From the IMG/VR virus record IMGVR_UViG_3300028840_000472: DNA of 64,000 bases. One strand, given 5' to 3'. The notes under the pieces were generated by a model. The model was not told the origin of the DNA and searched no databases. It saw only the letters and a list, made by a program, of their open reading frames with translations. Position 1 is the first letter of the stretch. Every line of letters begins with the position of its first letter. The translations under genes and the position numbers were made by a program. The stretch comes from a virus. Its lineage: Duplodnaviria; Heunggongvirae; Uroviricota; Caudoviricetes. This document shows positions 1 to 64,000 of this stretch, piece after piece.

Positions 1-1365
1 CACTTCAATGCGCGGATGTACTACTGTCTTTTGCCCAGCGTCGCCAGACGTATCAAGTTCCATTTTGTAATACTTCGGCGCAGTCAGCCCGCCCGTCCCG
101 GTCCATGCCGTACCGTCAAGCGTTGACGATGCCAGCGTCGAACCCGTTGCATACGGATCAATCCCGGAGAAGATCGTGCTGAAGCGTGCGACATTAGTGA
201 CCCAGTTGCGCTGTATCGCCGTCGTTCCATCCGGGTAATCAAGAAACACGGCGATGTCCGCATCGGTCAATGTCTGATTGTCTGCAATCAGGTTGAACGT
301 CAGCTTGTCCGTTGTCGTAGATGCAAGGTCAACGTATTGCGCTGGCAGCTTGAATGCAAAAGGCCGCGCAGAATTTGTGTCTGCATCCGTGCTGATCTGA
401 ATCGAAAACTTGTCGCTCCCGCCGAACATGGCCGGTGAGTCTGTAACGTAAACAGAATCATTGTTGATTGCGACACCCATGCCATTGCGGTATTCAAAGC
501 GGTGTAACTTTCCGCTGGTAGTGTCATCACAGTTGTATATGGCAACCTGATGCTGTTCTGCATCCATCGCCTCGAATGGTGTAAAGTCTGGATGCCACCG
601 GCACCCCTTGAAGTTCACATTCACGGTATCTTCGCCGCCAGCCGTAGTGGCGACAAGCCCTGTACCCGTGCAGCTTGCCATTGATATTCCATCAAGAATC
701 ACAGTTCCACCGCCAGCACCAAAAGATGTGTTGGTGATGATATTAGATGGATTACCGACAACCTCCCCGCCAAGCCACTCCACAGTCCCACCATTGGCAA
801 CCTGAATCAGATTGTTATTGTTTATGCTGCTCGCGGCTGCAAGGTTCACGTTAACCATTCGCACTTTACTGCCGTCACCACTCTGTGTGATACAGACATC
901 GGCATTAGTTGTACCCGTTACAACGGAGCAATCCTGCAAATAGACAATCGTTGCCTGACCAACAGTATCAACGGTCGAGTCATCACCGACAAGCTGCATA
1001 CCACGGACATCGACATTATTCTGAAACTCAAAGTCAAAGATTGTCGTGGTTATATCCTCACGCGCACCCGGCTTGTATTGATCTGCCGCATTATCGTCAA
1101 CGCTATACAATCCGACGAAAGCACCTGTCTGAACCCCGCCAGATACGGTGATATTCCCGGCTGGTGTATAAGTATTGTTGTGTAAGTGACTAAAGCAAAA
1201 ATCATCGCCGGGAACGTAGCCTGTCGTCGGCACCGATACAGCCGCTTCCAATGAACTGTAATAGCCAGCCGTGCCCAATGCGCCGAACGATACCGTCTGC
1301 TGCGTTGCATACCTGCCACCGTCGCCCGTGGCTGTGCCGTCATGCTTGATGTAAAAGAAAGCCAT
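1..1365 (-). CDS. Tailspike / tail-fibre-like protein with right-handed beta-helix-like repeats (partial; 3' end lies before window start)
   Basis: Uninterrupted minus-strand frame from the ATG at 1363-1365 (TAATG overlap with the stop of the upstream gene) to position 1. It is absent from the ORF track only because it is open-ended. Translation MAFFYIKHDGTATGDGG... contains Asn/Gly/Thr-rich beta-helix-type repeats (NVNLAASSINNNNLIQVANGGTVEWLGGEVVGN). Confidence 0.4.
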   Translation of the reverse strand, partial: MAFFYIKHDGTATGDGGRYATQQTVSFGALGTAGYYSSLEAAVSVPTTGYVPGDDFCFSHLHNNTYTPAGNITVSGGVQTGAFVGLYSVDDNAADQYKPGAREDITTTIFDFEFQNNVDVRGMQLVGDDSTVDTVGQATIVYLQDCSVVTGTTNADVCITQSGDGSKVRMVNVNLAAASSINNNNLIQVANGGTVEWLGGEVVGNPSNIITNTSFGAGGGTVILDGISMASCTGTGLVATTAGGEDTVNVNFKGCRWHPDFTPFEAMDAEQHQVAIYNCDDTTSGKLHRFEYRNGMGVAINNDSVYVTDSPAMFGGSDKFSIQISTDADTNSARPFAFKLPAQYVDLASTTTDKLTFNLIADNQTLTDADIAVFLDYPDGTTAIQRNWVTNVARFSTIFSGIDPYATGSTLASSTLDGTAWTGTGGLTAPKYYKMELDTSGDAGQKTVVHPRIEV

Positions 1366-1877
1366 TACAGATATTCTCCCGGCAGCTTATCCCACGTCTG
1401 TTCCTTTTCATCGGTCAGGAACCACGACACGCCGTTGACGTTGTTGAAGCGTGTCGCAATCGCCTGCCATTCACTTGTCGGCACGCCAAGGTAAGCGGCT
1501 CGCGCTGCATCGTTTGCGCCGCCGCGCAATTCGACGGCTTGAAAGAACGGGTAAGCAGCGAAGAACTGCGACGCATCGTCCAGCGTCATGCAGCGTCCAA
1601 GCACGCGCCGGTCGTAGTCAGCCTGCGGTTGAAACTCCGCCGTGTCCGTCGGCGGCTGTTCGTTGCGTACAAGTGCCATCGATTGCGACACTTCCCTGCG
1701 GGCAAGCGTGTCATCGATCGCCGTGTATATCGACACCGCATAGGCATCCAGATCCGTACCCTGCAACACGCGCCTGTCCATAACGTAATCGGATCCGCCG
1801 TCGTCGATGAAGCGATAGCGCACTTCGATCCGCGTGCCGTTCGGAACTGCGTAGACGATTTCGTGCGACGTAATCAT
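1365..1877 (-). CDS. Hypothetical virion-associated protein (170 aa)
   Basis: ORF track; 4-nt overlap with the upstream 660-aa gene; sits in the structural gene string. Confidence 0.35.
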   Translation of the reverse strand: MITSHEIVYAVPNGTRIEVRYRFIDDGGSDYVMDRRVLQGTDLDAYAVSIYTAIDDTLARREVSQSMALVRNEQPPTDTAEFQPQADYDRRVLGRCMTLDDASQFFAAYPFFQAVELRGGANDAARAAYLGVPTSEWQAIATRFNNVNGVSWFLTDEKEQTWDKLPGEYL

Positions 1878-3856
1878 ATCGACACCCAGCTGCCAGCGTT
1901 ATCGAAGCCGCTGTCTGCGACATACGTCGCTTCGTACACGTTTTCGTTTCCTGAAAGTTCGGCCAGTGTGCTGGCATCGTACAGCCGCACTTCCGTGCCG
2001 GGTTGCAAGCCGGTTAGCGTGAACGTGTACTGCGCCGGCGGCGTGAACGTGAAACCGTCGTCGAACGTCATATAGTCGACCGTGCCCGTGCCCCTGTTCG
2101 TGATGAAACAGCCCGTCGAGAAGTACGCTTCCGTCGTGTAGGCGTCGCCGGTCTTGTCGACCAGTCGGGTACTGCGCAGTCGCGCTGTCGACACCCACGC
2201 TTCCGTCGTGCTGGTATCGGCGAACTTCGCCTGCTGCTTGTCGTATGCCTGTGTTAGCGCGTTGTTCTTTGCGTCGATGTGGTACGTCGCCTTGTGCCCG
2301 CTGTTCAGCACCTGACGACCGCGCGCCGTGCCGGCTTCGAACCAGTTGTTCGCAACCTGCGGCGGTTCGCCGGATGCCGATGATGTGTTGACCAGAATCC
2401 ATTCCTGCGTCAGCCCGTCGCCGGCCTGATACAGTTCGCGGATTGTGCCCTTACTGCCGCCGCCGGTGCTTACGACAGCGCTGACCGTGACCGTCGCCGT
2501 GACGCTGACCTGCACGTACCAGATGCCGCTGTTCAGGACGGATTCGTCAATGAACGACGCCGTATGCAGCAGGGCGCTTGCTGCCGTTGATGTCGTAACC
2601 TCGCTGTCCGTGCCCATGGCGATCGTGAATATTGTTTCGCCGGTGAACGTCTGCGCGCCTTCGAACGGTTCGAATGCGTATTTCCAAGCACGCGCGACAA
2701 ACGGTCCGTAGGTTGTCGACGCTGTTGACGATGCCCAGTACGTTGTCAGCACGTCTTCGCTGACAAGGCCGCTTGCTGTCGCAACGCCCTGCACGTGGTT
2801 CGTGCGCGCCGTTGCACTGCCCTGCGTTAACACGAACAGGGCCGAAGGGATCACTGTGCCGTCCGTCTGTGCATGTGTGGCGTCGACCGTGAAGATCTCG
2901 CTGACGGTTGACTGCCCGCCGGTTTGCGTCCACAGGATGTCCGGGTTCGTCCATGTCGGATTAACGAATTCCCACGTCGTGCTGTTGTTCGCCGTGACGT
3001 CGCGCGTGTTATTGACCGACACGTACTTGTTGACGCGGATCGTTTCGTTCGCCGCGCTTGACTGGAAGCCGTAGCTGTCCGACAGGATGATCGGCCCGTC
3101 GAATGTGGCGAATGTACTGGCGACGACGACGTAGTCGTTTGCGACACCAGCCCCTTGAAACTTCAGGTTATTGCCGTACGTGTTCCCCTTCAGGCGCGCA
3201 CCGTCGTACATCAGGTTCGTGAAGGAAACGTCGTACGCGTACAGGAAGCTGCCAGTCTGGAACAGCGTGCTGTGTGCGTACACCGTGCCGCAGTTGACGT
3301 TATGCAGCATAACCGTCGCGCTTGTGTTCGCCTGTATGTAAGCGAAGCCTAGCGTCGTGATGGCGTTATTGCTATTCCAGTACCAGCCGCCCAGCGATTC
3401 GCCTTCGAACAATGCACCGACCGCGAAGTACGACCCGTTCTGGACGATAATCTCTTCGTCCTGCGAGATCGCCTGATTATACAAACCACCGACCATGTGA
3501 TTTGTACCGTTGCCGATGGTGTGCGGGGATGCGCCCACGTCCCATTCCGACGTCGCTTTCAGTACCAGCTTCCAGTCGTTGCCGTAATCGGCGTCGTAGT
3601 TGATCTGGTTCTTTGCGACGGACAGGTCGTCGTTAACCGACGGGACGGTTTCAAACGGCGGCGTCACGCGCAGCACGTCGGTGCGTCCTGCGCTGGCGTA
3701 GGCGTAGCGCATCTGCCCTGTCGCGCCGCCGGTGCTGGATACGATCGCCAGATGGTAGCCGACATAGGCACCCAGACCGGTAGCCTGAATAGTCGAAGCG
3801 GTCGCTGATACGACCGCTGCATCTAGGTTGTTACTTGTCTGTGTTCTTGCGGCCAT
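1874..3856 (-). CDS. Large beta-rich structural protein (660 aa), putative tail fibre / virion protein
   Basis: ORF track; Thr/Ser/Gly/Asn-rich composition typical of fibre or spike proteins; downstream of the portal in the same operon. Confidence 0.35.
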   Translation of the reverse strand: MAARTQTSNNLDAAVVSATASTIQATGLGAYVGYHLAIVSSTGGATGQMRYAYASAGRTDVLRVTPPFETVPSVNDDLSVAKNQINYDADYGNDWKLVLKATSEWDVGASPHTIGNGTNHMVGGLYNQAISQDEEIIVQNGSYFAVGALFEGESLGGWYWNSNNAITTLGFAYIQANTSATVMLHNVNCGTVYAHSTLFQTGSFLYAYDVSFTNLMYDGARLKGNTYGNNLKFQGAGVANDYVVVASTFATFDGPIILSDSYGFQSSAANETIRVNKYVSVNNTRDVTANNSTTWEFVNPTWTNPDILWTQTGGQSTVSEIFTVDATHAQTDGTVIPSALFVLTQGSATARTNHVQGVATASGLVSEDVLTTYWASSTASTTYGPFVARAWKYAFEPFEGAQTFTGETIFTIAMGTDSEVTTSTAASALLHTASFIDESVLNSGIWYVQVSVTATVTVSAVVSTGGGSKGTIRELYQAGDGLTQEWILVNTSSASGEPPQVANNWFEAGTARGRQVLNSGHKATYHIDAKNNALTQAYDKQQAKFADTSTTEAWVSTARLRSTRLVDKTGDAYTTEAYFSTGCFITNRGTGTVDYMTFDDGFTFTPPAQYTFTLTGLQPGTEVRLYDASTLAELSGNENVYEATYVADSGFDNAGSWVSI

Positions 3857-4039
3857 GGATTCGCTTACTCGAAGCCAGTGGCGGACAGAAAAGCAGACAA
3901 CATATCGCGGATAGCAGCGACCGTTTCCGGTTCCTGCGGATGCGTTGCCGGCGCTGCGTCGACTTCAAGTCCCCATCGCCCGGACGGGCAGATGGCTGCA
4001 CGTACTTGGATGTCGTCGCCTTCGAAGAGAATTTGCTGA

Positions 4040-4423
4040 TCACTGAACGACATTATCTTCAGGCGCTTGCGACATGAACAGATTCAGACGAAGCCCGACA
4101 AGGATGCGATCACCCTGCCGGCCAATCACGAAGCCCGCTTCGCTGTCGTCGTTGTCATCGGAAGGCCCGAAGTTCTCGCTGTAGACGACGCGCCCCTGAT
4201 CATCGGCGACGTAGTAGCCCATGACCCGTTCCTTTTCCCCCTTTTCCAGTTCGAACAGAATGTCGGGGTAGACGCCGCCTTCCCACAGTTCCGGCTGCAG
4301 CTTGACCGGTGCGTAGCCGTAGCCGGACAGTTCGCCGTTGTCGACGAACAGATGCACGCTGTCCAGATGCACGACCAGCGCGCCCATAAAGAGATCATGC
4401 CCGTATGGTGTGACCTGAATCAT
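4040..4423 (-). CDS. Hypothetical acidic protein directly downstream of the portal gene (127 aa)
   Basis: ORF track; stop-start adjacency with the portal gene. Confidence 0.35.
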   Translation of the reverse strand: MIQVTPYGHDLFMGALVVHLDSVHLFVDNGELSGYGYAPVKLQPELWEGGVYPDILFELEKGEKERVMGYYVADDQGRVVYSENFGPSDDNDDSEAGFVIGRQGDRILVGLRLNLFMSQAPEDNVVQ

Positions 4424-5920
4424 TTAGCCCTGTTCCTTGATGCCTGCAGCCTTGCCGTCCGCATCGCGTACGATCTCGAAGCTGCGTTGCAGTGGAGTGA
4501 CGCCGGCGCTTTGCATAAGCCCGTCGCCGCTGGTGTCGCTGTCGTTCTTGATCTTCAGCTTTTCGTCGTCGACGCTGGTGCCGTCCGGGATAATCTCGCC
4601 TTCCTTCAGGTTGTGCAGGAACGTGTCTTGCGAGATCTCGCCGGCCTGCTTCGCCTTCATTAGCGCGATCAGTTTGTCCGCTGCCATTTGCGACCCGACG
4701 AAGTCCTTGTTCAGTGTTAACTTGATCTTCTTGATTTCGCCTTCGCTGACGTTCAACCATTCCGCGTACCACTTCAGAATCTGCGTTACGGCTTCATCTG
4801 CGACACCAGCCAGTGCGGCAAGGATCGACCCTTCGCCGCTTTGTCGCATTCGGTGCGTGTCCGCTGCTTCGACGCCCTTCTTCTGCTCTTCGAGCATCCG
4901 CGCGCCCAGCACAGCCATCGCGTTTTCCTTGTCCTTCTTCAGATCCCGGAGCGCGCCCAGCCCCTGTCCAGAGTATTCGAGATACTTAGCGTCGGCTTGC
5001 GGGTTGTCTGTGACCCACGCGACGCCGCTGCCGATCGTGTACGTGTTCTTCGCATTGAATCCCATAAGGACCGGAGTCGGAAGCGCTGTAAAGTGTGCGC
5101 CGTGTTCAAGGTCGGCGCTTGTGCGGTAGTGCGAAAGATTGACGTCTGCAAGGTCAAGTAGTGGCGGCTTCTTCGGTGCGGGTTCGTCGTCGGTCGCGTT
5201 GATGAACTTGAAGGGAATGTAGTCAAGCTGCTTGCCGTTGATTTCCGGGACAATGGCTTCGCCGTGTCGCACCCACTGATCCTTGTCGTTTTTGCGATAG
5301 ACAAGATGCTGATAGACGAAACGCTTTTCGTCTGCTGGCGAATCGCCGTCAGCTTTCGCAAGCCGAAGCAGCCGGATCTGTGTTTTTGTTTCAGGTTCAA
5401 AAGCGTCTTTGCCATAGTCGTTGTACTCTTCTGCGAGTGTGACCATCACCAGCTGCATGACGCCCTTCACGCGTTCAGTGCGCCAGTTCAGGATGTTCTC
5501 TGCCTTGTACTGCGATATGTAGGGACGGTTGTCTTCGCCTTCTTCCGTTGCTGCGTCGACCAGTAAACCGAAGCGACCGACTTCGACCTGCTCGCGTATT
5601 ACGCGTCGAAGCAACACGTCGACGTTGCTGCCTTCTTCGGTGACGTCGTTCAGGTCTTCTTTTTTCGACTTCGGGAAGTCAAGGATGTATTCCTTGCGGA
5701 AGATCGCGCCGGACAGCGCGTCGACAGTGCGCCCGGTAGCGCCGAAGTACAATGCACGCATCTTGTACGCGCTGTACTTGCCGCCGGTTTGGCCTGTCAG
5801 TTGTGGTAGGTATTTCGTGCCGCGCGCCTTGACGGCATCTGAACCTGCGGCGGTGTCGCGGCAGCGTTCCCAGAATGGCGCATACTTGTCATGCTGCGGA
5901 TGTTTACTATCGATCGGCAT
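4424..5920 (-). CDS. Portal protein (498 aa)
   Basis: Size and position immediately downstream of the terminase large subunit; general portal-like character. Call is by synteny. Confidence 0.55.
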   Translation of the reverse strand: MPIDSKHPQHDKYAPFWERCRDTAAGSDAVKARGTKYLPQLTGQTGGKYSAYKMRALYFGATGRTVDALSGAIFRKEYILDFPKSKKEDLNDVTEEGSNVDVLLRRVIREQVEVGRFGLLVDAATEEGEDNRPYISQYKAENILNWRTERVKGVMQLVMVTLAEEYNDYGKDAFEPETKTQIRLLRLAKADGDSPADEKRFVYQHLVYRKNDKDQWVRHGEAIVPEINGKQLDYIPFKFINATDDEPAPKKPPLLDLADVNLSHYRTSADLEHGAHFTALPTPVLMGFNAKNTYTIGSGVAWVTDNPQADAKYLEYSGQGLGALRDLKKDKENAMAVLGARMLEEQKKGVEAADTHRMRQSGEGSILAALAGVADEAVTQILKWYAEWLNVSEGEIKKIKLTLNKDFVGSQMAADKLIALMKAKQAGEISQDTFLHNLKEGEIIPDGTSVDDEKLKIKNDSDTSGDGLMQSAGVTPLQRSFEIVRDADGKAAGIKEQG

Positions 5921-5959
5921 TCCGTTTCCCTCAAAGGATTATCGGGACGCCGCCCCTGC

Positions 5960-7402
5960 TTACAGTCCGACGATGTTGACCACCGCTTCTTCGTGTTTGG
6001 CCTGCAGAAGTCGATAGCGGCATTCGTCCGCGATATGATCTTCTGCATCCGTGTCTATGTCGTCCGTGTCACGTTCCAGCCGGCTTAACGTGGGCACGGT
6101 TCGGACGAACTGTACACAATTCTGAAAAATAAGCAAGCCCGGTTCCTCGAAAGTGGGAGCGATTACCGCTTTCAGGCGGTTGCGAATGATCTCCCAGCCT
6201 GCCTTCCGACTGCCCGGTGCTTTATTCGCCGGTTTCCATGTAACGCCCTTGGCTTCCATTTCTTTAGCGATGCAGTGCCCGTCTTCCGTGGTGTAGATCG
6301 CAGAATCAGCCGGCCCCGGTTCCACGCGCCCCTGCAGCCCCATGGCGGATTCCCGTTCGAGGATCCCTGTCGCAACGTCCTTCGCGAGCATCTTCGACCC
6401 GACGTTCGGTTCCTGCCTTTCGGGATCCCAGCCGTACCATTCGGCGATTCGGAACACGGTCCCGCGCGGGAAGTGTCGCACTGTGCCGTCCGTCATGGTT
6501 GCCGGCGTGCCGTCCGATTCCGCCCACCATGCGACAGAAAACGGCTTCGAGGATCCCCAGTCGAACGACCGGTCGATGTGCCACGATGTCGGCACGGCGA
6601 ATGGCCGGATCACGTGGCGGCTTCGATCCCAGACGTCGTCGAACATGCCGCCGGCGACGATGTCCCAGTCGCCTTCGCGCATCGCCCGCACAAGTTCCTT
6701 GTTGCCCAGTCCTTCCAGCCGCTGTTCGTATTCGGGATCCGATTCCATTAGCGCCTGATTGTCTTCCAGCTTCGCCGGGATGTACTGGCGCTTCAGACCG
6801 CCTTCGCCGCGCGGCATCGTCATGATCTCGAAGGCCGGCTGCAGGTCGATGAATGTCTTCTTCACCCAGTTGTGCCCGACGCCGCCGGGGTTCGCGCCGT
6901 TGATGATACGCGGGAAAAAGCCCTGCCACAGCGGATCCAGATCCAGACCCGCCAGTCGCACACGACCGCGCAGGTAGCGGTAAATGCTGTCCGTGAAGTG
7001 CGTTAATTCGTCGACCGCCAGCACGTGTATTTCCGCGCCCTGATAGTCGAACTTGTTCTTCTCATGCTGGCAATGGCACAGATGAATCTTCGCCTTGTTC
7101 CAGAACTGGATGTAGTTCTTCTGCGTGTTGATCGACACGTACTTCTTCGCGACCCATGGTGCGAGCATGGCCGGGAAGGATGTCGGACCTTCCATGTGAT
7201 TCTTCCACAGGTCGGGGTAGGTACGGCGGAACAGGTAGAACTGCAGGAAGGGAACCTTCGAACACCAGTAGATCGCCGCGCAGCGCATTAGGTGCGACTT
7301 GCCGCCGCCGGCTGCGCCCCCGTACAGCAGTTCTGTCGCATTGGTCGTCAGCGCCCGCGTCTGCTTCGGTTGCAGATCGATGTCGACGTCGGCGGCTGGC
7401 AT
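5960..7402 (-). CDS. terL: Terminase large subunit
   Basis: Walker A motif LLYGGAAGGGKSH at the N-terminus, 480 aa, with a nuclease-type C-terminal half. Confidence 0.85.
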   Translation of the reverse strand: MPAADVDIDLQPKQTRALTTNATELLYGGAAGGGKSHLMRCAAIYWCSKVPFLQFYLFRRTYPDLWKNHMEGPTSFPAMLAPWVAKKYVSINTQKNYIQFWNKAKIHLCHCQHEKNKFDYQGAEIHVLAVDELTHFTDSIYRYLRGRVRLAGLDLDPLWQGFFPRIINGANPGGVGHNWVKKTFIDLQPAFEIMTMPRGEGGLKRQYIPAKLEDNQALMESDPEYEQRLEGLGNKELVRAMREGDWDIVAGGMFDDVWDRSRHVIRPFAVPTSWHIDRSFDWGSSKPFSVAWWAESDGTPATMTDGTVRHFPRGTVFRIAEWYGWDPERQEPNVGSKMLAKDVATGILERESAMGLQGRVEPGPADSAIYTTEDGHCIAKEMEAKGVTWKPANKAPGSRKAGWEIIRNRLKAVIAPTFEEPGLLIFQNCVQFVRTVPTLSRLERDTDDIDTDAEDHIADECRYRLLQAKHEEAVVNIVGL

Positions 7403-7741
7403 CTATTCCGTGCGCAAGCGCAGGTTCAGTGTCGGCCCCGTATCGTCGTCGTCGTTCGTCGGCGGATCTTCGGCGCGCAGCTTCGGTGTCGTGTACTGCG
7501 CGATCTCGCTGTGTGCCTTCATGCGCAGGTTCAGGGGAATGTTCTGTGTGTTCGCCAGCTTCGCCAGCTCGACCAGCGGATGATAGTCATCCGGGACGCC
7601 GTCGTCGGCCCGCATCAGTTCCAGCAGGTCCGCCCGTTCCCGGTCCATTTGCCGGCGTTGCGTGCCCGGACGCGGCGTCTTGATCGGTTCACCGACCCGC
7701 AGCGCCGGTGCTTTCGAGGATGTCAGCGGTCCGTCGTCCAT
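7403..7741 (-). CDS. terS: Putative terminase small subunit (112 aa)
   Basis: Stop abuts the terL start; basic N-terminal half and acidic C-terminus; preceded by a sigma70-like TTGCCG-17-TATATT promoter. Confidence 0.4.
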   Translation of the reverse strand: MDDGPLTSSKAPALRVGEPIKTPRPGTQRRQMDRERADLLELMRADDGVPDDYHPLVELAKLANTQNIPLNLRMKAHSEIAQYTTPKLRAEDPPTNDDDDTGPTLNLRLRTE

Positions 7742-7869
7742 GTGCGGGCAATATAGCGGGGTGTCGCAGTGTCGGCAAGTACCGGGATCACAGTGCGGGA
7801 ATTTCTGACGGCGGCACGCGGCCAGCGGGGATGCGGACGCGAATCGTTCGTATTTACATCATCATCCAG

Positions 7870-8210
7870 AAGTGTCGTCGCGCGTACGCGCGCGCGCATA
7901 TATGGGCAAAGTTTTTTTTCGACCCTTCAAAAAAATAGGCGCACCACCCCCTTTTATATACGAATCAATAACCTGCAGCAAAGGTAGCAGTGAGGTAGCA
8001 CCTGTGCAGCGCTGTAAGTCCCTGTTTTACAACGGAAGGTAGCACGGAATCACAGGTAGCACAGAAAAAACGTGATTTTCGAAATTAAAAAATTTTCCCC
8101 ATATAGCAAGTGATTCACACAAAAAAATAAAGGTTAACTTGTTGAATTTTAAGCAAAAAAAAGGTAGCGACCATGGTGCTACCACGGTGCTACCTTTGCT
8201 ACCTTGTGAG
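7870..8210. repeat. Iteron-like GGTAGCA(C) array with AT-rich spacer and an alternating (CG)n(TA)n tract; copy A of a roughly 200-bp duplicated non-coding element
   Basis: GGTAGCA copies at about 7983, 7994, 8038, 8055 and 8163, with inverted GTGCTACC copies at about 8176, 8187 and 8197. A roughly 100-bp AT-rich tract lies between the two repeat sets. The 26-nt alternating Pu/Py stretch cgcgcgtacgcgcgcgcgcatatat is at about 7876-7901. The segment is homologous to 45345..45545. Confidence 0.6.
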
Positions 8211-8367
8211 GGAAATCAATAACTTGCGACTGTGCGTCGTGTTACCCGATTGAATTACTTCATCTTTTTCCCTTGTAGCCAGTTTACGGAGATAAGAACC
8301 AATGAAAACAGCGCAACGGAAACCTGTCGAGGGGAATCCCCACAGCGCTGCACAGCAGCCTATACGA

Positions 8368-8628
8368 TCACCGACCCGATGGCAAGCCCTTGTCGTGATC
8401 GTGGCTACAGCCGCACCACAGGCCGCTGTACGTGCCGTCCGCCTTGATGCTGTAGCACTTCATGTCGCCGACCCGGAATTCAACCACGGTCGCCTTCCCT
8501 GCAGACCGCACCAGCGCCCCTGTACCGCGTTCCGCTGTCGCATAGATGTCAGCGGTCCCCATAGTCAGGAAAATGGCTGTTAGCGCCCCACAGACGCCCG
8601 TACGGTCAAGAATGTGTCTCTTCTTCAC
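8368..8628 (-). CDS. Small secreted protein (GTG start, 86 aa) with N-terminal signal peptide
   Basis: ORF track; GAGAGGA RBS 8 nt upstream of the GTG; hydrophobic N-terminal segment ILDRTGVCGALTAIFLTMGTA; four Cys. Confidence 0.4.
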   Translation of the reverse strand: MKKRHILDRTGVCGALTAIFLTMGTADIYATAERGTGALVRSAGKATVVEFRVGDMKCYSIKADGTYSGLWCGCSHDHDKGLPSGR

Positions 8629-8648
8629 TGTCTAATCCTCTCGCTAGG

Positions 8649-9023
8649 CTAGAACTGATCCAGCATCCCCCAGTCGATCGGGGTGCCTGCCGGCTTCTTG
8701 CTGTCGTAGTCGATGTGCCATTCGGCGACCAGTTCGTCTTCGTCGCCCCAGACCGGGATCACCAGCTTCGCACTGATCGTCTTGTTTACGCGGTTCTCCA
8801 CGTACCCTTCCGCGCCGTAGCTGCTGCTGCCCTGACCGACCCAGCCGCCCCGGACGCATTTCTTCCAGTCCAGCCGGCCTTTGATCTTGCCCTTGTTCTT
8901 GCCCTTCACGAAGCGGGGAAGCGCGTCGACGATGTCGTCGCCGAACAGCCGGCGGGCGTACTTCTCGCCGAAGTCCCCGGAAAGATAAGCGGTGTTTTCT
9001 TTGAAAGCGGCGTATGTGGTCAT
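8649..9023 (-). CDS. Hypothetical protein (124 aa; start moved to the internal ATG with the conserved leader)
   Basis: The ATG at 9021-9023 is preceded by GAGGACACGACA and the conserved promoter at 9065-9077. Confidence 0.5.
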   Translation of the reverse strand: MTTYAAFKENTAYLSGDFGEKYARRLFGDDIVDALPRFVKGKNKGKIKGRLDWKKCVRGGWVGQGSSSYGAEGYVENRVNKTISAKLVIPVWGDEDELVAEWHIDYDSKKPAGTPIDWGMLDQF

Positions 9024-9064
9024 TGTCGTGTCCTCAGTGTGTAAGTACAGACTACCCACTGACC

Positions 9065-9077
9065 GCATAAATGTCAA
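9065..9077 (-). promoter_or_regulatory. Conserved early promoter -35 block TTGACATTTATGC (copy 1), spacer 17, -10 TAGTCT
   Basis: Exact 13-mer shared by at least 13 loci; 54-nt leader ends in GAGGACACGACAATG. Confidence 0.6.
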
Positions 9078-9109
9078 CACCTTTTTCGACCTTTTTTCGA
9101 GAATGGTTC

Positions 9110-9415
9110 TCATTTACACCACAGCCCCGCGCGTGTCGCGACGCACGTGATGTTCGGGAATTCGGTATGCTTGATGATCCAGATCGGCCCGTCTTCGGTG
9201 TCGTAGCGGTGCACGTCGCCGGGGAATGGCTGTCCCTGTACCACGGGATCCGGCCCCGGTCGTGCCTTCTCGCTGTACTCGCGTTCTGCCGGCCTGTCGT
9301 CGCCTATCAGGCGTTTTTCCACGACAGTGCACGACTTGCCCACGACCGCCGCCAGAATGCCCAGAATGGACACCACGATGACCAGTTCGATGATCGTGAA
9401 GCCCTTCACTTGCAT
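9110..9415 (-). CDS. Type IV prepilin-like / pseudopilin-like protein (101 aa)
   Basis: N-terminus MQVK-G-FTIIELVIVVSILGILAAVV matches the class III (prepilin peptidase) signal: short basic leader, Gly at -1, Phe at +1, Glu at +5 and a hydrophobic helix. C-terminal CVATRAGLWCK gives a disulfide-loop-like pair. Confidence 0.6.
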   Translation of the reverse strand: MQVKGFTIIELVIVVSILGILAAVVGKSCTVVEKRLIGDDRPAEREYSEKARPGPDPVVQGQPFPGDVHRYDTEDGPIWIIKHTEFPNITCVATRAGLWCK

Positions 9416-9720
9416 TTCTTCAAATCCCCTTTCTTGTGTTCATCCCACCATTGCGACAACGCCGGGTTTTCATCGAAATCGTAGTTCATGCGTGCCAGCG
9501 CCCGACACGCGCTGCACAGCAGCTGCTTCATCGTGACGCGCCCGGTTTCAGCGGCTTCTGCGATCGCGATCCCGCGCGCATGGTCTGCCCCGTACTGCGG
9601 TTCCCACGAATGCGGCCCCGGATGCCCTGCATCCAGATAACACGCTGCCGGTTCAGTGCTGTAGTCAGTGAAGCGCTGCCCACCGTCACGCGTACGCCCG
9701 CACGGTCCGCGACACGGCAT
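9406..9720 (-). CDS. Hypothetical Cys-rich protein (104 aa)
   Basis: TAATG overlap with the MazG stop and ATGA-type overlap with the pilin start. Only the C-terminal part of track ORF 9406..10143 is used, because the N-terminal part overlaps MazG out of frame. Confidence 0.35.
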   Translation of the reverse strand: MPCRGPCGRTRDGGQRFTDYSTEPAACYLDAGHPGPHSWEPQYGADHARGIAIAEAAETGRVTMKQLLCSACRALARMNYDFDENPALSQWWDEHKKGDLKKCK

Positions 9721-10241
9721 TACCGGTTGTCCCCGTCGCCATGGATCAGCCCCCGGTCTTCCCGGTCGCCCAGTTTTGACAGGTTGTCGTTTGCGACACT
9801 TTCCATCGTGCCGGCCATGGTGTCGATGATATACAGCAGCGCGCCCAGCAGAAGCCCCAGATGGTGAAGGATCTTGTCGCGCCGGCCTTCGAGCGCTTCC
9901 CCGCCCCGGATGACCTTCTTCCCCTGTTCGGCGATCGCGCCGGCATGAACGAACATCCAGCCGGCGGCATCCAGTGCCGACCCGTAGTGTCCGCCGACAA
10001 TTTGTATCGCGCCCAGTGTGCGCCCGCACGTGATCGCGACGGCGTTGCAGTACCACAGCACGTCGCCGCATTCCTTCAGGATGTCGTCGGTCATGACCGA
10101 CTTCGACGCCAGCTTCATGTACGTTTCGGATGTCTCGCCGCACAGCCCCAGCGCTGGATACGCAATGTCGCTGCCGGCCTTCGGGTAGATGGCGAACTTG
10201 AATGCCCGCCCGCTATAGTCGTCAAGTTGTTCTGGTGTCAT
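9720..10241 (-). CDS. mazG: MazG-like nucleoside triphosphate pyrophosphohydrolase
   Basis: EExxE...ExGDxLW-type motif: LCGETSETYMKLASKSVMTDDILKECGDVLWYCNAV. Confidence 0.6.
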   Translation of the reverse strand: MTPEQLDDYSGRAFKFAIYPKAGSDIAYPALGLCGETSETYMKLASKSVMTDDILKECGDVLWYCNAVAITCGRTLGAIQIVGGHYGSALDAAGWMFVHAGAIAEQGKKVIRGGEALEGRRDKILHHLGLLLGALLYIIDTMAGTMESVANDNLSKLGDREDRGLIHGDGDNR

Positions 10242-10503
10242 CGTATTCGGTCCTTTCGTTTTCGTCGAGTATTTTCTTCAGTGCCGCGCGCAGTCCGGCT
10301 TCGTATTGCTTGTATTCTTTCGATTCGGATCGACCAAAACCATCGCGTGAACAGCTGCCCCAGTAGTGCAGCAGGTCAACGCCTTCGCCGCAGCATAGAT
10401 GCAGATTCGCCGTGACAATAACTTCTTGCAAGACGGCGATTTCGTCTTTCAGATCTTCGACCTGCTTGCGCAGCCGGTCTTCTTCGCTGTTAAGTATCCC
10501 CAT
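10222..10503 (-). CDS. Hypothetical protein (start uncertain)
   Basis: ORF track 10222..10566, trimmed to an internal Met to limit overlap with the upstream gene. Confidence 0.3.
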   Translation of the reverse strand: MGILNSEEDRLRKQVEDLKDEIAVLQEVIVTANLHLCCGEGVDLLHYWGSCSRDGFGRSESKEYKQYEAGLRAALKKILDENERTEYDDTRTT

Positions 10504-10675
10504 CGTCTTCGTCCCGCCAGCTAACATCCAGCGCGTAGCTTTTGCCGTTGACAACAATGCGGACAAAACTGCCCGCGACTTCTTCCACGAATGCGACCTG
10601 TTGTTCCATCGCTTCTTCCGCCTGCGTGTGCGTCAGTCGATCTTCGTAGGCTAAAAAACCGTAGTTCTGCGACAT
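10490..10675 (-). CDS. Hypothetical acidic protein (61 aa)
   Basis: TAATG overlap with the upstream gene; AGGAACG RBS. Confidence 0.4.
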   Translation of the reverse strand: MSQNYGFLAYEDRLTHTQAEEAMEQQVAFVEEVAGSFVRIVVNGKSYALDVSWRDEDDGDT

Positions 10676-10953
10676 TATACGTTCCTGTACATTTCCTTGA
10701 ATTTTGCAACGTTGAAACCGTTGCACGCCTTGCACCGTTCTGCGTCGTCGATGTAACCCAGCCCGCCGCACTTCTTGCACGGGTAGATAATTTTCTTCAG
10801 GTTCTGGATCGTGCTGTACAGCTGCGAATTCGCGCGCTGCACGGCTTGATGTTTTTGCTTCATGTCATCGTAGCGGTTGTTCGCGATGCGTACGCGTTGC
10901 GACATGGCGAACAAATCATTCCCCAGCTTTTTTATTTTTTCGTCAGGCGTCAT
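10675..10953 (-). CDS. Zinc-ribbon protein (CKKCGG...CKAC)
   Basis: ORF track; CxxC...CxxC pair. Confidence 0.45.
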   Translation of the reverse strand: MTPDEKIKKLGNDLFAMSQRVRIANNRYDDMKQKHQAVQRANSQLYSTIQNLKKIIYPCKKCGGLGYIDDAERCKACNGFNVAKFKEMYRNV

Positions 10954-11141
10954 TCCAGCATCCCACGCACAAGCTTTTCGCAGTAGGTTTCTTGCCGGTT
11001 GTTCAGCATGTCAGCGACTTCCCTGATTGTGTCGCGTCGGCACCGCTTCAGTTCTTCTTCGTGCCGGCAGTATACGCACGACGGCGGTTCACCGGACCAC
11101 ATGACTTCGTTCGGGTAAGGTGTTCCATGCTTACACGGCAT
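10950..11141 (-). CDS. Small Cys-rich protein (63 aa)
   Basis: ORF track; 4-nt overlap coupling. Confidence 0.35.
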   Translation of the reverse strand: MPCKHGTPYPNEVMWSGEPPSCVYCRHEEELKRCRRDTIREVADMLNNRQETYCEKLVRGMLE

Positions 11142-11397
11142 TTTTTCTGTCCCTTAGCCACAGCGTGCACATCGTGAAGGCGATGCCGTGTGTTGTGTAA
11201 TGTTCTGTCGCGTGCGAACTGGTGTACACGATTAACGGATGCAAATGATTGTCGTGTCGCATACGTAGCACTTCCCAGTCGCCGTTCGTCTTGACTTCAC
11301 GCCAGCCGTGTTCGATCAGCCATGCCTTGAAGTCGGCCAGCTTGTCGATGTGCAGCATGTTACGCGATGTCGTCACGCATCCGTCCTGCGTGTGCAC
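11131..11397 (-). CDS. Hypothetical protein (88 aa)
   Basis: ORF track. Confidence 0.4.
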   Translation of the reverse strand: MHTQDGCVTTSRNMLHIDKLADFKAWLIEHGWREVKTNGDWEVLRMRHDNHLHPLIVYTSSHATEHYTTHGIAFTMCTLWLRDRKNAV

Positions 11398-11666
11398 TTG
11401 ATGCGCAGTTCGCGCTGCTCGCGCTCACACCACGCGACAACATTCTTCGCTTTCTCGAAGCTTTCGTAGCGCCTGTCGCTGAAGCTGCCGCGAAATATCG
11501 GGCACGTAATCGTCTTGATCTTGAAGAAGCGATTCCCGTCGTCGTCAAGGCATTCGTATATGTGCCATTGCTTGTGCTTCTCGTAGTATTCCATCACCTT
11601 GAAAAAGCCCTTGATCGCAGCCGCAAGTAACAGCAGGATCGGTAGCAGGTAGATTTCGTCGCCCAT
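11373..11666 (-). CDS. Small membrane protein with N-terminal transmembrane segment
   Basis: ORF track; LLPILLLLAAAIKGFF hydrophobic segment. Confidence 0.4.
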   Translation of the reverse strand: MGDEIYLLPILLLLAAAIKGFFKVMEYYEKHKQWHIYECLDDDGNRFFKIKTITCPIFRGSFSDRRYESFEKAKNVVAWCEREQRELRIKCTRRTDA

Positions 11667-11989
11667 TATTGTTGCTGCTCCTTCGGCGGTGCTTCTTCGT
11701 AGTGGTACATGTACATCTTCTTTTCCTCGATGCGTTGCGACACGCCTTCCAGTACGCGCGGGTAGCTGATAACGCGCGACGTTGCGATCATTGCCAGCAC
11801 GGCATACAGGTCCGTCAGTTCGTCTTCGAGTGCTTCAGCATTCGTCGGCGATGGTTCACGCGACGGAAAACGTTCATCCGGTCCGTGTCGCAACAGCTTC
11901 GATATTGCCTGCTGCACTTCGGCGCACTCTTCCGCCAGCACGATCAGCAGTTCAACCTGTCGCGCGCTAAGTTCGACTATTCCTTGCAT
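11666..11989 (-). CDS. Hypothetical all-alpha protein, possibly MazG/NTP-PPase-like
   Basis: ORF track; EECAEVQQAISKLLRHG resembles a MazG-family metal-binding helix. Weak. Confidence 0.3.
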   Translation of the reverse strand: MQGIVELSARQVELLIVLAEECAEVQQAISKLLRHGPDERFPSREPSPTNAEALEDELTDLYAVLAMIATSRVISYPRVLEGVSQRIEEKKMYMYHYEEAPPKEQQQ

Positions 11990-12575
11990 TCATGTGCACC
12001 TTTAACGCGTCGACAATATCGATCGCGTCCTTTATCCCTTCCAGCTTCAGGACACGCCGCAGCGGGCGTTCGGTTTCGTTGACGTCGTTCCACTTGCCAT
12101 GCAGTTGCGACAAAACATCGCGCAGCGCGGACATGTAACCGATCGGGATCGGACCCGGATCCCCCGGCAGCTGCGATTCCAGTTGCGCGGCATACTCCTG
12201 CGCCTTGTGCAGTTCTTCCTTGAACTTCGCCAGCTGTTCGCGATGCTGGTCGCGTTCCTTCGCCGTTTGCATGGCGAGCCGGTCGTAAGCGTCATTCTGC
12301 GCTTTCAGCGAATCGTTAACCGCTTTGAACTTGTCCTTCAGTTCGCGAAGTTCCTTTTCCAGCTGGCAGCGCGCGTCCAGCAGCCCGCCTTCCACGACAC
12401 ACTGCCCGGCAGACAGCATAAAGTTGTCCGCTTCCAGTCGTTCGATGTCGCGCTGAATGTTACGCGTCAGATGTCGCGCCATGCGCCCCGCTGCATTGCG
12501 TTGTATCCCGCTGTCCTGCAGGTACTGGTAGATCGTCACTTCCAGCGACGGCTTATCCTGTCTTTCTTCGGTCAT
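11967..12575 (-). CDS. Coiled-coil protein (about 202 aa)
   Basis: ATGA overlap with the upstream stop at 12572-12575; long heptad-like region. Confidence 0.45.
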   Translation of the reverse strand: MTEERQDKPSLEVTIYQYLQDSGIQRNAAGRMARHLTRNIQRDIERLEADNFMLSAGQCVVEGGLLDARCQLEKELRELKDKFKAVNDSLKAQNDAYDRLAMQTAKERDQHREQLAKFKEELHKAQEYAAQLESQLPGDPGPIPIGYMSALRDVLSQLHGKWNDVNETERPLRRVLKLEGIKDAIDIVDALKVHMNARNSRT

Positions 12576-12859
12576 GTGTTCCACCTGAATGCGATATAAC
12601 TGCACGCCTTATTCGGCAAGTTCTCCGCCGGCGTGCCCTTCGGCACCAGCAGAATAATGTCGTCCCCGTTGCGGCTGGTATGGTACACATCCGCGTCGGG
12701 GAATTGATTGCGACAAAACGCGACGCTTTTATCGACCGATAGCGAATAGAATGCGACGCCGTGTCCGTTCTTGAATGCTGCGCGAACGTTCACGTCGTCG
12801 ACCGGGTACTGGTGCGCTTCCAGTCGATCCGGGTTATCCGCTTTCCAATCAAACGTCAT
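12572..12859 (-). CDS. Hypothetical protein (95 aa)
   Basis: ORF track. Confidence 0.4.
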   Translation of the reverse strand: MTFDWKADNPDRLEAHQYPVDDVNVRAAFKNGHGVAFYSLSVDKSVAFCRNQFPDADVYHTSRNGDDIILLVPKGTPAENLPNKACSYIAFRWNT

Positions 12860-12880
12860 CGACCTTCGGGAATTTGTATT

Positions 12881-13063
12881 TCATGGCTTCCCCCTTCTGA
12901 ACTTGTCGCGTACGCTGGCGTCGTCTTTTGCGACACCGGCATCCGCTTCCGCTTCGGCTTCCTTGAACCAGCCGAACAAGTGACGCCCCGCGATCTTGAT
13001 CAACGGGAATAGCATGATCACTGCCAGAACAATGATCACTGCTGCACCGACGTATCGCATCAT
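12881..13063 (-). CDS. Small membrane protein (60 aa) immediately downstream of the SPFH gene
   Basis: AGGGGA RBS before the ATG at 13063; transmembrane segment AAVIIVLAVIMLFPLIKIA followed by a charged tail. Confidence 0.4.
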   Translation of the reverse strand: MMRYVGAAVIIVLAVIMLFPLIKIAGRHLFGWFKEAEAEADAGVAKDDASVRDKFRRGKP

Positions 13064-13074
13064 GACGGCATCCC

Positions 13075-14046
13075 CTAGCGCGAGATCTTGAACGCGTTTT
13101 CGAGTACGCCGTTCAGATCCATAAGTGAATTCGTTCCCGGTGCACCTGTCGGCACGCCGTAGACCTTGACGTTCGGTCCAAGGTTCTGCGCCCATTCGAT
13201 CGCGGCGACGTACTGCGCGCCCGGTCCTGTGTACGCGTTCGTCAACAGACGCGCGCCTTCGGCTTCTGCAGACTTCACCGCCAGAATGCCCTTCGCGATT
13301 TCTTCCTGCTTCAGTCGTTCGCCTTCACCTTCCAGCCGGCGTTTCTCGCGTTCTGCTTCGGCTTCCTTGATGCGCTTCTGTTTCTCGCCTTCGGCGATGT
13401 TCGCGATCTTGACGGCGGTATTCTCCGCCGCTTCCGCCTTGCGTTCTTCGATGATCACCTTCTGCGCGGCCATGGCTTTTTCTTCCAGTGTCGCAACGAA
13501 CTGCGCATTCGTGAAATCGATGTCGCGCAGGTTGACGGTAATCAGGAAGCCGCGTTCCTTCAGCTTGTTGTCGAGTATGGTTTGAATCGCCTGCTGTACG
13601 CCTTCACGCCCTTCGCTGGTGTAGATTTCATCCGACAGCTTCGACGGCACCTTGTCGCGTATCGCGCTGCGCAGTGCAGGGAACACGACTTCTTCCCAGT
13701 AGTCCGGCCCGATGTTTTCGTGGATCCACGGCACGCGATCAGGCTGCAGTCCCATTTCCAGCGACACGTCGATCAGTACCGGCTGACCGTCTTTCGTTTG
13801 TGTCTCGACGTCTTTCAGCACGTACTGGCGAAAGCGTACATCGTAGATCGGCACATCGTACGTGACCGGATTGATCCAGTGCAGACCGGTGTCCAGTGTG
13901 TCGTCCTGCATTCCCTGCCCGATGCCGATCTTCTTCACTTTCAAACCGGTTTCACCCGGATCGATGTCGGTCAGTCCGAACACAAAGAACAACGCCAGTA
14001 TTGAAACAAGACCGACGCCAGCGCTTAAAGATATTATGTTCCGCAT
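13075..14046 (-). CDS. SPFH / band-7 (stomatin/prohibitin/HflC-like) membrane protein
   Basis: N-terminal transmembrane segment, then an SPFH core (DVPIYDVRFRQYVL...TKDGQPVLIDVSLE...LSDEIYTSEGREGVQQAIQTILDNKLKERGFLITVNLRDIDF) and a C-terminal EA-rich coiled coil. Start set at the internal ATG (TAATG overlap). Confidence 0.75.
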   Translation of the reverse strand: MRNIISLSAGVGLVSILALFFVFGLTDIDPGETGLKVKKIGIGQGMQDDTLDTGLHWINPVTYDVPIYDVRFRQYVLKDVETQTKDGQPVLIDVSLEMGLQPDRVPWIHENIGPDYWEEVVFPALRSAIRDKVPSKLSDEIYTSEGREGVQQAIQTILDNKLKERGFLITVNLRDIDFTNAQFVATLEEKAMAAQKVIIEERKAEAAENTAVKIANIAEGEKQKRIKEAEAEREKRRLEGEGERLKQEEIAKGILAVKSAEAEGARLLTNAYTGPGAQYVAAIEWAQNLGPNVKVYGVPTGAPGTNSLMDLNGVLENAFKISR

Positions 14047-14276
14047 TAGTTGTTCCCCTGCATCTGGTTTGTTTTCGCGACTTGTGAGTACAACCAGTAC
14101 ACGCCGCATTGTGTACAGTACAAACGCTTCCCGTCGCTGACGATGCCGTGATCAGCGTCGATCGGACATTCATACATTTCTTCGTACCACAAAGATTCCT
14201 GCATACTCTGCGGATGAAGATCTTCTGTTTCGCCCTGCGATTCTGGCGGTAACATTATCGTCGACTTATTTGTCAT
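14046..14276 (-). CDS. Small zinc-ribbon-like protein (CPID...CTQC)
   Basis: ORF track. Confidence 0.4.
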   Translation of the reverse strand: MTNKSTIMLPPESQGETEDLHPQSMQESLWYEEMYECPIDADHGIVSDGKRLYCTQCGVYWLYSQVAKTNQMQGNN

Positions 14277-14619
14277 ATTCGTGTAACTCCGTTCTCATAT
14301 CACGTAGTGCAGATTCAAACTTGTCGCGGTTGCGTTCCGCGTACGCCATTTCCAGACGCCGAAGGATCAGCTGTGCATCGGAATAGACGGCATGATTCAG
14401 ATCCCGGTATACGTCGCGCATGGCAAGATCCAGATCGCCTTCCGCGCATGTGAATGTACGCTTCCATCTGACGCTTACTTCGTAGTCGCGCGTGACCTTG
14501 TACGGTGTAGACGGTTCCGTTATGTCTTCGACCTTGTACGTCGGCAGCGTCCACCATTCTTCGGCTGGTCGATAGTTCCCGGTATACTCCGGTCGCAGTA
14601 TGCGCAATAACCTAGACAC
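14266..14619 (-). CDS. Hypothetical protein (117 aa)
   Basis: ORF track. Confidence 0.4.
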   Translation of the reverse strand: MSRLLRILRPEYTGNYRPAEEWWTLPTYKVEDITEPSTPYKVTRDYEVSVRWKRTFTCAEGDLDLAMRDVYRDLNHAVYSDAQLILRRLEMAYAERNRDKFESALRDMRTELHEYDK

Positions 14620-14863
14620 GACAATTCCATCGCGTAGCGATCACAGTGAGCACACGCGCTTCTTCGATCGTGCCGTAGCGGAACGTATCAGGGTTCCACG
14701 TTTCGCGACCGGTCAGTGTCAGTTCGTCAGACTTCTGCATGGACATGCCAGCGCCGCACCCGTCGCAATCGATGTCGATCATGCTACCCTTCACGTGCAC
14801 GCGCGGATCCGTGCCGCAGAATGGACACGGCAAAAATTCTATGTTCTCGACCGTAGTGCCCAT
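14612..14863 (-). CDS. Lar-like (restriction alleviation family) zinc-ribbon protein
   Basis: LPCPFCG...CDGCG zinc ribbon near the N-terminus, as in Lar-family proteins. Confidence 0.4.
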   Translation of the reverse strand: MGTTVENIEFLPCPFCGTDPRVHVKGSMIDIDCDGCGAGMSMQKSDELTLTGRETWNPDTFRYGTIEEARVLTVIATRWNCRV

Positions 14864-15111
14864 ACTTCGTTCCTTGTGTGAGGACAGATCTTTTTGTGGT
14901 CTTCGATGATCATGTTCGCTTTTACCAGTTCATTGACACGACCGCAGACCGCGTTGATCGGCATTGCCAGCAAGTGCGACAATTCCTGTCGCGTGTAGTC
15001 GTACTGCCGGCCCGACACGATCAGCTTCAGCACTTCCGCGCGCTGCGTGCTGCCCTTGCCTGACTCAACAAGGTCGTTGTATGCCTGAATGCTTGTATCA
15101 CGTACCGCCAT
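14839..15111 (-). CDS. Winged-helix DNA-binding protein, putative transcriptional regulator
   Basis: TRQELSHLLAMPINAVCGRVNELVKANMI HTH-like stretch. Confidence 0.4.
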   Translation of the reverse strand: MAVRDTSIQAYNDLVESGKGSTQRAEVLKLIVSGRQYDYTRQELSHLLAMPINAVCGRVNELVKANMIIEDHKKICPHTRNEVWALRSRT

Positions 15112-15192
15112 AATTCACCCGTTATAGATGCGCCGGCGGGTCGGGCAATTCGAACGCAGATACGTTAACGAATTCCCGCCGACGCGATGACT

Positions 15193-15651
15193 TTACGCCG
15201 CGCAGGATACGCTGGACGTCGTTATCTGCAGCCGGCCCAGCCCGACAAGCACGCCGATGTATTCCAGTGGCAGATCGACTTCGACACGCGCTTCGACCTT
15301 CACCCTGATCTGCGCGACATGACTTTCATAGCGGACAACACTGACGATCGTCTGTCCGTTGTAGCCCATTTCAGCGTCCTTGTGATCGATCGCCCATTCC
15401 GCCAGCTGCCTGACGTGCTCGACGTTGTTCGGGTCGTAGTAGCCGCCCCACTTGCCGATCGACAGCTGCGACAGGATACCGACGTCGCGCTGTATCATTG
15501 TGGTGAACTTGTCTTCAAGTGTGGCGTCTTCCAGATCGAACGAAAGTCCGACGCTTAACAGTTCCCCTATGATGCTGCGCTGGTACTCTTCGACCGTATG
15601 CAGCGCATCGTATTCGTCGATCTGTTGCAGTGTTTCTCGCAGTGTCATCAT
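15193..15651 (-). CDS. Hypothetical protein (152 aa)
   Basis: ORF track. Confidence 0.45.
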   Translation of the reverse strand: MMTLRETLQQIDEYDALHTVEEYQRSIIGELLSVGLSFDLEDATLEDKFTTMIQRDVGILSQLSIGKWGGYYDPNNVEHVRQLAEWAIDHKDAEMGYNGQTIVSVVRYESHVAQIRVKVEARVEVDLPLEYIGVLVGLGRLQITTSSVSCAA

Positions 15652-16034
15652 GTTCGTGTCCTCAGTTTGTGCTGTATCTGCTGCAGCGTGTGCTTCGCTT
15701 CGTTGCGTTGTTTGCGACAGATTTCCAGACCCTGTCGCTGTTTCCTGATCAAATGTTCGCAGTCGCTGCGCTGGCGTTCCAGCTGTTCCAGCAGGTACGC
15801 GCTGCGTGTTGCGATGCTCAGGATCCTGTGATTCGTTTCCCCTGTCTCGTTGTAGTTGATTGCCATGATCGAAACCCGATCATGATAGTCGATCAGCTGC
15901 TGCACGGTTTGCGGATACGCATCCGCCAGCCGGCGCAAGTCCTTGCGCATTAGCCAGACAACAAACCGCGACAGCAGCCGGCTGATCATCGACGGCGCTT
16001 CAGTCTTCAGCTGCAGCTTCGGTTCGTGCTGCAC
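15648..16034 (-). CDS. Hypothetical protein (128 aa)
   Basis: ORF track; 4-nt overlap coupling. Confidence 0.4.
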   Translation of the reverse strand: MQHEPKLQLKTEAPSMISRLLSRFVVWLMRKDLRRLADAYPQTVQQLIDYHDRVSIMAINYNETGETNHRILSIATRSAYLLEQLERQRSDCEHLIRKQRQGLEICRKQRNEAKHTLQQIQHKLRTRT

Positions 16035-16248
16035 GGTTTTCGGCCTTGAACACTTCCCAGCGATTGATCAGGTTCGTGACGCTGGTAATCTGGCGATCCT
16101 TCGCGTTCGCGTAGTTCGCAGACAGGAACACGTCGAGTTCCTTTTTCACGTCAAGCTTCGCCTGATGTGCCATCGCTTCAGCCTGCTTCGTAAACTCTTC
16201 GCCGTCGTCCGTAACGTACATCGGTTTGTTCACTCGCCTGATTGACAT
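16000..16248 (-). CDS. Hypothetical protein (82 aa)
   Basis: ORF track. Confidence 0.4.
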   Translation of the reverse strand: MSIRRVNKPMYVTDDGEEFTKQAEAMAHQAKLDVKKELDVFLSANYANAKDRQITSVTNLINRWEVFKAENRAARTEAAAED

Positions 16249-16249
16249 G

Positions 16250-16516
16250 CTAGTCCCCTTTCAGTTGTGCCCGTTCATAGTCGGGCCATGGTAAGTGCGC
16301 CCACGCGTCAAGCCGTGCAATGTCGCCGACGCGCTTCGCGCTGATTCCGTAGCGTTTGCCGATTGCCGGGTACGTGTACTGCGCGATCAATTCCCGCAGT
16401 CGTGCGTACTCGACAAGATCTTCACGAATCGCTTCGACGGTTTCGTTGTCCAGTATAGCGTTCGGATGATCTTCCCCACGTCGCAATCGCGCGTCGCCCT
16501 TGCTTGCTTTTCGCAT
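16250..16516 (-). CDS. Small HTH-containing protein (88 aa)
   Basis: ORF track; IGKRYGISAKRVGDIARL HTH-like. Overlaps the next ORF out of frame by about 95 nt, so one of the two starts is probably wrong. Confidence 0.35.
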   Translation of the reverse strand: MRKASKGDARLRRGEDHPNAILDNETVEAIREDLVEYARLRELIAQYTYPAIGKRYGISAKRVGDIARLDAWAHLPWPDYERAQLKGD

Positions 16517-16646
16517 CGATGTGTCCGTTCTGTATGTTCTGTTCCAGTTGTTCTTCCGGCGGCATCTTCAGCCACAGGTTCGGATACCAGTGCCCGGATA
16601 AATCCCACGCGCCCCACGGCACGCTAACCTTGATGTCGTCAGACAT
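16422..16646 (-). CDS. Hypothetical Trp-rich protein (74 aa); its C-terminus overlaps 16250..16516
   Basis: ORF track; the N-terminal two thirds look protein-like. Confidence 0.25.
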   Translation of the reverse strand: MSDDIKVSVPWGAWDLSGHWYPNLWLKMPPEEQLEQNIQNGHIDAKSKQGRRAIATWGRSSERYTGQRNRRSDS

Positions 16647-16921
16647 TAGTGCAGATCCCCCGGTGCCGCGCCATGCGGTGCGGGTTCTGCTGCGCTTGTA
16701 CTGGTCAGTGCGCTGCGTGCCTTGTCCATGCGACTGTGTAGTCGTTCCAGTTCGTCGGCGTTCTTATTCAGCTGCCTGCACGCCGCCTTGATTTCGTCTT
16801 CACTGCGCGCGATGCTTTGTCGCAGCTGCTTCTCTTTCTTCCCGGCCATGACGAACGCGATAGACGCGCCGATGATCACGCCGAAGGTTCCGCCAACAAA
16901 AAAAGCTGACCCGCATTCCAT
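16646..16921 (-). CDS. Small membrane protein (91 aa)
   Basis: GGGGA RBS before the internal ATG; transmembrane segment FFVGGTFGVIIGASIAFVMAG. Served by a TTGACG-17-ATAATT promoter at about 17060-17095. Confidence 0.4.
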   Translation of the reverse strand: MECGSAFFVGGTFGVIIGASIAFVMAGKKEKQLRQSIARSEDEIKAACRQLNKNADELERLHSRMDKARSALTSTSAAEPAPHGAAPGDLH

Positions 16922-17242
16922 TACGTAATCCCCGCATGTTTGAGTAAACGCAACACCATCGCAGCGGCCAGCATAAATGCAGCGACGGCTATCAACGCAG
17001 CGCGCAAACAGCGCCACACGAATTCCTTTGCGTTCATCCCCTGATTTCTAAATTTCTAACACGTGACAATTATGCCACGTCAAAAAACTGCGTCAAGAAA
17101 AAAGTTCAATAATTTGTGTCGCCATGCAGCCGGCCATAAAGCCGTAATAGAACGCCAGTAGACAGGCGATCCATGCAACGATGCGGCGGCACTGTGCGTC
17201 ACAGTCTCCCATGATCACATAGCGCCGCCGCGACGATTTCCT

Positions 17243-17680
17243 TTAACGCTTCTTTAGTGCGCGCGGTGTCACGTTACCCGGTGCACAGAAGTCCAGTCCG
17301 TAGTCCCGTGCCGTCCTGACAAGTGCCGCATCTTCCGCGACTTTGGCCCAGTGCAGCAGGTCAATGTAGACCCGGACAAACTCCCGGCCATGTCCTGCGC
17401 TGCCCTTGAAGTAGACACCGTTCACGATAGCGTGTGCCATTTCGTGACAGACTACAGGGACCGACCGCGCCCATCTTGGAAAGACGACCTTGTGGCTATG
17501 GTCATAGAACGCGCGTCGCGCTCCCTGTCCGTGACCGACGTCCGGTGTAATGATTCCGTAACGTTTCGAAATCTTTTTCACCAGCGTCTTGACAGATCGC
17601 ATTTCGATGGTCGGGTAGTCGTAAATGCACAGCGTGTGGTTTTCCCATGTGTACACTTTCTTGCGTTGCGTGTCTCGCAT
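17243..17680 (-). CDS. SprT-like zinc metallopeptidase (HExxH)
   Basis: HEMAHAIVNGVYFKGSAGHGREF = HExxH followed by a GHG..F spacing typical of the SprT/Wss1-like fold; 145 aa. Confidence 0.5.
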   Translation of the reverse strand: MRDTQRKKVYTWENHTLCIYDYPTIEMRSVKTLVKKISKRYGIITPDVGHGQGARRAFYDHSHKVVFPRWARSVPVVCHEMAHAIVNGVYFKGSAGHGREFVRVYIDLLHWAKVAEDAALVRTARDYGLDFCAPGNVTPRALKKR

Positions 17681-17943
17681 CTTCGTGTCCTCTAGCTGTT
17701 AATGAACTGCAGCGTCATTGATACGCTACAATTACATTATAACAAACGCACTTTTGCGAAATCGCACGAAACCCCTATTTTTATAGCATTTCGTGATCTA
17801 AGCCGTTGACTTATAAGACGCGAAAAAACACTTGACACCTATTTTTATAGGACGAAATGCACGTCTACGCCGTCAATTTGATCATAGCGTAAACAGAAAT
17901 TGCATATAAAACAACGACCAAAAAAATTAAAAAAATTATTTTT
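17681..17943. promoter_or_regulatory. AT-rich intergenic control region with two CCTATTTTTATAG palindromic boxes and an extended -10 promoter
   Basis: Two CCTATTTTTATAG copies about 50 bp apart. Each is adjacent to GCATTTCGTG or its complement, so the pair forms a dyad (cacgaaa...tttcgtg). The minus strand carries TGTTATAAT, a TGnTATAAT extended -10. This is the longest AT-rich gap in the early operon. Confidence 0.45.
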
Positions 17944-18267
17944 CTACTCTTCATGATGTTCCTTCACGAAGTCCTTTACCAGCCACTTCGCGAACGCTTC
18001 GGCGAGTACGTCACTGCTTATCGTGCCGACCTTCATGTTCGCGTCGCCCGTCGCGTTAACGTTAATTACAAGCACCGACAGGTCGCGCATAACGACGACA
18101 ACGTTCGCGCCCCACTCGCCGACTTCCTGCGACTTGATCAACGCGTTTTCGTCGTCGTGTATCTGGTGCATGATTTCGCCCATTGCATGTTCGATCGGAT
18201 GTTCGTCATTGTCATCCGGTAGCACGGCGATCATGTTTCGATATTTATTCGCTAGTTCCAGTGTCAT
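17944..18267 (-). CDS. Hypothetical acidic protein (107 aa)
   Basis: ORF track. Confidence 0.45.
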   Translation of the reverse strand: MTLELANKYRNMIAVLPDDNDEHPIEHAMGEIMHQIHDDENALIKSQEVGEWGANVVVVMRDLSVLVINVNATGDANMKVGTISSDVLAEAFAKWLVKDFVKEHHEE

Positions 18268-18304
18268 GTTTGCATCCCCTGTTCAGTTGTAACGCGACAA
18301 GTTT

Positions 18305-18826
18305 TTACGCGTTAGCTTTTTCATCGCGCATCCCCTGCATGTACTCTCCGCCCTTTGCGTCGATGATACGCGACACAACCGCGTGTGACACTTGGCAATT
18401 GCGCGAGATCTGACCGATCGACATATCTGTGCGGTAGTAGTAGAACAGCACGCGGTCTTCGAGTTCTGGCCGCGTCTGGAAGCGCCCTGTCGTTTGTCGC
18501 CTGCCGGCAGTGCGTCGGGATCCGGTTCCGTAAAACGGCACCCTGCGGACCTGACAGACGAACACAGCGACGTCGTCCGGGTCGGTGATACATGTCGTAG
18601 ATTGCGACACGCGATAATAGTTTTCACCGGGTCGCCGGATGCCGTCCTTCACCGGATCGTGAATTTTGTCGCGCATGGAATTTAACGTCGCCGCCTTTGC
18701 GTTCAGCAGCAGTTCGCGCGCGGCAGTCGCCGCGCCCATGGTCGGATAGCATTCGTGCGGGTAGTGTTCTTCACCGACGTCGTCTGTCGCATCCTTCGAC
18801 ACGTACAGCATGAAAACTTCCTTCAT
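18305..18826 (-). CDS. DNA-binding protein with C-terminal HTH (about 173 aa)
   Basis: ATGA overlap with the upstream stop; GGTGGA RBS; C-terminal RTDMSIGQISRNCQVSHAVVSRII HTH. Confidence 0.4.
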   Translation of the reverse strand: MKEVFMLYVSKDATDDVGEEHYPHECYPTMGAATAARELLLNAKAATLNSMRDKIHDPVKDGIRRPGENYYRVSQSTTCITDPDDVAVFVCQVRRVPFYGTGSRRTAGRRQTTGRFQTRPELEDRVLFYYYRTDMSIGQISRNCQVSHAVVSRIIDAKGGEYMQGMRDEKANA

Positions 18827-19740
18827 TCGTCCACCTTGTAGTCTGATTTGATAATCCCGTTTTCCCGCGCACCGACGATACACGGATGCACGTACACGTC
18901 GCGCTGCTTGTCCGTGCCGCGATGCAGCCGGCGGTAGTGCCCGCGCCGCACGTGCATCGCCGGCGATGCGTGTGTCCCTATGTGTTCGATGTAGCGCTTG
19001 TCGTTATGCTGTGGCAGCTTGATCGTATGGTACTGTTCCAGCGCGATGCCTTTCTTCTTCGCGCGCATCTGCTTCAGTCGCGACGGCGTCACCAGTTCAA
19101 TGTCGACGTTTATCGCGTTAATCAGCGTCAGTATGTCCATTAATATTGTCGCGCCGCTATCGCACATGTTTAATGCTTCGTCTTTGAAGTCCGGCTTGAT
19201 GTCAAAACCGCCGGCAAACGAAATCAAGCGACGTTCTTCAAGGCCGCTGTCATCGACAATTGTATCGATTCCCCATTTCAATATCCCCGCAGTCATGAAC
19301 GGCACGAACAGCGGCTGATCATTCCAGCGCAGGTACGGGATCATCATCGTATATTCGTTGTCTTCGTCTTCGATGCAATGCAGCGCGCAGGTTGCGACCT
19401 GTGCGTGCACAGTATCCCCGTCGCTTATGTCAATATCGTAGAAGAACACACAATCTGGAAACGGCAAACGCTGCAGCGGAAGATTTTTCTGCGGGTCATA
19501 GCCGTGACTGTCCGGCACGTTATACAGATCGACGATAAACATCTTCGCCCGCAGTGATCGTTCGCCCATGGTTTGCGCCCAGTGATGCGCCACAGGTTCG
19601 TCTGTAATTTCGAAATAGTCGCCGACTTCATTTGTCGACTGCCGCGTCGCGTGCAATAGGTTCATGTACTCCCCCGGCATTTCACGGAATGCCGTCATCG
19701 TACGACGGAACATGTCGATCTCTTTCGCGGTTGTGTGCAC
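18823..19740 (-). CDS. Hypothetical protein (305 aa)
   Basis: ORF track. Confidence 0.5.
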   Translation of the reverse strand: MHTTAKEIDMFRRTMTAFREMPGEYMNLLHATRQSTNEVGDYFEITDEPVAHHWAQTMGERSLRAKMFIVDLYNVPDSHGYDPQKNLPLQRLPFPDCVFFYDIDISDGDTVHAQVATCALHCIEDEDNEYTMMIPYLRWNDQPLFVPFMTAGILKWGIDTIVDDSGLEERRLISFAGGFDIKPDFKDEALNMCDSGATILMDILTLINAINVDIELVTPSRLKQMRAKKKGIALEQYHTIKLPQHNDKRYIEHIGTHASPAMHVRRGHYRRLHRGTDKQRDVYVHPCIVGARENGIIKSDYKVDE

Positions 19741-19743
19741 GTA

Positions 19744-20169
19744 CTATCCCCCGTAGATTGTCTGCTTTTTGTCCAGCTTGCGCAGTGCCTGCGCGACGCG
19801 TTCCAGTTCGACAGATGTCTGCCCCTTGTACACGCGCAGCTTGTCGATGAACGTCTGCGCCAGCACTTCGCGCGCTGTCGCGTTAAACTTGGCGCGTTCC
19901 AGCCACGCGTCGAAATCTTCCCCGGCTTCCGGCACCGCCGCGCGCAGCGCTTCGGCCTGCTCCACGGTCGCGCCGTTGTCGATCATGTCCTGCAGGGTCA
20001 GATCCCCATCGCGCACCGCATAGCGTAGCAATGCCACTATACACGCCCTGTCGTCGTCCCTGAAGGCGTCAGCGACGCGCATGACGTGGAACATATAGGG
20101 AAGCCCGTCCGCAGTCGTCTGCGTCGCATAGACCCTGTGAGCGATCCCCAGTGCGGTTTCAATGTTCAT
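19744..20169 (-). CDS. Hypothetical protein (141 aa)
   Basis: ORF track. Confidence 0.45.
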   Translation of the reverse strand: MNIETALGIAHRVYATQTTADGLPYMFHVMRVADAFRDDDRACIVALLRYAVRDGDLTLQDMIDNGATVEQAEALRAAVPEAGEDFDAWLERAKFNATAREVLAQTFIDKLRVYKGQTSVELERVAQALRKLDKKQTIYGG

Positions 20170-20381
20170 ACGATCCCCCTAGACATTGCGACGGCGTTCG
20201 GGTAGCCGTACTGGTTGAAGCTGAACGTGTGCCGCTTCGGCAGCAGCGTCTGCAGATCGCGCACGCAGCGCGCCCTGTAGCGCGTGTTGTCGTCCACGTG
20301 CACGCCCTTCGCGATGCACCTGTCGCAGAAGCGGATGTCGGCGATCAGATCGCGGATAAAGTCGTTCCGTTGTCTGTTCAT
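20166..20381 (-). CDS. Small hypothetical protein (71 aa, FCDRC motif)
   Basis: C-terminal portion of track ORF 20166..20600, starting at the internal ATG 5 nt after the upstream stop. Confidence 0.3.
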   Translation of the reverse strand: MNRQRNDFIRDLIADIRFCDRCIAKGVHVDDNTRYRARCVRDLQTLLPKRHTFSFNQYGYPNAVAMSRGIV

Positions 20382-20386
20382 GATTG

Positions 20387-20653
20387 TTATGCCCCTTGAA
20401 GAATTTCTTCGGCCCATTGCTTCGCCTGCTTGCAGGATCCTGCGCCTTCCAGAACGCGGTAGCGACCGTTCTGGTCCTTGGTCGACCGATCGATCAGCAC
20501 CCAGTGGAAGCCGGCCCTGTCGTAGCCATTGCCGCGCTCGTAGCGCTTTGTGATGTAGAAGCGCTTGTCGGCGCTTTCGTAGTTGCGATGCCGGTAGCAC
20601 TTCTTCCAGCTAGGACCGCAGCTGTCGTGGCTTTCAATGTGCCATTTGATCAT
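20387..20653 (-). CDS. Hypothetical protein (88 aa)
   Basis: The ATG at 20651-20653 is preceded by GAGGACACGACA and promoter copy 2. Confidence 0.5.
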   Translation of the reverse strand: MIKWHIESHDSCGPSWKKCYRHRNYESADKRFYITKRYERGNGYDRAGFHWVLIDRSTKDQNGRYRVLEGAGSCKQAKQWAEEILQGA

Positions 20654-20705
20654 TGTCGTGTCCTCGGTGTGTTCGTTCAGTGTGGTTACAGTATGCAGGG
20701 GGCTG

Positions 20706-20718
20706 GCATAAATGTCAA
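20706..20718 (-). promoter_or_regulatory. Conserved early promoter TTGACATTTATGC (copy 2), -10 CATACT
   Basis: 13-mer plus 65-nt conserved leader. Confidence 0.6.
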
Positions 20719-20735
20719 CCCCCTGCGACACATTT

Positions 20736-21062
20736 TTACCGCATGTAGGCGATGGTGTAGACGCCAGCGCAGGAAAGTCCGTGATCCGCTGCGAAGACGT
20801 TGCCGCGTGCGTGCTTCGCCGGTGCCTTCCAGCTGGCCGGCTTGTAGATGTCGCCGGTCACTTTGTCGATGAAGGCGTAGACGTAGCAGCTGCCCGGTCC
20901 CTTCTTGATGACTTTCATGTACTTGCGACCGATTTCGGCGTCGATTTCCTCGCGAAGCTCGACGGGGAAGTTGTTCTTCTCATAGTCGGCTTCGATCATT
21001 TCCTTGACGCCAGCGATGAAGGCGTTGTAAGCGATGACGAATTCGTAGTTCATTGGTTTCAT
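20736..21062 (-). CDS. Hypothetical protein (108 aa)
   Basis: ORF track; conserved leader directly upstream. Confidence 0.5.
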   Translation of the reverse strand: MKPMNYEFVIAYNAFIAGVKEMIEADYEKNNFPVELREEIDAEIGRKYMKVIKKGPGSCYVYAFIDKVTGDIYKPASWKAPAKHARGNVFAADHGLSCAGVYTIAYMR

Positions 21063-21117
21063 TGTCGTGTCCTCAGTGGTGTGTTCGTTCAGTGTGATTA
21101 CAGATTAACCCCGCCCC

Positions 21118-21130
21118 GCATAAATGTCAA
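21118..21130 (-). promoter_or_regulatory. Conserved early promoter TTGACATTTATGC (copy 3), -10 TAATCT
   Basis: 13-mer plus 68-nt conserved leader. Confidence 0.6.
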
Positions 21131-21306
21131 CCCCTTTAGAAAATTTTTTTCGCGATGGTGAAGCTGTGACCGTAGGCATGGCAGCTGTAGACTTCCTTGC
21201 CGTCGGCCTCGACGATGACGAGCGCGTCGCGGGTAAGTTCCGTGCGGACCACAAAAGTGATGATAAGCGGAAGGCAGCTGGCGATTGCGATTATGGCGTT
21301 GATCAT
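21126..21306 (-). CDS. Small membrane protein (about 60 aa)
   Basis: ATG preceded by the GAGGACACGACC leader; hydrophobic N-terminus MINAIIAIASCLPLIITFVV. Coordinates approximate. Confidence 0.3.
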
Positions 21307-21360
21307 GGTCGTGTCCTCTATGTCGTGGTGTCTTGCTTAATTTCTATAATACGCTTATCG

Positions 21361-21373
21361 GCATAAATGTCAA
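21361..21373 (-). promoter_or_regulatory. Conserved early promoter TTGACATTTATGC (copy 4), -10 ATTATA
   Basis: 13-mer plus 67-nt leader. Confidence 0.55.
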
Positions 21374-21380
21374 CACCTTT

Positions 21381-21412
21381 AGAAAAAAATTTACCGGTGT
21401 TTTTTGCACCGG
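21381..21412 (-). terminator. Rho-independent terminator (hairpin CCGGTG-caaaaaa-CACCGG plus U-run)
   Basis: Perfect 6-bp stem followed on the minus strand by TAAATTTTTTTCT, directly after the stop at 21391. Confidence 0.5.
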
Positions 21413-21507
21413 TGCAGGTAGCCGAAGACCGTCTTCACGCACCCGCACCAGTACAGGTTCCCATAGCCGAACGGATCCCCGCAGAAGACCACCCGGCGAA
21501 CCTTCAT
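21391..21507 (-). CDS. Micro-ORF (38 aa, Cys-rich), translationally coupled
   Basis: ATGA overlap with the upstream stop; terminator directly downstream. Confidence 0.25.
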   Translation of the reverse strand: MKVRRVVFCGDPFGYGNLYWCGCVKTVFGYLHRCKKHR

Positions 21508-21788
21508 AGCTCGAAGCTGCCGTCGTAGCACTCGACCTTCCCTGCGGCGTTCTCCCGCAGTTTCCGCACCAGTTCGACGTCTATGTCGGACTGATCCTGT
21601 ATCGCCTTCACAAGCTCCCCCAGACGCCCCAGCGCCAGATCTGCGTCCCTTGCTTTCGTCTGGTACGACACCGACGCCGTAACGCCCGCCATGAACGACC
21701 CGCGTTCCGCTTCCATCAGGTCGTCCGCCGGCACATCCGGGAACGCCTTCGCGCGGAAGTCCTGCCACATCTGTTCGAGTATCGTCAT
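21504..21788 (-). CDS. Hypothetical protein (94 aa)
   Basis: ORF track. Confidence 0.45.
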   Translation of the reverse strand: MTILEQMWQDFRAKAFPDVPADDLMEAERGSFMAGVTASVSYQTKARDADLALGRLGELVKAIQDQSDIDVELVRKLRENAAGKVECYDGSFEL

Positions 21789-22171
21789 TTCTTCACCCTG
21801 TGGTTATACGGTAGATATTCCTCGACGTAGACCGCGTGCGCGTCTTTTATGAAGCCGTTGTCGGCTGTCAGGCAAAAACCCAGCGCGATTAGAGAATCAT
21901 ACAACCCGCTGCAGGTTTCGCAAAGTCTTTCGCAGCCGTCGATCACTTCGACTTCTTCTTCGTCCGTGTACCAGTCGTCCGGGTCGTCGCCATCCTTGAC
22001 CAGTTCTTCTTCCGTTTCCATGTGGTACTTCCACAGCCGCCGCACGCGTTCGCCTGCCGGCTTGTGCTCGCTGCAGCCGTAGCACCGAAAGTCGGTCATT
22101 GCGACACGTTCCGGTTCTTCGACCTGAAAAAACCAGTCATAGTCGTCGTCGCAGTAGCATGAAATCCCCAT
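21785..22171 (-). CDS. Cys-rich acidic protein (about 128 aa)
   Basis: TGATG overlap with the upstream stop; AAGGGG RBS; several CxxC pairs. Confidence 0.4.
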   Translation of the reverse strand: MGISCYCDDDYDWFFQVEEPERVAMTDFRCYGCSEHKPAGERVRRLWKYHMETEEELVKDGDDPDDWYTDEEEVEVIDGCERLCETCSGLYDSLIALGFCLTADNGFIKDAHAVYVEEYLPYNHRVKK

Positions 22172-22509
22172 CACTCGCCCCTTATTCGCGGCACGCACTT
22201 ATCGCGACGAATTCGCGTCAGTCGCACACGCGCGCATAGATTGTTCTGCGTATCCGAACTGCGGATCATCACAGCCTTCGCGCTGTTGTACGCGATAGAA
22301 TATTCACGGTACGGCAACATGCACGCCGCCCCGGTTGCAGCCGATACAAAATCCATCGCGTAGTGAATCGCATCGACGCGATAACGAAACAGCTGCACAT
22401 CGTCGAACGCGTTTGTCGTAACTGCGTGCACGTAATGCAGGACGCGTTCTTCTTCCAGATCTTCTTCGTCGTCGATCGTGGATACGAATTCGAACTGTGT
22501 CCCTGTCAT
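22171..22509 (-). CDS. Hypothetical protein (about 112 aa)
   Basis: ATGA overlap coupling. Confidence 0.4.
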   Translation of the reverse strand: MTGTQFEFVSTIDDEEDLEEERVLHYVHAVTTNAFDDVQLFRYRVDAIHYAMDFVSAATGAACMLPYREYSIAYNSAKAVMIRSSDTQNNLCARVRLTRIRRDKCVPRIRGE

Positions 22510-22994
22510 GCCCCTGCCCCCGGAAACAGCGGATCGTGATCGACCCTGCGCCCCAGCTGGTTGTCGCGTTTCAGTCGCCACGCGTCCGGCCCGACCTTGA
22601 CGTAGATGCCCAGCTTGACGCCGACGTCCATCGCGCGACGGATCGCGTCCCCTGTAACGTATGACGTTACAGCTTCGCGCAGCTGTTCGTACTTCACGCG
22701 TTCATAACCCAGACGCGCGGCACGTTGCAGAACATAGACGCCCACGGCAGAAAGCATCGCGCGGTCCTGCATGTCGCAATCGGCGGACATTTCAAGCGCC
22801 ATCGCGTCGGTGTCAGGCAGCGCCCCGGTAAAGATCACAGCGCCATGATCGAAGATCCATTCGCATACGTCGCGAAACGTTGACGACCGCCGGCTGAACT
22901 TGTGTTCGAACGCTAACTTCCCGGAGTACACGCGGACGATCCAGTAGCGCCTGTTCGACGTGATGATTTCATAGCCGTGTTCTTTACTCTTCAT
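22506..22994 (-). CDS. Hypothetical protein (about 162 aa)
   Basis: Internal ATG chosen to limit overlap with the upstream gene. Confidence 0.4.
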   Translation of the reverse strand: MKSKEHGYEIITSNRRYWIVRVYSGKLAFEHKFSRRSSTFRDVCEWIFDHGAVIFTGALPDTDAMALEMSADCDMQDRAMLSAVGVYVLQRAARLGYERVKYEQLREAVTSYVTGDAIRRAMDVGVKLGIYVKVGPDAWRLKRDNQLGRRVDHDPLFPGAGA

Positions 22995-23265
22995 CGTTGC
23001 CGAATAGTTCGTAGTGCGACGGCACAAGCCCCCAGTGTGAGTAGTCGCCGATGTACATCATGCAGCGCCTGCCGGCCAGCGTCAGCCCGTCTTCGTCCGT
23101 GATGTACTGCAGCTGCGTTGTTAGCCATGGCGTCGAAACGTCTGCCAGATGATTGTAGAAGCGCGCCTGCTCGCTCGAATCATACGCGGCGAAGATCTCC
23201 GCTAACTGTTCCGGCGTTATTGACGCGATAGTTTTCTTCAGCTGTTCCAGTAGTTCGTCACTCAT
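22984..23265 (-). CDS. Hypothetical protein (93 aa)
   Basis: ORF track. Confidence 0.4.
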   Translation of the reverse strand: MSDELLEQLKKTIASITPEQLAEIFAAYDSSEQARFYNHLADVSTPWLTTQLQYITDEDGLTLAGRRCMMYIGDYSHWGLVPSHYELFGNDEE

Positions 23266-23603
23266 GTCGCGAAGTCCTCACGCGGACAAAACCAGTCATC
23301 CTTGATGATGTGCCCGATCGCTTCGATGTGCCCGTGCCCGCCGGTAACGCGTACCGTCTTGCCGGGTAAGTCGTCCCATCTTTCGACGCCTGCGATCTCT
23401 AACACGCGCCAGATAAAGTGCCCGCAGTACGCGCCGCCGCGCGCCAGTTCTTCCGGCGTTCGCTTCGGGTTGTACAGGTTATGCCCGCCGAAACCCTGAC
23501 CGCTGCCGCCGTAGTCAAGATCCAGCCACACAGTAAGGCACCCGTGATCTTCTTTCGTCAGGCGCGCTGATTTTATTATCGCGTTGCGTGTTTCTATTGT
23601 CAT
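23262..23603 (-). CDS. Hypothetical protein (113 aa)
   Basis: ORF track. Confidence 0.4.
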   Translation of the reverse strand: MTIETRNAIIKSARLTKEDHGCLTVWLDLDYGGSGQGFGGHNLYNPKRTPEELARGGAYCGHFIWRVLEIAGVERWDDLPGKTVRVTGGHGHIEAIGHIIKDDWFCPREDFAT

Positions 23604-23902
23604 ATTAAATTCACACTCCCTTCTTCCGGGTACTCTTCCAGCCAGCAGTACACGGTGCCGTCTTCCCTGCGTTCGATTGCCACGTCGGTGTCGCGTTCCT
23701 GCTGCGGTTCGTCTTCGTTTGCGACATAGTCCAGCGCCTGTCGCAGCTGTGCCGCTGTCAGGTACATGCGCAGGTTGCCTTCTTCACGATGGCGCTGTGC
23801 TTCAAGATGCGCCTGCAGGTTTTTCATATCCGTCTGTAGTCGCTTGATGCACTCAATCATAGCGATGCGGTTGCGCTCGTCTTTTTGATCTTCGATACTC
23901 AT
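23600..23902 (-). CDS. Hypothetical coiled-coil protein (100 aa)
   Basis: ORF track. Confidence 0.4.
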   Translation of the reverse strand: MSIEDQKDERNRIAMIECIKRLQTDMKNLQAHLEAQRHREEGNLRMYLTAAQLRQALDYVANEDEPQQERDTDVAIERREDGTVYCWLEEYPEEGSVNLI

Positions 23903-24249
23903 TGGCCTCGGTCCTTTTCAAGTTGTTCGTTGCGCGCGTAGCACGGGTTGCCGTTTTCCAGTCGCAGGAAATACACCGGTCCCTTGCCGTCGTCTTCGTC
24001 CGGTCCGCTAATGTCGCAAATAACGCCACGCACTACGCCGTTGTAAATAACGCGCGACATGACAGGGAACAGCGCGATCGCGTCCCAGTATTTATCGCGT
24101 CCGTATGCGATCGCGGTTAACGCGTCGTGCATACACGTGTACCCCGGCATCCGGTTCCACAGCATTTGCACGAAGCCCCGTTCGGCGTCCGTTAGTTCGC
24201 CGGCCCAGTTCGGCATCTTCAACAGTTCGCGCGCGCGTTCAGTGTTCAT
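23899..24249 (-). CDS. Hypothetical protein (116 aa)
   Basis: ORF track. Confidence 0.4.
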   Translation of the reverse strand: MNTERARELLKMPNWAGELTDAERGFVQMLWNRMPGYTCMHDALTAIAYGRDKYWDAIALFPVMSRVIYNGVVRGVICDISGPDEDDGKGPVYFLRLENGNPCYARNEQLEKDRGQ

Positions 24250-24487
24250 CGTATTCGCTTTCCTTCTGCTGCATGATCAAGTCTTCGATCTTCTCGACGT
24301 CGTCTTCGATCAACGTCCACACGTCGACGTCTGCGACGCGTACGTCGCTGATCTCTATCGTTGCCGGTTCATCCGGTTCAAGCGGTACGCCGAATCTGTC
24401 GCGTGCGCCATGCGTCCCCGGATGGTACGTGTATTCGACAGTCATCGGCACGCCCTGAAATTCCAGTTCTGTTATTTCTGTTTGCAT
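24239..24487 (-). CDS. Hypothetical acidic protein (about 82 aa)
   Basis: Internal ATG of track ORF 24239..24667. Confidence 0.35.
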   Translation of the reverse strand: MQTEITELEFQGVPMTVEYTYHPGTHGARDRFGVPLEPDEPATIEISDVRVADVDVWTLIEDDVEKIEDLIMQQKESEYDEH

Positions 24488-24753
24488 TTCGATGTCTCGC
24501 TGTTGAGCATCGCGCGCCAGTCGCCGCACGCGATAGATTTTTCGTCCAGTGTGAACAGGTCGATGTGTTCCATCACGATCGTGCGCGGTTCCGTTCGCAT
24601 TCCATGTCGCAACGCATGGGACAACGCTTCGTCGTTCTTCAGCAGGTAGGCGGCAAGAACCGCCCACGCTGCCGAATCAATGCCGGTCGCCAGATGCACT
24701 TCGTCGAAGTGTATGCGTTCGCCGGTCGCCAGATTTTCCGCGCGTATGGTCAC
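24472..24753 (-). CDS. Hypothetical protein (GTG start, about 93 aa)
   Basis: GTGA overlap with the stop of 24750..24959. Confidence 0.3.
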   Translation of the reverse strand: MTIRAENLATGERIHFDEVHLATGIDSAAWAVLAAYLLKNDEALSHALRHGMRTEPRTIVMEHIDLFTLDEKSIACGDWRAMLNSETSKCKQK

Positions 24754-24959
24754 GGCTTTTTCCCCATGAATGACAGCGCTTCGTAGAAGTCGCAGACGGC
24801 GACCCTGAATTCCATCGTCCGCACGTATTGCGTCGACGAGTATGCCCAGCGGATCGCCTTCGCTGCGCACAGGCTGACGCGGTCACGTCCCATGTACGGG
24901 TCGGCTTCGAACAATGCCTGCGCGACAAGCCTGACGTATGTCTTATTGACGCGCGCCAT
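24750..24959 (-). CDS. Hypothetical basic protein (69 aa)
   Basis: TAATG overlap coupling with the upstream gene. Confidence 0.35.
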   Translation of the reverse strand: MARVNKTYVRLVAQALFEADPYMGRDRVSLCAAKAIRWAYSSTQYVRTMEFRVAVCDFYEALSFMGKKP

Positions 24960-25192
24960 TATATGTTCCCGATTAAATCACGCGCGTCTGAATACGTGCG
25001 GAAGTCGACGCGGTGAACGATAACCCTGTCGCCGCGCGTCGCTGCGCCGCGCCACAAGATGATGTAGTACGCGTCGGCATCTACGCCGCCTTCGTGCGCG
25101 CCACTTTGTACAGCATCCCAGCCGGTGACGTGGTCGCTATTGAAGCCAAGATCATCGATAAACTGCAGAATTTCGCCGTTTGTTTCGTGCAT
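24959..25192 (-). CDS. Hypothetical protein (77 aa)
   Basis: ORF track; preceded by a GAGGACACGAAC-type leader. Confidence 0.4.
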   Translation of the reverse strand: MHETNGEILQFIDDLGFNSDHVTGWDAVQSGAHEGGVDADAYYIILWRGAATRGDRVIVHRVDFRTYSDARDLIGNI

Positions 25193-25206
25193 GTTCGTGT
25201 CCTCTA

Positions 25207-25503
25207 TTAGTCAGTGTAGCGGATGCGCTGCACGCGTACCGTGCGGCGGCTGCTTGTGTAATTGCCGAAAACGATCACGACGCTGTCGCTGACTTCTTCG
25301 GTGTTTTCCAGCGTGACCCCGTACTTCGTGGAAGTCTTGCCGTCGGACCGGCGGGCGTCGGCTTCCTTCAGAAGCTTGCGCAGATCGGCAGCATGGCGCG
25401 GCGTGATGTTGCCCTTGAAAGACCAGATCGTTTCGCCCTTGCGTTCTTCGACCTTCGCCCTGTCAAGGATCCATGCCAGCGCTTTGTTTTCCAGTACGTT
25501 CAT
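25207..25503 (-). CDS. Hypothetical protein (98 aa)
   Basis: ORF track; conserved leader upstream. Confidence 0.45.
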   Translation of the reverse strand: MNVLENKALAWILDRAKVEERKGETIWSFKGNITPRHAADLRKLLKEADARRSDGKTSTKYGVTLENTEEVSDSVVIVFGNYTSSRRTVRVQRIRYTD

Positions 25504-25522
25504 TGTCGTGTCCTCTATCCTT

Positions 25523-25540
25523 GCCGGCCCGAAGGCCGGC
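25523..25540 (-). other. Stable UUCG-tetraloop hairpin GCCGGCC-UUCG-GGCCGGC, 12 nt after a stop codon (copy 1 of 2)
   Basis: Perfect 7-bp GC stem with a C(UUCG)G loop on the minus-strand transcript; identical to 30329..30346. No U-tract follows. Confidence 0.5.
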
Positions 25541-25551
25541 GCTGTGGCTGC

Positions 25552-25794
25552 TTACTTGGCGATCGCCTTGGCAAGATGGTTGAAGAAGTGCATCACGTTG
25601 CCGTTCATGAAATCGATTTTGACGATCATGGTCTTGATCTGTGCCTGTTCGTGCTTCGGCGCGATCTTCATGTGCTCGACGACGACTTCGAGGGGGATCC
25701 AGTTCGTGCCGCTTGTGCCTTCGACCTCGAAGGTATAGTCGCGGTTCAAGCCTTTTTCGTCGATGAAGGTGTCGATGTAGGTGTTGAAGTTCAT
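25552..25794 (-). CDS. Hypothetical protein (80 aa)
   Basis: ORF track; promoter copy 5 and conserved leader. Confidence 0.5.
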   Translation of the reverse strand: MNFNTYIDTFIDEKGLNRDYTFEVEGTSGTNWIPLEVVVEHMKIAPKHEQAQIKTMIVKIDFMNGNVMHFFNHLAKAIAK

Positions 25795-25853
25795 TGTCGT
25801 GTCCTTTTGTCGTGGTGTTTGCTGCTTCAGTAACTACAGATTACGACTTGCCC

Positions 25854-25866
25854 GCATAAATGTCAA
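25854..25866 (-). promoter_or_regulatory. Conserved early promoter TTGACATTTATGC (copy 5), -10 TAATCT; a second TTGACTTTTATGC variant lies at about 25903-25915
   Basis: 13-mer plus 72-nt leader; the tandem variant is 49 nt upstream. Confidence 0.6.
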
Positions 25867-25915
25867 CCACTTTTTGCAGATTTTTTTATTATTTTTATTT
25901 CTGCATAAAAGTCAA

Positions 25916-26170
25916 TCAGTTAGCGATGCCGACACCCTTGCCTTCGGCGTGATTCCGGGCGTCCATTTCGCTGTCGAAGGTCGGAAACTTCATCGTGTAG
26001 GCGTTGCCCTGCGCATCGTGCCAGACGCGCCCGCCCATGATGTCGGAAGTCGTCGGCTGTGCCGGGTATCCCAGCGCTGCCGGCAGCGTGCCCACGAAGC
26101 CCCAGCGGCCTGACGGATGGCGGATAACGTGTACGCCCAGATCCCGTGATATAACGTCGTATGCGTTCAT
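25916..26170 (-). CDS. Hypothetical protein (84 aa)
   Basis: ORF track. Confidence 0.45.
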   Translation of the reverse strand: MNAYDVISRDLGVHVIRHPSGRWGFVGTLPAALGYPAQPTTSDIMGGRVWHDAQGNAYTMKFPTFDSEMDARNHAEGKGVGIAN

Positions 26171-26182
26171 AGTCGTGTCCCC

Positions 26183-26407
26183 TTAGATGCGGTCCAGTGA
26201 TTCGGCGAAGCCGTCGATGTCGGCCAGCGCTTCAGCGGCCAGCGCTTCTTTGCTGGCGATCCATGCGCGGGTAGCGGATGCGACGACGACTTCAGGATGC
26301 TGCGCGATGGTGTCGGCGTCTACGCGGCTGGTGATGAAGTCAACCAGATCGGCGACGGCGTCGGCGTCAAGGTTGTGGTCAGCTGCGAATTTGTTGATCA
26401 GGTCCAT
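26183..26407 (-). CDS. Hypothetical acidic protein (74 aa)
   Basis: ATG preceded by a GAGGACACGAAC leader and promoter copy 6. Confidence 0.45.
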   Translation of the reverse strand: MDLINKFAADHNLDADAVADLVDFITSRVDADTIAQHPEVVVASATRAWIASKEALAAEALADIDGFAESLDRI

Positions 26408-26465
26408 GTTCGTGTCCTCAGTTCTGTAGTTTTGCTTCAGTGTGTCTTCACTATATGGGGTATCG

Positions 26466-26478
26466 GCATAAATGTCAA
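26466..26478 (-). promoter_or_regulatory. Conserved early promoter TTGACATTTATGC (copy 6), -10 TATAGT
   Basis: 13-mer plus 71-nt leader. Confidence 0.6.
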
Positions 26479-26564
26479 CCCCTTTAGCGAAAAAAATCCG
26501 GCGACTGGCAGAAGGCGAGGACACGACTCCGAAACCTTCCGGGGATCCAGCTGCCGGATAGTGT

Positions 26565-27260
26565 CTACAGTATAACATCGACCAGTGAGGACGCGCCAGA
26601 CTCCGCTACAGCGTTCAGCAGGGCAGACAGGTATTCGGCGTCCGGGTGCGCGTCGCGCGGCGGATACAGCGCTTTAGCGGGCGTCAGAAGCCAGCGAATG
26701 AAGTGCAGCTTCAGCAGGTCCGGTACGTCGTGCATTCCAATCATGTCCAGCTGCAGCGCTGACAGGATCGCGTGTTCCAGCCCGAAGAACATGATTTCCT
26801 TGATCGTGTTTTCGCTGGTGTAAACCTCGATGTCATGTATCAGCCGATCATTCAGCAACAAGCCGTCGTTTGCGACATACATCAGATCGCAGAACGCGCC
26901 CCGGATTGTGTCGCGCGGCTGTTCCTCGAAGATCTGCACCTTGCCGAATCCGTCGAACTTGGAATACGTGGTATTGAACGCGTCTATTTTTGCGCGATCC
27001 TTTTCGACCACGTTCACCGACTTGACGTCCGGCTTCTCCGCGATCGACGCCGTCAGGTAGCCGTTACCGATGCCAGCGATCACGACGTGCCCCGTTGCAA
27101 GATACACAGGCAGCGCCGCCGCCTGTACTGTCTCCGGTGCCAGCGTAAGATCGCCGAAGTGCACTTCGCGCCCGATCCAGTATGTCGCCCCGTACGCGTT
27201 AGGAAAACCGCTGTATCGTTCTTCCAGCTGCGCCAGCGCGCGTTCTTCAGCCGGCTGCAC
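26565..27260 (-). CDS. Putative class I SAM-dependent methyltransferase-like protein (231 aa)
   Basis: Rossmann-type motif VVIAGIGNGYL followed by an acidic residue after the next strand (VNVVEKD). No DPPY/NPPY motif, so probably not a DNA amino-methyltransferase. Confidence 0.35.
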   Translation of the reverse strand: MQPAEERALAQLEERYSGFPNAYGATYWIGREVHFGDLTLAPETVQAAALPVYLATGHVVIAGIGNGYLTASIAEKPDVKSVNVVEKDRAKIDAFNTTYSKFDGFGKVQIFEEQPRDTIRGAFCDLMYVANDGLLLNDRLIHDIEVYTSENTIKEIMFFGLEHAILSALQLDMIGMHDVPDLLKLHFIRWLLTPAKALYPPRDAHPDAEYLSALLNAVAESGASSLVDVIL

Positions 27261-27603
27261 GTTGTGCAGCCTTGGCTTCGATAAACTTCAGGTAGTCGTC
27301 AGCGTTTGCGCGCCCGTGTTCCATCTTGATGACGTGGTAGCGTGAACAGCGAAACTCTTTCGCCGCCTTTTCCATAGACAGGTTGATGCGTCGGCGAAGA
27401 ATCGTCGCGCGCTCGCCGGCTTTCAGGTTGCGCACGTAGCGAAACTGTCGCGCTACTTGTTTCGGCGGTTCGATCACGTCACTTTCCCAGCGCGACACAA
27501 GTGTCTGTGTCACGTTGTGCGACTTGGCGAAGTCGTCCTGCGTCATGTCTTCACGACGCCGCCCGATCATGATCTTCTCGCCTGTTGTTAGCTTGATCTG
27601 CAT
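27247..27603 (-). CDS. XRE-family (Cro/CI-type) transcriptional regulator with two HTH units
   Basis: MIGRRREDMTQDDFAKSHNVTQTLVSRWES and LSMEKAAKEFRCSRYHVIKMEHGR are both HTH_XRE-like. Confidence 0.55.
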   Translation of the reverse strand: MQIKLTTGEKIMIGRRREDMTQDDFAKSHNVTQTLVSRWESDVIEPPKQVARQFRYVRNLKAGERATILRRRINLSMEKAAKEFRCSRYHVIKMEHGRANADDYLKFIEAKAAQRAAG

Positions 27604-28007
27604 AAAGCACCCCTAAAGTGTTGCCAGTCTATGCGCGTTTTATAATGCGCCCTGCTTACATCATACCAGTGCTGTCGCGTAAGTGTATCGACCTTTAGTG
27701 CTACTGGTGCACTGAACAAAAAGTATTCACGCGCGACACGAACAAACAGCCACGCATTACCGCCAGACAGCCAGCGGTTAACTAACCACTGACGCTGGCA
27801 GTCCTTGAAGTGATTTAACCGCACAGGCGTAGACGCGCGCTTCGGCCATTCATGCAGCGCCTTTAGTTCGATCCACACTTCGTTCGAATCGAAACAGCCG
27901 TTCACGTCGGGCGTGCCTTCGTCTACGGCGTTTTCTAACCGTATCCAGTGTTCGCCCTTACGCGACAGGTTGTCGCGCATGTACGCCCACAGCGACGATT
28001 CAGCCAC
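27588..28007 (-). CDS. VRR-NUC domain (PD-(D/E)xK) nuclease
   Basis: PDVNGCFDSNEVWIELK gives a D...E-x-K arrangement; 139 aa. Confidence 0.45.
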   Translation of the reverse strand: MAESSLWAYMRDNLSRKGEHWIRLENAVDEGTPDVNGCFDSNEVWIELKALHEWPKRASTPVRLNHFKDCQRQWLVNRWLSGGNAWLFVRVAREYFLFSAPVALKVDTLTRQHWYDVSRAHYKTRIDWQHFRGALCRSS

Positions 28008-28177
28008 GGTTCACGTGATCGACGAACGTCGTCTGCAGATTGTTTATCCACTCGAAAACAGACGCCCCGATAAAAATCAGGACTGCCATTAAGAGAAGAA
28101 ATTTCAATATGCGTTTTGTATCCATTCCCGTCCACCTTATCCTTGTCACTTTGTTCCCCTGCTTTCTCTCTCCGACG

Positions 28178-28564
28178 CTAACGCGTCAAAAACAGGCGTA
28201 TCTCTGTACCGAATGTCGCATACGTGAACCTGTTAATGTATTTCATGTCGCGTTCGAAGTCTTCGACAATCAATACGACTGCAGGTTTTCTCTTTGTCAT
28301 GCGTGCATAGTACAACGCCTGACCTATCGCTTCCGCCCACTTGTCGGCGAAGTCGAATTCTATCGCGTAGAACACGCCGTCGATCTGTGCCATGCAATCA
28401 ACGCGTGTCGCATCGCGTAACCTGTATTCCGTCACGCTGTCCGTGCCGTGTCCTGCGCACCAGTTCGTCTGATAATACCGTTCACTGTTAAGTCGTGCCG
28501 CTTCAGTGTCGCACCAGCCTGCAAACAATAAACACGCGATAAAAATATTACTAAGCGCCTTCAT
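28178..28564 (-). CDS. Secreted protein with signal peptide (about 128 aa)
   Basis: MKALSNIFIACLLFAGWCDTEAA signal-like N-terminus; internal ATG with GGTG RBS. Confidence 0.4.
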   Translation of the reverse strand: MKALSNIFIACLLFAGWCDTEAARLNSERYYQTNWCAGHGTDSVTEYRLRDATRVDCMAQIDGVFYAIEFDFADKWAEAIGQALYYARMTKRKPAVVLIVEDFERDMKYINRFTYATFGTEIRLFLTR

Positions 28565-28808
28565 GATGCACCACTTCGTTTTTATCGTTGCCGATCTCTT
28601 CAAGATAACTTTCGAACCCGTCCTGATAGTGTTCCTTGACAGGACTGTTACCGAATCCGACTAATACCTGCGCCTTGCACTTTGGGCAGATGAACTTGTC
28701 GCACCTGTAAATCTGGTACGGTTCGTCGCGCTTCGAGTACGTTACCCAGTGCGCGCCCGTTTTCTCGCACTGCATTTCGACATTGCATATTCCGCATACT
28801 GGCCGCAT
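28551..28808 (-). CDS. Zinc-ribbon protein (CGIC...C...CPKC)
   Basis: ORF track. Confidence 0.4.
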   Translation of the reverse strand: MRPVCGICNVEMQCEKTGAHWVTYSKRDEPYQIYRCDKFICPKCKAQVLVGFGNSPVKEHYQDGFESYLEEIGNDKNEVVHHEGA

Positions 28809-28812
28809 GTTA

Positions 28813-29034
28813 TCACCCTTCTATCTTTTTCATCTGTGCAATCAGAAACGCGGTACACTCTGCATTCCCGAAGCACGCTTCAACGCGTATCGCACCGCGC
28901 AAGTATGACTTCTTATCTTCATTCGTCGGCAGTTCTGTTAGACGCTGCAGTACCTTCTTTTTGTACTCCTGCGTAGTTCTGTTGTTCACGTTTCGTTCTC
29001 CCCCGCTTCTTTCGCGTGTAGTCGCTCCTTCCAA
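28813..29034 (-). CDS. Hypothetical protein (73 aa)
   Basis: ORF track. Confidence 0.3.
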   Translation of the reverse strand: MEGATTRERSGGERNVNNRTTQEYKKKVLQRLTELPTNEDKKSYLRGAIRVEACFGNAECTAFLIAQMKKIEG

Positions 29035-29168
29035 TCACTCCCCGGTTCATATTCAAACACCGCGCACCGGTTCGGAAACCCGGTGCGCCCGTCCGCGCAA
29101 AAGTATTCGCCGTCTTCGTATCGAAACGCGACACACGACCAGCAGTTACTGCTCCGCGATACGTTCAC
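28986..29168 (-). CDS. Small Cys-rich protein (60 aa)
   Basis: ORF track. Confidence 0.3.
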   Translation of the reverse strand: MNVSRSSNCWSCVAFRYEDGEYFCADGRTGFPNRCAVFEYEPGSDWKERLHAKEAGENET

Positions 29169-29421
29169 TTAGATGCACGATCCCTTTAGCAAGCACGTCG
29201 GTCCGCGCGTACAGTATCGAAAGCCGTTTTCGAATCCAGCGCACTTGTGTCGCGTACGCCGGACTGTCGCGGTAGACTTCGTGCTTGCGCAATTTCTGCA
29301 GCCGCACTTCCAGCGCGGCAATTTCCTTGAAGTCCTTTTCGATCAGTTCACATCGACGCCGGCGTTCGATGATGAAGAACGGAACGTCGGCGGCGTAGCT
29401 GTTTTCCTGTAACATTGTCAC
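29146..29421 (-). CDS. Hypothetical protein (91 aa)
   Basis: ORF track. Confidence 0.4.
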   Translation of the reverse strand: MTMLQENSYAADVPFFIIERRRRCELIEKDFKEIAALEVRLQKLRKHEVYRDSPAYATQVRWIRKRLSILYARTDVLAKGIVHLSERIAEQ

Positions 29422-29657
29422 ACCATCTTCGATTCGATGCGCGCGATACTTCTGCGCATACGCTTGACGAAGTCCATTAGCAGCACGATGCGTTCGAGAT
29501 AATACACCGCTTCGGGACTGCCGGCATCCAGTGCGCGACGCTTTTCGTGGTACGCACTGATCGTCCGCAGCGCCTGCTTCCGTATCTTCCGCCGTCGTTC
29601 CAGTTCTTCTTCAAAGAACGACGGCGGCACATTATACACTAAGCGTTCTTTTCCCAT
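29418..29657 (-). CDS. Hypothetical basic protein (about 79 aa)
   Basis: Internal ATG 1 nt after the upstream stop. Confidence 0.35.
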   Translation of the reverse strand: MGKERLVYNVPPSFFEEELERRRKIRKQALRTISAYHEKRRALDAGSPEAVYYLERIVLLMDFVKRMRRSIARIESKMV

Positions 29658-29658
29658 G

Positions 29659-29985
29659 TCAGCACCAGTAGGTCCGTTTCCAGTGTTTACGCGGCATCGA
29701 CGAAAGCTTACCAGCAACGCCGCCGTTGTTTGCGACAAAACCATTCCAGTGCGCTTGTACCCGTTTGCGGCTGGAACTGCCGTCAAGTTCGTGCGTACCG
29801 GTCGGCCCGGTCATGCGGAACTTCACGCGCGTGAATTCCTTTTCGTTGTAGACCTGTCGATCGCTGTCGCGTCCGTAATCCGTATGGAAGTAATGGTTCA
29901 CGTCATACACGACTTCGATCTTGCAGCCCGTGTCCGGCGTCAATGGTTCGTCCCAGTATTCGACCTTGTCGTATCCTACGTTCAT
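29659..29985 (-). CDS. Hypothetical protein (108 aa)
   Basis: ORF track; GAGGACACGATAATG leader. Confidence 0.4.
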   Translation of the reverse strand: MNVGYDKVEYWDEPLTPDTGCKIEVVYDVNHYFHTDYGRDSDRQVYNEKEFTRVKFRMTGPTGTHELDGSSSRKRVQAHWNGFVANNGGVAGKLSSMPRKHWKRTYWC

Positions 29986-29999
29986 TATCGTGTCCTCTA

Positions 30000-30206
30000 T
30001 TAGTCGTTCCAGCAGTCGTTCAGTACAGTGATCAGGCGCGTCCCCGGCATCGTGGTCAGCTTGCCGCCGGCGTAGGTTCCGATCTTCTTATTGCTACCGG
30101 TGCCCCACTCGACGATGTATCCACCCAGTGCGCGTTCCTTGCGGATGCGGACGACCTTCGTGATGTCTTGGCTACCGCGTGTTCCGTGTATGGTAAGTTC
30201 TTTCAT
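30000..30206 (-). CDS. Hypothetical protein (68 aa)
   Basis: ORF track; promoter copy 7 and leader. Confidence 0.45.
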   Translation of the reverse strand: MKELTIHGTRGSQDITKVVRIRKERALGGYIVEWGTGSNKKIGTYAGGKLTTMPGTRLITVLNDCWND

Positions 30207-30258
30207 CGTCGTGTCCTCAGTGCGTTCGTTCAGTGTAGGTATAGATTATCGAACGTCT

Positions 30259-30271
30259 GCATAAATGTCAA
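30259..30271 (-). promoter_or_regulatory. Conserved early promoter TTGACATTTATGC (copy 7), -10 TAATCT
   Basis: 13-mer plus 65-nt leader; a TTGACTTTCG variant lies at about 30307-30319. Confidence 0.6.
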
Positions 30272-30328
30272 CACCTTGCAACAAAAAAATTCAATTATTT
30301 TTTAATCTTCACGAAAGTCAACGGGTTA

Positions 30329-30346
30329 GCCGGCCCGAAGGCCGGC
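30329..30346 (-). other. Stable UUCG-tetraloop hairpin GCCGGCC-UUCG-GGCCGGC, 11 nt after a stop codon (copy 2 of 2)
   Basis: Identical 18-mer to 25523..25540, in the same position relative to a gene end. Confidence 0.5.
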
Positions 30347-30356
30347 TTTCTGTGGG

Positions 30357-30725
30357 TTAGTAGGTGATGTTCGCGACCATTTCGTGCCAGCCTTCGACGG
30401 TCGCCGGGTAGCCAGCGTCGCGGCACTGCTTGCGCATGTGGGGTTCAAGATAGCCCTTCCCCATCATGATGTTAAGCGGGGATTCATCCCGTTCGAGCGC
30501 GCCCAGATACTCTTCGACGGTGAAGTTCTTCACCATGAAATTGACCCATGACTTCCACGCCCTGTTGTACTTGAAGCGTGCGATGAATGCAGCCTTCGGA
30601 AGACCGAAGCGGGTCGGATGGCAGCGCTCGCCGTTCTCGCCGTAGTAGGTCGTATACACGCCCTGCTCGCCTTCGTAGGTCAGATACATGCCGTCCCAGT
30701 TGAATTTGTCTTTGTCGAAGTTCAT
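30357..30725 (-). CDS. Hypothetical protein (122 aa)
   Basis: ORF track; promoter copy 8 and leader. Confidence 0.5.
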   Translation of the reverse strand: MNFDKDKFNWDGMYLTYEGEQGVYTTYYGENGERCHPTRFGLPKAAFIARFKYNRAWKSWVNFMVKNFTVEEYLGALERDESPLNIMMGKGYLEPHMRKQCRDAGYPATVEGWHEMVANITY

Positions 30726-30780
30726 TGTCGTGTCCTCAGTGGTGTGTTGTGCTTCAGTGACTACAGTATCCAGTTTGTCG

Positions 30781-30793
30781 GCATAAATGTCAA
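30781..30793 (-). promoter_or_regulatory. Conserved early promoter TTGACATTTATGC (copy 8), -10 GATACT
   Basis: 13-mer plus 68-nt leader. Confidence 0.6.
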
Positions 30794-30812
30794 CCCCTTT
30801 AGAAAAAAAATT

Positions 30813-32792
30813 TTAGAGATCTTCCATCGTCCCCCAGTTCGGCCCGCGCTCGCCGTCCACGACGACCGGGATCTTCAGCTGTATGCAGTTTTCCATGATG
30901 TCGACCAGTTCCCGAAAACCTTCTGCAGCTTCCTGTGTGCCGCTGTCGCTGAAGTTCAGTTCGTCGTGGACCGTGATCAGGGGGATCCCTGTCGCGTCGA
31001 ATACGCCGGCCCTGTGCGCGTCACGCATGGCTTTCTTCATCATGTCAGCGGACGATCCCTGCAGGACCGCGTTCAGTGCCGCGTGTGTGCCGGCGCGCTG
31101 GATGTTCGACCCGTATTCCCTGATCGCGTCTTCCTTCGGCAGCGGTTTCATTTTGTCGCGTTCGGCCTTGTCCATGAAGTTCGCCGATTCGAACAGATCG
31201 AAACGCCGACGCCGACCGAGTACCGTCTTCACGTACCCGCGATTCTTTGCCGTGCTGATTGCAAGGTCGTACGTCTTCTTCACGAACGGGACGCCTTCGT
31301 GGTACGCCTCGAACAGCGGCGTCGCTTCCTTCACGGTCATGCCAAGATTTGCAGCCAGTGCTGGCACGCCCATCCCGTAGCACAGCCCGAAGTTAATGTT
31401 CTTCGTCGGCTTGCGGTCCAGCATGATCGCAGTTATCACGTGGATAAGTTCGCGCGTCATCTGGTGATAATCTGTCTTCGGATCCTTGCGATAACGTTCG
31501 CGCGCTTCGTCTGCACCGGGACCGACAGCGAAGTGTGAAAGCAAGCGATATTCGATCTGCGAGTAGTCATAGCGACGCCAGTACGGATCGCCGGGATCTG
31601 GAATAAACAGCGAACGGATAAGCGGCCCGATAATCTTGTCGCGTGATGGTATGTTCTGCAGGTTCGGGTTCGATGAACTGAAGCGCCCGGACACTGTGCC
31701 GTTTTCGTCACCGCGTAACGGATGGAACTGCGCGTGTATGCGGCCATTGATCACGCTGCCCAGTATGTGCCCGTCGATGAACGTGCCGATCGTCTTGTCC
31801 AGACTGCGGACCTGTACGATCATCTGCGCAAGTTCGCTTTCGTGATTTTCCAGCCACGCCTTCGTGAACGACGGCTTCTTCGTTTTCGCTGTGTGCGGGT
31901 AGTGTATGCCTTCGGCATCGAATGCACGCGCGATAGTTTCTGCTGCCCATACGTCGACCGGCGCGCCCGCCATCTTGTTCAGCTTCTTCTGCAGTTCCGC
32001 CTGTTGCCCGCGCATCGTTGCGCGTACTTCATCCGCGCGATCGACGTCGACTGCGACACCGTGCCAGCGCATTTCCAGCAGCAACGGCAGCAGATCCGTT
32101 TCCAGCTGAAACAGTTCCAGCAGTTCCTGCTTTTCAAGTTCGCGTCGCTGCAGATGCCAGATGCGCAGCGGAAGATCGACGTCGCCTTCAGCGTACGGAC
32201 CGACCAGCTGCACCGGTGCGCGATAAATATTCCCGGCCTGATCTTTACGCGTGAACTTTCCGCCGTACGTATCCGCCAGCCAGTGATACAGATCGTTGTC
32301 TTTCTTTCCTTCGTTCAGCCACTGACGCGCCAGCTTTTCCAGCGCGTAGGAAAACGCGTTTTCGTCTAGCAATGCCTGCGCGCTTTGCACGTCGATCAGA
32401 TCGCCGGCAACGTTCACGCCGTCAGCGCGCAGCATCGATACGTCGTACATCAGGTTCGCGCCGATCTTCGGTTGATGCGGACGCGACAGTTCTTCGCGCG
32501 CCCAGCGAAGCACCATTTCCGGGTCCATGTTTTGATGCCCGAATTCGTGCCGCATGGGGAAGTACCAGCGCCCGCCGTCGTCGGTGCCGACCGCGATGCC
32601 GACGATCTTGCCGTCGCCGCGTATGTCGCCGGGTCCGTCCTGCTTCAGTCGCTTGTCCTTGGTTTCGACGTCGATCGCGATTTCCTTCGCGGCATCCAGC
32701 CGGGGAAATTGTTGCGGCGGCGTCCAGCCTGTGTCGGGAACCTTCGCTGCCAGATCTTCACGCGACAGCAGCATACCCTGTTCGCCCTTCAT
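30813..32792 (-). CDS. polA: Family A DNA polymerase (Pol I-like) with N-terminal 3'-5' exonuclease domain
   Basis: Exo motif IAIDVETKD. Polymerase motif B KNINFGLCYGMGVPALAANL and motif C LITVHDELNF. 659 aa. Confidence 0.85.
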   Translation of the reverse strand: MKGEQGMLLSREDLAAKVPDTGWTPPQQFPRLDAAKEIAIDVETKDKRLKQDGPGDIRGDGKIVGIAVGTDDGGRWYFPMRHEFGHQNMDPEMVLRWAREELSRPHQPKIGANLMYDVSMLRADGVNVAGDLIDVQSAQALLDENAFSYALEKLARQWLNEGKKDNDLYHWLADTYGGKFTRKDQAGNIYRAPVQLVGPYAEGDVDLPLRIWHLQRRELEKQELLELFQLETDLLPLLLEMRWHGVAVDVDRADEVRATMRGQQAELQKKLNKMAGAPVDVWAAETIARAFDAEGIHYPHTAKTKKPSFTKAWLENHESELAQMIVQVRSLDKTIGTFIDGHILGSVINGRIHAQFHPLRGDENGTVSGRFSSSNPNLQNIPSRDKIIGPLIRSLFIPDPGDPYWRRYDYSQIEYRLLSHFAVGPGADEARERYRKDPKTDYHQMTRELIHVITAIMLDRKPTKNINFGLCYGMGVPALAANLGMTVKEATPLFEAYHEGVPFVKKTYDLAISTAKNRGYVKTVLGRRRRFDLFESANFMDKAERDKMKPLPKEDAIREYGSNIQRAGTHAALNAVLQGSSADMMKKAMRDAHRAGVFDATGIPLITVHDELNFSDSGTQEAAEGFRELVDIMENCIQLKIPVVVDGERGPNWGTMEDL

Positions 32793-33784
32793 TGATCGCG
32801 TACGCCCATGATCGCCCCGTCGATGTTCGACTTGTTCGTGAAACCCGACGCCGACGGATACGCCTTCACGTCAAGATGTGTCGCAACGCGCAACACGCGC
32901 GCCAGTAGATCCGCGCGCCATCGGCTATCTTCTTCCGGCAAGCCGTTGACCTGAACGAACGCGTCAGCGTCCCCGCTTTCGTTGTGGTACGCGCTGACGA
33001 CACCGCCGCCGATTTCGATACACGGGAACGACTTCTCACAGAACGGCGTCAGATCTTCCAGTGCCTTCAGAAGCCCGTCAGGGACCGCTGCAGCGTCCCT
33101 GCAGTCAGGGACAACCCTGTCAAGGTCAGGCACGTCGCCGGCGTTATACAGCGCCGTGCGCAGCCATACGTCGCCTATTTTGAACGTCGCCGAACTGTCC
33201 GACGCCCGGATCGCTTCGATCGGCTTATTGATTCGCAGCAGTTCATGAACGGCGGCATCGGGCAGCGCCAGCGCCAGCCCCGGATCCAGATCATCTTCGA
33301 AGATCCGCACCATCGTCATGCCGTCGGTGCCGTAGATGTAGCCCTTGCGTATGACGACGCCGCGCATCCAGATCCGCCCGCTTTTCTTGTCGGCAGAAAA
33401 CGCGCTGGCGATCTTCAGCGAATCGATCAACCCGTGTTCGAGTGTGTACTTCTCGCCTTCAGGAAACTGTCGCGGGAAGTTAATCGACGGGACCAGCGGG
33501 ATCGATGCCTTGAAGCCCTTAGACGTCACCTGAAGCCGTTTCGCCGTAGCCTTGACCTGTGCGTCGTCCCGCTTGTTAAGCGCCGCCAGCAGCTTGTCAG
33601 CCGGGACACAGATGCCCTGCAAATCGAACGGCGATGGCATGTCGACAGCGACGGCGTTATTGACGACCTGCATCCGCGACGGACCGTCGTCTGCGACGCG
33701 ATAAAACAGGACGCAACGCAACGCGTCATGTTCTGCTTTGTTGTTCACGACAGCCTTGATTATTTTCTTATGTAGCGCTTCCAT
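32789..33784 (-). CDS. DNA polymerase sliding-clamp-like protein (DnaN/beta-clamp fold, 331 aa)
   Basis: Segment ...SINFPRQFPEGE...RIWMRGVVIRKGYIYGTDGMTMVRI matches the beta-clamp ...FP.lp...R..L.GV.l....l..vATDG.RLa pattern. 4-nt overlap coupling with polA. Confidence 0.5.
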   Translation of the reverse strand: MEALHKKIIKAVVNNKAEHDALRCVLFYRVADDGPSRMQVVNNAVAVDMPSPFDLQGICVPADKLLAALNKRDDAQVKATAKRLQVTSKGFKASIPLVPSINFPRQFPEGEKYTLEHGLIDSLKIASAFSADKKSGRIWMRGVVIRKGYIYGTDGMTMVRIFEDDLDPGLALALPDAAVHELLRINKPIEAIRASDSSATFKIGDVWLRTALYNAGDVPDLDRVVPDCRDAAAVPDGLLKALEDLTPFCEKSFPCIEIGGGVVSAYHNESGDADAFVQVNGLPEEDSRWRADLLARVLRVATHLDVKAYPSASGFTNKSNIDGAIMGVRDQ

Positions 33785-33787
33785 GTG

Positions 33788-34411
33788 TCAGTCCTCGAAC
33801 TTGTCCAGCGTGCAGTTGAATATACCCGGACCGTCGTCCACGGTAGACGCCGCGACACAGATGTGATCGAAGTCCAGCTTGTCATCGTCGACCAGTCCGA
33901 ACGGCATCCCGGTTTCTGTCGCGATCGCCATGCGGAATTCGTTTATCGTGAAATCCTCCGACGCTGCAGTAGCTGCTTCGTATGCGTACTGTACATTGTC
34001 ACCGTACAAGTAGACACCAGTATCTTCTTCGACCCACAGCTGCTTCGCGTGCACGATGTTATCGTCTTCGACGTCGTACGGAAACGCCGCGACGTCTGTT
34101 ATTGTTCGCTTGTTATTCTTTCTCCCCCAGCTTACCCGACCGGCGACGATGTACGGATCATCGCCGAAGAAGTATGGAAACACCACCCACGACCCGACGT
34201 GTACAGCTGACAGCTGCCAGTGCCCGCCATTATCGCTGCCTGTCAGTTCGTTAAGGTTCAGCAAGCAACGCCTGTGCATTGCTTCGTATAGCGCACTGCC
34301 CACAGTCGGAAGGTTAGCCACGATGTTGTCCCCTGTAATAGATCGGGCGGATAGGGTTATAGCGCTACACGTCTGTAGCTGCGTGCAGGGATCAGACTTA
34401 ACTGATCCCAC
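33788..34411 (-). CDS. Hypothetical protein (up to 207 aa; start uncertain)
   Basis: ORF track. Confidence 0.35.
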   Translation of the reverse strand: MGSVKSDPCTQLQTCSAITLSARSITGDNIVANLPTVGSALYEAMHRRCLLNLNELTGSDNGGHWQLSAVHVGSWVVFPYFFGDDPYIVAGRVSWGRKNNKRTITDVAAFPYDVEDDNIVHAKQLWVEEDTGVYLYGDNVQYAYEAATAASEDFTINEFRMAIATETGMPFGLVDDDKLDFDHICVAASTVDDGPGIFNCTLDKFED

Positions 34412-34444
34412 CCCTAACTAGCACGCGTTCATCGCCCGAATTCG

Positions 34445-34996
34445 TTAGTCCCTGAATATCGGCGCGTCCATTCCTGCCGGCAGTACAAGGTAGTATTTGC
34501 CTGCGCGGAACTGACGCCCGTACCCCTTGCGAACCAGATTGTGATCACGCCAGAAACGCTTCGGATCAGGGTAGTCAGCGACTTTGCAAAGTTCTTCTAT
34601 TGTAGCACCGTTAGCCAGCGCCGCGACGACTTTGCCGATCCGGCTATTGCGACGCAGCGGCTTGACTTCGGCAACCTTTTCCAATGCGCCGACGTCCTTC
34701 GTTGCCTTCATCGAAATCGTACGATCGACGAACTGTGTGCGCGTCATCTTGTCGGCCAGCATAGCGATCGCCTGCACCTTGTTTGTGTCGACGCTGATAT
34801 GGCTTTCGTCAGATTCGCACAGGTTGTTATACAGTGCGACAATCTGTCCGATGGTCAGCGGGTTCAGGTCGTCGCGGTTAGCGTCTGCGATGTACCAGTT
34901 GAACTTCATGCGCCGCGCCATGTTGCCGGCGGCTGCACGTGTCGCAAAACGCGCCTTGACCTGCAGGGTGTCCAAGTTAATTAAATATGTCGGCAT
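34445..34996 (-). CDS. Hypothetical protein (183 aa)
   Basis: ORF track; GAGGACACGAACATG leader. Confidence 0.45.
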   Translation of the reverse strand: MPTYLINLDTLQVKARFATRAAAGNMARRMKFNWYIADANRDDLNPLTIGQIVALYNNLCESDESHISVDTNKVQAIAMLADKMTRTQFVDRTISMKATKDVGALEKVAEVKPLRRNSRIGKVVAALANGATIEELCKVADYPDPKRFWRDHNLVRKGYGRQFRAGKYYLVLPAGMDAPIFRD

Positions 34997-35050
34997 GTTC
35001 GTGTCCTCTAAGGTTGTGGGGCGTCCCTGCCCCGTTGTAGTCCGTTGTGA

Positions 35051-36031
35051 TTAGGCGACCAGCTTCAGTGCCATGTTATGCGCTTTCTGCTTCATGCGAT
35101 TGCCATCGCCGAACCAAGCACTGTTCATGCGGTTGTCGATCGTGCGTGTCTTGCGTTCGTGATCCGTGAACCGGGACACTGCATTGACCAGACCCCATGC
35201 TGTACCGCGTGCGCTGACCGTATCCTGACCGACACCATTGTGGAAGATGTCAACCATCGTAGCGATGCGACGCTGCACCTTGTTGTCCTCGACGTTGAAG
35301 CCTTCGTCTTCGGTGTCGTAGAACAGATCGACAAAGAATTCGACGATTTCCTTCTTGCCGACCTTGCGATCAGACAGCGCTTCGCTTTCTTCGATGTAGC
35401 GGGTCCACTCTTCGCTACCGATGTTCAGCTGCTTCTTCACAGTTTCAGCATCGAACACAGTGTGGTGCGGAATGCGGATGTCCGCCTTCTCGCCGTTCTC
35501 GCCGACTGCGAAGCGGAACGTGTTCATGCAAACAACACGAACAGAAGTTTCCGTCGCGATCGTCGACATGCGACCATCGTATGAAGTCGCCAGCATGATG
35601 TAGCGCAGCAGCTGGTCTTGACCCTTCAGACGGAATTCGTCGCCGGTCTTGGCAAGCGCCCAGATCCGCTGACCGCCGCGAAGACTGCCGGCTGTTTCCA
35701 TGTTGAAGCCGTGCGCTTCGATCAGTGACTTGTAGAAGTCGATCACGTCACGCGGCTGCACAATGTTGTAGCCTTCGTCGACTACGGACAGCACCGCCTT
35801 CGTATCGTCGCGAACCAGAACCTGCCGGCTGGGAACTTCCAGCGCGTCGCCGGTATCGGGATCCAGATACATCGCCGGCGCGCCGATAACGTTGTGATCC
35901 AGACCGGCAGCGATGCGCCACTTGTCAAGATCCGCGTCGGCATCCATGGGAACGCCTAGCCCGTGCCACGGGGTGTCGCCGAAGTATGCGATGTTCGCCC
36001 TGCCGTTACTCATATCGATTTCTGCTGACAT
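35051..36031 (-). CDS. DUF932-like phage/plasmid-associated protein (326 aa)
   Basis: Size and overall sequence pattern recalled for the DUF932 / TIGR03299 family. Promoter variant TTGACATCTATTC at 36099..36111 with an AAGGAG RBS. Confidence 0.4.
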   Translation of the reverse strand: MSAEIDMSNGRANIAYFGDTPWHGLGVPMDADADLDKWRIAAGLDHNVIGAPAMYLDPDTGDALEVPSRQVLVRDDTKAVLSVVDEGYNIVQPRDVIDFYKSLIEAHGFNMETAGSLRGGQRIWALAKTGDEFRLKGQDQLLRYIMLATSYDGRMSTIATETSVRVVCMNTFRFAVGENGEKADIRIPHHTVFDAETVKKQLNIGSEEWTRYIEESEALSDRKVGKKEIVEFFVDLFYDTEDEGFNVEDNKVQRRIATMVDIFHNGVGQDTVSARGTAWGLVNAVSRFTDHERKTRTIDNRMNSAWFGDGNRMKQKAHNMALKLVA

Positions 36032-36098
36032 TGGTCTTACTCCTTGTGTTAGTTCTGTAGTTTGTCGTGTACTGCAGGGACTACATTACGACACGAAG

Positions 36099-36111
36099 GA
36101 ATAGATGTCAA
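36099..36111 (-). promoter_or_regulatory. Early promoter variant TTGACATCTATTC (copy 9)
   Basis: -35 TTGACA with 17-nt spacer to TAATGT; 80-nt leader with AAGGAG RBS. Confidence 0.5.
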
Positions 36112-36203
36112 CACTTTTATGAAATTTTTTTCACGGCGTTTGCGACATATAAAGAAAATGGGACGACGGCGCGGGCATCGAAAATGCACCGCCGCCCCCG
36201 TAA

Positions 36204-36431
36204 CTAGGCGCGACGCCTGCGACGTGTCTTTGTAATACGCGAAACAGGTTTCGGAAGGATCGCGTCCATCCGGCCTTCCCAAAAGCGCAGCGTTTCGGTG
36301 CGGTCAAGAATGTCCGCCGCGCTTCGCCCCTGCCAGTAACGCGTAAAATCATAACAACGTCGACACAACCCGCGCGCGATAACGTCTTCGCTATAACATC
36401 CGGGCATCCTGCACGATTGCTTGTCACTCAT
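36204..36431 (-). CDS. Small zinc-finger protein (CRMPGC...CRRC)
   Basis: ORF track; GAGGACAGAACTATG leader. Confidence 0.4.
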   Translation of the reverse strand: MSDKQSCRMPGCYSEDVIARGLCRRCYDFTRYWQGRSAADILDRTETLRFWEGRMDAILPKPVSRITKTRRRRRA

Positions 36432-36496
36432 AGTTCTGTCCTCTATCTAGTTCTGTGGTTCTGAATTTGCGACTGTATCGTCGCCCTGCTTAAAAG

Positions 36497-37963
36497 TCAA
36501 ATGTCGTAGTATTCATTCCCGATCGGATCCAGCACGAACAGGTTGTGACGTGCGCGCGTCAGCCCCGTGTAGAAGACGCGATGCTCGTCGTCCGGTGACA
36601 GGTCATAACTTTGACGCGTTCGATATGTGATGTCAGTACACAGTACGACGTTGTCTGCTTCGCCGCCCTTCACGCTGTGAATCGTCCCGGTGTAGATGCG
36701 CGGTTCGTCCGTTAGCTTTTCACCGTTGCGCAGTATCGACTGGTAATACTGTCGCGTCGCGTCGCCGATCGTCAGCAGCTGGTCGTACCACGGCAGTTCG
36801 AAGTTCACACCGAAGCGCTTCACGTCGTCGCGTGTAACGTGTTCGTCGTCTTCCACATGCAGGTCGATGCGGTTGTGTCCAAGGTAGCCGTTAACGTGTT
36901 CCAGTGCGTGCCCTGTGATGCCTTCGCCCTTGCGCAGTGCTTCGTATAAAATTATCGCGCGCACTTCGTCTTCGTCGACCGACGACTTTCGCGTCGTCTT
37001 GTACGCGTAGCCAAGCAGTTCGATCTGGTGCCTGAAGTCCTGCAGGAAGTGATGCGAGCGCGCGAGAAACATCCACGTCCCGTTCGCAAGATCGAACTCT
37101 TCGTCGACCGTCGCGCGTATCACGTTGCCTTCGTGCCCTGCCGACTGCCAGTTCTTCGCGTAGCGACGTCCAATGCGTTGCGACACTTCGTTCGCCATGT
37201 CGAAGATCGGACCGGGCAAGCGGTAACTGACCGGCAACACTTCCGGCGCGTCGCTGATCTGCAGGAAGTGATTCACGTCAGCGCCTGACCAGCGGTAGAT
37301 CGCCTGATCGTCGTCGCCTGCGACATAGATTTCAGGGACGTTGCGGAACATGTGCTGCGCGACCTGCCACTGCTTCACCGACAGATCCTGCGCTTCGTCA
37401 ATGATCACGACGTCGAGATCAAGCGGTTCGCAGTTGTCGACGAAACGGTCCAGCATGTCGTCGAAGTCCAGCTTGAACATGTCGCGCTTGTAGTGCTTCA
37501 GGGAATCCGCGAAGTATTTCAGCGCGTGCCACTCCACGCCTTCCCCTGTCGCGTGCCACGCTTCTTCCAGCGACGTGCATGTCGCCCGTGCATAGCTGAC
37601 GATCTGCAGCATCTTGGACCCGTCAGCGCCTGCAGGGATCGGTCCTTCGGCATCCGTGAATGAATTGAACCCCATCCCGACAAGGTTGCCGAAGTCGCGG
37701 TAGTCGCGGTTCCCCATGACTTCGCTTTTCGTTACGTTCGCGTGCGCGTACGCGATAGAATGCAGCGTCCTGAAGTATGGCAGCTGGCTGCGGTCGAAAT
37801 CGAAACGCTTCGCCGCGCGTTCCGCTGCTTCGTTTGCAGCCTTGCGTGTGAATGACACGAACGCGATACGCGACGGATCGATACCGCTGGCGATCTCTTC
37901 TTCAACGATCGACAGCAGCCGCGTCGTCTTGCCGGTCCCCGGTCCGCCCAGTATAAGCCGCAT
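36497..37963 (-). CDS. Superfamily 1 DNA helicase (UvrD/Rep-like)
   Basis: Walker A LILGGPGTGKTT, motif II VVIIDEAQDLS, C-terminal FYTGLTRARHNLFVLD (UvrD_C_2-like). Start overlaps the primase stop. Confidence 0.7.
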   Translation of the reverse strand: MRLILGGPGTGKTTRLLSIVEEEIASGIDPSRIAFVSFTRKAANEAAERAAKRFDFDRSQLPYFRTLHSIAYAHANVTKSEVMGNRDYRDFGNLVGMGFNSFTDAEGPIPAGADGSKMLQIVSYARATCTSLEEAWHATGEGVEWHALKYFADSLKHYKRDMFKLDFDDMLDRFVDNCEPLDLDVVIIDEAQDLSVKQWQVAQHMFRNVPEIYVAGDDDQAIYRWSGADVNHFLQISDAPEVLPVSYRLPGPIFDMANEVSQRIGRRYAKNWQSAGHEGNVIRATVDEEFDLANGTWMFLARSHHFLQDFRHQIELLGYAYKTTRKSSVDEDEVRAIILYEALRKGEGITGHALEHVNGYLGHNRIDLHVEDDEHVTRDDVKRFGVNFELPWYDQLLTIGDATRQYYQSILRNGEKLTDEPRIYTGTIHSVKGGEADNVVLCTDITYRTRQSYDLSPDDEHRVFYTGLTRARHNLFVLDPIGNEYYDI

Positions 37964-39492
37964 CAGAACGCGGTTTCCGGTAGCCTTGCAGGGTCGTGAT
38001 CGCCGTCCTGCGTTACGAATTCAGGTACGGACCAGCAGCGAACGTTCTTGCCCTTCGCCTTGAACTGTCTGTTCGTGATCGATGTCCGTTCCTGAAGTAC
38101 GCCGAAGATCTGGTTATCCTTCAACGTTCGGAACTGTTGCTGGTGCAGGTACTTCTTGAAGTCGACGCCACGGAACAGGGTGCGACCTTCTTCTGTCCAT
38201 GGCTTGCCCATCAGGATTTCTTCGCGAACGCGTGCCTGTGCGCGTGTCGTGCAAAACTGTTCGAGGTGGTACATTAACTGGCCGGCTGGACTGGCGTCGT
38301 CAGGCGCTTCGATTATGTTTACTTTTTTCAGAAGCCCCTGAATTAGATTTGTCCACGCCTTGTTCCCGATCTTGTGCGGCAATTCGTTCAGCTTTTCCAT
38401 GCAGCGCTTGCCTAGTAACGCTTGCGACATTAGTTCTTCGGTCTGTAGTTGAATGCGAACCCCGTTGATCGTCACGATCCACAACGGCGGGTCGGTGATA
38501 ATCTTGTCGAGTGCGTCGATCATGATACCGGGATCGGTAGGTTCGCCGCCGCCGATACCGAACTGTCGCTGTTTGCATATCGACTTGTTGCAGTAATTAC
38601 ATATAGGGGAAACTTCGCACCGGTAAAAATAGTCTTTCTTGCTTAGTGTTTTTTCGATCGTTGCGACTTCGTTATACGGCAACGGTTCGGACATGTACTT
38701 GTTGTTGTACTCGTTCAGCAGTTCCTGCCAGTCGCCATCCGGTCGAACCAGATGTGCATATACGCCCATGTTGAACAGCGTTTCATTGCGCCCGCCTTCC
38801 GGGACGCCTTTCTTTGCGAGTGCTTGAAGGCACGGCGGTCCGTCAGGGAATGGCGCGTCGGGATCCGCTTCGACTTTTATCGCGCTGATCGCGTCCGGTG
38901 TCAGCGCTTTCGCTTCGCAGTAGTCTAGGAATTCATTGACGTCGTAGATCGGTTTGCCGTTCTGCATACCGTAGCGCACGGTACGTTCCGCGTCGAAGTA
39001 CGGCATGTTCAACCAGTTCCCGACGTCGCCGTCGTCAATGGTTGATTGCTTCGGGAATATTTCCGATCCTTGGAAATCTAGGTTATCGCACAGGATACCC
39101 AGCGCGCGACGCATTTCGCTCGCCGGCACAGGTTCCGTCGTGAACAGGAAAAGGTGCGCGCCGCCTGACTTGCTGCGACATGCGACAAGCGGACTTTTTC
39201 GTTCGTGCAGTACACGGCTAATATGCGCAGGATCGAAGTCGCGGTATTCATCGATGTCGATGCTGCCCCACGTGCACATATCGTCGCCCATTATGGGAAC
39301 GATGCCGATGCCTGTTTCGCCCTTCAGGTGCGCGGTAACTTCCTTGACGCCCCAGCTATCCTGACGCGTCATCGCCTGCCCTTCGGCCTTCCCCTTCGAA
39401 CTTGTCTTGCCTGTTAGCTTGTATGTGCCATACGCACGATCCAGCCCCCTAAAAATACGAATAAATCTTTCCGCAGTTTGTTCGATGCCCAT
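37963..39492 (-). CDS. DNA primase-polymerase (AEP/PrimPol N-terminal domain plus PriCT-1-like C-terminal domain)
   Basis: GIGIVPIMGDDMCTWGSIDIDEY (DxD) and SKSGGAHLFLF (sGG.H.h) prim-pol motifs; GGRNETLFNMGVYAHL PriCT-1-like motif. Confidence 0.65.
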   Translation of the reverse strand: MGIEQTAERFIRIFRGLDRAYGTYKLTGKTSSKGKAEGQAMTRQDSWGVKEVTAHLKGETGIGIVPIMGDDMCTWGSIDIDEYRDFDPAHISRVLHERKSPLVACRSKSGGAHLFLFTTEPVPASEMRRALGILCDNLDFQGSEIFPKQSTIDDGDVGNWLNMPYFDAERTVRYGMQNGKPIYDVNEFLDYCEAKALTPDAISAIKVEADPDAPFPDGPPCLQALAKKGVPEGGRNETLFNMGVYAHLVRPDGDWQELLNEYNNKYMSEPLPYNEVATIEKTLSKKDYFYRCEVSPICNYCNKSICKQRQFGIGGGEPTDPGIMIDALDKIITDPPLWIVTINGVRIQLQTEELMSQALLGKRCMEKLNELPHKIGNKAWTNLIQGLLKKVNIIEAPDDASPAGQLMYHLEQFCTTRAQARVREEILMGKPWTEEGRTLFRGVDFKKYLHQQQFRTLKDNQIFGVLQERTSITNRQFKAKGKNVRCWSVPEFVTQDGDHDPARLPETAF

Positions 39493-39545
39493 AGTAAAAA
39501 ATGACGCGCCCGGAATCGGGCGCGCCCCTTCGCTGCTGTTGTTGT

Positions 39546-40394
39546 TTAGAAGCCGGGAACATCCCCTTCTTCGTCGTCGTAACTACCCGCGCCAGACACG
39601 GTGCCGCCCGAAGGTTCGTCCATGTCATGCTGCACGGTAGCAGCGCCAGACTTGACGGCGTCACGGAACGCGCGCGCTGTCTGGTAGATACGCTGGTCGT
39701 CAGCGCTTTCTTCGTCAAGGAAACGAAGGTGCGCGATCTTCCAGCCCGACCACGACCCCTGATCATTCGATTCAGGTACGGTCGTGCACTTGAACACACT
39801 GGCAAACATCGCCGGGTTGTACAGTTGTCCGTCCTTGCGCTTCTTCAACAAGTTCTGCATCTGTGTCATCCAGCGCTTCGACTTCTTCTGCTGCGTCGAA
39901 GACATTGTCACGACACACGGATGCGTCGCCATGTTTTCATCGACACGCAGAACGTAATGTATACGCGTGTCTACCAGCTGGTTTCCTGTCGTCTGAAGTA
40001 TGTCGCGATTTTTTTCATCGCGTTCGCACTTCTTCAACAGTTCCACGCCTTCTTCCGGTGGATACTCCGCAACGAATCCGCCGCCGTCTTCGCGCTTCTT
40101 CCATTCAACGAACACGCGCCGGTAATGACACGGGACAAGATTAACGCCTGTTTCCTTGCCTTCGAATGTCTCTTCCAGTACGTTGTCGAAGAACTCGCCA
40201 GCGCGTGCGTCTTCGATATACTCGCCTTTTGTTTCGTCAAGCTGCGGCGACATTTTTTGCAGGATACGAAGGAAAGGAATCGCAAACGAATCGCGATCCG
40301 CTTCTTCGAAGCCGGCACCGGCATCGTCTTCAAATGACACAGCGCCTTGTACCAGTGCTGTTTCCTTTGCTTCTGCTATTTCTGTTTCTGGCAT
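39546..40394 (-). CDS. ssDNA-binding-like protein (DUF2815-type) with acidic C-terminal tail ending in F
   Basis: C-terminus ...YDDEEGDVPGF mimics the SSB acidic tail (DDDIPF). Sits in the replication module. Confidence 0.45.
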   Translation of the reverse strand: MPETEIAEAKETALVQGAVSFEDDAGAGFEEADRDSFAIPFLRILQKMSPQLDETKGEYIEDARAGEFFDNVLEETFEGKETGVNLVPCHYRRVFVEWKKREDGGGFVAEYPPEEGVELLKKCERDEKNRDILQTTGNQLVDTRIHYVLRVDENMATHPCVVTMSSTQQKKSKRWMTQMQNLLKKRKDGQLYNPAMFASVFKCTTVPESNDQGSWSGWKIAHLRFLDEESADDQRIYQTARAFRDAVKSGAATVQHDMDEPSGGTVSGAGSYDDEEGDVPGF

Positions 40395-40451
40395 TTCAAT
40401 TACTCCTTGAAGGTGTCCGCATTTTTATCGCGCTGCGAACTTCGACGCGTG

Positions 40452-41006
40452 TTACTTGATTACAGACTGCGTGACAAAATGAACGCCGAACAATTCCAGC
40501 GGAACGTCAACACCGTTCGCGATCATTTCCTTGATAGCAGCCTTCACGGATCCAGTGTTCACTATTTCGGTTATGCTGTATTCACTATACCCGTTCGATT
40601 CTAAAAACTTTGCGAAGTTTTCCGCCGCGTTACGATCGCCGCGATCGAATACGTATTCGATGTCGGTCTTCACTAGCGACGCGTGTTCATTATCGATCAG
40701 CCACTGACATGCCGCCGCTTTGTTCTTATTCGCGATCGATGCGTACATGTCTTCGCGTATTTCAACGCGTGACCCATCCTGCAGAACGACCTGCGACAAA
40801 CCGATTTCCTTCATTAAGTCGGGCAGATCTTTTTCGCGTGTCGTACGCAGTTCATTCTTCGCTTTCTTTAATTCTTCTTCCAGCAGCGTGACGCGCTTTT
40901 CCTGTTGCTGCTGCATCTTGGCAAGGTTCGCGACGCGCTTCAGATCGTTGTCTGTATAGCTCGCGTTATCGCTGAACGAATCTTCTTCAAAGCTTACTGT
41001 GTCCAT
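40452..41006 (-). CDS. Hypothetical protein with N-terminal coiled coil (184 aa)
   Basis: ORF track. Confidence 0.45.
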   Translation of the reverse strand: MDTVSFEEDSFSDNASYTDNDLKRVANLAKMQQQQEKRVTLLEEELKKAKNELRTTREKDLPDLMKEIGLSQVVLQDGSRVEIREDMYASIANKNKAAACQWLIDNEHASLVKTDIEYVFDRGDRNAAENFAKFLESNGYSEYSITEIVNTGSVKAAIKEMIANGVDVPLELFGVHFVTQSVIK

Positions 41007-41010
41007 GGTC

Positions 41011-41361
41011 TTAGCTCCTGATGTTTATTTGCGTCGCTATGTAACGGCGCTGCCTGCCGTCCCATATCAGCGTCTTATAGCGGCCCCTGTTGTTATCATG
41101 TGCAACGCATGTCGCTGCGCTGAACGCGTTAGGATCGCCGCACGAAACGATGTAGTCGTCGTCGCTGAAGTCTTTCATTTTCTGCTTCAATTTCTGGACC
41201 CACGGTGCCGGCGATAACATTACCTTCCCCGGCGGCAGCAGAACTACTATTTCGCCGTAAGCGCTCGCTGGTGTCAAGTCTATTGTGGCTTCGAATTCCC
41301 CTGTCTGTTTGTTGCGACGTGTTGGTATTTGCGGTACGTAAACAATCGGCCTTTTATCCAT
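41011..41361 (-). CDS. Hypothetical protein (116 aa)
   Basis: ORF track. Confidence 0.45.
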   Translation of the reverse strand: MDKRPIVYVPQIPTRRNKQTGEFEATIDLTPASAYGEIVVLLPPGKVMLSPAPWVQKLKQKMKDFSDDDYIVSCGDPNAFSAATCVAHDNNRGRYKTLIWDGRQRRYIATQINIRS

Positions 41362-41363
41362 GG

Positions 41364-42944
41364 TTACAATGCGTCCAGTACGGTATCAGAAAGTCTCTGT
41401 TTGTCTAGTAAAATCGATGTAATTCTATCGTCAATTGTGCCCGCTGCTTGCAGGTCGACGTAAGTGACGTTCTTCTTTTGTCCTATGCGGTGCGCGCGGT
41501 CCTCACTCTGTAGTCGGGTTTCCAGACTAAAGTCGTTACTGAAGTACGCGACGTATTCCGCCGCTGTAAGTGTAATTCCGATTCCCCCGGACCGTGGCTG
41601 ACCAACAAAGAACCGGGCCTGATCAGAAAGATCGACGGGTTCGATCCTGTGTTCCCCGGTCTTTGCATTGACGTGGTGACGTTCACCCTGAAACCGTGCC
41701 ACTGCTTCAGTTCTATCATCGTCTTCTACTCCCCCGTGGTATTCGACAACGGATCCGCGCCCGTACTTCTCGCGAAGTGCTTCAGCGATTGCGGCTATTT
41801 CAGGACGGAAGCGCGCCCAGATAATCCACTTCGCCTGCGTTTCATCGATGACGTTCATTAACGCGTCGACACGCGCGTTCTTTTCATCGATGGCGTGTAC
41901 CTTGCCTTCTTCGTCAGTGAAGAAACCGCCGACGATCTGCTGCAGTCGTAGCAGTCGCGTCAGCGCATTCTTGATCTGTGTTTTCGTGCCGTCGCTTTGC
42001 AGATACTTCAGGATTTCATCTTCGAAGTTTTCCGCGTCGAAAAGTGTCGCGTCGTCGGACATGCCTTCGCTGCGACGTAATTCCACGACCGTCTTTTTCA
42101 ACGCGTCGTCGTAGATGCGCCGCTGTTCCTTGGAAAGTTCGACCGGGTAAACTTCGTAGATCTTCTGCGGAAGATCCAGACAGTCCTTTTTCAGTTTGCG
42201 GTATGTCACCGGACGGATCAGGTCCGTCAGTTCCGACAGGTTCCTGTAGCTGACCAGTGCGTCGTAGAACCCGCGCTTGTTGTTTACCTTGCGCCGTTCG
42301 TACAGCGCGAAGTGTGACTTGAAACTTGTGAATGTACTATGCCCGATGATATGCCTGTTCAGGAACGCGTACTGCGCGTACAGATCAAGCGGTCCCTGTG
42401 TTATTGACGTCCCTGTCAGGATCCTACGGTACGAAGCAAACTTGCCAAGGTTCACCAGATTGCGCGTGCGCGCAACGCCCGGTGTCTTGATGCGTGACGA
42501 TTCGTCGACCGTCAGCAGTGTTCGGAATGTGTTCAGCAGCCGGCGCAGAAACGCGGTGCCCTTCTTCGTCGACAACGCTTCGATGTTCATCGCGACAACA
42601 CGCAGCGGACCGGATTCCTGCTTGAACAGGTTTTCGAGTGCGGCGCGTTCGTGCTTGCGCGGACTGGCGACCCAGTAACCCGACACGACCGGGATGTGGT
42701 CGGGCATGTGTACCGGGACTTCTTTCAGCGTCCAGTTCGTGTGCACGCCGTTCGGCGCGACGACAACCAGCGCGTCGATATTTCCGCAGCCATACAGCCA
42801 CGCGGACGTGTCGACAATTACCTTCGACTTGCCCGTGCCCATTTCCATTAGAAGCGCGAATGCTTCTTCGTCACGGGACAGCAGGAACGCTTCGTGCTGG
42901 TGTGCGTACGGCTCGGTCTTGTACTGATAATCTGACTGTGTCAA
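41364..42944 (-). CDS. SNF2-family (DEAD/DEAH-like) helicase; first gene of the leftward early operon
   Basis: Motif I LLMEMGTGKSKV, motif II DESSRIK, motif VI QSEDRAHRIGQKKNV. Confidence 0.8.
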   Translation of the reverse strand: MTQSDYQYKTEPYAHQHEAFLLSRDEEAFALLMEMGTGKSKVIVDTSAWLYGCGNIDALVVVAPNGVHTNWTLKEVPVHMPDHIPVVSGYWVASPRKHERAALENLFKQESGPLRVVAMNIEALSTKKGTAFLRRLLNTFRTLLTVDESSRIKTPGVARTRNLVNLGKFASYRRILTGTSITQGPLDLYAQYAFLNRHIIGHSTFTSFKSHFALYERRKVNNKRGFYDALVSYRNLSELTDLIRPVTYRKLKKDCLDLPQKIYEVYPVELSKEQRRIYDDALKKTVVELRRSEGMSDDATLFDAENFEDEILKYLQSDGTKTQIKNALTRLLRLQQIVGGFFTDEEGKVHAIDEKNARVDALMNVIDETQAKWIIWARFRPEIAAIAEALREKYGRGSVVEYHGGVEDDDRTEAVARFQGERHHVNAKTGEHRIEPVDLSDQARFFVGQPRSGGIGITLTAAEYVAYFSNDFSLETRLQSEDRAHRIGQKKNVTYVDLQAAGTIDDRITSILLDKQRLSDTVLDAL

Positions 42945-43062
42945 TTCTGAACATCCTTGTTTCTGTCAGTTCTATGACGGGGCATTATACACCACACGAA
43001 CGAAAAGGGAACCGCGCTAAATACTTGATTGCAAAGGTCGGAAATTTTATTTGCTAAAGGTG

Positions 43063-43075
43063 TTGACTTTTATGC
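43063..43075 (+). promoter_or_regulatory. Conserved early promoter, plus strand (TTGACTTTTATGC, copy 10), -10 ATTATA
   Basis: Preceded by AAAGGTG as in other copies; 78-nt leader ends in GAGGACACGACAATG. Confidence 0.6.
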
Positions 43076-43140
43076 CGTAACCCGTATTATAGAAACCGTA
43101 GGACGTTACGACAAAACTTTAGAACTTAGAGGACACGACA

Positions 43141-43434
43141 ATGACCGACACAATCAAGACAGGCGACAAGGTTCGCAGCTTCGACTTCGCAGACGGTGAT
43201 TGGGGTCGCTGGTTGATCGGCGAACACGAACGCGCCGCCTACGTCGAAGGCGAAGTCGTCGAGATCTTCGAACACATACACGGCTATCAGTCGTACCGTA
43301 TCAAGGTCACGAAGGACGTCTTCGGCAACGTAGACCAGACCGACAAAGGCTACAGGACTGAAGTCGTCGTACCGGTCAACGGAACACCGAAGGGTTTCGG
43401 CGACGAAGTCTGCGACGGCGTTGAAAAGATTTAA
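43141..43434 (+). CDS. Hypothetical early protein (97 aa)
   Basis: ORF track; conserved leader. Confidence 0.5.
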   Translation: MTDTIKTGDKVRSFDFADGDWGRWLIGEHERAAYVEGEVVEIFEHIHGYQSYRIKVTKDVFGNVDQTDKGYRTEVVVPVNGTPKGFGDEVCDGVEKI

Positions 43435-43455
43435 TCAACCATAGAGGACACGACC

Positions 43456-43767
43456 ATGAACTACTTAAACGACAAAATTGAACTGACAATCGACAGCGTT
43501 GAATACCATCGTAACGGCATCGGCGGCGAAGGTTTCTACGCGATGCGTCTGGAACTTCTCGACAAGTATGAACCCGGCACAACGAAGACGTTGATCGTCA
43601 CCATCGAAGCCGACGAAGATGACCCGGACAACAAGCTGAACTACAGAAGCTGCCGCGTGATCAATCCGTTCGACGTGACTGACAAGTATCGCGGCGACAT
43701 AATCGGCGACCTGCTTGCCGCTAACGCGAAGGATATATTCAACGCGTACAGCGACGGGGGTGCGTAA
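43456..43767 (+). CDS. Hypothetical early protein (103 aa)
   Basis: ORF track; GAGGACACGACCATG leader. Confidence 0.5.
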   Translation: MNYLNDKIELTIDSVEYHRNGIGGEGFYAMRLELLDKYEPGTTKTLIVTIEADEDDPDNKLNYRSCRVINPFDVTDKYRGDIIGDLLAANAKDIFNAYSDGGA

Positions 43768-43979
43768 TGTTCAAGGTAGTGACAACCTATCGCGACGGAT
43801 TCATCGAAGACGCCGCCTACGCGTCCGCGATGAAATCATTCACGACACTGAACGCGGCGATCCGTTTTGCGGACGACGAAGCCGGCTGGGAATCCTGCGC
43901 GACAGTTAACGTCTACGACGGCGACCGCTGCGTGTACTCCCTGAACGGGACGTTCGCATGGCTGGATAAATCCGACTAA
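43767..43979 (+). CDS. Hypothetical early protein (70 aa)
   Basis: ORF track; TAATG coupling. Confidence 0.45.
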   Translation: MFKVVTTYRDGFIEDAAYASAMKSFTTLNAAIRFADDEAGWESCATVNVYDGDRCVYSLNGTFAWLDKSD

Positions 43980-43998
43980 AATTTTTTTGCTAAAGGTG

Positions 43999-44011
43999 TT
44001 GACATATATGC
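43999..44011 (+). promoter_or_regulatory. Conserved early promoter TTGACATATATGC (copy 11), -10 TATAGT
   Basis: 13-mer plus 65-nt leader. Confidence 0.6.
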
Positions 44012-44063
44012 CGATAGCCCTTATAGTGAACACACACTGCAACGAAATTTAGAGGACACGACA

Positions 44064-44237
44064 ATGACGAACACCCAGATCGCAGAGCAGATCGAAGCCG
44101 CCAAGTACCGCCAGCTTGTACTTAACTGCCACAAGCGCGGCATGTCGATCGCTGAATCCGTCCGCATCCGCATCGCGATTTCGCTTGATTTCTGCCGGGA
44201 TTCCGCTGAAGATCCGCGCGCCGGGGAGATCTACTAA
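44064..44237 (+). CDS. Hypothetical early protein (57 aa; below the ORF-track length cut-off)
   Basis: ATG after GAGGACACGACA; translation MTNTQIAEQIEAAKYRQLVLNCHKRGMSIAESVRIRIAISLDFCRDSAEDPRAGEIY. Confidence 0.45.
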   Translation: MTNTQIAEQIEAAKYRQLVLNCHKRGMSIAESVRIRIAISLDFCRDSAEDPRAGEIY

Positions 44238-44255
44238 ATTTTTTACCGCAGGGGG

Positions 44256-44268
44256 TTGACATTTATGC
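44256..44268 (+). promoter_or_regulatory. Conserved early promoter TTGACATTTATGC (copy 12), -10 CATAAT (spacer 18)
   Basis: 13-mer plus 66-nt leader ending in GGGACACGACAATG. Confidence 0.6.
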
Positions 44269-44321
44269 CCGACCCCCTGCATAATGAACCTACACTGAAC
44301 GAACACACAAGGGACACGACA

Positions 44322-44483
44322 ATGACGAACAAAGAGATCAACGCCAAGATTCAGGAAGGCAACGCCCACAAGGCAGCAGGTCGTTACGAAGAAGCTGCCA
44401 TGGCATACGAAGAAGTCTACGCGATCACCCGCGACAACATCTTCCGCCGTTGGGGTGCCGAAATGTGGCACAAGGTTCAGTAA
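44322..44483 (+). CDS. Hypothetical early protein (53 aa)
   Basis: Internal ATG of track ORF 44256..44483, positioned by the conserved leader. Confidence 0.45.
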   Translation: MTNKEINAKIQEGNAHKAAGRYEEAAMAYEEVYAITRDNIFRRWGAEMWHKVQ

Positions 44484-44510
44484 TCCACCGCAACCATAGA
44501 GGACACGACA

Positions 44511-44840
44511 ATGGCACGAAACGAATTCAAACAGGACAAGTTCAGGGTCGAAAATCCCTTCGGCAACCCGAAGGACTACAATCAGCACCTGCTGAACAAG
44601 CTGACCCACGCGCACGGCTTCGTTATGGAACACGTGCTGGACGATGACCGGGAAGAACAGAACAGCCGCTACGCCGGCGCTGCACTCGCCCGCGAAGTGA
44701 TCGGTCGGGAAGTGGTACAGGCTGCGGTCGACTTCAACAAGTGGGAAGCTGCGCAGCATACCTGCGGCCCCGCTGCCGGTGATCAGAAAGGCCGGCTTGA
44801 ACTCTTCCGCAACCGCCGCGCGGCAAGGAACGCGGCCTGA
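44511..44840 (+). CDS. Hypothetical early protein (109 aa)
   Basis: ORF track; GAGGACACGACAATG leader. Confidence 0.45.
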   Translation: MARNEFKQDKFRVENPFGNPKDYNQHLLNKLTHAHGFVMEHVLDDDREEQNSRYAGAALAREVIGREVVQAAVDFNKWEAAQHTCGPAAGDQKGRLELFRNRRAARNAA

Positions 44841-44874
44841 TCTTCGGATCAGGTCGCCCATAGATGACACGACA

Positions 44875-45252
44875 ATGAAAGAATTAAAACTAGGGGATGT
44901 CGTCGTAGTGTTCCGCCGAATCGGCGGTAACTACCTGACAGAGATCACCGGCGAAACGAAGACACTGTGGAAAACGGACGACGGTTCGCGCTGGGTCAAG
45001 CGAACAGGGTATGAGTACGGCACGTCGTCAAGCTGGTCGGGACGCACGATCGACAAGGCATCGCAGGAAGACGTCGAACGCCTGCTGCGCAAAAAGTATC
45101 GCGACGATCTGGTGCACAAGCTGCGGACCCTGAAGTGGGACGTGTTCAACCGACAGGAACTGGACGTGATATACGCCGCGCTGCAGAAGGCACTGGACAT
45201 GCGCGCAGCGCGCAAGGAACAGGAAATTAAACGCGGGACGAAAGGCCCGTAA
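44875..45252 (+). CDS. Hypothetical early protein (125 aa)
   Basis: Internal ATG of track ORF 44779..45252 with an AGATGACACGACAATG leader. Confidence 0.5.
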   Translation: MKELKLGDVVVVFRRIGGNYLTEITGETKTLWKTDDGSRWVKRTGYEYGTSSSWSGRTIDKASQEDVERLLRKKYRDDLVHKLRTLKWDVFNRQELDVIYAALQKALDMRAARKEQEIKRGTKGP

Positions 45253-45299
45253 ACAGCACAGGAGTCGTGTCCTGTCGCGGGGGTGGTGCCCCGCACCCG

Positions 45300-45332
45300 G
45301 AAGGCCGGCAGCGATGTCGGCCTTTCTTTTTG
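45300..45332 (+). terminator. Rho-independent terminator closing the rightward early operon
   Basis: GC-rich hairpin GGCCGGCAGCGATGTCGGCC followed by TTTCTTTTT. Confidence 0.5.
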
Positions 45333-45344
45333 TCGCAATTCGCG

Positions 45345-45545
45345 CCCGCGCACGCGCGCGCATATATAGGGGAAATTTTTTTCAAGGTCAAGAAAAAACT
45401 TTGGCCCGACCCCCATTTATATACCAGACCCCAAAAGGTAGCAGCGGGTAGCAGCAAACTGCCAAAAGGTAGCACCTGCGATCGCTTGTAAGTATCTTGA
45501 TTCGTAACGAAAGGTAGCACGGAATCACAGGTAGCACCGAAAAAA
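45345..45545. repeat. Copy B of the duplicated GGTAGCA(C) iteron-like element
   Basis: GGTAGCA at about 45437, 45447, 45468, 45513 and 45530. The block aaggtagcacggaatcacaggtagcac is identical to copy A. An alternating cgcgcacgcgcgcgcatatata tract and a TTTATATAC box are shared with 7870..8210. Confidence 0.6.
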
Positions 45546-45607
45546 TTTTCGGCCTTTGACATTTAGGAAAAATTTTCTCCATGGGACGCGGGACGCGCGG
45601 GACGCCC

Positions 45608-45620
45608 GCATGAATGTCAA
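45608..45620 (-). promoter_or_regulatory. Orphan promoter-like TTGACATTCATGC (minus strand) pointing into repeat copy B
   Basis: One mismatch to the conserved early -35 block. No conserved leader or ORF follows. GGGACGCG x3 lies directly upstream. Confidence 0.3.
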
Positions 45621-45767
45621 ACCTGCGCAGGGTCGTGCGCGTATATGGTTCCACTCTCGCGCCCTGTGGCGGACGCTACCGATCAAAACCCCGTCAGGGC
45701 ACGCAACCATACCAGCCAGCACCCGATCGCCGCCCGTAGCCCCTCACAGGCGGCGACAGGCACCTGT

Positions 45768-46391
45768 TCAGACGTGTGAAATGATGAAATCCCACCATGC
45801 GGCATTTTTCTTGTGCGCCCATGCACTGTGCCCGCTGACTTTGGGTAGCTCCCCTGCTGCTACCTTGATGCTGTCGACGTCGGTCGCATACTGCACGACC
45901 CGGTCGTCTGTCCCGGCGAATCCGGTGTTCCCCATTTCGCCCCAGTGGTGCTTCTGCTGCCAGCGCCACGGCAAGACACCCGTGACCCGCCGCCAGTGCT
46001 TGCCGGCAACCGTCGCCAGATCCCCGGCGTTATGGAACACCGCCCAGCGTTCGACACTGGCCGGCGGCTTCCACTTCTTCGCCAGCGCCGGCTGTATCAG
46101 GACAATGCGCCGCACCGGCGCGCCCAGCCGGCACAGATGCGCGATCAACGCCGCGCCGTTCGAGAAGCCGACCAGCGTGTCGCCCATGCCGACCGACGGA
46201 AGGATCAGCCGCGCAAGGTTTGAATTGTTGCGCGTTGCGACAAGATCCCAGTGACCGTAGTCATGCACGCGACAGATGTGCCCCGCCTTTTCTATCGCGT
46301 CGCGAAGGACAGCGATCTTCGGTTCGCCGACCTTGTGCCGTTCGTTGAAGCCGTGAATAAGATGTACCGTCTTCATGTCGTTATGCCTCAT
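45768..46391 (-). CDS. Alpha/beta-hydrolase-fold serine hydrolase (esterase/lipase-like)
   Basis: HGFN oxyanion-hole-like motif near the N-terminus and GFSNGA (GxSxG nucleophile elbow); 207 aa. Last gene of the late operon, next to the lysis genes. Confidence 0.55.
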   Translation of the reverse strand: MRHNDMKTVHLIHGFNERHKVGEPKIAVLRDAIEKAGHICRVHDYGHWDLVATRNNSNLARLILPSVGMGDTLVGFSNGAALIAHLCRLGAPVRRIVLIQPALAKKWKPPASVERWAVFHNAGDLATVAGKHWRRVTGVLPWRWQQKHHWGEMGNTGFAGTDDRVVQYATDVDSIKVAAGELPKVSGHSAWAHKKNAAWWDFIISHV

Positions 46392-46959
46392 ATCGTCGTC
46401 GTATGGTTTCCAGCACTTCCAGCTTGATCTGACAGATCCGGCCTTCCGACTTGCCGCAGAAGTTCCCGATCTCTTTCAGCGTGTACCCCTCGAAGAACAA
46501 CAGGCGCAACAGCGCGCGCTGCCATTCGGGTAGTTCCCTTGTTATATTCTCGAAGTCAATCCGCAAGTCTTCCGTCTTGGTAAAGTCCGGCGTCGGCGGA
46601 ACCATTTCGTCGCTTGTGAATAATATGTCGCGTTCGGATCTTTCCCGAACAAAGTCGATCGCTGCACCGCGCACGCGCGCGTAACTGAAGCAGCGAATGT
46701 CGACGTCGTCAGCATCCAGATTTCGCTGCAGATACTTCCTGTAGCATTTCAGAAATGCCATCCGCGATTCCTGTATCGCGTCGTCTTTCTTTGCGTCGAT
46801 TACGTTTGCCGGGAAGATTTTTATCGCGCGCATGGCGACTGCCTGAATCCAGCTGTCGAACTCGCGCAGCATTTCGCATTCGCTCTTCCTGTGTGATGTA
46901 TCGTTCGTCGGGCCAGTTGAGAAGCCGTCGCCCACAGCACGGACACTTGTCGTCGTCAT
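46381..46959 (-). CDS. Phage-encoded ECF-type sigma-70 family factor
   Basis: Region 2-like AIQESRMAFLKCYRKY...FSYARVRGAAIDFVRE. Region 4 HTH LPEWQRALLRLLFFEGYTLKEIGNFCGKSEGRICQIKLEVLETIRRRY. Confidence 0.75.
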   Translation of the reverse strand: MTTTSVRAVGDGFSTGPTNDTSHRKSECEMLREFDSWIQAVAMRAIKIFPANVIDAKKDDAIQESRMAFLKCYRKYLQRNLDADDVDIRCFSYARVRGAAIDFVRERSERDILFTSDEMVPPTPDFTKTEDLRIDFENITRELPEWQRALLRLLFFEGYTLKEIGNFCGKSEGRICQIKLEVLETIRRRYEA

Positions 46960-46962
46960 CGT

Positions 46963-47157
46963 TCATAACCGTGCTTCGCGATACTTGTCCAGATCATCGC
47001 GATGATCCGGGACGAACATTTGCGGAAGTGCCGGCGGCGGCACGTCCATAAATATCGGCGGCACATTCATCGGACTGCGATCAATGTACACGTCGACAAT
47101 GTCGTGTGTTTCAAGCGATAAGCTGCAACCCGCTACGCAACATGCTGCGCATACCAT
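46963..47157 (-). CDS. o-spanin-like outer-membrane lipoprotein (start overlaps the 3' end of the amidase gene)
   Basis: MVCAACCVAGC lipobox (VAGC) followed by a short Pro-rich mature region. The longer track ORF 46963..47199 is in the same frame. Confidence 0.45.
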   Translation of the reverse strand: MVCAACCVAGCSLSLETHDIVDVYIDRSPMNVPPIFMDVPPPALPQMFVPDHRDDLDKYREARL

Positions 47158-47594
47158 TGCCGTGCATCGAAGCACGGGCATTCTTTCGTCCATTCCCATT
47201 TTTCAATCACCCCGTCGCCGTCTATGTCGGGGGATAGATCGCGGTGCCCCAAAACCTCCGCATCTGGAACGCGCACTTTTAACGCGTCGACGATCAATCC
47301 CAGAGATAAATACTGCGCGGAAGTGAAGTTGTCTTCCGCTTTTCCATCTGCGTCGACGCCGCCGATCAAACAAATGCCCCAGCTTACGCGGTTATACCCG
47401 TAAGCATGTGCGCCGGTCTTGTCCATCGGACGACCGAACTCTATTGTCCCGTCCCTACGTATGACGATGTGATAACCCACACCGGACCAGCCGCGATCCC
47501 TGTGCCACTGGTTAATAGTTTTCACGCCGATGTTCATGCGCGGCGGTGTCGCACTGCAGTGCACGACGATGTATTTTATGTCGCTATCCCGCAT
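47133..47594 (-). CDS. N-acetylmuramoyl-L-alanine amidase endolysin (T7 lysozyme / PGRP, Amidase_2 type)
   Basis: IVVHCSATP...GYHIVIRRDGTIEFGRP...DALKVRVPDAEVLGHRDL...C signature of zinc amidases; no signal peptide. Confidence 0.8.
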   Translation of the reverse strand: MRDSDIKYIVVHCSATPPRMNIGVKTINQWHRDRGWSGVGYHIVIRRDGTIEFGRPMDKTGAHAYGYNRVSWGICLIGGVDADGKAEDNFTSAQYLSLGLIVDALKVRVPDAEVLGHRDLSPDIDGDGVIEKWEWTKECPCFDARQWYAQHVA

Positions 47595-47988
47595 CGCATG
47601 TGTACCCCTTCAGTTCGTTGAGCTGCTTTTGTAAATAGTGCAAGTGCGTATTGAACACGTCGATGTTGTGTTCTGGATGACCGTCAGCGATGTGATCATA
47701 AATCAGGTTGTCGCGTTTGTTGCCGTAATACTGCACGCGGTCCAGATCCTGAATGTAACGCTGTGCACCCAGTGCGACGATCGTCACAACCAGCGCGCCG
47801 GCTGCAATCAGGTTCGCCCATGGTGTGCGCTGTGAATTGTTTATCGCGTCGCGCAGTCCATCCAGATGTGTGTACATCGACGAATGCTGCTCGTTCATGT
47901 GTTCAAACTGCTTCGATACCGCGTCAACAAAACTTTCGACTGTCGCTTCCAGTCTGGACAGCCGGTGCTCTAAATTCGAATCTGTCAT
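47584..47988 (-). CDS. Lysis-cassette membrane protein (holin or i-spanin-like; one transmembrane segment, 134 aa)
   Basis: Central transmembrane segment WANLIAAGALVVTIVALGA between an N-terminal coiled-coil-like region and a C-terminal domain; directly upstream of the endolysin. Confidence 0.4.
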   Translation of the reverse strand: MTDSNLEHRLSRLEATVESFVDAVSKQFEHMNEQHSSMYTHLDGLRDAINNSQRTPWANLIAAGALVVTIVALGAQRYIQDLDRVQYYGNKRDNLIYDHIADGHPEHNIDVFNTHLHYLQKQLNELKGYTCDAG

Positions 47989-48099
47989 ATTGTTATCCCT
48001 GTCGTAATGCGTAGACCGCAGTGCCGTAGGTTACATTCGCACTGGCTGTCGCCGCTGTCGACCCGTTCACAAAAACCTGAAAAGTATCGTTTGCTTCCA

Positions 48100-49668
48100 T
48101 CAAGATTTACCTGCGTGCTTACTTATGCGCGCCTCTGTTAGCGTGGTGGCATATATGGCAACCTCGTCAATTGTTCCATTGAGATACCATGACGCGGCAG
48201 CATCACTCCCTATATGCACATCGTAGGTTGTGCCGGTATTTAGTGTTCCGCTTGTGCCATTGGTAGATACTGTTGCAGATACGCCATCGATGAATAGACG
48301 CGCTGTGCTTATGTTTGCGCCTGAACTAACTTGGCAGACAATGTGATACTTGCCGCCATCATTCACAACGCCCGCCCATCTTTTGAAATATCCACTGCCA
48401 ATATCAAATTGTATTTTCCCGTTTGACCGGACATAAAGAAGATTCCGCGCTCGCGCTGCGGCTGTTCCCCACATCATTAACGGGCCATCGCTCGCTGTGC
48501 TTGTGGTGCAGCTAAAGATGCACTCCATAGCACGGGCATTGCTGCCAAGTATCCCGGAAGCAGTTGTTGATACATAAGTCGAACTTGCATTGCTGAATCT
48601 GTATGCAGCATCGCCAACAATCCTGAATGGTGCGCTAACAAGCGCAGACACCTTAGTGGGGGTGTTTATGTATTGGCCATCAGCCTTGCCGGTATAGTCG
48701 GCTGCGGCACTTGCCGGACTTCCTTCATCAAGCCGCCAATACCATTCAGGCGAGTCAGCGATCACTGCGCTTGTGTAGGCATAATGGAATCCGTCAACCC
48801 CGTAGTAATACAAGTTCCTGACTTCCGTGCTTGTCAATGCGCGAGTAAATAGCGCCACATGACCAGCGCGGCCATTCATCCAGCGCGACGAGTTAGGCTG
48901 TGCGCCGATATAGTCATCAGTAACAAGACCGGCTGAAGCGTATGAATACACGGAGCTTCCGAACGTCACAGCAGTTGAAGCAACAACCTTTTCAGCGTTG
49001 AAAAACATCGCCATTCTATCTGTTGCATAGTTGGCAATGCCCACAACCATAAGCGGCGCATTGCGCTCGCCGGTCGATGTTGTGTGCTGAATTGTTTGCA
49101 GGCCGTCAGCAGTTCTACTACGCGCACCAAAGCGGAGAACGTTTGTTGATTGACAGTCGAACGACAACCCAAAACGACTTACTGAGTCATGTCCAATATA
49201 AGTCACAAAGGGCGAATCATTTGTATTGAGTAAGTCAAGCTCAAGCCACATGAGCAGCGTGACTGCATCAGCGCCGTTCAAATTTCTTCCAATCCTGCCC
49301 TCTTCAATTTTCAAGGCATCATTTATACCATCAAAGTTCCAGCTTGTGTCGCCTGTTGTTGATACCAATACAGAATAACCAGCCGACGCCTGCGCTAAAA
49401 CTGAGGCGTTATATCCAAGCACTACCTCAACCGCTGATGTTGCCGCTGACGGTTCATTCATCGGCCAATAAAGTGCTGGCTCTAAAAACAGGACATAGCT
49501 TGCGTAACTACTGACGGGAGAAGATGCGCCAGCACTTCCGGGGGAGCCGTGGAAGTACGCCGCGCCCATGCCGCCGCCCGTGCCGATAAAACTGAACACG
49601 TGCGACTGAAAAAAACTATTAAGCTGTCTTTTCATCGGAATTGTAACCCGCCAGCCATGCCGTACCAT
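48100..49668 (-). CDS. Tail fibre / receptor-binding protein with two LamG (concanavalin A-like lectin) domains
   Basis: Two copies of the Laminin_G_3-type C-terminal motif: GHVALFTRALTSTEVRNLY and GTIDEVAIYATTLTEARI. Confidence 0.5.
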   Translation of the reverse strand: MVRHGWRVTIPMKRQLNSFFQSHVFSFIGTGGGMGAAYFHGSPGSAGASSPVSSYASYVLFLEPALYWPMNEPSAATSAVEVVLGYNASVLAQASAGYSVLVSTTGDTSWNFDGINDALKIEEGRIGRNLNGADAVTLLMWLELDLLNTNDSPFVTYIGHDSVSRFGLSFDCQSTNVLRFGARSRTADGLQTIQHTTSTGERNAPLMVVGIANYATDRMAMFFNAEKVVASTAVTFGSSVYSYASAGLVTDDYIGAQPNSSRWMNGRAGHVALFTRALTSTEVRNLYYYGVDGFHYAYTSAVIADSPEWYWRLDEGSPASAAADYTGKADGQYINTPTKVSALVSAPFRIVGDAAYRFSNASSTYVSTTASGILGSNARAMECIFSCTTSTASDGPLMMWGTAAARARNLLYVRSNGKIQFDIGSGYFKRWAGVVNDGGKYHIVCQVSSGANISTARLFIDGVSATVSTNGTSGTLNTGTTYDVHIGSDAAASWYLNGTIDEVAIYATTLTEARISKHAGKS

Positions 49669-50393
49669 GTACTGCCGCCGTCTTTTGTCGCAAAGATCCA
49701 GATGTCGCGATCGCCGCCGGCCTGTGATGTCGTACTTGCTTCACCGCTGGCGTAGATCACGCTAGTCGGTGCAGATACCGCGAAGCTGTTCGCGCCGCCG
49801 CCGTCCTGCGTGACAAAAATTGTCGCGGTGAACATCGTGCCGGATGTCGACGGGACGTCCGTGAACGACAGCGTTGTGTTACCGACCAGCGTCAGGTCGA
49901 ATACGTTCGCGCTTGCACACGACAAACTGACAGCGCCGGTAGTCGAAGCCTGTACGACTGTTTCCGTGTAGCCCCGGAACTCGCTGCCGGCGTGCAGGTA
50001 GCTTTCGTCGCTCACCACGTCGGTGCCGTCACATCGCAGTCGAACCGTTCGCCCCGGTTCAACGATGACACCGTTGCCGGCGGATGTCTCGAACAGCAGT
50101 GGCTGTGCCGCGTTGTTCTGCGCGACGTAGTGCTTTTCGTTAGTCGGGACGAAGATGCTGCGCTGCGTTGTCAGATGCGCAGCCGAATCCGTGATGCGGA
50201 TCTTGTCGTACATCCATTCCTGCGGCTTGTCCCCTGTGATGATCAGCGAGTAGTTCGCATCGGACGACATATTGTGCGTCAATGTCCCGGTGATGGCAGC
50301 GTCGAATACGTCGAACGTTTCGTTCACCGTGACTTCCGGCTGCGACTGGTTCGCTGTCCACTTTTCCGCTTCGAGGTTTGTCGTAGTTGCCAT
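49632..50393 (-). CDS. Tail fibre-associated protein (253 aa)
   Basis: ORF track; between the J-like gene and the LamG fibre; beta-rich. Confidence 0.4.
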   Translation of the reverse strand: MATTTNLEAEKWTANQSQPEVTVNETFDVFDAAITGTLTHNMSSDANYSLIITGDKPQEWMYDKIRITDSAAHLTTQRSIFVPTNEKHYVAQNNAAQPLLFETSAGNGVIVEPGRTVRLRCDGTDVVSDESYLHAGSEFRGYTETVVQASTTGAVSLSCASANVFDLTLVGNTTLSFTDVPSTSGTMFTATIFVTQDGGGANSFAVSAPTSVIYASGEASTTSQAGGDRDIWIFATKDGGSTWYGMAGGLQFR

Positions 50394-50396
50394 GAT

Positions 50397-53300
50397 TTAC
50401 ACCTGTCCGATGCCGGGGAAACCGCGCCCGACTGTGTCTGAAATCTGGAAAATGTTGCAGGTTATAAGTTCGTTCGCGCTCGCACCGTCTGCGACACGAT
50501 CTGCAGAAGCATACGCGACGCTTGCTTCTGTTGCACTCGCCGTTCGCAACAGGGTACTGGCGCTGTCGTAGAAATCAATTTCGTAGTTGTCCGGGTCGGA
50601 CGACACGTACACATACGTCGGCGTGTTTTCATTTCGCGACACCGGCACCCATGTGAAGTTCACTTGGTTATTACTGTCGCGTGTTCCGCGAATAACAACG
50701 GGAGCGCGCGGCATCATGTTTCGACCTGTGTTCGTAAACACAAGCGGGTTCGCGTTCTGGATGTAGTTGCCGACTGTTACGCCCTTGTAGAAAATCTGCG
50801 TATCCAGATGTTCAATGTCGTCTTGAATAAACTTCACCGTCCCCTGATCATCGATCGGGATGAAGTACGGGAAGTCGCTATGCTGGTTCATCGCGTATTC
50901 AGTGCCGCGACGACCGCGTAGTAGTTTCGTCAGCGAGTATTCACCGTCCCCGACAGCGCTTGCATTAACCCACTGGATGACTTCCCAGACGCCGTTCAGT
51001 GTTCCGACAAGTGCGGCATTAGCACCTTCCAGTACATTCGCTTCTGTGTCGCTGTTGAGAACGATTGTGCTCGACGGCATACGCACGCGAAGTTCTAGCG
51101 ACGAATCCCACGTGCCGTTGAATGTCGTCGTCGTGACCTGCGAAGATACGTAGCCGAAGTCCGATTCGATCGTGAACGTGTCGACTTCGGAATACGTGGT
51201 ATTGTCGTTCGAGTGATACAGGTTCGCGCCGTTCCATGAATCGAACACACCGTAGGCGCAGACATAGTATCCGAACACGTCGTCGACAGAACGCAGCATA
51301 GGTACGTCGACAAGTGCGAAGATTGTCGGACCACGGAACGTTGTCACCTCGCTAGTCGTGCTGACGTATGCGGTATCCCTGACCGTGCTGTATACGGCGG
51401 CAATCGATTCGACAATGCCAGTGACTTTGATCGGGCCGACAAGGTTGTTCGTCACGTCGCTGACGCGTATGCGATAGCCGTCATCTCCGACAATGACGAT
51501 GTCGTTCGGTGCGATGTCGATATGCTTCGTGCCGACGCTGAATTCGGCGTTCTCGCGTTCGGAGTAAAACGAATACAGCATCGCGTCTGCGATGTTCATG
51601 CCGATGTCGTCGTCCATAACGACGGGCATTTGCGCATGTGAAGCGCCGACACCCTGCACGGTTAGTCGTTCAGCTTTTTGCGTGTTCTGTTCGTACAAGT
51701 CATTCTTGTTGTAGTACGTCACCGATACTTCACGCGGAAGTTCCAGTTCACCCGTGCGCGTGATCACTAGGTCGTCGCGTTCTTCCTTGTTCACGCCGGC
51801 AGCTAGATCATCCTGCGGTATTGTCTTCGATGCTGCGCCGCCGCGTTCCGTGCAGATCAGCTGCCCGCCGACTTCGGCAACATCGAAGAAGCCGACCGGC
51901 GTTATGGTTTCGATCGCCGTGCGCGCTGTTATCGCTTGATTGATCAAGTAGCCTTCGACGTTTTTTGACAGATCAGTAGTGTCGACTTGCGCGCTTGCCA
52001 GTCCAGCACGCACGCACTGGTCGGTAACAATGTCTGCAACAGTCGCGTAACTGGTGGACGTTATTGCTTCGATAGTTACAAGTTCCTGCCGCGTCATCAC
52101 CCACCTGTTGCTTATAGGCAATATGCTTGGATAGCTAAGATCATTATTTACGGTAACGGTTCCGGCTAATGCCCATTGACTACCGCTTGTCCACGGGTCA
52201 AATTCAACAAGAGTAATTAGCCCGCTTGTTGATTGGTTCTTGTAAAGGAACTTCCCCTCAGTGGAAAGCAATACGGCACCTGATTCCATGTGACCATTGC
52301 GGCTCCCTGTATCAGCATTGCTCCATGACGATATGACGTTCAAGTCTTTATCCATCAAGACAACCGAACGGTCATGGTCTGACGGCTTATCAAAGCGAAC
52401 AACGACAAAGAAATACTCGTCAGGATTATCCTGATCCGGGAAGATTTCAGCATCGCATAAAATTGCCGAAGCAGTTACGTTCCACTCTGCATTCTCAAGA
52501 AAATCTATGCCACCATCAAAGACTAGAGTCGGGCTGTCATAGTACGGATTCGTTTTATACGCAATCATCACATCCTTCCCGGATGACTTTTCAGTCATAG
52601 TGATGTAATGATTGCCGCACTTGATCGTCTTGTATCTATTCGCGTTGTTACCATACAAGTCATGGTCGTCAACGCCGAAGGGGCCGTTACCTTGATCGAT
52701 AGGGTAATCAGCATAGTCAACCCGATAACTGCCAAGCGCATTTAAGCCGGTGCCAGTTCCGGGATAACGGAACCAATACAGGTATCCGTCCGTACCGCCA
52801 CCGCCTTCCTGATTGCGCCCACAGAAAAAGAAGTATGGATCGTTCTGGCAAATACCAAACACAACACCAGATGTTTTATTCGCCATTCGTACTGGATACT
52901 TTCTGCTTTCAAGCAAATTCCATTGCAAGTCACAACGGACAATAGTTACGTCTATGTCGTCATCGTTTGCAGCGACATCTATATCGGCCATTGAGATAAT
53001 GCTGCCTTCCTCCATAACCATGCCGCCAAGCCCGCCGACAGAAGTCAGGATTTTCCCGGACCAATTGGATTCGGTCGTGTGCAGTATGTTCGGCGGCGAA
53101 TCACTTGCACCGGCGCGCGTGACTTCGACTTCGACATTCACAAGACCATTGCCGAACTGTTCCAGCTGTAGATCTTCGAATTCGATATACGCCAGTCCAC
53201 GATATGCAGGGACGTTGCCGGTTCCCTTGTAGCTTTCCTGCAGCGACGACGGTTCCTGCGTTTCGGATCCTGTATAAATGTTTACAGCGTCGGCCAGCTT

Positions 53301-53738
53301 ATTACTGCCGTTAATGTTCAGACTGTTTTCTGCGCTTTGGCTGTCGTACATCAGGCGACTGTTTATCCAGATACGACGGACGCCGGTGATCTCGCCCTCG
53401 CAGATAGCAAAAGCACCATCTAGTGAATAGGTGTAATACGTAGTTGATTGTGACGGACCGCCCTTACCGCCGGATTCTTCCTTGTGCTTCGTTGTCTTGC
53501 GACCACTCCACCACATCAGCGTCGTCGATGTGCGCACCGTGCCGTAGACGATCGGGATCGGGTTGCCGTAACTGGCATTCGGCGCGTTCAGCGGCGACAG
53601 CTTCTGCTGCTTGATGTCCGGCAGCTGCGGCGGGAACAACGCACCGCCAAGTGTCGCACCGAGTGCGAAGCCCGCCGGACCGAGGAACATAGCCCCGACG
53701 ACACCGAACCCCAGCGACGCGGCTGTATTAGCACTCAT
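50397..53738 (-). CDS. Central tail fibre / host specificity protein (lambda J-like) with an N-terminal gpI-like segment (1113 aa)
   Basis: The N-terminal Gly-rich hydrophobic stretch plus ...NASYGNPIPIVYGTVRTST resembles the lambda gpI C-terminal region. GGKGG...LDGAFAICEGEITGVRRIWINSRLMYD resembles the lambda J N-terminus (GKGSSKG...AISEGPIEG...LLN). Position after the NlpC/P60 gene matches K-I-J order. Confidence 0.6.
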   Translation of the reverse strand: MSANTAASLGFGVVGAMFLGPAGFALGATLGGALFPPQLPDIKQQKLSPLNAPNASYGNPIPIVYGTVRTSTTLMWWSGRKTTKHKEESGGKGGPSQSTTYYTYSLDGAFAICEGEITGVRRIWINSRLMYDSQSAENSLNINGSNKLADAVNIYTGSETQEPSSLQESYKGTGNVPAYRGLAYIEFEDLQLEQFGNGLVNVEVEVTRAGASDSPPNILHTTESNWSGKILTSVGGLGGMVMEEGSIISMADIDVAANDDDIDVTIVRCDLQWNLLESRKYPVRMANKTSGVVFGICQNDPYFFFCGRNQEGGGGTDGYLYWFRYPGTGTGLNALGSYRVDYADYPIDQGNGPFGVDDHDLYGNNANRYKTIKCGNHYITMTEKSSGKDVMIAYKTNPYYDSPTLVFDGGIDFLENAEWNVTASAILCDAEIFPDQDNPDEYFFVVVRFDKPSDHDRSVVLMDKDLNVISSWSNADTGSRNGHMESGAVLLSTEGKFLYKNQSTSGLITLVEFDPWTSGSQWALAGTVTVNNDLSYPSILPISNRWVMTRQELVTIEAITSTSYATVADIVTDQCVRAGLASAQVDTTDLSKNVEGYLINQAITARTAIETITPVGFFDVAEVGGQLICTERGGAASKTIPQDDLAAGVNKEERDDLVITRTGELELPREVSVTYYNKNDLYEQNTQKAERLTVQGVGASHAQMPVVMDDDIGMNIADAMLYSFYSERENAEFSVGTKHIDIAPNDIVIVGDDGYRIRVSDVTNNLVGPIKVTGIVESIAAVYSTVRDTAYVSTTSEVTTFRGPTIFALVDVPMLRSVDDVFGYYVCAYGVFDSWNGANLYHSNDNTTYSEVDTFTIESDFGYVSSQVTTTTFNGTWDSSLELRVRMPSSTIVLNSDTEANVLEGANAALVGTLNGVWEVIQWVNASAVGDGEYSLTKLLRGRRGTEYAMNQHSDFPYFIPIDDQGTVKFIQDDIEHLDTQIFYKGVTVGNYIQNANPLVFTNTGRNMMPRAPVVIRGTRDSNNQVNFTWVPVSRNENTPTYVYVSSDPDNYEIDFYDSASTLLRTASATEASVAYASADRVADGASANELITCNIFQISDTVGRGFPGIGQV

Positions 53739-54151
53739 TCGACGAACTCCCTGAAGCGGAACACGGCGACCAGACGCTTGCGCCAGCGGTTATCCAGAAT
53801 ATGTTCGACACACTTGTCCATCTTCGAATACGCGTGAATTATGTTTCGCCCCGTGTACACACCGACGTGCTGCGGATGTTTTACAAAACGGAACAGTAGC
53901 ACGTCGCCCGGTTTCATTTGCTTGTTGTATATCGGGACCATGTACTTCTTCAGTGCCGCCATAAGTGCGACGCCGTCAGGGTCGCGGCTGTAGTCCGCCG
54001 GCATGATGTTATCCGGCGCAAGGCCGACAGACTTCGCGGCTTCGTAGCACATGTTGATACAGTCAACACCCGCGCCCATTGTGTGACCCTTATGCACAAA
54101 CGGCGTGCCGACCCACTTGCGCGCAGCCTCTATGTAGTCTTCCGGCTTCAT
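53735..54151 (-). CDS. NlpC/P60-family tail-associated peptidase (lambda K-like)
   Basis: 138 aa with Cys (DCINMCYEA) and a downstream His (HPQHVGVYTG) in NlpC/P60 arrangement. Confidence 0.65.
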   Translation of the reverse strand: MKPEDYIEAARKWVGTPFVHKGHTMGAGVDCINMCYEAAKSVGLAPDNIMPADYSRDPDGVALMAALKKYMVPIYNKQMKPGDVLLFRFVKHPQHVGVYTGRNIIHAYSKMDKCVEHILDNRWRKRLVAVFRFREFVE

Positions 54152-55209
54152 CGTTTCTTCTCGCCGCCGACCAGTGCATCGCGACCCGGAATATACGGTT
54201 CGCCCCTGAAGTTCCAGATGTTATTAAAACGCTGCTGACAGTCTTCGATAAGCCGGTTCGCACAGCCCGCAGTGATCACAGCCACATCGCCGGCGCTTAT
54301 GATCGCAGCCATCGGCAGATATAGCTCGATGCGTCCTGCGCTGACGTTCGCCTTTACTTCCATACTGCGCCCGACGTTGTCGCCAGTCTTCCATTCGACG
54401 ATACCGAGTTTCCAGTGCTCGTTCGGTTCGTCACAGTCGGACAACGTAAACACCTGCCGATTTGTAACACTGGACACTACCGCACTGCGCTTCCACGCGT
54501 AGATCGTTTCCCACGTCACGCTTCCGTCTGCAGTCGTACCGCCGATCGTTGACGTGAATGCAGGTTCGCTTGTTCCTGTCGCGCCGCTGGTCGTTGCCTT
54601 GAAGAAGCGCGACTGCAATGTCGGCGAACGGATGTACGCGTTCGTGCCGCCGCCGGTATCGCCTGACACGTACGCGCTAACTGTCAGCGCTGACGTCCAG
54701 AATGGCGCGCTGACGGGAACCTTGCACTGATCATCACCCAGCGCTGCGCGACAGGCCGGCGTGTAAACCTGCACGGTTATCTGTTGCAGTGACTGCAGCA
54801 GTCCGCGAAGTTCAGCCGTGAAATCGTTATCGCGTCGCGTTATGTTTCCGATGGTGCCGGTCCGCATGATGATCTGCCCATCGTCCGGCGCGCGATAATC
54901 ACACTGGAACATTGTCACAGCAGCGCCGTCGAAGTTGCCGGCCTGAATGTCCGCGACGTTGATGCCTGTCCCGGTGACAACGCCTTCGACTTCGAGGTTG
55001 TCCACGTTCCAGCGGTTACTACTGTCGACGCTTGACGGCGTATAGCCTGACTTGGCTTCGTATACAACCGAAGACACCGTGACAGTCGCGACGTGCGACG
55101 TGAAGCCATACGTCGTGCCGTTCGTCAGTTCGACCTTCCAGCATGTCGCAAGATATGTCGCGTCCTGCTGTACTGCTGCGGACGTGGCGGCTGTTAACGT
55201 GCGCGGCAT
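54148..55209 (-). CDS. Minor tail protein, DUF2163 / phage BR0599-like (lambda L position)
   Basis: N-terminal LATCWKVELTNGTTYGFTSH pattern as in the GTA-type tail gene family; 353 aa. Synteny TMP-M-L-K-J. Confidence 0.5.
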   Translation of the reverse strand: MPRTLTAATSAAVQQDATYLATCWKVELTNGTTYGFTSHVATVTVSSVVYEAKSGYTPSSVDSSNRWNVDNLEVEGVVTGTGINVADIQAGNFDGAAVTMFQCDYRAPDDGQIIMRTGTIGNITRRDNDFTAELRGLLQSLQQITVQVYTPACRAALGDDQCKVPVSAPFWTSALTVSAYVSGDTGGGTNAYIRSPTLQSRFFKATTSGATGTSEPAFTSTIGGTTADGSVTWETIYAWKRSAVVSSVTNRQVFTLSDCDEPNEHWKLGIVEWKTGDNVGRSMEVKANVSAGRIELYLPMAAIISAGDVAVITAGCANRLIEDCQQRFNNIWNFRGEPYIPGRDALVGGEKKR

Positions 55210-56108
55210 TAGCTGCGTACCTCTACGACCTGCAGCTGTATGTCGGTGATGTTGTAGTCGGTGTGCACAGGATCAAATACATCGCTGTCAAAACGACACT
55301 TGACGTCGAACTGACAGCCGACGGTTACACTTGCTGCAGTCGATGCGTACTCTGCAGATGTAATGTGCGACCGCCCTGTTCCATCTGCGACGTATGGCGT
55401 GAACAGGGTACTGTCAAGCACCAGCGCCAGACGCCCGCCTGTGACGGATGCTATTTCATAGCGCGCGCCGTTTATCTCTGTCATGCCGGACACGTTCGTG
55501 ATGTACACCGATCGACCGCCGCCGGCAAACAGCGCGGACGCTGCGCCGGTGACGGTTACACCGGTATGCGGTGTGCCGGTCGATATATTCGTGATTGTCA
55601 GGGTCGATTCAGATGCTAACGTGATAACGCCTGTCGCGGTATTAGCAGAAATTGAACTGCCCCGAACTTCGTAGCCGTTGATCGCTGCGCTGACTGTCGC
55701 AGACACCGGCAGCGTGATCGGACGACTGAACACGGTCGACGACAGCGTGTAGTCTTTTTCGAACACCCAGTTCGACGTCGTACTGATCGTCGTGCTGACT
55801 AGCAAGCTTGCCTCGCAGTCGGTAGGCGATTGCGACACACCGTCCGATCCTGTCGCGTAGTCGTGCCAGTCCTTGAAGCGGAACGTGTGCGCCTGCCCCA
55901 GCATGGCAAGGAAGAACGTCCGTACCGATGCCATCTGCGCCTGTGTCTTGACGCCGTAGCTTATGTCGTAACGATGCAGCGGGTATGCCCAGTTAACATT
56001 CCGCTGTTCGTGGCCGGACCGCAGACGAATGATCGTCGTATTGAACTCCGGTCCGCCCTTGGACCCGTAGCTTATATCGTCGGGAAAGTTCGTATTGTAG
56101 AACGTCAT
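55209..56108 (-). CDS. Distal tail protein, DUF2460-like (lambda M position)
   Basis: N-terminus MTFYNTNFPDDISYGSKGGPEFNTTIIRLRSGHEQRN matches the conserved family found after the TMP in GTA-like tail clusters; 299 aa. Confidence 0.5.
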   Translation of the reverse strand: MTFYNTNFPDDISYGSKGGPEFNTTIIRLRSGHEQRNVNWAYPLHRYDISYGVKTQAQMASVRTFFLAMLGQAHTFRFKDWHDYATGSDGVSQSPTDCEASLLVSTTISTTSNWVFEKDYTLSSTVFSRPITLPVSATVSAAINGYEVRGSSISANTATGVITLASESTLTITNISTGTPHTGVTVTGAASALFAGGGRSVYITNVSGMTEINGARYEIASVTGGRLALVLDSTLFTPYVADGTGRSHITSAEYASTAASVTVGCQFDVKCRFDSDVFDPVHTDYNITDIQLQVVEVRS

Positions 56109-59100
56109 TTACTGAAGTCTCCGCTGCGCGACAGAAATTGACGCCGCCACACGCGACGCGGCCTGCTGCTGCGATCGTTCGGACACGTTCCCGTCTGGCG
56201 CTTGAATGACGAAGGTATTATTCACCTGCATCGGCCTGTTCTTCATTTCCTGATCTGGCTTCGTGACCGTGACCTTTTCGTTCGGCGATGCCTTGAACGC
56301 GACGATCTGCGAATCGATGCCGCCGGATCCGCCGACCCGCATCGCGCCACCATTCGCGAAGGCCGGCAGCTGCAGACCCCCGGACGGACCGTCGGCGACC
56401 GTGAAGGATCCACCGTTCGCCGCCCCGGCGAACATGCCGGCGATCGATGCAAACATTTCCCCAAACCCGCCGCCACCGCCGGCAGCGCCGGATGCCGCAC
56501 TGGATGCCGTCAAGCTGGCGATCATTCCACTGAAGGCCGACCCGATCGAACCGATCATCGACATGAATCCACTGCTCGCGCTGTCCCACAGCCCCATAGC
56601 GCCGTTTTTGAGATCGGCGAACACATCCGTGAACCCCGTGCTGATCTGTTCCTGTGTCGCCTGTGAGGACGCCTGCTGCGCCTGTGCGATCTGATCGACC
56701 GCCGTCTGCGCGGTATTGTCCTGCGTGACCGCCCCCAGCACCCCGCCGATCGGCGATGCCATGCCTTCAGCTTCGCCCTTCAGCAGCCCCAGCGGGTCGT
56801 CTACGATAGAAACAGCCATGGGGTTAGCCCTTGTCCCCTTGTCCATCATCGCGCCCCCTAGCGCCCCAGATTCGCTGATAGTGCCGCCTGTCTCGCGACC
56901 CAGCAGCTTGTCGAGCAGGTTCGTCCCCGCCATGCCCGGACCTTCGTCGATCATGCCGCCCGTAGTATCCGCCGCCGCTGTGCCCTTCGTGCCGCCCGTG
57001 AACATGTCCAGAATGCCCGTCGTGCCTTCCTGCGCGGCACCCGGATCGAAGATCGACGCGAACAGCTGTTCGCCCAGCCGTTCCGCCGCCAGATCGTTCA
57101 GCTGCGTCAGGATGTTCTGCGCCATGTTCTTGAACGCGTCGGTCACAGATTCGGTGCCGTTGATCACGCCCTTGAAGACGTTCTTGAACTCGCCTTCGAT
57201 GATCTGCGCGGCTTCGTTGTACTGCATGTTCGTATTGCGCATCGCTTCGCTGAACTCTTCCTGCGACAGCTTGCCGGCGCGATACAGACGCGTAAGGTTT
57301 TCCACTTCCTTGTTGTGCTTGCGCAGCGGATCCAGCGTGTCTTTGATCGCTTCAGCTTCGGCAGTCAGCTGGATGTCGTCAGCGATCGCCGCCTGTCGCA
57401 ACAGGTTCGCGCGCAGCTGTTCGTCGTTCAGATCCTTCAGGGATCCTTCTGTCAGTTCGTACTGCAGCTTCTGTGCCTGCGTTATGGCGTACCCTTGCTG
57501 CTGCGCGAGTGCTGCCATCTTGTTCGCCGCTTCGAACTGCTGCAGCTGCTGCGTCGCACTATTGATCGCCAGCGCTTGATCTAACGCGGCGGCTTTTGCG
57601 ACAAGTGCCTGTGCCTGCTGCGTGCCGGCCAGCTTCTTCAGGGATCCTTCTGTGGTTTCGTAAGCAGCGCGCGCTTCGTTCGTTGCCTTGCCGTTGTTCG
57701 CTGTCGCGGCAGTTGTCAGCGCCAGCTGTTGATCCAGTGCAGACAGCTGCTGTGTGTATGCCTTCTGTGTCTCGTTGCTTTTCTTGATCCGGTCGTCGGC
57801 CTTCTCGCCCTGCGCGACAATCTGCCGACCCAGTTCGTTATACGCACGCGACAGGGATTCGACTGTGATGCCTTCGTCTTCCAGTGACTGACGCACACGC
57901 GGATCCGCACCTTCCAGTGCCGCCTTCGTTGCGGCGATTTCCTTGCGTGCTTTCTGTAGTCTGGCGATCTCTTCTTCTTCCGGGAAAACACCGGAGATTG
58001 CGGCACGACCGCGCTGCAGCAGTGCGTCGGCTTCCTTGCCCAGTTCCCGCAGTGCGTCGACTTCCTTGTTCGCCGGCAGTTCAGAAGGATCGACTGCATT
58101 CAGTCGACGTTCCTGCAATTCCGCGATCAGCAGTTCGCCGTCCTGAATCGCGTCTTGCAGTTCCTGTTCCTTAGCACGTAACCGTGTGATCTTGTCCAGC
58201 GAAGCCTGTCGACGTTCTTCGAAAATGTTGTTCTCTGCGCCGCCCTGACGCTGCAAGTTTTCAGACTGTCGCGTATTGATCTCGACGCCGACTTCAGCGT
58301 TTCGAACGTCGTCCTGCAGGTCCGCAAGTTCCTGACGGAAATTCTTTATCGCGTCTTCCTGATCCAGAATCGTCGCGTCGATTTTCTCTGCGGTGAAGTT
58401 TGCCATCGCGCCGCGTAAACCTTCGACGCTGTTCTTGTATTCGTCCGCGCTTTGCTTCGCGTCACCTGTCGCAGTGATCCACGCGTACACCGCACCGACG
58501 GCGAACAGGATCGCACCAGCAGGACCGCCCAGTGCCATGAATGCAGCGCGCAGCGCGCCCAGTGTTCCGATTGTTGCAGCCATGCCAGCCTGTGCCGCGA
58601 TCATCGACGTATTGATTGCGCCCAGTGAACGCACCAGCATGACAGCCGCTGTCGCAGTCGCCTGAAAGATCGGACCCAGTATGCGCGCGCCGGCGAACGC
58701 CGCGATCAGTATCGTGACGCCCTTGCCGATCTTCAGCACCGTGTCGACGTTCGCGGACAACATGCGGAAGAACTCTGTCATCGATTGCGTAAGTTCACGC
58801 AGCCCTTCGTCGGCAGCAGCCTGCAGCCCGATCTTCAGATCAGACACAGCAGACCCCAGCTGTTTTATGTCGCCGTCAAGATTGTCGATACGCGCTGACT
58901 GCTGTTCCAGTGCGACGTTCGTATCCGTGACTTGCCCGACCAGCTGCTTCAGGGAATCGACGTTATTCAAAATTGCCTTCGCTGCGACAACAGAACGGAC
59001 GCTGAAGATCTCCGTCAGTTGTGTCGTAGACAGTTGCTTCTTGTTCAGGTTGTCCAGTGCCTGCGCCCAGCCTACGATCGCGGGATTCAGTTCCCGGTCG

Positions 59101-59846
59101 CCGGTCTTCTGTAGCGCCAGCAGAATATTACGGAATGCGGAACCCGCTTCGCCGCCTTTGATCGCAACCTTCGACAGCGTTTCGATCGTGCCCACGGTTT
59201 CTTCGAAAGACAAGCCGGCGTCAGCTGCGACAGTACCGGCAAACTTCAGGGATTCGGAAACTTCACCGACCGTTGCCGCGCCGAACTTTGAACCCGCTGC
59301 CAGTACGTTGATAAAGCGCGCCGCTTCGTTAGCCTCGACGCCGAACTGGTTCATCGCCGCGCCCAGTGATGCCGCAGCCGTCGGTAGATCCTGACCCGTT
59401 GCTTCGGCAAGGATCACCGCTTGTTCGGTAACAGCAGCAAGTGCCGCGCCGCTTTCCAGCAAGTCGGGTTTCGCGGACGCGATAAGTTTGAAAGCGCCGG
59501 CAGCTTCGACAGCGGTCAGCGTTGTCGTGCGACCAAGTTCGCGCGACTTCTCTGCAAGGAAATCAAGATCGGCACCTGTCGCGCCGGTAATTGCAGACAG
59601 GTCGCCAAGTGCGGCACCGAACGCGCGGCCTTCGCCGATAATCGATGCGAATGATAAACCAGCGAACGCGGTGACAACCGCGCCCTTGATGCTGAAGATT
59701 GAATTCTTTATCGCGTCGAACGACTTCTTTGTTTGAAGCTGTACATTCTGCGCGGCTTTTGGAAGCTTACCGAGATCGCGACGGATCTGATCGACGCCAG
59801 CTGTAACGCCGCGCCCGTCTACGCCGACATTTAATTTTGCGTCCAT
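56109..59846 (-). CDS. Tail tape measure protein (1245 aa)
   Basis: TP901-type TMP N-terminal region (LGDLSAITGATGADLDFLAEKSRELGRTTTLTAVEAAGAF...GGEAGSAFRNILLAL), long coiled coils and a Gly-rich C-terminus. Confidence 0.85.
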   Translation of the reverse strand: MDAKLNVGVDGRGVTAGVDQIRRDLGKLPKAAQNVQLQTKKSFDAIKNSIFSIKGAVVTAFAGLSFASIIGEGRAFGAALGDLSAITGATGADLDFLAEKSRELGRTTTLTAVEAAGAFKLIASAKPDLLESGAALAAVTEQAVILAEATGQDLPTAAASLGAAMNQFGVEANEAARFINVLAAGSKFGAATVGEVSESLKFAGTVAADAGLSFEETVGTIETLSKVAIKGGEAGSAFRNILLALQKTGDRELNPAIVGWAQALDNLNKKQLSTTQLTEIFSVRSVVAAKAILNNVDSLKQLVGQVTDTNVALEQQSARIDNLDGDIKQLGSAVSDLKIGLQAAADEGLRELTQSMTEFFRMLSANVDTVLKIGKGVTILIAAFAGARILGPIFQATATAAVMLVRSLGAINTSMIAAQAGMAATIGTLGALRAAFMALGGPAGAILFAVGAVYAWITATGDAKQSADEYKNSVEGLRGAMANFTAEKIDATILDQEDAIKNFRQELADLQDDVRNAEVGVEINTRQSENLQRQGGAENNIFEERRQASLDKITRLRAKEQELQDAIQDGELLIAELQERRLNAVDPSELPANKEVDALRELGKEADALLQRGRAAISGVFPEEEEIARLQKARKEIAATKAALEGADPRVRQSLEDEGITVESLSRAYNELGRQIVAQGEKADDRIKKSNETQKAYTQQLSALDQQLALTTAATANNGKATNEARAAYETTEGSLKKLAGTQQAQALVAKAAALDQALAINSATQQLQQFEAANKMAALAQQQGYAITQAQKLQYELTEGSLKDLNDEQLRANLLRQAAIADDIQLTAEAEAIKDTLDPLRKHNKEVENLTRLYRAGKLSQEEFSEAMRNTNMQYNEAAQIIEGEFKNVFKGVINGTESVTDAFKNMAQNILTQLNDLAAERLGEQLFASIFDPGAAQEGTTGILDMFTGGTKGTAAADTTGGMIDEGPGMAGTNLLDKLLGRETGGTISESGALGGAMMDKGTRANPMAVSIVDDPLGLLKGEAEGMASPIGGVLGAVTQDNTAQTAVDQIAQAQQASSQATQEQISTGFTDVFADLKNGAMGLWDSASSGFMSMIGSIGSAFSGMIASLTASSAASGAAGGGGGFGEMFASIAGMFAGAANGGSFTVADGPSGGLQLPAFANGGAMRVGGSGGIDSQIVAFKASPNEKVTVTKPDQEMKNRPMQVNNTFVIQAPDGNVSERSQQQAASRVAASISVAQRRLQ

Positions 59847-60568
59847 CTATTCCGCCTTTGAACCTTTCTTCGACATGACGTTGAGATACGCGACGTCCAT
59901 TGCAGTGATAAGCCGAACAAACATGTCGCGATCGTCTACCCCGTACAGTCGAATGTATGCTTCGATTTCAGTTAGCGGAATCGGGCATATTCCGAACCCT
60001 ACCTGACGGCTGCGCGTTAGTATGTAGAAAGCATTTACATATTCGCACAGTTCGTCAGGTAGTTCCGGCTTCGCAACAAGTGCTGGCGGTTCATGACCAA
60101 GGACAGGGATCAGATCTATCAGGAACTGTTCTCTGTCTCCCCAGTCTGCGAACCACTCGATCCAGCTTGCGACTTTCCCTCAGATTCCGCGACCTCTTCT
60201 TCCCTGAACAGTTCCATTTCCTGTGACAGTTCGACGACCAGTTGACGGAAGTCGCGCAGCTTCGGATTCATCAGGATTTCGACAGCAGCTTCGATCGAAT
60301 ACGGAAGATCTTCGCCGCCGTACTTCATCCCGCGCCAGTCAACAAGGATGCCTTCGGCAAGTGCCGTGCACATGATCTTGTCGGCGACGTCGTCCTTCAT
60401 TGCGCCCGTGTTAATGATCCGCTTATACGGTGCCATTTCACGCTGCAAAGACCGCTGGAAATTCTTGTTTCCGTACCGCGCGATCTTCACTTCCGTTTCG
60501 GTGTCCACCGGACACCAGACGCCGTCGTTCGACTTGTTGGCGTCAGTCTCGAATACGTTCAGGTCCAT
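59847..60568 (-). CDS. Tail assembly chaperone frameshift product (gpGT-like), made by a programmed -1 shift at GGGAAAG (about 60173..60179)
   Basis: The -1 frame is open from the slippery heptamer G-GGA-AAG, about 17 codons before the G stop, to a TAG that abuts the TMP ATG. This is the same heptamer as lambda G/GT. Confidence 0.55.
60119..60568 (-). CDS. Tail assembly chaperone (gpG-like, acidic, 149 aa)
   Basis: Acidic small protein between the major tail gene and the TMP; contains the slippery site near its 3' end. Confidence 0.6.
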   Translation of the reverse strand: MDLNVFETDANKSNDGVWCPVDTETEVKIARYGNKNFQRSLQREMAPYKRIINTGAMKDDVADKIMCTALAEGILVDWRGMKYGGEDLPYSIEAAVEILMNPKLRDFRQLVVELSQEMELFREEEVAESEGKSQAGSSGSQTGETENSS

Positions 60569-60596
60569 GGATGATTCCCCTGTTCAGTTGTTACGA

Positions 60597-61787
60597 TTAC
60601 GCGGGCAGTGCGTCGATCTGGATGGAGTACACGCCGCTGTTATCGATCGATGCGCCCCACGTGCCATCCTGCACGACGTCCTGATTTCCGCCACCGGCGG
60701 CGATCGTGAAGTCGGTATAGGTAACAAGCGGAACATCGACGACGTAGCTATTGCCGTCAAGGTCATCGATCTGGAAACGGAAGTTCGACTTCGTGCCAGC
60801 GGTGAACTTGTCGATCAAGCTATTGTTCTCGAAATACGCGGTCACGTTGCCGGTGATCTCGCAGCGTCCAGTACCCACGCCGGCCAGCGTGTCGGAACCG
60901 ACCTTCGCCTGCTCGCGCGGGTTGTTGTTGATGTCCAGCGAAATCGACTGGAACGCGATACCCGTGACAGCCTGCCCGCCTTCCCAGACGCGACCGACGT
61001 TGCCGGATGCGTTCATGACCTTGTTCGTCGAACCGGCAGTGGTAGCCGACGCGATGGTCGCAGATGCAGTCGCCTGCCCCAGACCCGTGAAGCCGATGCT
61101 GCCGGTCAGGATGTTCTGCGATTCAAAGTTCAGGGACATGGACGTGGCGCGCATTCCGGTGTACTGCGCGAACGAAGATACGTCAGCGAATTCCTTTTCG
61201 ATCGTGAAGGACTTCGGCGTGACGCCGTTGCGGATGTGACGACCGACGATGTCGGTAGCTGCGGCGAACGCTTCGGACGTGAACGTGGCAGCGGATCCGC
61301 TGGACGCGTCGGCCATGTAGATCTTGGCGCTGTCGCCAGTGGTCGACACGGCAGTGACGCGGTAGTCGCCATCGTTGGCCGTTGTCGTCGCGTTACGGAT
61401 GCGCAGGAACTGTCCGACTACGACATGATTCAGGGCAGAAGAATCCGCCTGTACGTGCGCGCTGGACACCCGTGCGGACGCGACAGCAGCCGACACGGCA
61501 GTCGTGACCCATGCCTGTTGCATGACGCCGGCGATCAGCGGTTCGATGTCGTTGTAGCGAAGTTCGAAACCGACGTCGCCACCGGCACCGCCACCGACCT
61601 GCGTGATGTCGGAAACGTTCCGGTCTGCGCGGATGGTTTCGGATGTAACGGTGTTGACGTTCGACTTCAGGGATTCCGACGTGATGTTGATTTCCTGCAT
61701 TGCAGGACCGGTCGGAGTCGTGCCGAATTCAGTTTCTTCGACGTAGCGTAGCGCTACGCGATTGCTATCAGCTAGTGCCATGGTCAC
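60597..61787 (-). CDS. Major tail (tube) protein, probably with a C-terminal Ig-like extension (396 aa)
   Basis: Position immediately upstream of the G/GT-TMP string (lambda V position); strong GGAGG RBS; Thr/Ala/Ser/Gly-rich beta composition. Confidence 0.5.
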   Translation of the reverse strand: MTMALADSNRVALRYVEETEFGTTPTGPAMQEINITSESLKSNVNTVTSETIRADRNVSDITQVGGGAGGDVGFELRYNDIEPLIAGVMQQAWVTTAVSAAVASARVSSAHVQADSSALNHVVVGQFLRIRNATTTANDGDYRVTAVSTTGDSAKIYMADASSGSAATFTSEAFAAATDIVGRHIRNGVTPKSFTIEKEFADVSSFAQYTGMRATSMSLNFESQNILTGSIGFTGLGQATASATIASATTAGSTNKVMNASGNVGRVWEGGQAVTGIAFQSISLDINNNPREQAKVGSDTLAGVGTGRCEITGNVTAYFENNSLIDKFTAGTKSNFRFQIDDLDGNSYVVDVPLVTYTDFTIAAGGGNQDVVQDGTWGASIDNSGVYSIQIDALPA

Positions 61788-61792
61788 AGCCT

Positions 61793-61832
61793 CCCGTATA
61801 GGTTGAAATCAATACGGGAAGGCTGCTGTCTG
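61793..61832 (-). other. 5'-UTR hairpin that pairs the GGGAGG Shine-Dalgarno of the major tail gene
   Basis: On the minus strand CAGCCTTCCCGTAT-tgatttcaacct-ATACGGGAGGCTG; the 3' arm ends 5 nt before the ATG at 61787. Confidence 0.45.
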
Positions 61833-62006
61833 GTGCGGCGTTTGAACGTTGCCAGACGCGAACCCGTTCAGCAGATACTAGCGTCTACCGCCTTCTTCTG
61901 CAACCGTCTTTTTCAGCCATTCTTCCCACGCCTTGATCATGCCCTTCGCCAGACGTATAAGCGTTTCATGAAGTAGAATTGTGGACTGGCGCACACTTTC
62001 ACCACG

Positions 62007-62834
62007 CTACACAGAGTAGGTGCCATCCCAGTAGAACGGAATGACTAGATTCGTCTGCCAGCGGCCTTCGAATTCGCCGATGTCCTCGACCAGTGCTTCG
62101 CGACATGTGATGCCGTTGAACTGCTGATCGCGGAACAGCGCGGCCAGCGTGTCGCCGTAGCCGATGCCCTTGCGTGTGCCTTCCGCCAGATTCGTGTAGA
62201 TCTGAATGATGATCGTGCCGTTCTGCCGGTGCACGCCTGTCGCGCCGATCGTCTTGCGGCTGGAACTTTCGTTATACACGCGCAGCTTCACGAACTCTTC
62301 GCCGTCGCTGGTCTTGAACGGCGCGTTCGGGTTGATGTCGATCCGGGTTGTCGCCCAGTTATCAACCAGCCGCTGTTCGATGTCGCGTACTACCGTTGAA
62401 TAGCTCATAAGTTCCGCCACCTTGAAACTGACTTTTGTCAAACTGTAAACAGTAAACGCGCCTGAAGCAGATATAACCAATTGCCTGTCAGCATCCCCGG
62501 CAAGTGCCGCGCCATCGAATAAGCCTGTGGCTGTCCCGGCTTGCCCGCAATTGGCAATCTCCGTGCCGCTGCCACTTTTCAAAACAATATCTGATGTGCC
62601 GCTTGTTAGGGAGTTTTCAGAAAAAGAAACCTCATACTCGTACAGCGTATCCTGTCTTAAATTAACCGATGGGATAGCATAAAGACTTGAACCGCTAAAG
62701 ATGACAAGCCGCAAAATATGCTCACCAGATACAAACAGAAAAGAAGGAACGCCGCCACCCCCAACGTTACGCCAATACTTTGTAGCATCAAGCGAACTGT
62801 CAGGTATTGGTCGCGGTATAAGTTCAGCGGTCAT
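62007..62834 (-). CDS. Tail terminator / neck protein-like (275 aa)
   Basis: Position (lambda U-like) and C-terminal half; an extra N-terminal domain of about 140 aa. Confidence 0.35.
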   Translation of the reverse strand: MTAELIPRPIPDSSLDATKYWRNVGGGGVPSFLFVSGEHILRLVIFSGSSLYAIPSVNLRQDTLYEYEVSFSENSLTSGTSDIVLKSGSGTEIANCGQAGTATGLFDGAALAGDADRQLVISASGAFTVYSLTKVSFKVAELMSYSTVVRDIEQRLVDNWATTRIDINPNAPFKTSDGEEFVKLRVYNESSSRKTIGATGVHRQNGTIIIQIYTNLAEGTRKGIGYGDTLAALFRDQQFNGITCREALVEDIGEFEGRWQTNLVIPFYWDGTYSV

Positions 62835-63301
62835 AGCTGCTTCAGCGTTGCCTTCAGTTCAGCGAATACTTCGAACACGGTGCGCGCAACCATGAAGCCC
62901 TTGCCACTTTGTTTGCTGTGCCCGTTTTCAAGCGGAACGATGTAGTCGAGATTGTTCGTTATCCAGACGATCGGGAAGTTCTTGAATGTCTCGTTATCAA
63001 GTTTATTAAACTGCTTCGCGTTTTGCTGTACCGCGCCTTCCGGTGATTCAGGTTTCGACGGCACAGACAGATCCTGCGTGCCAAAGGAAATGTTCCACGA
63101 CGCGCGCGCCCAGCCTGTGTCGACTGGTGTGCGCTGAACGACGCCTTTGAAAATATCAAACGCAACCTTTCGCACAACAGTGCCGACGTCGACTTCTATC
63201 GCGTCAGCGAATTCCTGCAGCGTCTTCGTGAACGGCTTCAGGTTCGTTATGCGTAATCCGGCGGTCGTTGCCATTATGGTTTCCGCAGTTGAAATTCCCA
63301 A
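62831..63301 (-). CDS. Tail completion protein, HK97 gp10 family
   Basis: Motif VPLENGHSKQSGKGF near the C-terminus; 156 aa. Confidence 0.5.
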   Translation of the reverse strand: MGISTAETIMATTAGLRITNLKPFTKTLQEFADAIEVDVGTVVRKVAFDIFKGVVQRTPVDTGWARASWNISFGTQDLSVPSKPESPEGAVQQNAKQFNKLDNETFKNFPIVWITNNLDYIVPLENGHSKQSGKGFMVARTVFEVFAELKATLKQL

Positions 63302-63657
63302 AGCGCGCCGGCGGGATCCTGCATAATATCCATGACGTCGTAACGCACGGACGCGCCGCTTTCTACGCGCATGATGTAGTCCTTCGGCGAAGGATCGATG
63401 CCGGATATGTACGCCTGCGGAACCATGCCCTTGACGTCTGTCGGTTCAATGCCTTCGTTGTACATTTCGTTCGTCTTGTAATTCTCGAAGATCATCGACG
63501 TCATTGTCGCCGGCTGGACCGTCGACGCTGTGCCCGACGACACATCATAGATCGACGTACCCTGTGCGAATGAGTAATACCAGACGGTTTCGGGCACGTC
63601 GCCCGCTGCAGTGAATGCAGTTTGTGCCGCCTTCGAAAATGTGTCGCGAAGTCCCAT
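63274..63657 (-). CDS. Head-tail joining protein candidate (127 aa)
   Basis: ORF track and position. Confidence 0.3.
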   Translation of the reverse strand: MGLRDTFSKAAQTAFTAAGDVPETVWYYSFAQGTSIYDVSSGTASTVQPATMTSMIFENYKTNEMYNEGIEPTDVKGMVPQAYISGIDPSPKDYIMRVESGASVRYDVMDIMQDPAGALWEFQLRKP

Positions 63658-63661
63658 GGCA

Positions 63662-64000
63662 TCATCCGCGTTCTAATTCGACGACAGGATTGCCACCGCG
63701 CGAACGCACGTTGCCGTATGGTTCGATGATAGACAGCACACTATCCGGCAGTACCGTGACGCTGTCGCGATCTTCCTTGTCGACAACCAGCTTCAGCGAC
63801 CCTACCTGAATTGTGCTAAAGCCTTTCGTGTCAGGTTCCGCCGTACGATCTTCAGCCATCAGGTAGATCGCAAGTTCCGGCGTTGCGTCTTTCAGAAACG
63901 GCGGAATGATGTCGCTGTCGAATACGTAACCGTCGCGATCAGCGGCATCGTAACGCGGCCAGCGCAGCGACTGTTCTTCCGTCGCCTTGTAGCCGATCCA
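63662..64000 (-). CDS. Structural protein (partial; 5' end beyond window end)
   Basis: Frame open from 64000 down to the TAG at about 63662. The listed 65-aa ORF is only its C-terminus. Confidence 0.3.
   Translation of the reverse strand, partial: WIGYKATEEQSLRWPRYDAADRDGYVFDSDIIPPFLKDATPELAIYLMAEDRTAEPDTKGFSTIQVGSLKLVVDKEDRDSVTVLPDSVLSIIEPYGNVRSRGGNPVVELERG

Follow-up and report, generated by a model that had tools for sequence, protein, structure and literature searches.

The window, a stretch of 64,000 nt from an uncultivated tailed phage (IMG/VR record IMGVR_UViG_3300028840_000472), carries on its minus strand a 331-aa open reading frame for a homologue of the bacterial beta sliding clamp (32789..33784) and, directly downstream, the gene of a 659-aa family-A DNA polymerase (PolA; 30813..32792, minus). 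The junction reads ...GAT CAA TGA / ATG AAG GGC..., with four nucleotides (ATGA; 32789..32792, minus) common to the TGA of the clamp gene and the ATG of PolA. The earlier note had rightly described contiguous genes with a 4-nt overlap, but it had placed this overlap where the 331-aa gene begins and thus reversed the gene order: the clamp gene lies upstream, and its stop codon overlaps the PolA start. An alternative in-frame start of PolA, the ATG of Met7 (32772..32774, minus), follows 14 nt past the clamp stop codon. A polymerase begun there (MLLSREDLAAKVPDTGW) would have the N terminus MLLSREDL..., which fits the closest relatives (MLFSKEQL.., MLFTTEEM..), and would be collinear with the relatives P0126 and P0128. 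Because of this second ATG, the 4-nt overlap is the longest-ORF reading and not a certainty. Read from the sequence, the two genes are tightly linked under either start (Met1 or Met7); their coupling at the gene level is established, and the adjacent reading frames are probably translationally coupled as well. The genes further upstream (34445..36031, minus) are part of the same tightly packed module and encode a DUF932 protein (35051..36031, minus; Pfam DUF932, 1.8e-56) and a 183-aa protein (34445..34996, minus), which are 58% and 35% identical to their counterparts in the closest relative contig, L097, where the gene order is kept (tblastn). Directly upstream of the clamp, in the position of dpdA in most relatives, lies a 207-aa ORF (33788..34411, minus) with no match in Pfam, PHROG or NCBIfam and no homologue in any of the related loci fetched.

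The 331-aa protein had been proposed to be a clamp of the DnaN type, and this is borne out by profile, fold and family. It matched PHROG 947 ("DNA polymerase processivity factor") with an E value of 2.3e-37, residues 7-330 covering profile positions 17-365 of 368, and hhalign paired it with E. coli DnaN at 95.5% probability; the profile of the clamp family (A2) reached the beta clamps of the PDB with E values of 5.9e-9 to 2e-3. The single sequence matched 4trt with an E value of 0.03 only and reached no DnaN model of Pfam or NCBIfam, and therefore, the homology to DnaN is visible at the profile level only. Structure prediction, suggested in the earlier note as a check, returned a clamp fold. 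The AF2 model (pLDDT 91.9, pTM 0.88) has a helix/strand pattern that is repeated three times, corresponding to three DnaN-like domains, and its top 50 Foldseek matches in the PDB were all bacterial beta clamps (E ~2e-18, TM 0.77-0.81), with full-length matches that include the clamps of E. coli and P. aeruginosa, at identities of ~16-19%; many phage "beta clamp" models were matched as well. Both peptide signatures that had been quoted, NFPRQFPEGE (residues 102-111) and GVVIRKGYIYGTDGMTMVRI (residues 142-161), are present and were aligned by hhalign with ADFPNLDDW and ...RTVATDGHRLAV of E. coli DnaN, indicating that they are genuinely DnaN-like. Clamp fold and homology are, hence, established.

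Closer inspection of the segments aligned with the peptide-binding cleft of E. coli beta, the site for QL[SD]LF-type motifs between domains II and III, revealed several of the invariant or nearly invariant residues of the family. Residues 137-161 (RIWMRGVVIRKGYIYGTDGMTMVRI; 33302..33376, minus) were aligned by hhalign with R152...T172-L177, which line the cleft in E. coli; R137 is found without exception in the 87 family members compared, W139 and T153 in nearly all. Residues 218-226 (VPDLDRVVP; 33107..33133, minus) were aligned in the same way with F241-P249, and P219, the counterpart of P242 in subsite 1 of the cleft, is invariant across the family. The C-terminal strand GAIMGVRDQ (residues 323-331; 32792..32818, minus), with the invariant residues G323 and G327, is likened to the E. 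coli C terminus ...VVMPMRL, which closes the cleft; this match was made by inspection only, since the hhalign alignment ended at domain II. The predicted cleft pairs (E. coli beta/window clamp) are R152/R137, T172-L177/T153-M158, and P242/P219.

The neighbour of the clamp had been described as a family-A polymerase with a 3'-5' exonuclease, and Pfam agrees: DNA_pol_A (PF00476) was matched at residues 253-654 (2.1e-64) and the proofreading exonuclease DNA_pol_A_exo1 (PF01612) at residues 31-217 (1.6e-6). The 659-aa protein is without a 5'-3' exonuclease domain. With a match to PHROG 17 (5.7e-116), an AF2 model of pLDDT 93.6, and all six motifs located (Exo I-III; Pol A, DYSQIE; Pol B, RxxxKxxxFGxxYG; Pol C, HDE), the identity of the polymerase and the integrity of its catalytic motifs are established. 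It belongs to a clade that includes the polymerases of VpKK5, Me-ZS1, and a Stenotrophomonas phage (48-53% identity). Assignment to DpoZ, the aminoadenine-incorporating PolA of Z-genome phages, was rejected (NCBIfam NF038380 scored 357.5 bits, below its cutoff of 500), and a PurZ homologue is absent from the 64-kb window.

The pairing of a clamp with PolA had been called unusual and taken to suggest a distinct replisome architecture. Both statements were too strong, given that the pairing is common in phages and already annotated at many related loci. The premise that PolA phages usually do without a clamp held in the 2011 census for phages of 40-140 kb (PMC3201878) but is now a poor guide. 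By tblastn, relatives of the clamp were found in 99 GenBank phage records and 122 IMG/VR stretches, with more divergent ones in phages of Salmonella, Erwinia, Sphingomonas, and Dinoroseobacter, and the family comprises ~1,012 clusters at 50% identity (E<=1e-30). Most of the GenBank records read label the gene "DNA polymerase processivity factor," "replicative clamp," or "Pol III beta subunit"; in three it is labelled "hypothetical protein" only. Hence, the locus in the window is a divergent, DpdA-less member of a large, already annotated phage clamp-polymerase family. A literature search yielded no experimental study of a member of this family.

The order of the two genes is nearly universal. 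In the first 90 loci retrieved by way of their clamp, the next large gene of the same strand encodes a polymerase wherever enough downstream DNA was available. This polymerase is a family-A enzyme in roughly half of the loci and otherwise a family-B enzyme. In 73 distinct related loci, the genes overlap by 4 nt in 28 and by 1 nt in 8 (36/73 coupled), whereas the gap exceeds 100 nt in 23; a stop/start overlap is the commonest single arrangement in the family, and it is with family-A partners that coupling was counted in 26 of 33. The synteny is also independent of the presence of DpdA, as it is kept in the DpdA-less window, L097, Salmonella phage SE4, Erwinia phage RF1, and Sphingomonas phage Birtae. 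In the Salmonella and Escherichia phages of the SE4/BP63 group, RF1, and Birtae, the gene of a ~330-aa clamp directly precedes that of a PolA with 43-46% identity to the PolA of the window, and no dpdA is present in the stretches read; SE4 even has the same 4-nt overlap, with the clamp labelled "DNA polymerase, beta subunit." These clamps are beyond BLAST at E<=1e-5 and were found only by the family HMM (E 1e-27 to 1e-57), and the N-terminal peptides of their polymerases differ (MSFLFDGFEG, LLFSDF, MFFED). The siphophages of the Queuovirinae and their allies (CAjan, Seurat, PaMx25, NP1, Iggy, VpKK5, and Me-ZS1) encode homologous clamps (PHROG 947) of 25-33% identity, relative to which the clamp of the window is among the most divergent members. 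There, too, the clamp gene immediately precedes the polymerase gene, in many cases with overlapping stop and start codons, but the pair stands behind a 7-deazaguanine cluster (queC/D/E, folE, and dpdA) that the window does not have.

A search of PolA for a clamp-binding motif, as had been suggested, yielded a candidate, although at the N terminus and not at the C terminus. It comprises residues 2-13 (KGEQGMLLSRED; 32754..32789, minus) with the core QGMLL (residues 5-9; 32766..32780, minus); its short form is MKGEQGMLLSREDL. The N-terminal peptide reads MKGEQGMLLSRED in the PolA of the window and MRxDxIGMFWED in most relatives; of the nearest 120 PolA homologues, 94 conform to the canonical pattern M-R-x-D-[AS]-[ILV]-G-[LMF]-[FW]-W-[EQ]-D. 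Every polymerase encoded behind a clamp of this family has the motif, of which the window carries its own version, and family-B partners carry the same N-terminal module as family-A partners. A six-frame translation of 2.1 M residues contained 85 matches to the expression D..G[LMFIV][FWL]W.[DE], every one of them at the beginning of the gene that follows the clamp. Consistent with this, the peptide is absent from the PolA relatives of SH-Ab 15497 (whole genome), Ab18 (50 of 56.5 kb), and L100 (~14 kb), which we call clamp-less in the sense that no clamp homologue was detected in the stretch read. Two database proteins that seemed to be without the peptide have wrongly called starts, just upstream of which the peptide is encoded in frame. 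At the level of sequence, the peptide is restricted to polymerases encoded after such a clamp. The bacterial clamp-binding consensus is QL[SD]LF (also given as QLxLxL), which the core of the canonical peptide, [AS][IL]G[LM]F, resembles. The version in the window is the most degenerate one seen, with L-L where others have L-F or F-W, and its QGMLL, as a candidate site, fits the form Q-x-x-L-[FL] of clamp-binding motifs, which are short peptides in exposed, disordered parts of the client, mostly at its ends. The polymerases of the closest relatives begin with EQDSLFTPEQL, MDASLFTPEQL, MSLFTAEQL, MLFSKEQL, or MLFTTEEM, so that QDSLF, ASLF, or MLF stands in this subclade where the window has QGMLL. 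In the otherwise confident AF2 model of PolA, residues 1-7 have a pLDDT of <50, pointing to a flexible, exposed tail. A second conserved element, VPDTGWTPP (residues 18-26; 32715..32741, minus), precedes Exo motif I. A similar element (ADWTPP) is found in the PolA of the clamp-less phage Ab18, and therefore, VPDTGWTPP is probably part of the polymerase core and not a clamp contact. The two N-terminal motifs are separated by 4 residues in the window, compared to a basic linker of ~17 aa in the relatives of the Queuovirinae type with their DxIGMFWED. The split of the partners into families A and B, the shared N-terminal peptide, and the Q-x-x-L-F end of DpdA described below seem to be new here.

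We consider it probable that clamp and polymerase form the core of a replicase in which a host-loaded, DnaN-like ring clamp tethers the proofreading PolA by its flexible N-terminal peptide. The clamp would form a head-to-tail homodimeric ring around primer-template DNA, loaded by the DnaX (gamma/tau) complex of the host. PolA would dock in the conserved hydrophobic cleft via its extreme N-terminal peptide (MKGEQGMLLSRED, core Q-x-x-L-L) and thereby may become processive, and the coupled reading frames may serve to match the amounts of the two proteins. Ring formation, the gain in processivity, and host loading are what we infer, as is the contact of peptide and cleft, a candidate interaction to which comparative genomics points. 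In the replicase of E. coli (DnaN, DnaX loader, QL[SD]LF), the clamp has the three-domain fold in common with the clamp of the window (TM ~0.8), both clamps have an acidic pI, and the peptide of the partner, a candidate in the window, follows the pattern Q-x-x-L-[LF]. The system in the window differs in that the partner belongs to family A and not C, the motif is at the extreme N terminus, and no loader is encoded; furthermore, the clamp is ~35 residues shorter than cellular clamps and only ~16-19% identical to them. A cellular precedent for the peptide is PolI of Mycobacterium tuberculosis, which binds the canonical cleft of the beta clamp via 457-QLSLLDD-463 (bioRxiv 10.64898/2026.09.19.751633). 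Its Q-x-x-L-L peptide is likened to the candidate Q-G-M-L-L-S-R-E-D in the PolA of the window, but it is internal (in the Klenow fragment) and addresses a cellular clamp, whereas the motif of the window is N terminal and the clamp is phage encoded.

How the ring might be loaded is a question of its own. No DnaX-like match was found in the 64-kb window, its Walker A motifs belong to the helicase and the terminase only, and the unidentified ORFs of the replication module have no AAA+ domain in Pfam. Without a phage-encoded loader, the DnaX complex of the host most likely loads the ring, although recognition by the host loader is not assured at ~16-19% identity to bacterial clamps. The missing loader would also fit a clamp that acts as a loader-independent, non-ring subunit, like herpesvirus UL42/UL44, and holds PolA as a monomer or C-shaped dimer on the DNA. 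Loaders accompany fewer than half of the viral processivity factors (PMC4889955), and the lysine- and arginine-rich linker in the polymerase N-terminal module of most relatives could contact DNA. However, we regard such a subunit as unlikely here: the full three-domain DnaN fold is retained (TM ~0.8), the basic linker is almost entirely missing in the PolA of the window (4 residues between the motifs), and clamp and family are acidic. According to Kazlauskas and Venclovas, loader-less UL42-like clamps show an elevated pI (PMC3201878), whereas the clamp of the window has a pI of 5.92 and its family a median of 5.63 (values above 7 in only 2 of 87 members); by this criterion, the acidic pI is compatible with a ring clamp. 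The relative in Dinoroseobacter phage R5C is accompanied by an annotated clamp-loader gene, and loader independence is therefore not the rule for the family.

The missing phage loader could also be read in terms of host takeover. The clamp would then compete with the beta clamp of the host or poison it, tie up Pol III or the loader of the host, or attract other host factors, and its adjacency to PolA would reflect co-expression in an early or middle operon. The cleft elements recognised by the host delta subunit and by host polymerases are conserved, and some viral genomes have a PolIII-beta homologue without any polymerase (PMC4889955). Nevertheless, we consider this reading very unlikely. 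The strict clamp-then-polymerase synteny across ~90 loci and two unrelated polymerase families, the dedicated peptide carried only by polymerases encoded after the clamp, and the frequent stop/start overlap argue together that clamp and polymerase are a cognate pair.

The tether itself might have another address. The N-terminal peptide of PolA could dock on another protein of the replisome (e.g., the SF1/UvrD-like helicase or the AEP primase) or on the beta clamp of the host, while the phage clamp contacts PolA elsewhere or serves other clients. Helicase and polymerase of T7 are tethered through short terminal peptides, and some relatives (e.g., L010) have the same helicase and primase genes as the window. 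This is, in our view, quite unlikely, as the peptide-bearing loci differ in their helicase/primase complement but all have the clamp as neighbour, the peptide is composed like a beta-clamp-binding motif, and it is missing from the clamp-less PolA relatives.

A second protein with a peptide of this type is DpdA. In relatives, the dpdA gene lies just upstream of the clamp, and the C terminus of DpdA is Q-x-x-L-F; this end was found in 56 of 69 DpdAs compared to 1 of 716 other ORFs, which is independent evidence that peptides of the clamp-binding type address phage (or host) clamps. They could, indeed, address the beta clamp of the host instead of the phage clamp. In the window, tblastn with seven DpdAs and the QueC/D/E and FolE of CAjan detected none of these proteins. 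A dpdA-clamp-pol module of the Queuovirinae type was ruled out for the window, which has no DpdA/preQ0 genes and an unrelated 207-aa ORF upstream of the clamp. It is imaginable, if somewhat short of an even chance, that the clamp is a private tool-belt into which enzymes plug with their terminal peptides: replicases of family A or B with a shared, transferable N-terminal module that resembles a clamp-binding motif and, in most relatives, the DNA guanine transglycosylase DpdA with its C-terminal Q-x-x-L-F. The window would be a minimal, DpdA-less version with a shortened peptide and a ring that is host loaded or not actively loaded. If so, 7-deazaguanine modification of phage DNA would be physically coupled to the replication fork; a real contact of peptide and cleft would likewise explain how the DpdA of the Queuovirinae is brought to newly replicated DNA.

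The tethering of PolA to a phage clamp, as we favour it, has partial counterparts in other phages. In T4 and RB69 (gp43-gp45-gp44/62), the phage clamp tethers its own polymerase by a short terminal peptide, as is proposed for the window, but the T4 clamp is trimeric, two-domain, and PCNA-like, the polymerase belongs to family B with a C-terminal motif, and the phage has its own loader. In T7, gp5 is likewise a family-A phage polymerase made processive by a separate accessory protein, here host thioredoxin bound to a thumb insertion, which is unrelated to the clamp and involves neither ring nor loader. The co-occurrence of PolA with a beta-type clamp was first reported for Ma-LMM01 and RSL1 (PMC3201878); these phages, with homologues of PolA, PolIII-beta, and PolIII-gamma, exceed 150 kb and encode a loader subunit, in contrast to the ~60-kb-class window, which has no loader. 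The family described here, apparently uncharacterised experimentally and mostly without a loader, pairs a bacterial-type clamp with a family-A or family-B polymerase through one shared N-terminal peptide. If the contact of peptide and cleft is real, it would provide a simple model for the assembly of a processive, PolA-based replicase in a mid-sized phage, and the clamp-peptide pairs might serve as orthogonal tethering modules. The phages of the Queuovirinae type considered here infect Escherichia (CAjan and Seurat), Pseudomonas (PaMx25, NP1, and Iggy), Vibrio (VpKK5), and Microcystis (Me-ZS1).

Our data identify the 331-amino-acid protein encoded at 32789-33784 (minus strand) as a DnaN-like protein, a homologue of the bacterial β sliding clamp. 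As a single sequence, the protein has no match in Pfam or NCBIfam, reaches an E value of 0.03 against the PDB in phmmer, and gives three matches in a word-indexed protein search. Single-sequence searches being weak, the alignment of the clamp relatives needed homologues from GenBank phages as a seed. The match to PHROG 947 ("DNA polymerase processivity factor"; E = 2.3e-37) spans the whole protein, and the profile of 87 relatives matches solved β clamps (E = 6e-9) and E. coli DnaN (95.5% probability, with a DnaN sequence of the correct length). The AF2 model (pLDDT 91.9, pTM 0.88) superposes on bacterial β clamps across all three domains. Foldseek against the PDB (E ~2e-18, TM 0.77-0.81) returned β clamps as all top 50 matches, and the best viral structure matches are phage models named "beta clamp". 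The fold, the point on which the earlier note had let its DnaN-like assignment depend, is that of a clamp. Furthermore, several invariant or nearly invariant positions of the family fall in segments that line the cleft: R137 (invariant) aligns to R152 of E. coli DnaN, P219 (invariant) to P242, and T153-M158, with a nearly invariant T153, to T172-L177; in the C-terminal strand, G323 and G327 are invariant.

The next gene downstream (30813-32792, minus strand) encodes a 659-amino-acid protein with Pfam DNA_pol_A (2e-64) and a 3'-5' exonuclease domain, in which the full set of Exo and Pol motifs was located. It is an ordinary proofreading family-A enzyme (PolA), and its AF2 model has a pLDDT of 93.6. 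The best NCBIfam model is that of the aminoadenine-incorporating polymerases (phage_DpoZ_1), but the score of 357 bits is under the cutoff of 500 and PurZ was not found in the window, and therefore we rejected the assignment as a Z-genome polymerase and place PolA in a sister lineage. Two homologues with 59-63% identity to PolA, P0125 and P0134, match the intein-splicing family PF14890; the sequence of P0125, which was read, has an insertion in the polymerase domain past the conserved GTVSGRF, and P0134 has an HNH match besides.

The two genes are joined by a shared ATGA (4 nt), in which the TGA of the clamp overlaps the ATG of PolA. The coordinates (30813-33784) and the peptides quoted in the earlier note are correct; the direction of the overlap had been reversed, since the clamp gene comes first and its stop codon meets the start codon of PolA. 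An in-frame alternative ATG (Met7; 32772-32774, minus strand) lies 14 nt past the clamp stop. Initiation at Met7 would give the N terminus MLLSREDL, which is collinear with those of the closest relatives (MLFSKEQL and MLFTTEEM), and therefore the 4-nt overlap is probably, but not certainly, the start in use.

How common is a clamp gene followed by a polymerase gene? Relatives of the clamp were found by tblastn in 99 GenBank phage records (25-32% identity), including Queuovirinae (CAjan, Seurat-like phages, PaMx25, NP1, and VpKK5), Iggy, the Achromobacter phage ART, the Microcystis phage Me-ZS1, and Stenotrophomonas and Variovorax phages. Seven of these records were read, and all have the order preQ0 genes, dpdA (encoding the DNA guanine transglycosylase), clamp, polymerase; their existing annotations call the clamp processivity factor, replicative clamp, or Pol III beta. 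In IMG/VR, 122 clamp loci were confirmed, 80 of which were retained, and when 1.84 billion cluster representatives were searched exhaustively with the HMM, 1,012 clamp clusters passed E ≤ 1e-30 and 1,954 passed E ≤ 1e-10. Among the first 90 loci fetched, a polymerase follows the clamp in every locus with enough downstream DNA, and of 73 distinct loci, the two genes overlap by 4 nt in 28 and by 1 nt in 8. More divergent clamps, detected with the family HMM only (E 1e-27 to 1e-57), precede a PolA of the same clade in the phages Salmonella SE4, Erwinia RF1, Sphingomonas Birtae, and Dinoroseobacter R5C; that of SE4 is annotated "DNA polymerase, beta subunit" and overlaps PolA by 4 nt. No dpdA is present in the stretches read of SE4, RF1, and Birtae; R5C has an annotated QueE-like gene directly upstream of its polymerase, and whether it lacks dpdA is less clear. 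According to a census of 2011, PolA phages of 40 to 140 kb are typically without clamps (PMC3201878), a view that has been overtaken by later sequencing. In the light of 99 GenBank records and 1,012 clusters, with existing annotations and a polymerase after the clamp in all informative loci, the proposal that the arrangement is unusual and marks a distinct replisome architecture is overstated.

The clamp of the window has its best identity, 38%, to the metagenomic contig L097, and PolA is up to 69% identical to its relatives. Both belong to a small subclade without dpdA, whose common synteny is DUF932, a 183-aa gene, further genes, clamp, PolA, and a 122-aa gene. In sum, a β-clamp homologue coupled to PolA is real and was read correctly from the sequence, and the locus belongs, as a divergent representative without DpdA, to a large phage family of clamps and polymerases with existing annotations, rather than representing an unusual architecture.

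In about half of the loci, the polymerase that follows the clamp belongs to family A. The remaining loci have an unrelated, divergent family-B enzyme, which gives no Pfam match and no BLAST similarity to PolA of the window and whose best matches among solved structures are polymerases of family B (Sulfolobus PolB1, E = 1.9e-5; E. coli Pol II, E = 0.009); examples are found in CAjan (L001:6867-8852), PaMx25 (L002:7009-9186), and two further loci (L004:6144-8213 and L007:6441-8621). Both types open with the same N-terminal module, M-(x)-R-x-D-[AS]-[ILV]-G-[LMF]-[FW]-W-[EQ]-D, a basic linker of ~17 residues, and P-P-x-P-x-x-W-x-x-P, and therefore the module seems to have passed from one polymerase family to the other. 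In the six-frame translation of all loci (2.1 M residues), the pattern D..G[LMFIV][FWL]W.[DE] has 85 matches, every one of which is at the start of the gene directly after the clamp. When the PolA homologues in the metagenome collection are ranked by similarity, 94 of the nearest 120 have the canonical peptide, and most others have an L-F-[WY] variant. Two homologues seemingly without the peptide, P0133 and P0127, were called from too late a start, which the motif precedes in frame at a short distance (VTGFFWEE at L098:5887-6001 and VLFSVEEM at L099:1734-1872, respectively, behind GTG-type starts). The Acinetobacter phage SH-Ab 15497, whose whole genome was read, has no clamp homologue, and its PolA lacks the peptide and starts at the exonuclease domain; the Pseudomonas phage Ab18 has no clamp homologue in the 50 of 56.5 kb read, and its PolA keeps the second element only. 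Contig L100, with a PolA 54% identical to that of the window, has neither clamp nor peptide in the ~14 kb read. At the level of sequence, the pattern search, the homologues, and the clamp-less phages all tie the N-terminal peptide to the clamp.

In the subclade of the window, the module is shortened to (E)QDSLFTPEQL, MDASLFTPEQL, MSLFTAEQL, MLFSKEQL, or MLFTTEEM, followed by 4-5 residues and VPDTGW. The module of PolA itself reads MKGEQGMLLSREDLAAKVPDTGW, and its candidate clamp-binding peptide is MKGEQGMLLSREDL, with QGMLLS as residues 5-10. The consensus of bacterial clamp-binding motifs is QL[SD]LF, and the N-terminal peptides of the polymerases have, as judged from their residues, the form of such motifs. 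Residues 1-7 are the only segment of the PolA model with a pLDDT of <50, as would be expected of a tethering tail. Among cellular family-A enzymes, PolI of M. tuberculosis provides a precedent for the use of a clamp-binding motif proposed here for PolA: it binds the canonical cleft of its own β clamp via QLSLLDD (bioRxiv 10.64898/2026.09.19.751633).

The best-supported reading is that clamp and PolA are a cognate pair. In our model, a dimeric clamp ring would tether PolA by its N-terminal peptide, and translational coupling would match the amounts of both proteins; we infer ring formation, contact between peptide and cleft, and a gain in processivity. As to loading, no clamp loader was found in the window: it has no DnaX-like match, its Walker A motifs are confined to the UvrD-type helicase and the terminase, and no AAA+ domain was detected in the replication-module ORFs of unknown function. 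A UL42-like clamp that binds DNA directly would be a possible solution, but loader-less direct binders are basic (Kazlauskas and Venclovas, PMC3201878), whereas the clamp of the window (pI 5.9) and its family (median 5.6) are acidic, as are ring clamps, which disfavors this mode. It is also possible that the clamp loads itself. The missing loader and the acidic pI favor loading of the ring by the DnaX complex of the host, a proposal that we put forward tentatively and hold to be somewhat short of probable. In the wider family, the annotation of some members does include a loader: R5C, which has a divergent clamp homologue (L093:1642-2616) and a PolA from the clade of the window, also encodes, according to its annotation, a DnaX-like clamp loader, in which a Walker A motif is present (L093:6562-7482).

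How the clamp gets loaded is a question that the family raises. The family is also of interest as experimentally uncharacterized and for a clamp-binding-like peptide, apparently undescribed, that is common to family-A and family-B partners. Open-access papers on DpdA and clamps, the processivity factor of Queuovirinae, and phage β clamps with PolA held neither experiments on the clamp family nor a description of the shared N-terminal motif, an absence that is weak evidence.

The window is phage DNA, with portal and large terminase at ~4.4-7.4 kb, tail genes at ~49-60 kb, and nearly all genes on the minus strand. Megablast found no near-identical DNA among GenBank phages; the source is an uncultivated lineage. 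The replication module (~30.8-43 kb) has, in the order of transcription, an SNF2 helicase, three consecutive genes with Pfam matches to Pam3 gp32, gp33, and gp34 (39546-41361, minus strand), an AEP primase, a UvrD-type helicase, a DUF932 protein, and two ORFs of unknown function, and it ends with clamp and PolA. The gp32, gp33, and gp34 families, of unknown function, are named after the cyanophage Pam3. The two ORFs, of 183 aa (34445-34996, minus strand) and 207 aa (33788-34411, minus strand), occupy the position that dpdA has in most relatives; the former is conserved in L097 and a second related contig, L099 (35-39% identity), and the latter has no detectable relative in family libraries or the loci fetched. 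A scan of 29.5-37 kb for promoters and terminators gave counts no better than chance. Among the ORFs of the window, no other clamp-binding-like terminus was convincing; only the 183-aa ORF ends in APIFRD.

DpdA and Que genes are absent from the window, and a deazaguanine module was rejected accordingly. In the relatives (loci L001-L087), DpdA, encoded directly upstream of the clamp, carries Q-x(0-2)-L-[FY] at most three residues from its C terminus in 56 of 69 distinct sequences (e.g., QMELF, QLGLF, VQELF, and QDSLFDL; L001:4767-5687, L002:5066-6004, and L005:3916-4839, all outside the window), compared to 1 of 716 other ORFs of the same loci. The C-terminal end is the textbook position, and this the textbook form, of a β-clamp-binding motif. 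The motif suggests that the transglycosylase may ride on a clamp, that of the phage or of the host, and that a sliding clamp may tether 7-deazaguanine modification of DNA; no paper on such a link was found in the open-access literature, which is weak evidence. Since the window is without DpdA, the motif bears on the clamp family and not on this locus. Finally, the PHROG matches of a 192-aa ORF of the window (46381-46959, minus strand) are to families with the annotation RNA polymerase sigma factor (E = 7.5e-14).

Follow-up and report, generated by a model that had tools for sequence, protein, structure and literature searches.

What is the function of a long non-coding stretch that lies where the early and late genes of an uncultivated phage meet? 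The stretch belongs to a metagenomic phage contig of about 88,079 bp (ENA ERZ27256798, k141_2638583). A 64-kb part of this contig, the window, was analysed, and with two overlapping loci of the same record (L002 and L005, exact overlap) the examined sequence amounts to 82.3 kb of the ~88-kb genome. An initial annotation had described the stretch as a second copy (copy B) of a GGTAGCA repeat element (copy A) and had suggested a non-coding RNA, a second origin or terminus, or a regulator-binding insulator between convergent operons as its role. No genes are called on the source contig in 45253-45767, in agreement with that description. A close cultured phage was not found: DNA searches gave no match and the proteins were less than 60% identical. 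The DNA of the B region matched none of 50,697 phage records, and no exact 25-mer of it occurred in IMG/VR.

The late operon starts with a 112-aa TerS-like gene, continues through TerL and portal genes past the left window boundary, reappears at the right one (circular map) and proceeds through the tape measure, tail and lysis genes to a sigma70_r4 protein gene and, finally, a 207-aa hydrolase-like gene (Table 1). The early/replication operon encodes an SNF2 helicase, Pam3_gp32- and gp34-like proteins, an AEP primase, a UvrD-like helicase, DUF932 and PolA, and a small early-right operon is read in the opposite direction. In this gene map, copy A (7879-8235) separates the last gene of the early operon from the first gene of the late operon, and copy B (45341-45665) lies in the gap where the late and early-right operons both end. 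Thus, the convergence of early and late transcription at copy B and the terminator that closes the early-right operon, both proposed earlier, were confirmed. The two intervals are the largest non-coding stretches observed. Since the genome is ~88 kb, the window holds just a part of the late region that is bracketed by A and B. GC and AT skew tracked gene orientation alone and was uninformative on origins.

Some further features of the map were noted. A near-identical translation-start context, TAGAGGACACGACAATG, precedes more than 15 early genes (43123-44885 on the plus strand and 9014-30748 on the minus strand). The early region encodes, on the minus strand, a prepilin-type N-methylation-motif protein, an SPFH/Band-7 protein and an HTH_3 protein (9110-9415, 13075-14109 and 27247-27603, respectively), the last of which is the sole clear small DNA-binding candidate found. 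Outside the window, MptE-like, NAD-epimerase and methyltransferase genes in the late region (L002:1174-6998) suggest sugar modification of virion proteins or DNA.

The window contains 19 copies of GGTAGCA where 3.9 would be expected, and 19 was reached in 0 of 100 shuffles. Twelve of the copies form two clusters, with four direct and three inverted repeats at 7983-8203 and five direct repeats at 45437-45536; there is no third cluster across the 82.3 kb of the ~88-kb genome. In blastn, 45353-45545 of copy B aligned with 7889-8070 of copy A at 73.4% identity over 199 columns (E 1e-19), and the mean column identity in a MAFFT alignment was 80%. The related parts extend over 45341-45590 and 7879-8095 and are 73-80% identical, so that copy B is a true second iteron element with about the 75% identity first estimated. 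As had also been described, the copies are direct repeats around the early region; they lie 37.3 kb apart. Their longest exact stretch is the 27-bp core AAGGTAGCACGGAATCACAGGTAGCAC. All five B iterons are exact, and the spacers have diverged.

Table 1. Positions of genes, elements and motifs in the window
Feature	Position	Strand	Remark
Genes and operons
TerS-like gene, 112 aa	7741-7403	-	late operon start
TerL	7402-5960	-	Terminase_6N type, T4-like
Portal	5920-4424	-	late operon then leaves window at left end
Tape measure	59846-56109	-	followed by tail genes and lysis genes
sigma70_r4 protein, 192 aa	46959-46381	-	late operon
Alpha/beta-hydrolase-like gene, 207 aa	46391-45768	-	last late gene; anchor for B-type elements in relatives
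Early/replication operon, 34 kb	42944 to 8368	-	
Early-right operon, small	43141-45252	+	closed by terminator at 45299-45326
Early-promoter motif TTGACATTTATGC(C)	9065, 20706, 21118, 21361, 25854, 26466, 30259, 30781	-	
Early-promoter motif TTGACATTTATGC(C)	43063, 43999, 44256	+	
Copy A and its flank
Sigma-70-like TTGCCG-17-TATATT	7750..7778	-	weak; 100 bp beyond A, outside the repeated part
CG/TA tract	7879..7907		
Four direct GGTAGCA	7983, 7994, 8038, 8055 (7983..8061)	+	
AT-rich spacer	8063..8162		76% AT; most AT-rich 100 bp of window (44% overall)
Degenerate GGTAGCG	8163	-	
Three inverted GGTAGCA	8177, 8188, 8197 (8163..8203)	-	
IHF-consensus-like AATCAATAACTTG	8214..8226	+	
Copy B and its flanks
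Intrinsic terminator of early-right operon	45299..45336	+	12-pair stem (45299-45326), then T-run
CG/TA tract 1, cgcgcccgcgcaCGCGCGCGCATATATAgggg	45341..45372		
T-run/A-run inverted repeat, then CCCCCATTTATATAC block	45373..45424		
Five exact GGTAGCA iterons	45437, 45447, 45468, 45513, 45530 (45437..45536)	+	
GGAATCA	45521		non-exact repeat among the iterons
AT-rich spacer with palindrome CCGAAAAAATTTTCGG	45537..45582		~61-65% AT, about 45 bp
-35-like TTGACATTTAGGA	45556-45568	+	inside spacer; no -10 element
GGGACGC x3	45583, 45590, 45599 (45583..45605)		
TTGACATTCATGC	45608..45620	-	-35-like box only; inside lineage-specific insertion
CG/TA tract 2, GTGCGCGTATATGGTTCCACTCTCGCGCC	45635..45663		B-type; kept in L171, L176
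GC-rich hairpin	45727..45756	-	directly after stop codon of last late gene; no U-run

Both elements are about 300 bp long, and they share one order of blocks: a (CG)n(TA)n tract with GGG, a T-run/A-run inverted repeat, CCCCC-TTTATATAC, four or five iterons, and AAAATTTTC(C/T)CCAT. The (CG)n(TA)nGGG block is also found in the related contigs L006, L008, L009, L178, L171 and L176, and the CCCCC-TTTAT block is kept in A and in the B-type elements of relatives. Beyond the shared part, copy A continues with the most AT-rich 100 bp of the window, a candidate unwinding element by its composition, and with three inverted iterons and an IHF-consensus-like site. The IHF consensus is WATCAANNNNTTR; a second IHF-like site with one mismatch lies at 7963-7975, and L008 and L006 have similar sites at the aligned position. 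The second most AT-rich part of the window (17811-17972, 69-73% AT) is an intergenic gap in the early operon and has no iterons.

Copy B continues with a much shorter AT-rich spacer, GGGACGC x3, a lineage-specific insertion and the second CG/TA tract, GCGCGTATATGGTTCC. The threefold repeat had been listed as a feature in its own right. It is present; however, it is not separate from the array, since it aligns with the inverted-iteron triplet of relatives (GTGATGCGC x3 in L176 and GTGATACC x2 in L171). TTGACATTCATGC on the minus strand and TTGACATTTAGGA on the plus strand form an inverted repeat, and a GATCGCC...CACAGGCGG block at the hairpin behind the last late gene is conserved.

On the other side of copy A, the weak sigma-70-like sequence ends 8 nt upstream of the ATG of the TerS-like gene (7403-7741), which has no Shine-Dalgarno sequence. 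At the equivalent position of a relative (L178:265-330), TTGCCA-17-TATTCT precedes the ATG by 10 nt. The late mRNA may be leaderless. The 112-aa TerS-like protein had no match in Pfam, PHROG or PDB, profile searches included.

Elements of the A type were located in relatives by using TerL as an anchor (IMG/VR and a large protein collection), and those of the B type by using the 207-aa last late gene, for which 31 homologues were found. A-type elements with equal block order lie directly upstream of the TerS-like gene in L006 and L008 (both complete), L179, L178 and, from within the CG tract onwards, L009, and the genes on their far side vary between contigs. Their common blocks are TTTCCCC-TATAG, A8GGTA followed by inverted iterons, and the IHF-like site. 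A B-type element was found in L171, from a JGI contig of 50 kb whose replication module and convergent layout match those of this phage. L176 and L177 are without the early-right operon, and there the B-type element is located immediately upstream of the SNF2/primase replication module. Three blocks are common to the three B-type elements and absent from those of the A type: the triplet repeat, the second CG/TA tract with GGTTCC.CTCTCG behind it, and the hairpin after the stop codon. In L168-L170, only 10 bp lie between the convergent genes and there is no array, which indicates that B can be lost or is dispensable in that lineage. Absence of copy B from relatives, named in the initial annotation as an outcome that would speak against it, was therefore found in one lineage (L168), and its presence in two (L171 and L176/L177). 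No single contig of a relative was seen to carry both A and B.

Other searches extended this set little. In IMG/VR, a composite pattern (CG tract and CACGGWATC...) matched L006 and L008 only; JGI metagenomes gave just the L006 contig once more, and GTDB genomes had no match. A GGTATCAGC-pair pattern found the L171 contig and otherwise unrelated matches only. The SNF2 helicase anchor gave only ~40% relatives in IMG/VR, and a tail protein anchor gave one relative (L166), which has no iteron array in the 10 kb downstream. In this lineage, the 207-aa hydrolase-like gene has a conserved place as the last late gene. It is also present between TerL and portal genes in unrelated contigs of the P22-portal type (L172-L174:3367-3971), and this second context indicates moron-type behaviour of the gene.

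The presence of B-specific blocks in relatives implies that the split between A and B predates these phages and that both copies have been maintained. Judged by these blocks, A and B are old paralogues each of which has been kept, and the pair is neither a recent nor a decaying duplication. The initial annotation had pointed out that recombination between the copies would excise the 37 kb between them. As geometry this is true; the two-copy layout, however, appears stable in evolution. We consider it very improbable that B is a functionless or decaying duplicate, or a substrate that recombines with A to excise the early region. The direct repeats with their exact core and the lineage without B would suit this reading, but elements of the B type, with conserved blocks of their own, are retained in phages in which the neighbouring protein shows only 55-60% identity, and the iterons of B are exact in five of five despite the diverged spacers. 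In addition, all seven contigs that carry the sigma-factor gene near copy B are in the 50-200 kb class, the longest being 88,082 bp. No excision product was seen. A mobile miniature element was also considered, and was rejected because the positions are orthologous across phages.

The iterons of the relatives, A-type and B-type, are mostly GGTATCA, with the variants AGTATCA, GAATCA and GCATCAC. In this phage, the repeat is GGTAGCA in 12 of 12 cases in both copies. In the left-half core, A and B are 73% identical, and all other pairs of elements are 41-60% identical. Since the same variant occupies all 12 repeats, one sequence-specific protein probably reads both copies, its specificity having shifted; this is the simplest reading of the concerted change, which itself is directly observed. 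Alternatively, gene conversion may have matched the copies to each other. By the logic of either explanation, both copies would be functional targets. The earlier proposal of a protein-binding array at B is consistent with the five exact clustered iterons and the use of GGTAGCA throughout both copies of this phage, and the T to G change in 12 of 12 repeats provides a clean handle on the cognate binding protein.

It had also been proposed that an orphan promoter, TTGACATTCATGC, drives a minus-strand non-coding RNA through copy B. The sequence is indeed one mismatch from the repeated promoter 13-mer of this phage and resembles a -35 box. However, there is no -10 hexamer 16-18 nt from it, the expected position reading CGCGTC; a consensus promoter scan of 44700-46400 called no promoter; and the insertion in which it lies is missing from the B-type elements of L171 and L176. 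Neither did the RNA itself find support, there being no Rfam family match and fold z-scores of -1.1 (minus strand) and -2.2 (plus strand), and the conserved parts are short DNA repeats in both orientations rather than helices. The orphan promoter is thus not upheld, and of all readings considered a non-coding RNA from it appears the least probable, with hardly any chance of being correct.

The early promoters have an unusually extended motif, TTGACATTTATGC(C), preceded by an A/T tract and set at a fixed spacing, in 8 exact and about 8 near copies (Table 1); its counterpart in relatives is TTGACTTTTATGC. The motif is conserved more strongly than a -35 box would require, and may therefore be bound by a regulator. 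The sigma70_r4 protein gene, two genes from copy B, was considered in connection with the elements and with these promoters. The protein has no homologue but itself among 5.8 billion proteins, and the gene is absent from the syntenic relatives L168, L171 and L176. Relatives without the sigma gene retain the elements and the TTGAC(A/T)TTTATGC promoters, so the sigma factor is not required for the elements, and a tie to either was rejected.

What, then, might the two elements do? The suggestions of a second origin or terminus and of a regulator-binding insulator remain the leading readings of copy B. Because an array has been kept at each position in related phages, the pair is most likely a two-site origin system, and we tentatively favour, as likelier than any other single reading and still short of an even chance, the view that A and B are two conserved cis sites that would be read by one phage-encoded binder, as an origin-type pair like oriL and oriR of SPP1. 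This ranking is based on the anatomy of A, on the phage's own primase, helicases and polymerase and on the precedent of SPP1; the anatomy, the conservation at both positions and the concerted iteron change are observed, while protein binding, the identity of the binder and any replication activity are what we infer. Copy A has the complete anatomy of an iteron origin, with direct iterons, a candidate AT-rich unwinding region of ~100 bp, inverted iterons and an IHF-like bend site. Copy B has the same iterons, a ~45-bp AT-rich spacer, degenerate inverted repeats and an extra CG/TA tract. It may be a second, weaker origin, or a non-firing site at which the bound initiator would control replication. 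It could do so by looping to A, or by stalling forks and so triggering the switch to concatemer synthesis, the role proposed for oriR of SPP1.

Clustered non-coding short repeats, by which iteron origins are recognised, are present in both copies (five direct in B, four direct and three inverted in A), and the phage encodes a replication set of SNF2 helicase, AEP primase, UvrD-like helicase and PolA. A recognisable initiator (Rep, lambda-O-like or DnaA-like) was not found in Pfam scans of about 60 ORFs; the HTH_3 protein (27247-27603) and the AEP primase (37963-39492) are the only candidates. Against an origin pair, A-type elements always accompany terminase genes, which would fit a packaging site equally well, and in L168-L170 there are 10 bp where B would be.

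A packaging function is a possibility of lower rank, which we consider unlikely. The iterons would then be bound by the small terminase, A would be a pac or cos site with the cut at or near the CG/TA tract, and B would be a weaker second initiation site. The position of every A-type element directly upstream of the TerS-like and TerL genes, with varying genes on the far side, agrees with this idea, as does a TerL of the T4-like Terminase_6N type, and a headful packager could tolerate a second site. The iterons with the IHF-like site also resemble cosB of lambda. However, adjacency to the small-terminase gene holds for A and the A-type elements and not for B, which lies 37-50 kb from the terminase genes and in L176 adjoins the replication module; a conserved second copy beside that module is left unexplained. 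A pac or cos site is expected once per genome, and here there are two copies. No phage is known to us to have retained two pac or cos sites, and sub-genomic DNA would result from a second cos. The 112-aa protein is without a detectable TerS family or structure match. Some contigs stop inside or beside the elements, at L009:1-20 (the contig begins within the CG tract), L007:1-40, L178:1-260 (the contig ends within the A-type element) and L175:2565-2581, which was counted for packaging. These stops may be assembly breaks at a repeated or hard-to-sequence (CG)n(TA)n tract, or DNA ends; since their positions within the elements differ, and many contigs of the L179 phage end elsewhere, they look like assembly breakage and not a defined terminus. 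A physical genome end at the CG tract was rejected for the same variation in position.

About as doubtful is control at the operon boundaries, in which a phage protein bound to the arrays would stop or gate read-through at the early/late junctions, or activate the late promoter at A, perhaps with the assistance of the Z-DNA-prone (CG)n tract. A and B are located exactly at both early-left/late junctions, in L176 even without the early-right operon, neither long minus-strand operon has a canonical intrinsic terminator ahead of its element, and the weak sigma-70-like promoter lies 100 bp past A, just before the TerS-like gene. Nevertheless, a roadblock needs no direct and inverted repeats around an AT-rich core, there is nothing downstream of B to activate here or in L171, the L168 phage copes with 10 bp between its convergent genes, and the shared part contains no conserved terminator or promoter. 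A centromere of the parS/sopC type found no support, no ParA or ParB being detected among about 60 scanned ORFs; integrase, Rep and protelomerase families were likewise not found in these ORFs.

Origin, packaging and boundary control are not mutually exclusive. A further reading is a matched boundary pair that would couple replication to the early-to-late switch. One protein bound at both junctions would fire replication at A and stall forks or transcription at B, the Z-DNA-prone (CG)n(TA)n tracts possibly acting as supercoil-sensitive switches. We regard this coupling as improbable. If it is true, the pair would set both the mode of genome copying and the timing of genes, and an uncultivated lineage would have conserved a phage element of a new kind that organises the genome.

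Whatever their function, the elements belong to a lineage of proteobacterial-type phages that replicate with their own AEP primase and PolA and that have no cultured member. The order of (CG)n(TA)n tract, iterons, AT-rich core and inverted iterons is a signature with which origins or packaging sites of metagenomic phages can be searched for. In practice, the elements are two cis sites to retain when such genomes are engineered or rebooted.

Several known systems can be compared with the pair. The (CG)n tract of the elements, which abuts TATA(T)GGG, resembles one half of the telO core of the N15-type telomere resolution site (...TATACGCGCGTATA...). Dyad symmetry is lacking, however, as the elements contain just a half-site and are repeated in direct orientation; with no protelomerase found among the scanned ORFs, a telomere-resolution site was rejected. 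Non-coding repeat arrays lie immediately upstream of the terminase genes in cos of lambda (cosN; cosB with R sites and the IHF site I1) and in pac of SPP1. Copy A alone shares this feature, as a short-repeat array with an IHF-like site before terminase genes. The present phage differs from these in that there are two copies per genome, the CG/TA tract lies between the repeats and the terminase gene, and there is no sign of DNA ends.

A parallel exists with the satellite phage P4 (ori and crr) and with plasmid iteron origins that have a second control array (P1 incC and incA; R6K). There, a protein encoded by the replicon recognises two widely separated clusters of one short iteron, of which the second is not a complete origin. 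The alpha protein of P4 is a primase-helicase with a known iteron-binding domain; no such protein was identified here, and the clusters are 37 kb apart compared with 4.5 kb in P4. Plasmid or lysogeny genes were not detected in this phage.

[quoted passage not shown] In SPP1, oriL fires, and oriR, located in a long intergenic stretch of the late region, has been proposed to stall forks and thereby to bring about the switch from theta to concatemer replication (PMC6316719, PMC3485210). The present phage likewise has two separated, similarly organised copies per genome, one of them in a long late-region intergenic stretch. One protein binds both sites in SPP1, and the shared iteron variant points to a common binder here. 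The two systems differ in that there is no sequence or protein homology between them, and a gp38-like initiator and a DnaB-type helicase were not found here; oriL of SPP1 lies within the gene for its initiator, in contrast to the two intergenic copies of this phage at operon junctions, and the elements here add the (CG)n(TA)n tract and the inverted iterons. Should the pair function in the proposed way, the two-origin arrangement of SPP1 would have a second and independent example.

Follow-up and report, generated by a model that had tools for sequence, protein, structure and literature searches.

The phage encodes, near the end of its tail and lysis gene array, a sigma factor predicted to be functional and to be a FliA/sigma-28 relative from which domain sigma3 has been lost. 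The window analysed is the whole 64,000-nucleotide stretch of viral record IMGVR_UViG_3300028840_000472. It also holds sigma-28-type sites nested inside several of the phage's own sigma-70 promoters. With moderate confidence, we favor an explanation in which the phage factor acts at those nested sites, and its synthesis is tied to the late and lysis genes and to an overlapping leader frame. The factor would bind host core RNA polymerase, and that holoenzyme would initiate at TCTAAAG-N14-GCCGATAA in four, perhaps five, of 12 promoter cassettes. The sigma-28-type -10 element falls within the TTGACA-17-TAnnnT spacer, so the starts of two holoenzymes could be separated by about 11-12 nt and the resulting mRNAs, from small-gene clusters on either strand, could be nearly identical. 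Rather than turning on the structural genes, the factor would give selected early/middle operons a second means of expression that does not depend on sigma-70, and it may possibly enter the host sigma-28 regulon as well.

The reading frame itself (46381..46959, minus strand, 192 codons counted from the first ATG) was confirmed at exactly those coordinates. It is a member of the sigma-70 family, with a region 2.2 core-binding motif and a sigma4 helix-turn-helix both present. The first-pass annotation had described a phage-encoded sigma factor with clear regions 2 and 4, and this holds, although the two regions are not equally evident in Pfam. Sigma70_r4 (PF04545) matches with an E-value of 1.7e-10 and 40.7 bits against a cutoff of 24.1, whereas Sigma70_r2 scores 15.1 bits, under its cutoff of 24. 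Region 2 is clear with the family profile, where it aligns to sigma2 of P. aeruginosa FliA at an i-Evalue of 5e-13, and in the AlphaFold2 model. The frame also matches the sigma-70 superfamily model TIGR02937 of NCBIfam (53.5 bits, above the cutoff of 42.9) and PHROG 1740, "RNA polymerase sigma factor" (E 7.5e-14). In the model, which has a mean pLDDT of 81, sigma2 occupies residues 27-111 (46627..46881, minus strand) as three helices with pLDDT 92-98. Sigma4 occupies residues 127-191 (46387..46581, minus strand) as four helices, as delimited by PF04545, the model and the FliA alignment, and the two domains are joined by a disordered 16-residue linker lying within 111-128. Sigma2 holds the core-binding motif DxxQE (D60, Q63, E64) and a motif F-x-Y-A-R-V-R-G-A, whose columns are invariant in the family alignment. 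D60, Q63, E64, R174 and Q177 are conserved throughout the family, Q177 without exception.

The assignment to the ECF type in the same annotation survives for the architecture and not for the sequence. Like ECF (group 4) factors, the protein is about 170-200 residues in size and follows a plan of sigma2, linker and sigma4 with no sigma3, and Foldseek gives as top matches the M. tuberculosis ECF factor SigL and sigma-28, SigL being the best. The profile comparisons point elsewhere. Against PDB sequences, the family profile finds FliA at 9.9e-32 and WhiG at 1e-27, with the best ECF structure at 1.3e-8, 23 orders of magnitude weaker in E-value than FliA. Of the two region-4 models, the general one scores above its cutoff and the ECF-type one, Sigma70_r4_2 (PF08281), below its own (20.7 bits against 25.7), and none of the ECF subfamily models comes near its own cutoff. 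No anti-sigma family match was found in the neighboring lipoprotein-like and alpha/beta-hydrolase genes, and an AAC/CGT-type promoter motif was not found in the phage. The match to the FliA profile comes as two stretches, sigma2 and sigma4, leaving FliA residues ~105 to 188, which make up sigma3, with no counterpart in the family. The score to the full-length model TIGR02479 (FliA_WhiG) is 55.7 bits, far under its cutoff of 189.6. The loss of sigma3 from a FliA-type factor would therefore account for an ECF-like two-domain build in a protein that is not an ECF factor.

The likeness to FliA and WhiG, the nearest relatives by profile, extends to the motifs of regions 2.2-2.4 and to the recognition helix of sigma4. 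That helix reads SEGRICQIK in the window protein against SESRVSQLH in FliA; as a family pattern, it is E(S/G)R(V/I)(C/S)Q(I/V)H, to be compared with ESRVSQLH. In P. aeruginosa sigma-28, the -35 element is read by Q228 and S224 (PMC12784957). The glutamine that reads -36T there is conserved, and invariant, in the recognition helix of the phage family, and the S224 equivalent is Gly in the window protein and Ser in most relatives. The counterparts of Y76 and R82 are retained as an aromatic residue and RxR. In sigma-28 itself, sigma3 touches the template strand near -10, and R97, the reader of the extended -10 GC, stands at the sigma2/sigma3 junction; its equivalent in the phage family is ambiguous without sigma3. 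The phage factor differs from FliA and WhiG in lacking both sigma3 and the sigma finger, with a linker of only ~16 residues, and in being phage encoded, with no FlgM-like partner seen and a conserved overlapping leader frame. Shared with them is the presence in the genome of a perfect sigma-28 consensus promoter.

That promoter is one of several. The phage has 12 near-identical strong sigma-70 promoter cassettes (TTGACA-17-TAnnnT), which bears out the earlier statement that strong promoters of this type are present. The sigma-28 elements of P. aeruginosa are (-36)TCTAAAG(-30) and (-15)GCCGATAA(-8) (PMC12784957). Scanned for as TCTAAAG-N14-GCCGATAA, they occur inside four of the 12 cassettes, with 15, 14, 13 and 13 of 15 positions matched. 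The perfect site (21355..21383, minus strand) is in the cassette upstream of a 56-aa gene at 21136-21306, and the 14/15 site (30775..30803, minus strand; GCCGACAA) is in the one upstream of a 122-aa gene at 30357-30725. The two 13/15 sites both begin with GCTAAAG: one (26460..26488, minus strand; GCCGATAC) is in the cassette upstream of 26183-26407 and 25916-26170, and the other (43989..44017, plus strand; GCCGATAG) is in the cassette upstream of the plus-strand genes at 44064-45252. A weaker fifth site, 11/15, lies in a divergent promoter region (43053..43081, plus strand; GCTAAAG ... GCCGTAAC). The spacing of exactly 14 nt is kept in all four stronger sites, all four cassettes have T-rich upstream tracts, and the nested sites precede small-gene clusters. 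Sites with two or fewer mismatches number four where 0.06 are expected, and four were reached in none of 100 shuffles. The count is to be read with the fact that the four nested sites form one repeat family and so are not four independent events.

We infer that the phage sigma uses the nested sites. In line with this, 2.4 Mb of related viral loci lacking the sigma gene show only background matches; background was likewise all that was seen in 148 loci linked by PolA or primase homology and in one further locus (L008). Other phages that carry the family give the assignment no support: no sites above chance were found in their sampled DNA (20 kb for L006/L010, ~30 kb for L011, 20 kb for L012 and 9 kb for L117), and a search for promoter-cassette repeats in L006, L011 and L273 found nothing. 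The host's own FliA could be the user of these sites. The partial -35 match, a T-rich tract plus AAAG, would equally serve as an UP element for sigma-70. The Gly at the S224 position and the missing sigma3 count against the assignment too. A factor whose gene is among the last cistrons of the lysis cluster would also appear very late for promoters of the early type.

In a second explanation, the protein is an auxiliary FliA mimic that turns on the host sigma-28 regulon (the flagellar and chemotaxis class 3 genes) late in infection and free of FlgM, the sites in the phage being incidental or served by host FliA. Both the recognition helix and the nearest solved relatives are those of FliA, the gene sits where an accessory gene would, at the lysis cluster's end and next to a hydrolase, and the lack of sigma-28-type sites in the sampled DNA of the other phages carrying the family is as this explanation would have it. 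Phage sigmas that act on host programs are known, the sporulation-like sigmas being an example (PMC9429907). A 15/15 consensus, with exact spacing and within the phage's own cassettes, is hard to call incidental, however. The family is also missing from 185,579 reference genomes, as judged by a search with the leader peptide that returned none, so there is no sign of a prophage or lysogenic use. We consider this explanation unlikely.

A third explanation, and the one offered initially, is that the protein is a late-gene sigma that sends host RNA polymerase to the promoters of the packaging/head, tail and lysis operons. Middle and late genes are the classic targets of phage sigmas, as with T4 gp55, SPO1 gp28/gp34 and phiEco32 gp36 (PMC9429907, PMC8948821). 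Sigma-70-like promoters are few in the late region of this phage, and an unusual repeated element lies in the 626-nt gap ahead of the terminase genes. The gaps upstream of the late genes do not bear this out. No motif foreign to sigma-70 is shared among 7742-8367 (which covers 7742-7870), 61782-62006, 47989-48099 or the other late gaps, a search for k-mers common to them gave nothing convincing, and none of them has a sigma-28-like site of at least 11/15. The repeated element is present only twice, and the second time it lies downstream of sigma and the hydrolase and faces antisense genes. The sigma gene is moreover the next-to-last cistron of the very array that it would have to switch on, a position kept in another phage of the set (L006), and a promoter of its own was not found. 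Sites fitting a FliA-like specificity occur only within the early-type promoter cassettes. Like gp36 of phiEco32 and 7-11, gp28 and gp33/34 of SPO1 and gp55 of T4, the window protein is predicted to be a phage-encoded specificity subunit for host core polymerase, and PHROG sigma families match. Unlike theirs, its gene lies at the far end of the lysis cluster rather than among early/middle genes, and its candidate promoters are nested in the sigma-70 promoters of small-gene clusters rather than placed before structural genes. A late-gene role is accordingly the least probable of the explanations considered, and we think it improbable.

The gene map agrees that the distal end of the late/lysis array is an unusual place for such a gene. 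The sigma gene comes after the endolysin and a lipoprotein-like frame; tail, fiber, transmembrane-protein, amidase and lipoprotein-like genes lie upstream, and a single gene lies downstream. In a related 74.7-kb phage, the sigma gene is in the same array position, and a phage with a 37% identical sigma has it at an equivalent position. The lysis genes here run on the minus strand from a 134-aa protein with one predicted transmembrane segment and no family match (47584..47988), a candidate holin or i-spanin from its position only. They continue through the endolysin, an N-acetylmuramoyl-L-alanine amidase (47133..47594; Pfam Amidase_2, E 2.8e-17), to an uncalled frame of 78 codons (46963..47199). 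The latter has a signal peptide and a lipobox-like VAGC, its stop overlaps the leader ATG, and it is a candidate spanin-like lipoprotein. L006 has a lipobox-bearing 81-aa frame at the equivalent place, with no sequence similarity to this one. The gene after sigma, last of the array (45768..46376, minus strand), is alpha/beta-hydrolase-like, with motifs HLIHGF and GFSNG and a weak match to Pfam FSH1. Beyond it, there is a 515-nt gap and then a cluster on the opposite strand, which has an intrinsic terminator with a 12-bp stem and a T run (45299..45326, plus strand); a minus-strand terminator was not found after the hydrolase gene. The hydrolase, the transmembrane protein, the lipoprotein-like frame, the leader and the opposite-strand genes have no PHROG match.

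The same position had been taken to imply an additional promoter for the sigma gene. This could not be substantiated: the coding strand from 46,900 to 48,100 yielded no sigma-70-like promoter, there are no sigma-28-type sites upstream of the gene, and the frames are packed for translational coupling, with an ATGA stop/start overlap. A 240-nt iteron element was tried as the sigma promoter and rejected, as there are only two copies and the spacing from the last iteron to a TATA-like box differs by 9 nt between them. Synthesis of the sigma factor thus appears to be tied to late/lysis expression.

The ATGA overlap belongs to a second frame, which we call the leader. It is an 85-codon frame (46709..46966, minus strand) encoding MNDDDDKCPCCGRRLLNWPDERYITQEERMRN..., its ATG at 46966 overlaps the TGA of the upstream frame, and its codons begin one base before those of the sigma frame. 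Thirteen loci from unrelated phages (nine with DNA and four called peptides from a protein collection) share the conserved peptide RELNWPxERYxCEEER, which is better conserved than the sigma factor itself. In the window, the conserved core is 15 codons long (46883..46927, minus strand) and reads R-L-L-N-W-P-D-E-R-Y-I-T-Q-E-E. Across the nine DNA loci, 54% of the codon differences in the core are synonymous in the leader frame as against 12% in the sigma frame, and in five of the nine the sigma frame has stops within the core. The start codons of the leaders either overlap an upstream stop (ATGA, GTGA, GTGA, TTGA) or have GGAGGA before them. The variable codon position switches roughly 120 nt after the leader ATG. 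We considered a full-length overlapping gene because the leader frame stays open for 55-129 codons, and did not adopt it because from ~120 nt onward the pattern of substitutions is that of the sigma frame; in a synonymous-shuffle test, P ranged from 0.009 to 0.30 among the loci.

In our preferred explanation, ribosomes would enter the leader where the preceding lysis-cassette frame stops and cross the sigma start one base behind it. Most likely, the leader either limits or times translation of sigma or serves as an independent small protein. Another possibility is that ribosomes shift +1 out of the leader to make a leader-sigma fusion: a single protein that starts at ATG 46966, runs through ~20-30 codons of the conserved peptide and emerges as an N-terminally extended sigma. 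The leader start is the only conserved initiation site, with coupling or a strong Shine-Dalgarno (SD) sequence, and the sigma-frame starts vary in position and type (ATG, ATG, GTG, GTG and so on). The stops in the sigma frame within the leader core speak for the same thing, as does the sigma frame being one base ahead of the leader frame in all nine DNA loci. So does the passing of selection from one frame to the other inside one short zone, and none of the leader frames ends soon past the conserved part. There is also an invariant Arg codon (CGA, AGA or CGT) after a purine-rich, SD-like (GAR)3 tract. However, the loci share neither a slippery sequence nor an RNA structure, with zero pairs predicted over the leader/sigma junction, and the 0 frame has no stop there. 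The peptide is fused in frame in no lineage: searches with a leader profile and a synthetic-fusion profile returned four short leader frames only. A usable start in the sigma frame precedes the conserved sigma region at every locus, and the one in P0003 coincides in the alignment with the true FliA N-terminus. Shifting to the +1 frame is rare in bacteria. On balance, a fused product is on the unlikely side.

Two known arrangements offer comparisons. As in prfB-type +1 frameshifting and in uORF control, the upstream frame, taken to be translated, lies one base behind the main frame, and as in prfB a purine-rich SD-like tract stands ahead of the zone where the frame changes. The resemblance to prfB stops at that tract and the invariant Arg; a common slippery codon, a CUU-UGA-type shift site and a 0-frame junction stop are all lacking. 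The short conserved peptide overlapping the start of a regulator gene resembles the leader-peptide (uORF) control of bacteria, but the leader differs in reaching 55-129 codons into the sigma gene with no stop near the main start, and a conserved hairpin was not found. We think it rather unlikely that these features combine into a small, phage-only family of sigma3-less, FliA-like factors made by conserved +1 recoding from a coupled leader frame. Such factors would carry RELNWPxERYxCEEER at their N-terminus, have their output set by frameshift efficiency and, in this phage, use the nested sigma-28-type promoters.

Phage-encoded sigma factors are textbook, and so the bare finding of one is ordinary. 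As far as our searches show, the uncommon features are the two-domain FliA-type sigma, the dual promoters and a leader better conserved than the sigma it precedes. DNA and tblastn searches of the INPHARED phages with the sigma gave no match, a word-indexed protein search returned only the protein itself, and an exhaustive protein search gave just 11 relatives at E<=1e-10. Scanning metagenome contigs with the sigma alignment gained no useful members, being swamped by generic FliA-like matches to region 4.2, and a degenerate DNA pattern for NWPxERYI found, among viral contigs, only the one already known. A FliA-lineage factor on an ECF-like plan would bear on the relation of group 3 to group 4 and on the role of sigma3 at sigma-28 promoters. 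A complete sigma-28 consensus in a sigma-70 spacer would allow a phage to go on expressing one set of operons with two holoenzymes. The leader would add usefully to what is known of phage gene-expression control, whether as a conserved overlapping frame of a new class, regulatory or coding for a small protein, or as a new site of +1 recoding within a regulator gene. The leader also bears on how the sigma family is annotated. In the window, the candidate N-termini, all on the minus strand, are ATG 46959, ATG 46872 and entry through the alternative-frame ATG 46966, and the public gene call takes ATG 46872 for a protein of 163 aa. Across the family, automatic calls range from 163 to 238 aa with varied starts, and the leader shows that they are unreliable at the N-terminus.

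The minus-strand ORF at 46381..46959, which encodes 192 residues, is a sigma factor gene, as the first-pass annotation had proposed. The protein reaches the NCBIfam sigma-70 superfamily model TIGR02937 (53.5 bits, cutoff 42.9), matches the general sigma-70 region 4 of Pfam (PF04545, E 1.7e-10, 40.7 bits, cutoff 24.1), and matches PHROG 1740 'RNA polymerase sigma factor' at 7.5e-14; these matches together confirm the original observation. Region 4 is as clear as had been stated, while region 2 stays under its Pfam cutoff (15.1 bits vs 24). The ECF-type region 4 model, PF08281, is also under cutoff (20.7 bits vs 25.7), and the top partial NCBIfam matches are the FliA and WhiG models, each well under cutoff. 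The family is small, with 11 cluster representatives at E<=1e-10 among 1.84 billion. An alignment of 13 family sequences keeps the region 2.2 motif DxxQE(A), the region 2.3-2.4 motif F-x-T-Y-A-x-x-R-V-R-G-A, and a region 4 of the form L..WER..L.L.Y..G.TLKEIG...GVTESRVCQIH. When the profile of this alignment is compared to all PDB sequences, FliA is the top match at 9.9e-32, in two stretches corresponding to sigma2 and sigma4, followed by WhiG at ~1e-27, and the best-scoring ECF sigma gives 1.3e-8. The profile alignment contains no counterpart to FliA ~105-188, which is sigma3 and the 3/4 linker. An AlphaFold2 model (mean pLDDT 81) has three helices in 27-111 and four in 127-191, with residues 1-26 and 111-128 disordered, and Foldseek matches it about equally to sigma-28 and to two-domain ECF sigmas. 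The protein has the sigma-70-family fold and is of the FliA lineage, without sigma3. The earlier label of ECF-type therefore holds for the architecture of sigma2 and sigma4 only, but not for the family. We read the protein as a FliA-lineage factor cut to an ECF-like two-domain plan, and it probably binds host core RNAP.

A metagenome contig of 88,079 bp contains the window in reverse-complement orientation. Because the same sequence has been assembled several times with differing break points, the phage genome appears to be complete and circular or permuted. No similar phage was found in INPHARED by DNA or protein. The minus strand carries nearly all of the genes. Following transcription, the order begins with a divergent promoter region (42945-43140) and continues through an SNF2 helicase, a primase-polymerase, a UvrD helicase and PolA, along with dozens of small ORFs, to a 626-nt gap (7742-8367) ahead of the terminase, portal and head genes. 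After the wrap-around come the tail tube, tape measure and RcGTA-like distal tail genes, a LamG fibre and a 134-aa TM protein. These are followed on the minus strand by an Amidase_2 endolysin (47133-47594), an uncalled 78-codon lipobox ORF (46963-47199), the sigma gene, and directly after it an alpha/beta-hydrolase-like gene (45768-46376). A 515-nt gap (45253-45767) then meets seven small plus-strand genes (43141-45252). The sigma gene is thus next to last in a long late and lysis array, in keeping with its annotated place at the distal end of the late operon. The hydrolase-like protein, which matches no family, has HG and GFSNG motifs; as a candidate serine esterase closing the lysis cluster, it recalls LysB of the mycobacteriophages. 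No minus-strand intrinsic terminator was found past it in 45253-45767, and the T run of the strong hairpin at 45299-45326 is on the plus strand only, so late transcripts may run antisense into the plus-strand cluster.

The position at the end of the array is partly conserved. A related phage of 74.7 kb (L006/L010) has tail proteins 43-77% identical to those of the window and a sigma that is 37% identical; its sigma gene again comes after an endolysin and a small lipobox ORF, ahead of an opposite-strand cluster. In four loci with unrelated backbones (L008, L011, L012 and L117), the sigma-family gene follows a discoidin-domain (F5/8 type C) protein. It is the final ORF ahead of a strand switch in L011 and L012; in L117 two further same-strand genes follow, and the L008 contig stops at the sigma gene. 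A few other features of these genomes were observed. In L006, 14 register-shifted copies spaced 12 and 18 nt form a tandem array (16646-16932) within an opposite-strand gene. In the window, 272 apparently non-coding nt (59847-60118) lie between a 149-aa Phage_YdaY-like gene and the tape-measure gene; the gap before the tape measure is the usual site of the frameshifted extension of the tail-assembly chaperone. Two small middle genes with weak precomputed Pfam matches, an AcrVA2-like protein of 305 aa (18823-19740, minus) and a Lar restriction-alleviation-like protein (~14540-14790, minus), would be candidate anti-defence genes.

The strong sigma70-type promoters of the first-pass annotation correspond to 12 copies of a very uniform cassette in the early/middle region and the opposite-strand cluster. 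They are at 43062, 43998 and 44255 on the plus strand and at 36099, 30781, 30259, 26466, 25854, 21361, 21118, 20706 and 9065 on the minus strand. Each begins with a T-rich tract and then (T/G)CTAAAGG(T/G)G-TTGACATTTAT-GC, and ends with six variable bases, four more and TAnnnT, after which there is a conserved leader segment and RBS GAGGACACGA, in the form GAGGACACGA(C/A)AATG. Within the sigma-70 spacer, ATTTATGC is nearly invariant (exact in 9/12). Cassettes 20706 and 44255 also have an 8-bp inverted repeat, GCAGGGGG...CCCCCTGC, clamping the -35 element and spacer, which may be an operator.

Since the sigma protein is FliA-like, the genome was scanned for the sigma-28 consensus, and the matches were these same cassettes. 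The elements of the P. aeruginosa fliC promoter are (-36)TCTAAAG(-30) and (-15)GCCGATAA(-8) (PMC12784957), and therefore are separated by 14 nt. That spacing occurs in all four sites found, at 21355-21383 (minus, 15/15), 30775-30803 (minus, 14/15), 26460-26488 (minus, 13/15) and 43989-44017 (plus, 13/15). Shuffles lead to an expectation of 0.06 sites with two or fewer mismatches vs the 4 observed, all of them members of a single repeat family. A fifth cassette, at 43053-43081, scores 11/15, and in the other seven the -10 position is unrelated and mostly G+C-rich. TAAAG and GCCGATA tend to co-occur, TAAAG being in 4/4 cassettes with the -10 match vs 2/8 without. Sigma-28 consensus sites are thus nested in the sigma-70 cassettes, and since their -10 element falls inside the sigma-70 spacer, the predicted starts are ~11-12 nt apart. 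We infer that the phage sigma uses them. The base-specific -35 readers of P. aeruginosa sigma4.2 are Q228 and S224, and Y76, I79, R82 and R97 act at the -10 and extended -10 (PMC12784957). The Gln is invariant in the phage family (Q177 in the window protein), the Ser is kept in most members but is Gly in the window protein and L006, and the aromatic and RxR are retained; with the sigma2/sigma3 junction absent, no residue can be assigned as equivalent to R97. The host's own FliA could be the user instead, and TAAAG beside a T-tract also resembles a proximal UP element. In the sampled parts of other sigma-bearing phages, sigma-28-like sites are not above chance, and viral loci with related PolA or primase, 2.4 Mb in total and all without this sigma, gave only background matches and no cassette. 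A host-directed role for the phage sigma as a FliA mimic is possible and compatible with its use of the nested sites.

The first-pass annotation had the sigma factor probably redirecting host RNAP to late promoters, and proposed a search ahead of the late operons for a shared motif unlike TTGACA-17-TAnnnT; nothing found here supports the late-promoter model, which keeps a low probability. All intergenic gaps were extracted from public gene calls; comparison of all the late gaps gave no convincing common k-mers, and no sigma-28-like site of at least 11/15 is present in any late gap or ahead of the sigma gene. Before the tail tube gene, the gap 61782-62006 has a sigma-70-like TTGCAG-17-TAGTAT and a long hairpin (CAGCCTTCCCGTAT...ATACGGGAGGCTG) immediately before the RBS. 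There is also a repeated element of ~240 nt in minus-strand orientation, which occurs exactly twice in the 78 kb examined. One copy is in 7742-8367 upstream of the terminase genes and the other in 45253-45767 downstream of the sigma/hydrolase pair, so that they bracket the whole late region. Each has 4-5 GTGCTACCT iterons, a GTATATAAA(T/A)GGGGGT box, an A-tract and TATATATGCGCGCGCG, with three inverted iterons added in the 7742-8367 copy. Possible functions of the element are as an origin, as a packaging or activator site, or as the late promoter.

An additional promoter had been postulated for the sigma gene itself; no sigma-70-like promoter is seen on the coding strand in 46,900-48,100, where the reading frames are packed. 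The amidase gene and the lipobox ORF overlap, and the TGA of the latter overlaps in turn with an ATG at 46966 (ATGA). This ATG is out of the sigma frame and opens an 85-codon leader ORF (46709-46966, minus), whose codons begin one base before the sigma codons. Residues 1-30 are MNDDDDKCPCCGRRLLNWPDERYITQEERMRN, with VSDGKCPHCGVRKMTWPNERYISQEEGRRRN as the L006 counterpart, and the aligned sequence in L008, L011, L012, L117, L118, L120 and L121 is M(P/S/T)RELNWPxERY(I/Y)CEEERR. The sigma frame is +1 to the leader frame in 9/9 loci. The leader start overlaps the preceding stop as ATGA in the window, GTGA in L006 and L120, and TTGA in L121, and in L008 it is preceded by GGAGGA. In pairwise comparisons of a gap-free 15-codon core across the nine loci, 54% of codon differences are synonymous when read in the leader frame, vs 12% for the sigma frame and 11% for the remaining one. 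Arg is retained via CGT, AGA, CGA and CGG, and 5/9 loci have a sigma-frame stop within the core. Between the close pair L011 and L012, differences in nt 1-120 fall 17/15/6 in leader-frame third/first/second positions; beyond 120 nt, they fall 32 in sigma-frame third positions vs 6 in second. The leader is the best-conserved part of the locus, the sigmas being only ~30% identical. Judged from these comparisons, the overlapping leader is translated. Four further leader peptides of 55-84 aa are called proteins on short contigs; no leader was found in 185,579 reference genomes, and within IMG/VR a leader occurs in three contigs only, all of them already known. Sigma factors encoded by phages are well known (PMC9429907, PMC8948821). 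In the open-access literature searched, we found described no phage FliA-like sigma without sigma3, no sigma-28 promoters nested in phage sigma-70 promoters, and no sigma gene with a conserved leader out of frame.

We presume that the level of sigma is set through the leader. We lean towards the leader being a separate overlapping ORF. Coupled ribosomes on it would cross the sigma start, holding sigma synthesis down; alternatively, the peptide might have its own function. Some start codon in the sigma frame precedes the conserved sigma region at each locus. In four loci, it is an ATG that arises where a leader codon AAT/CAT/GAT meets the G of the next (Glu) codon, and the resulting N-terminus of the family protein P0003 aligns with the true FliA N-terminus. 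Sigma-frame starts vary in position and type even among close relatives, with a GTG at codon 3 in L011, and a stop at codon 5 and a GTG at codon 14 in L012; the leader start is the sole conserved initiation site. This would fit a +1 frameshift making a leader-sigma fusion, as would the fact that the selected frame changes within a short zone, which follows both a purine-rich (GAR)3 tract and an invariant Arg codon (CGA, AGA or CGT). However, there is no common slippery codon or 0-frame stop, no conserved RNA structure was found, and no lineage has an in-frame fusion; we consider the frameshift rather unlikely. The leader frame is open for 55-129 codons in every locus, beyond synonymous shuffles (per-locus P 0.009 to 0.30), and neither a separate ORF nor a frameshift accounts for this. 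The remaining probability is kept for other explanations of the leader. At the leader/sigma junction, L011 (9940-10040) and L012 (1165-1265) have a 17-codon tandem duplication. Conservation follows the leader frame in its first copy (MLRRRDMER) and the sigma frame in its second (YSDASHWTEEE), so that the two copies of one DNA segment are apparently read in different frames.
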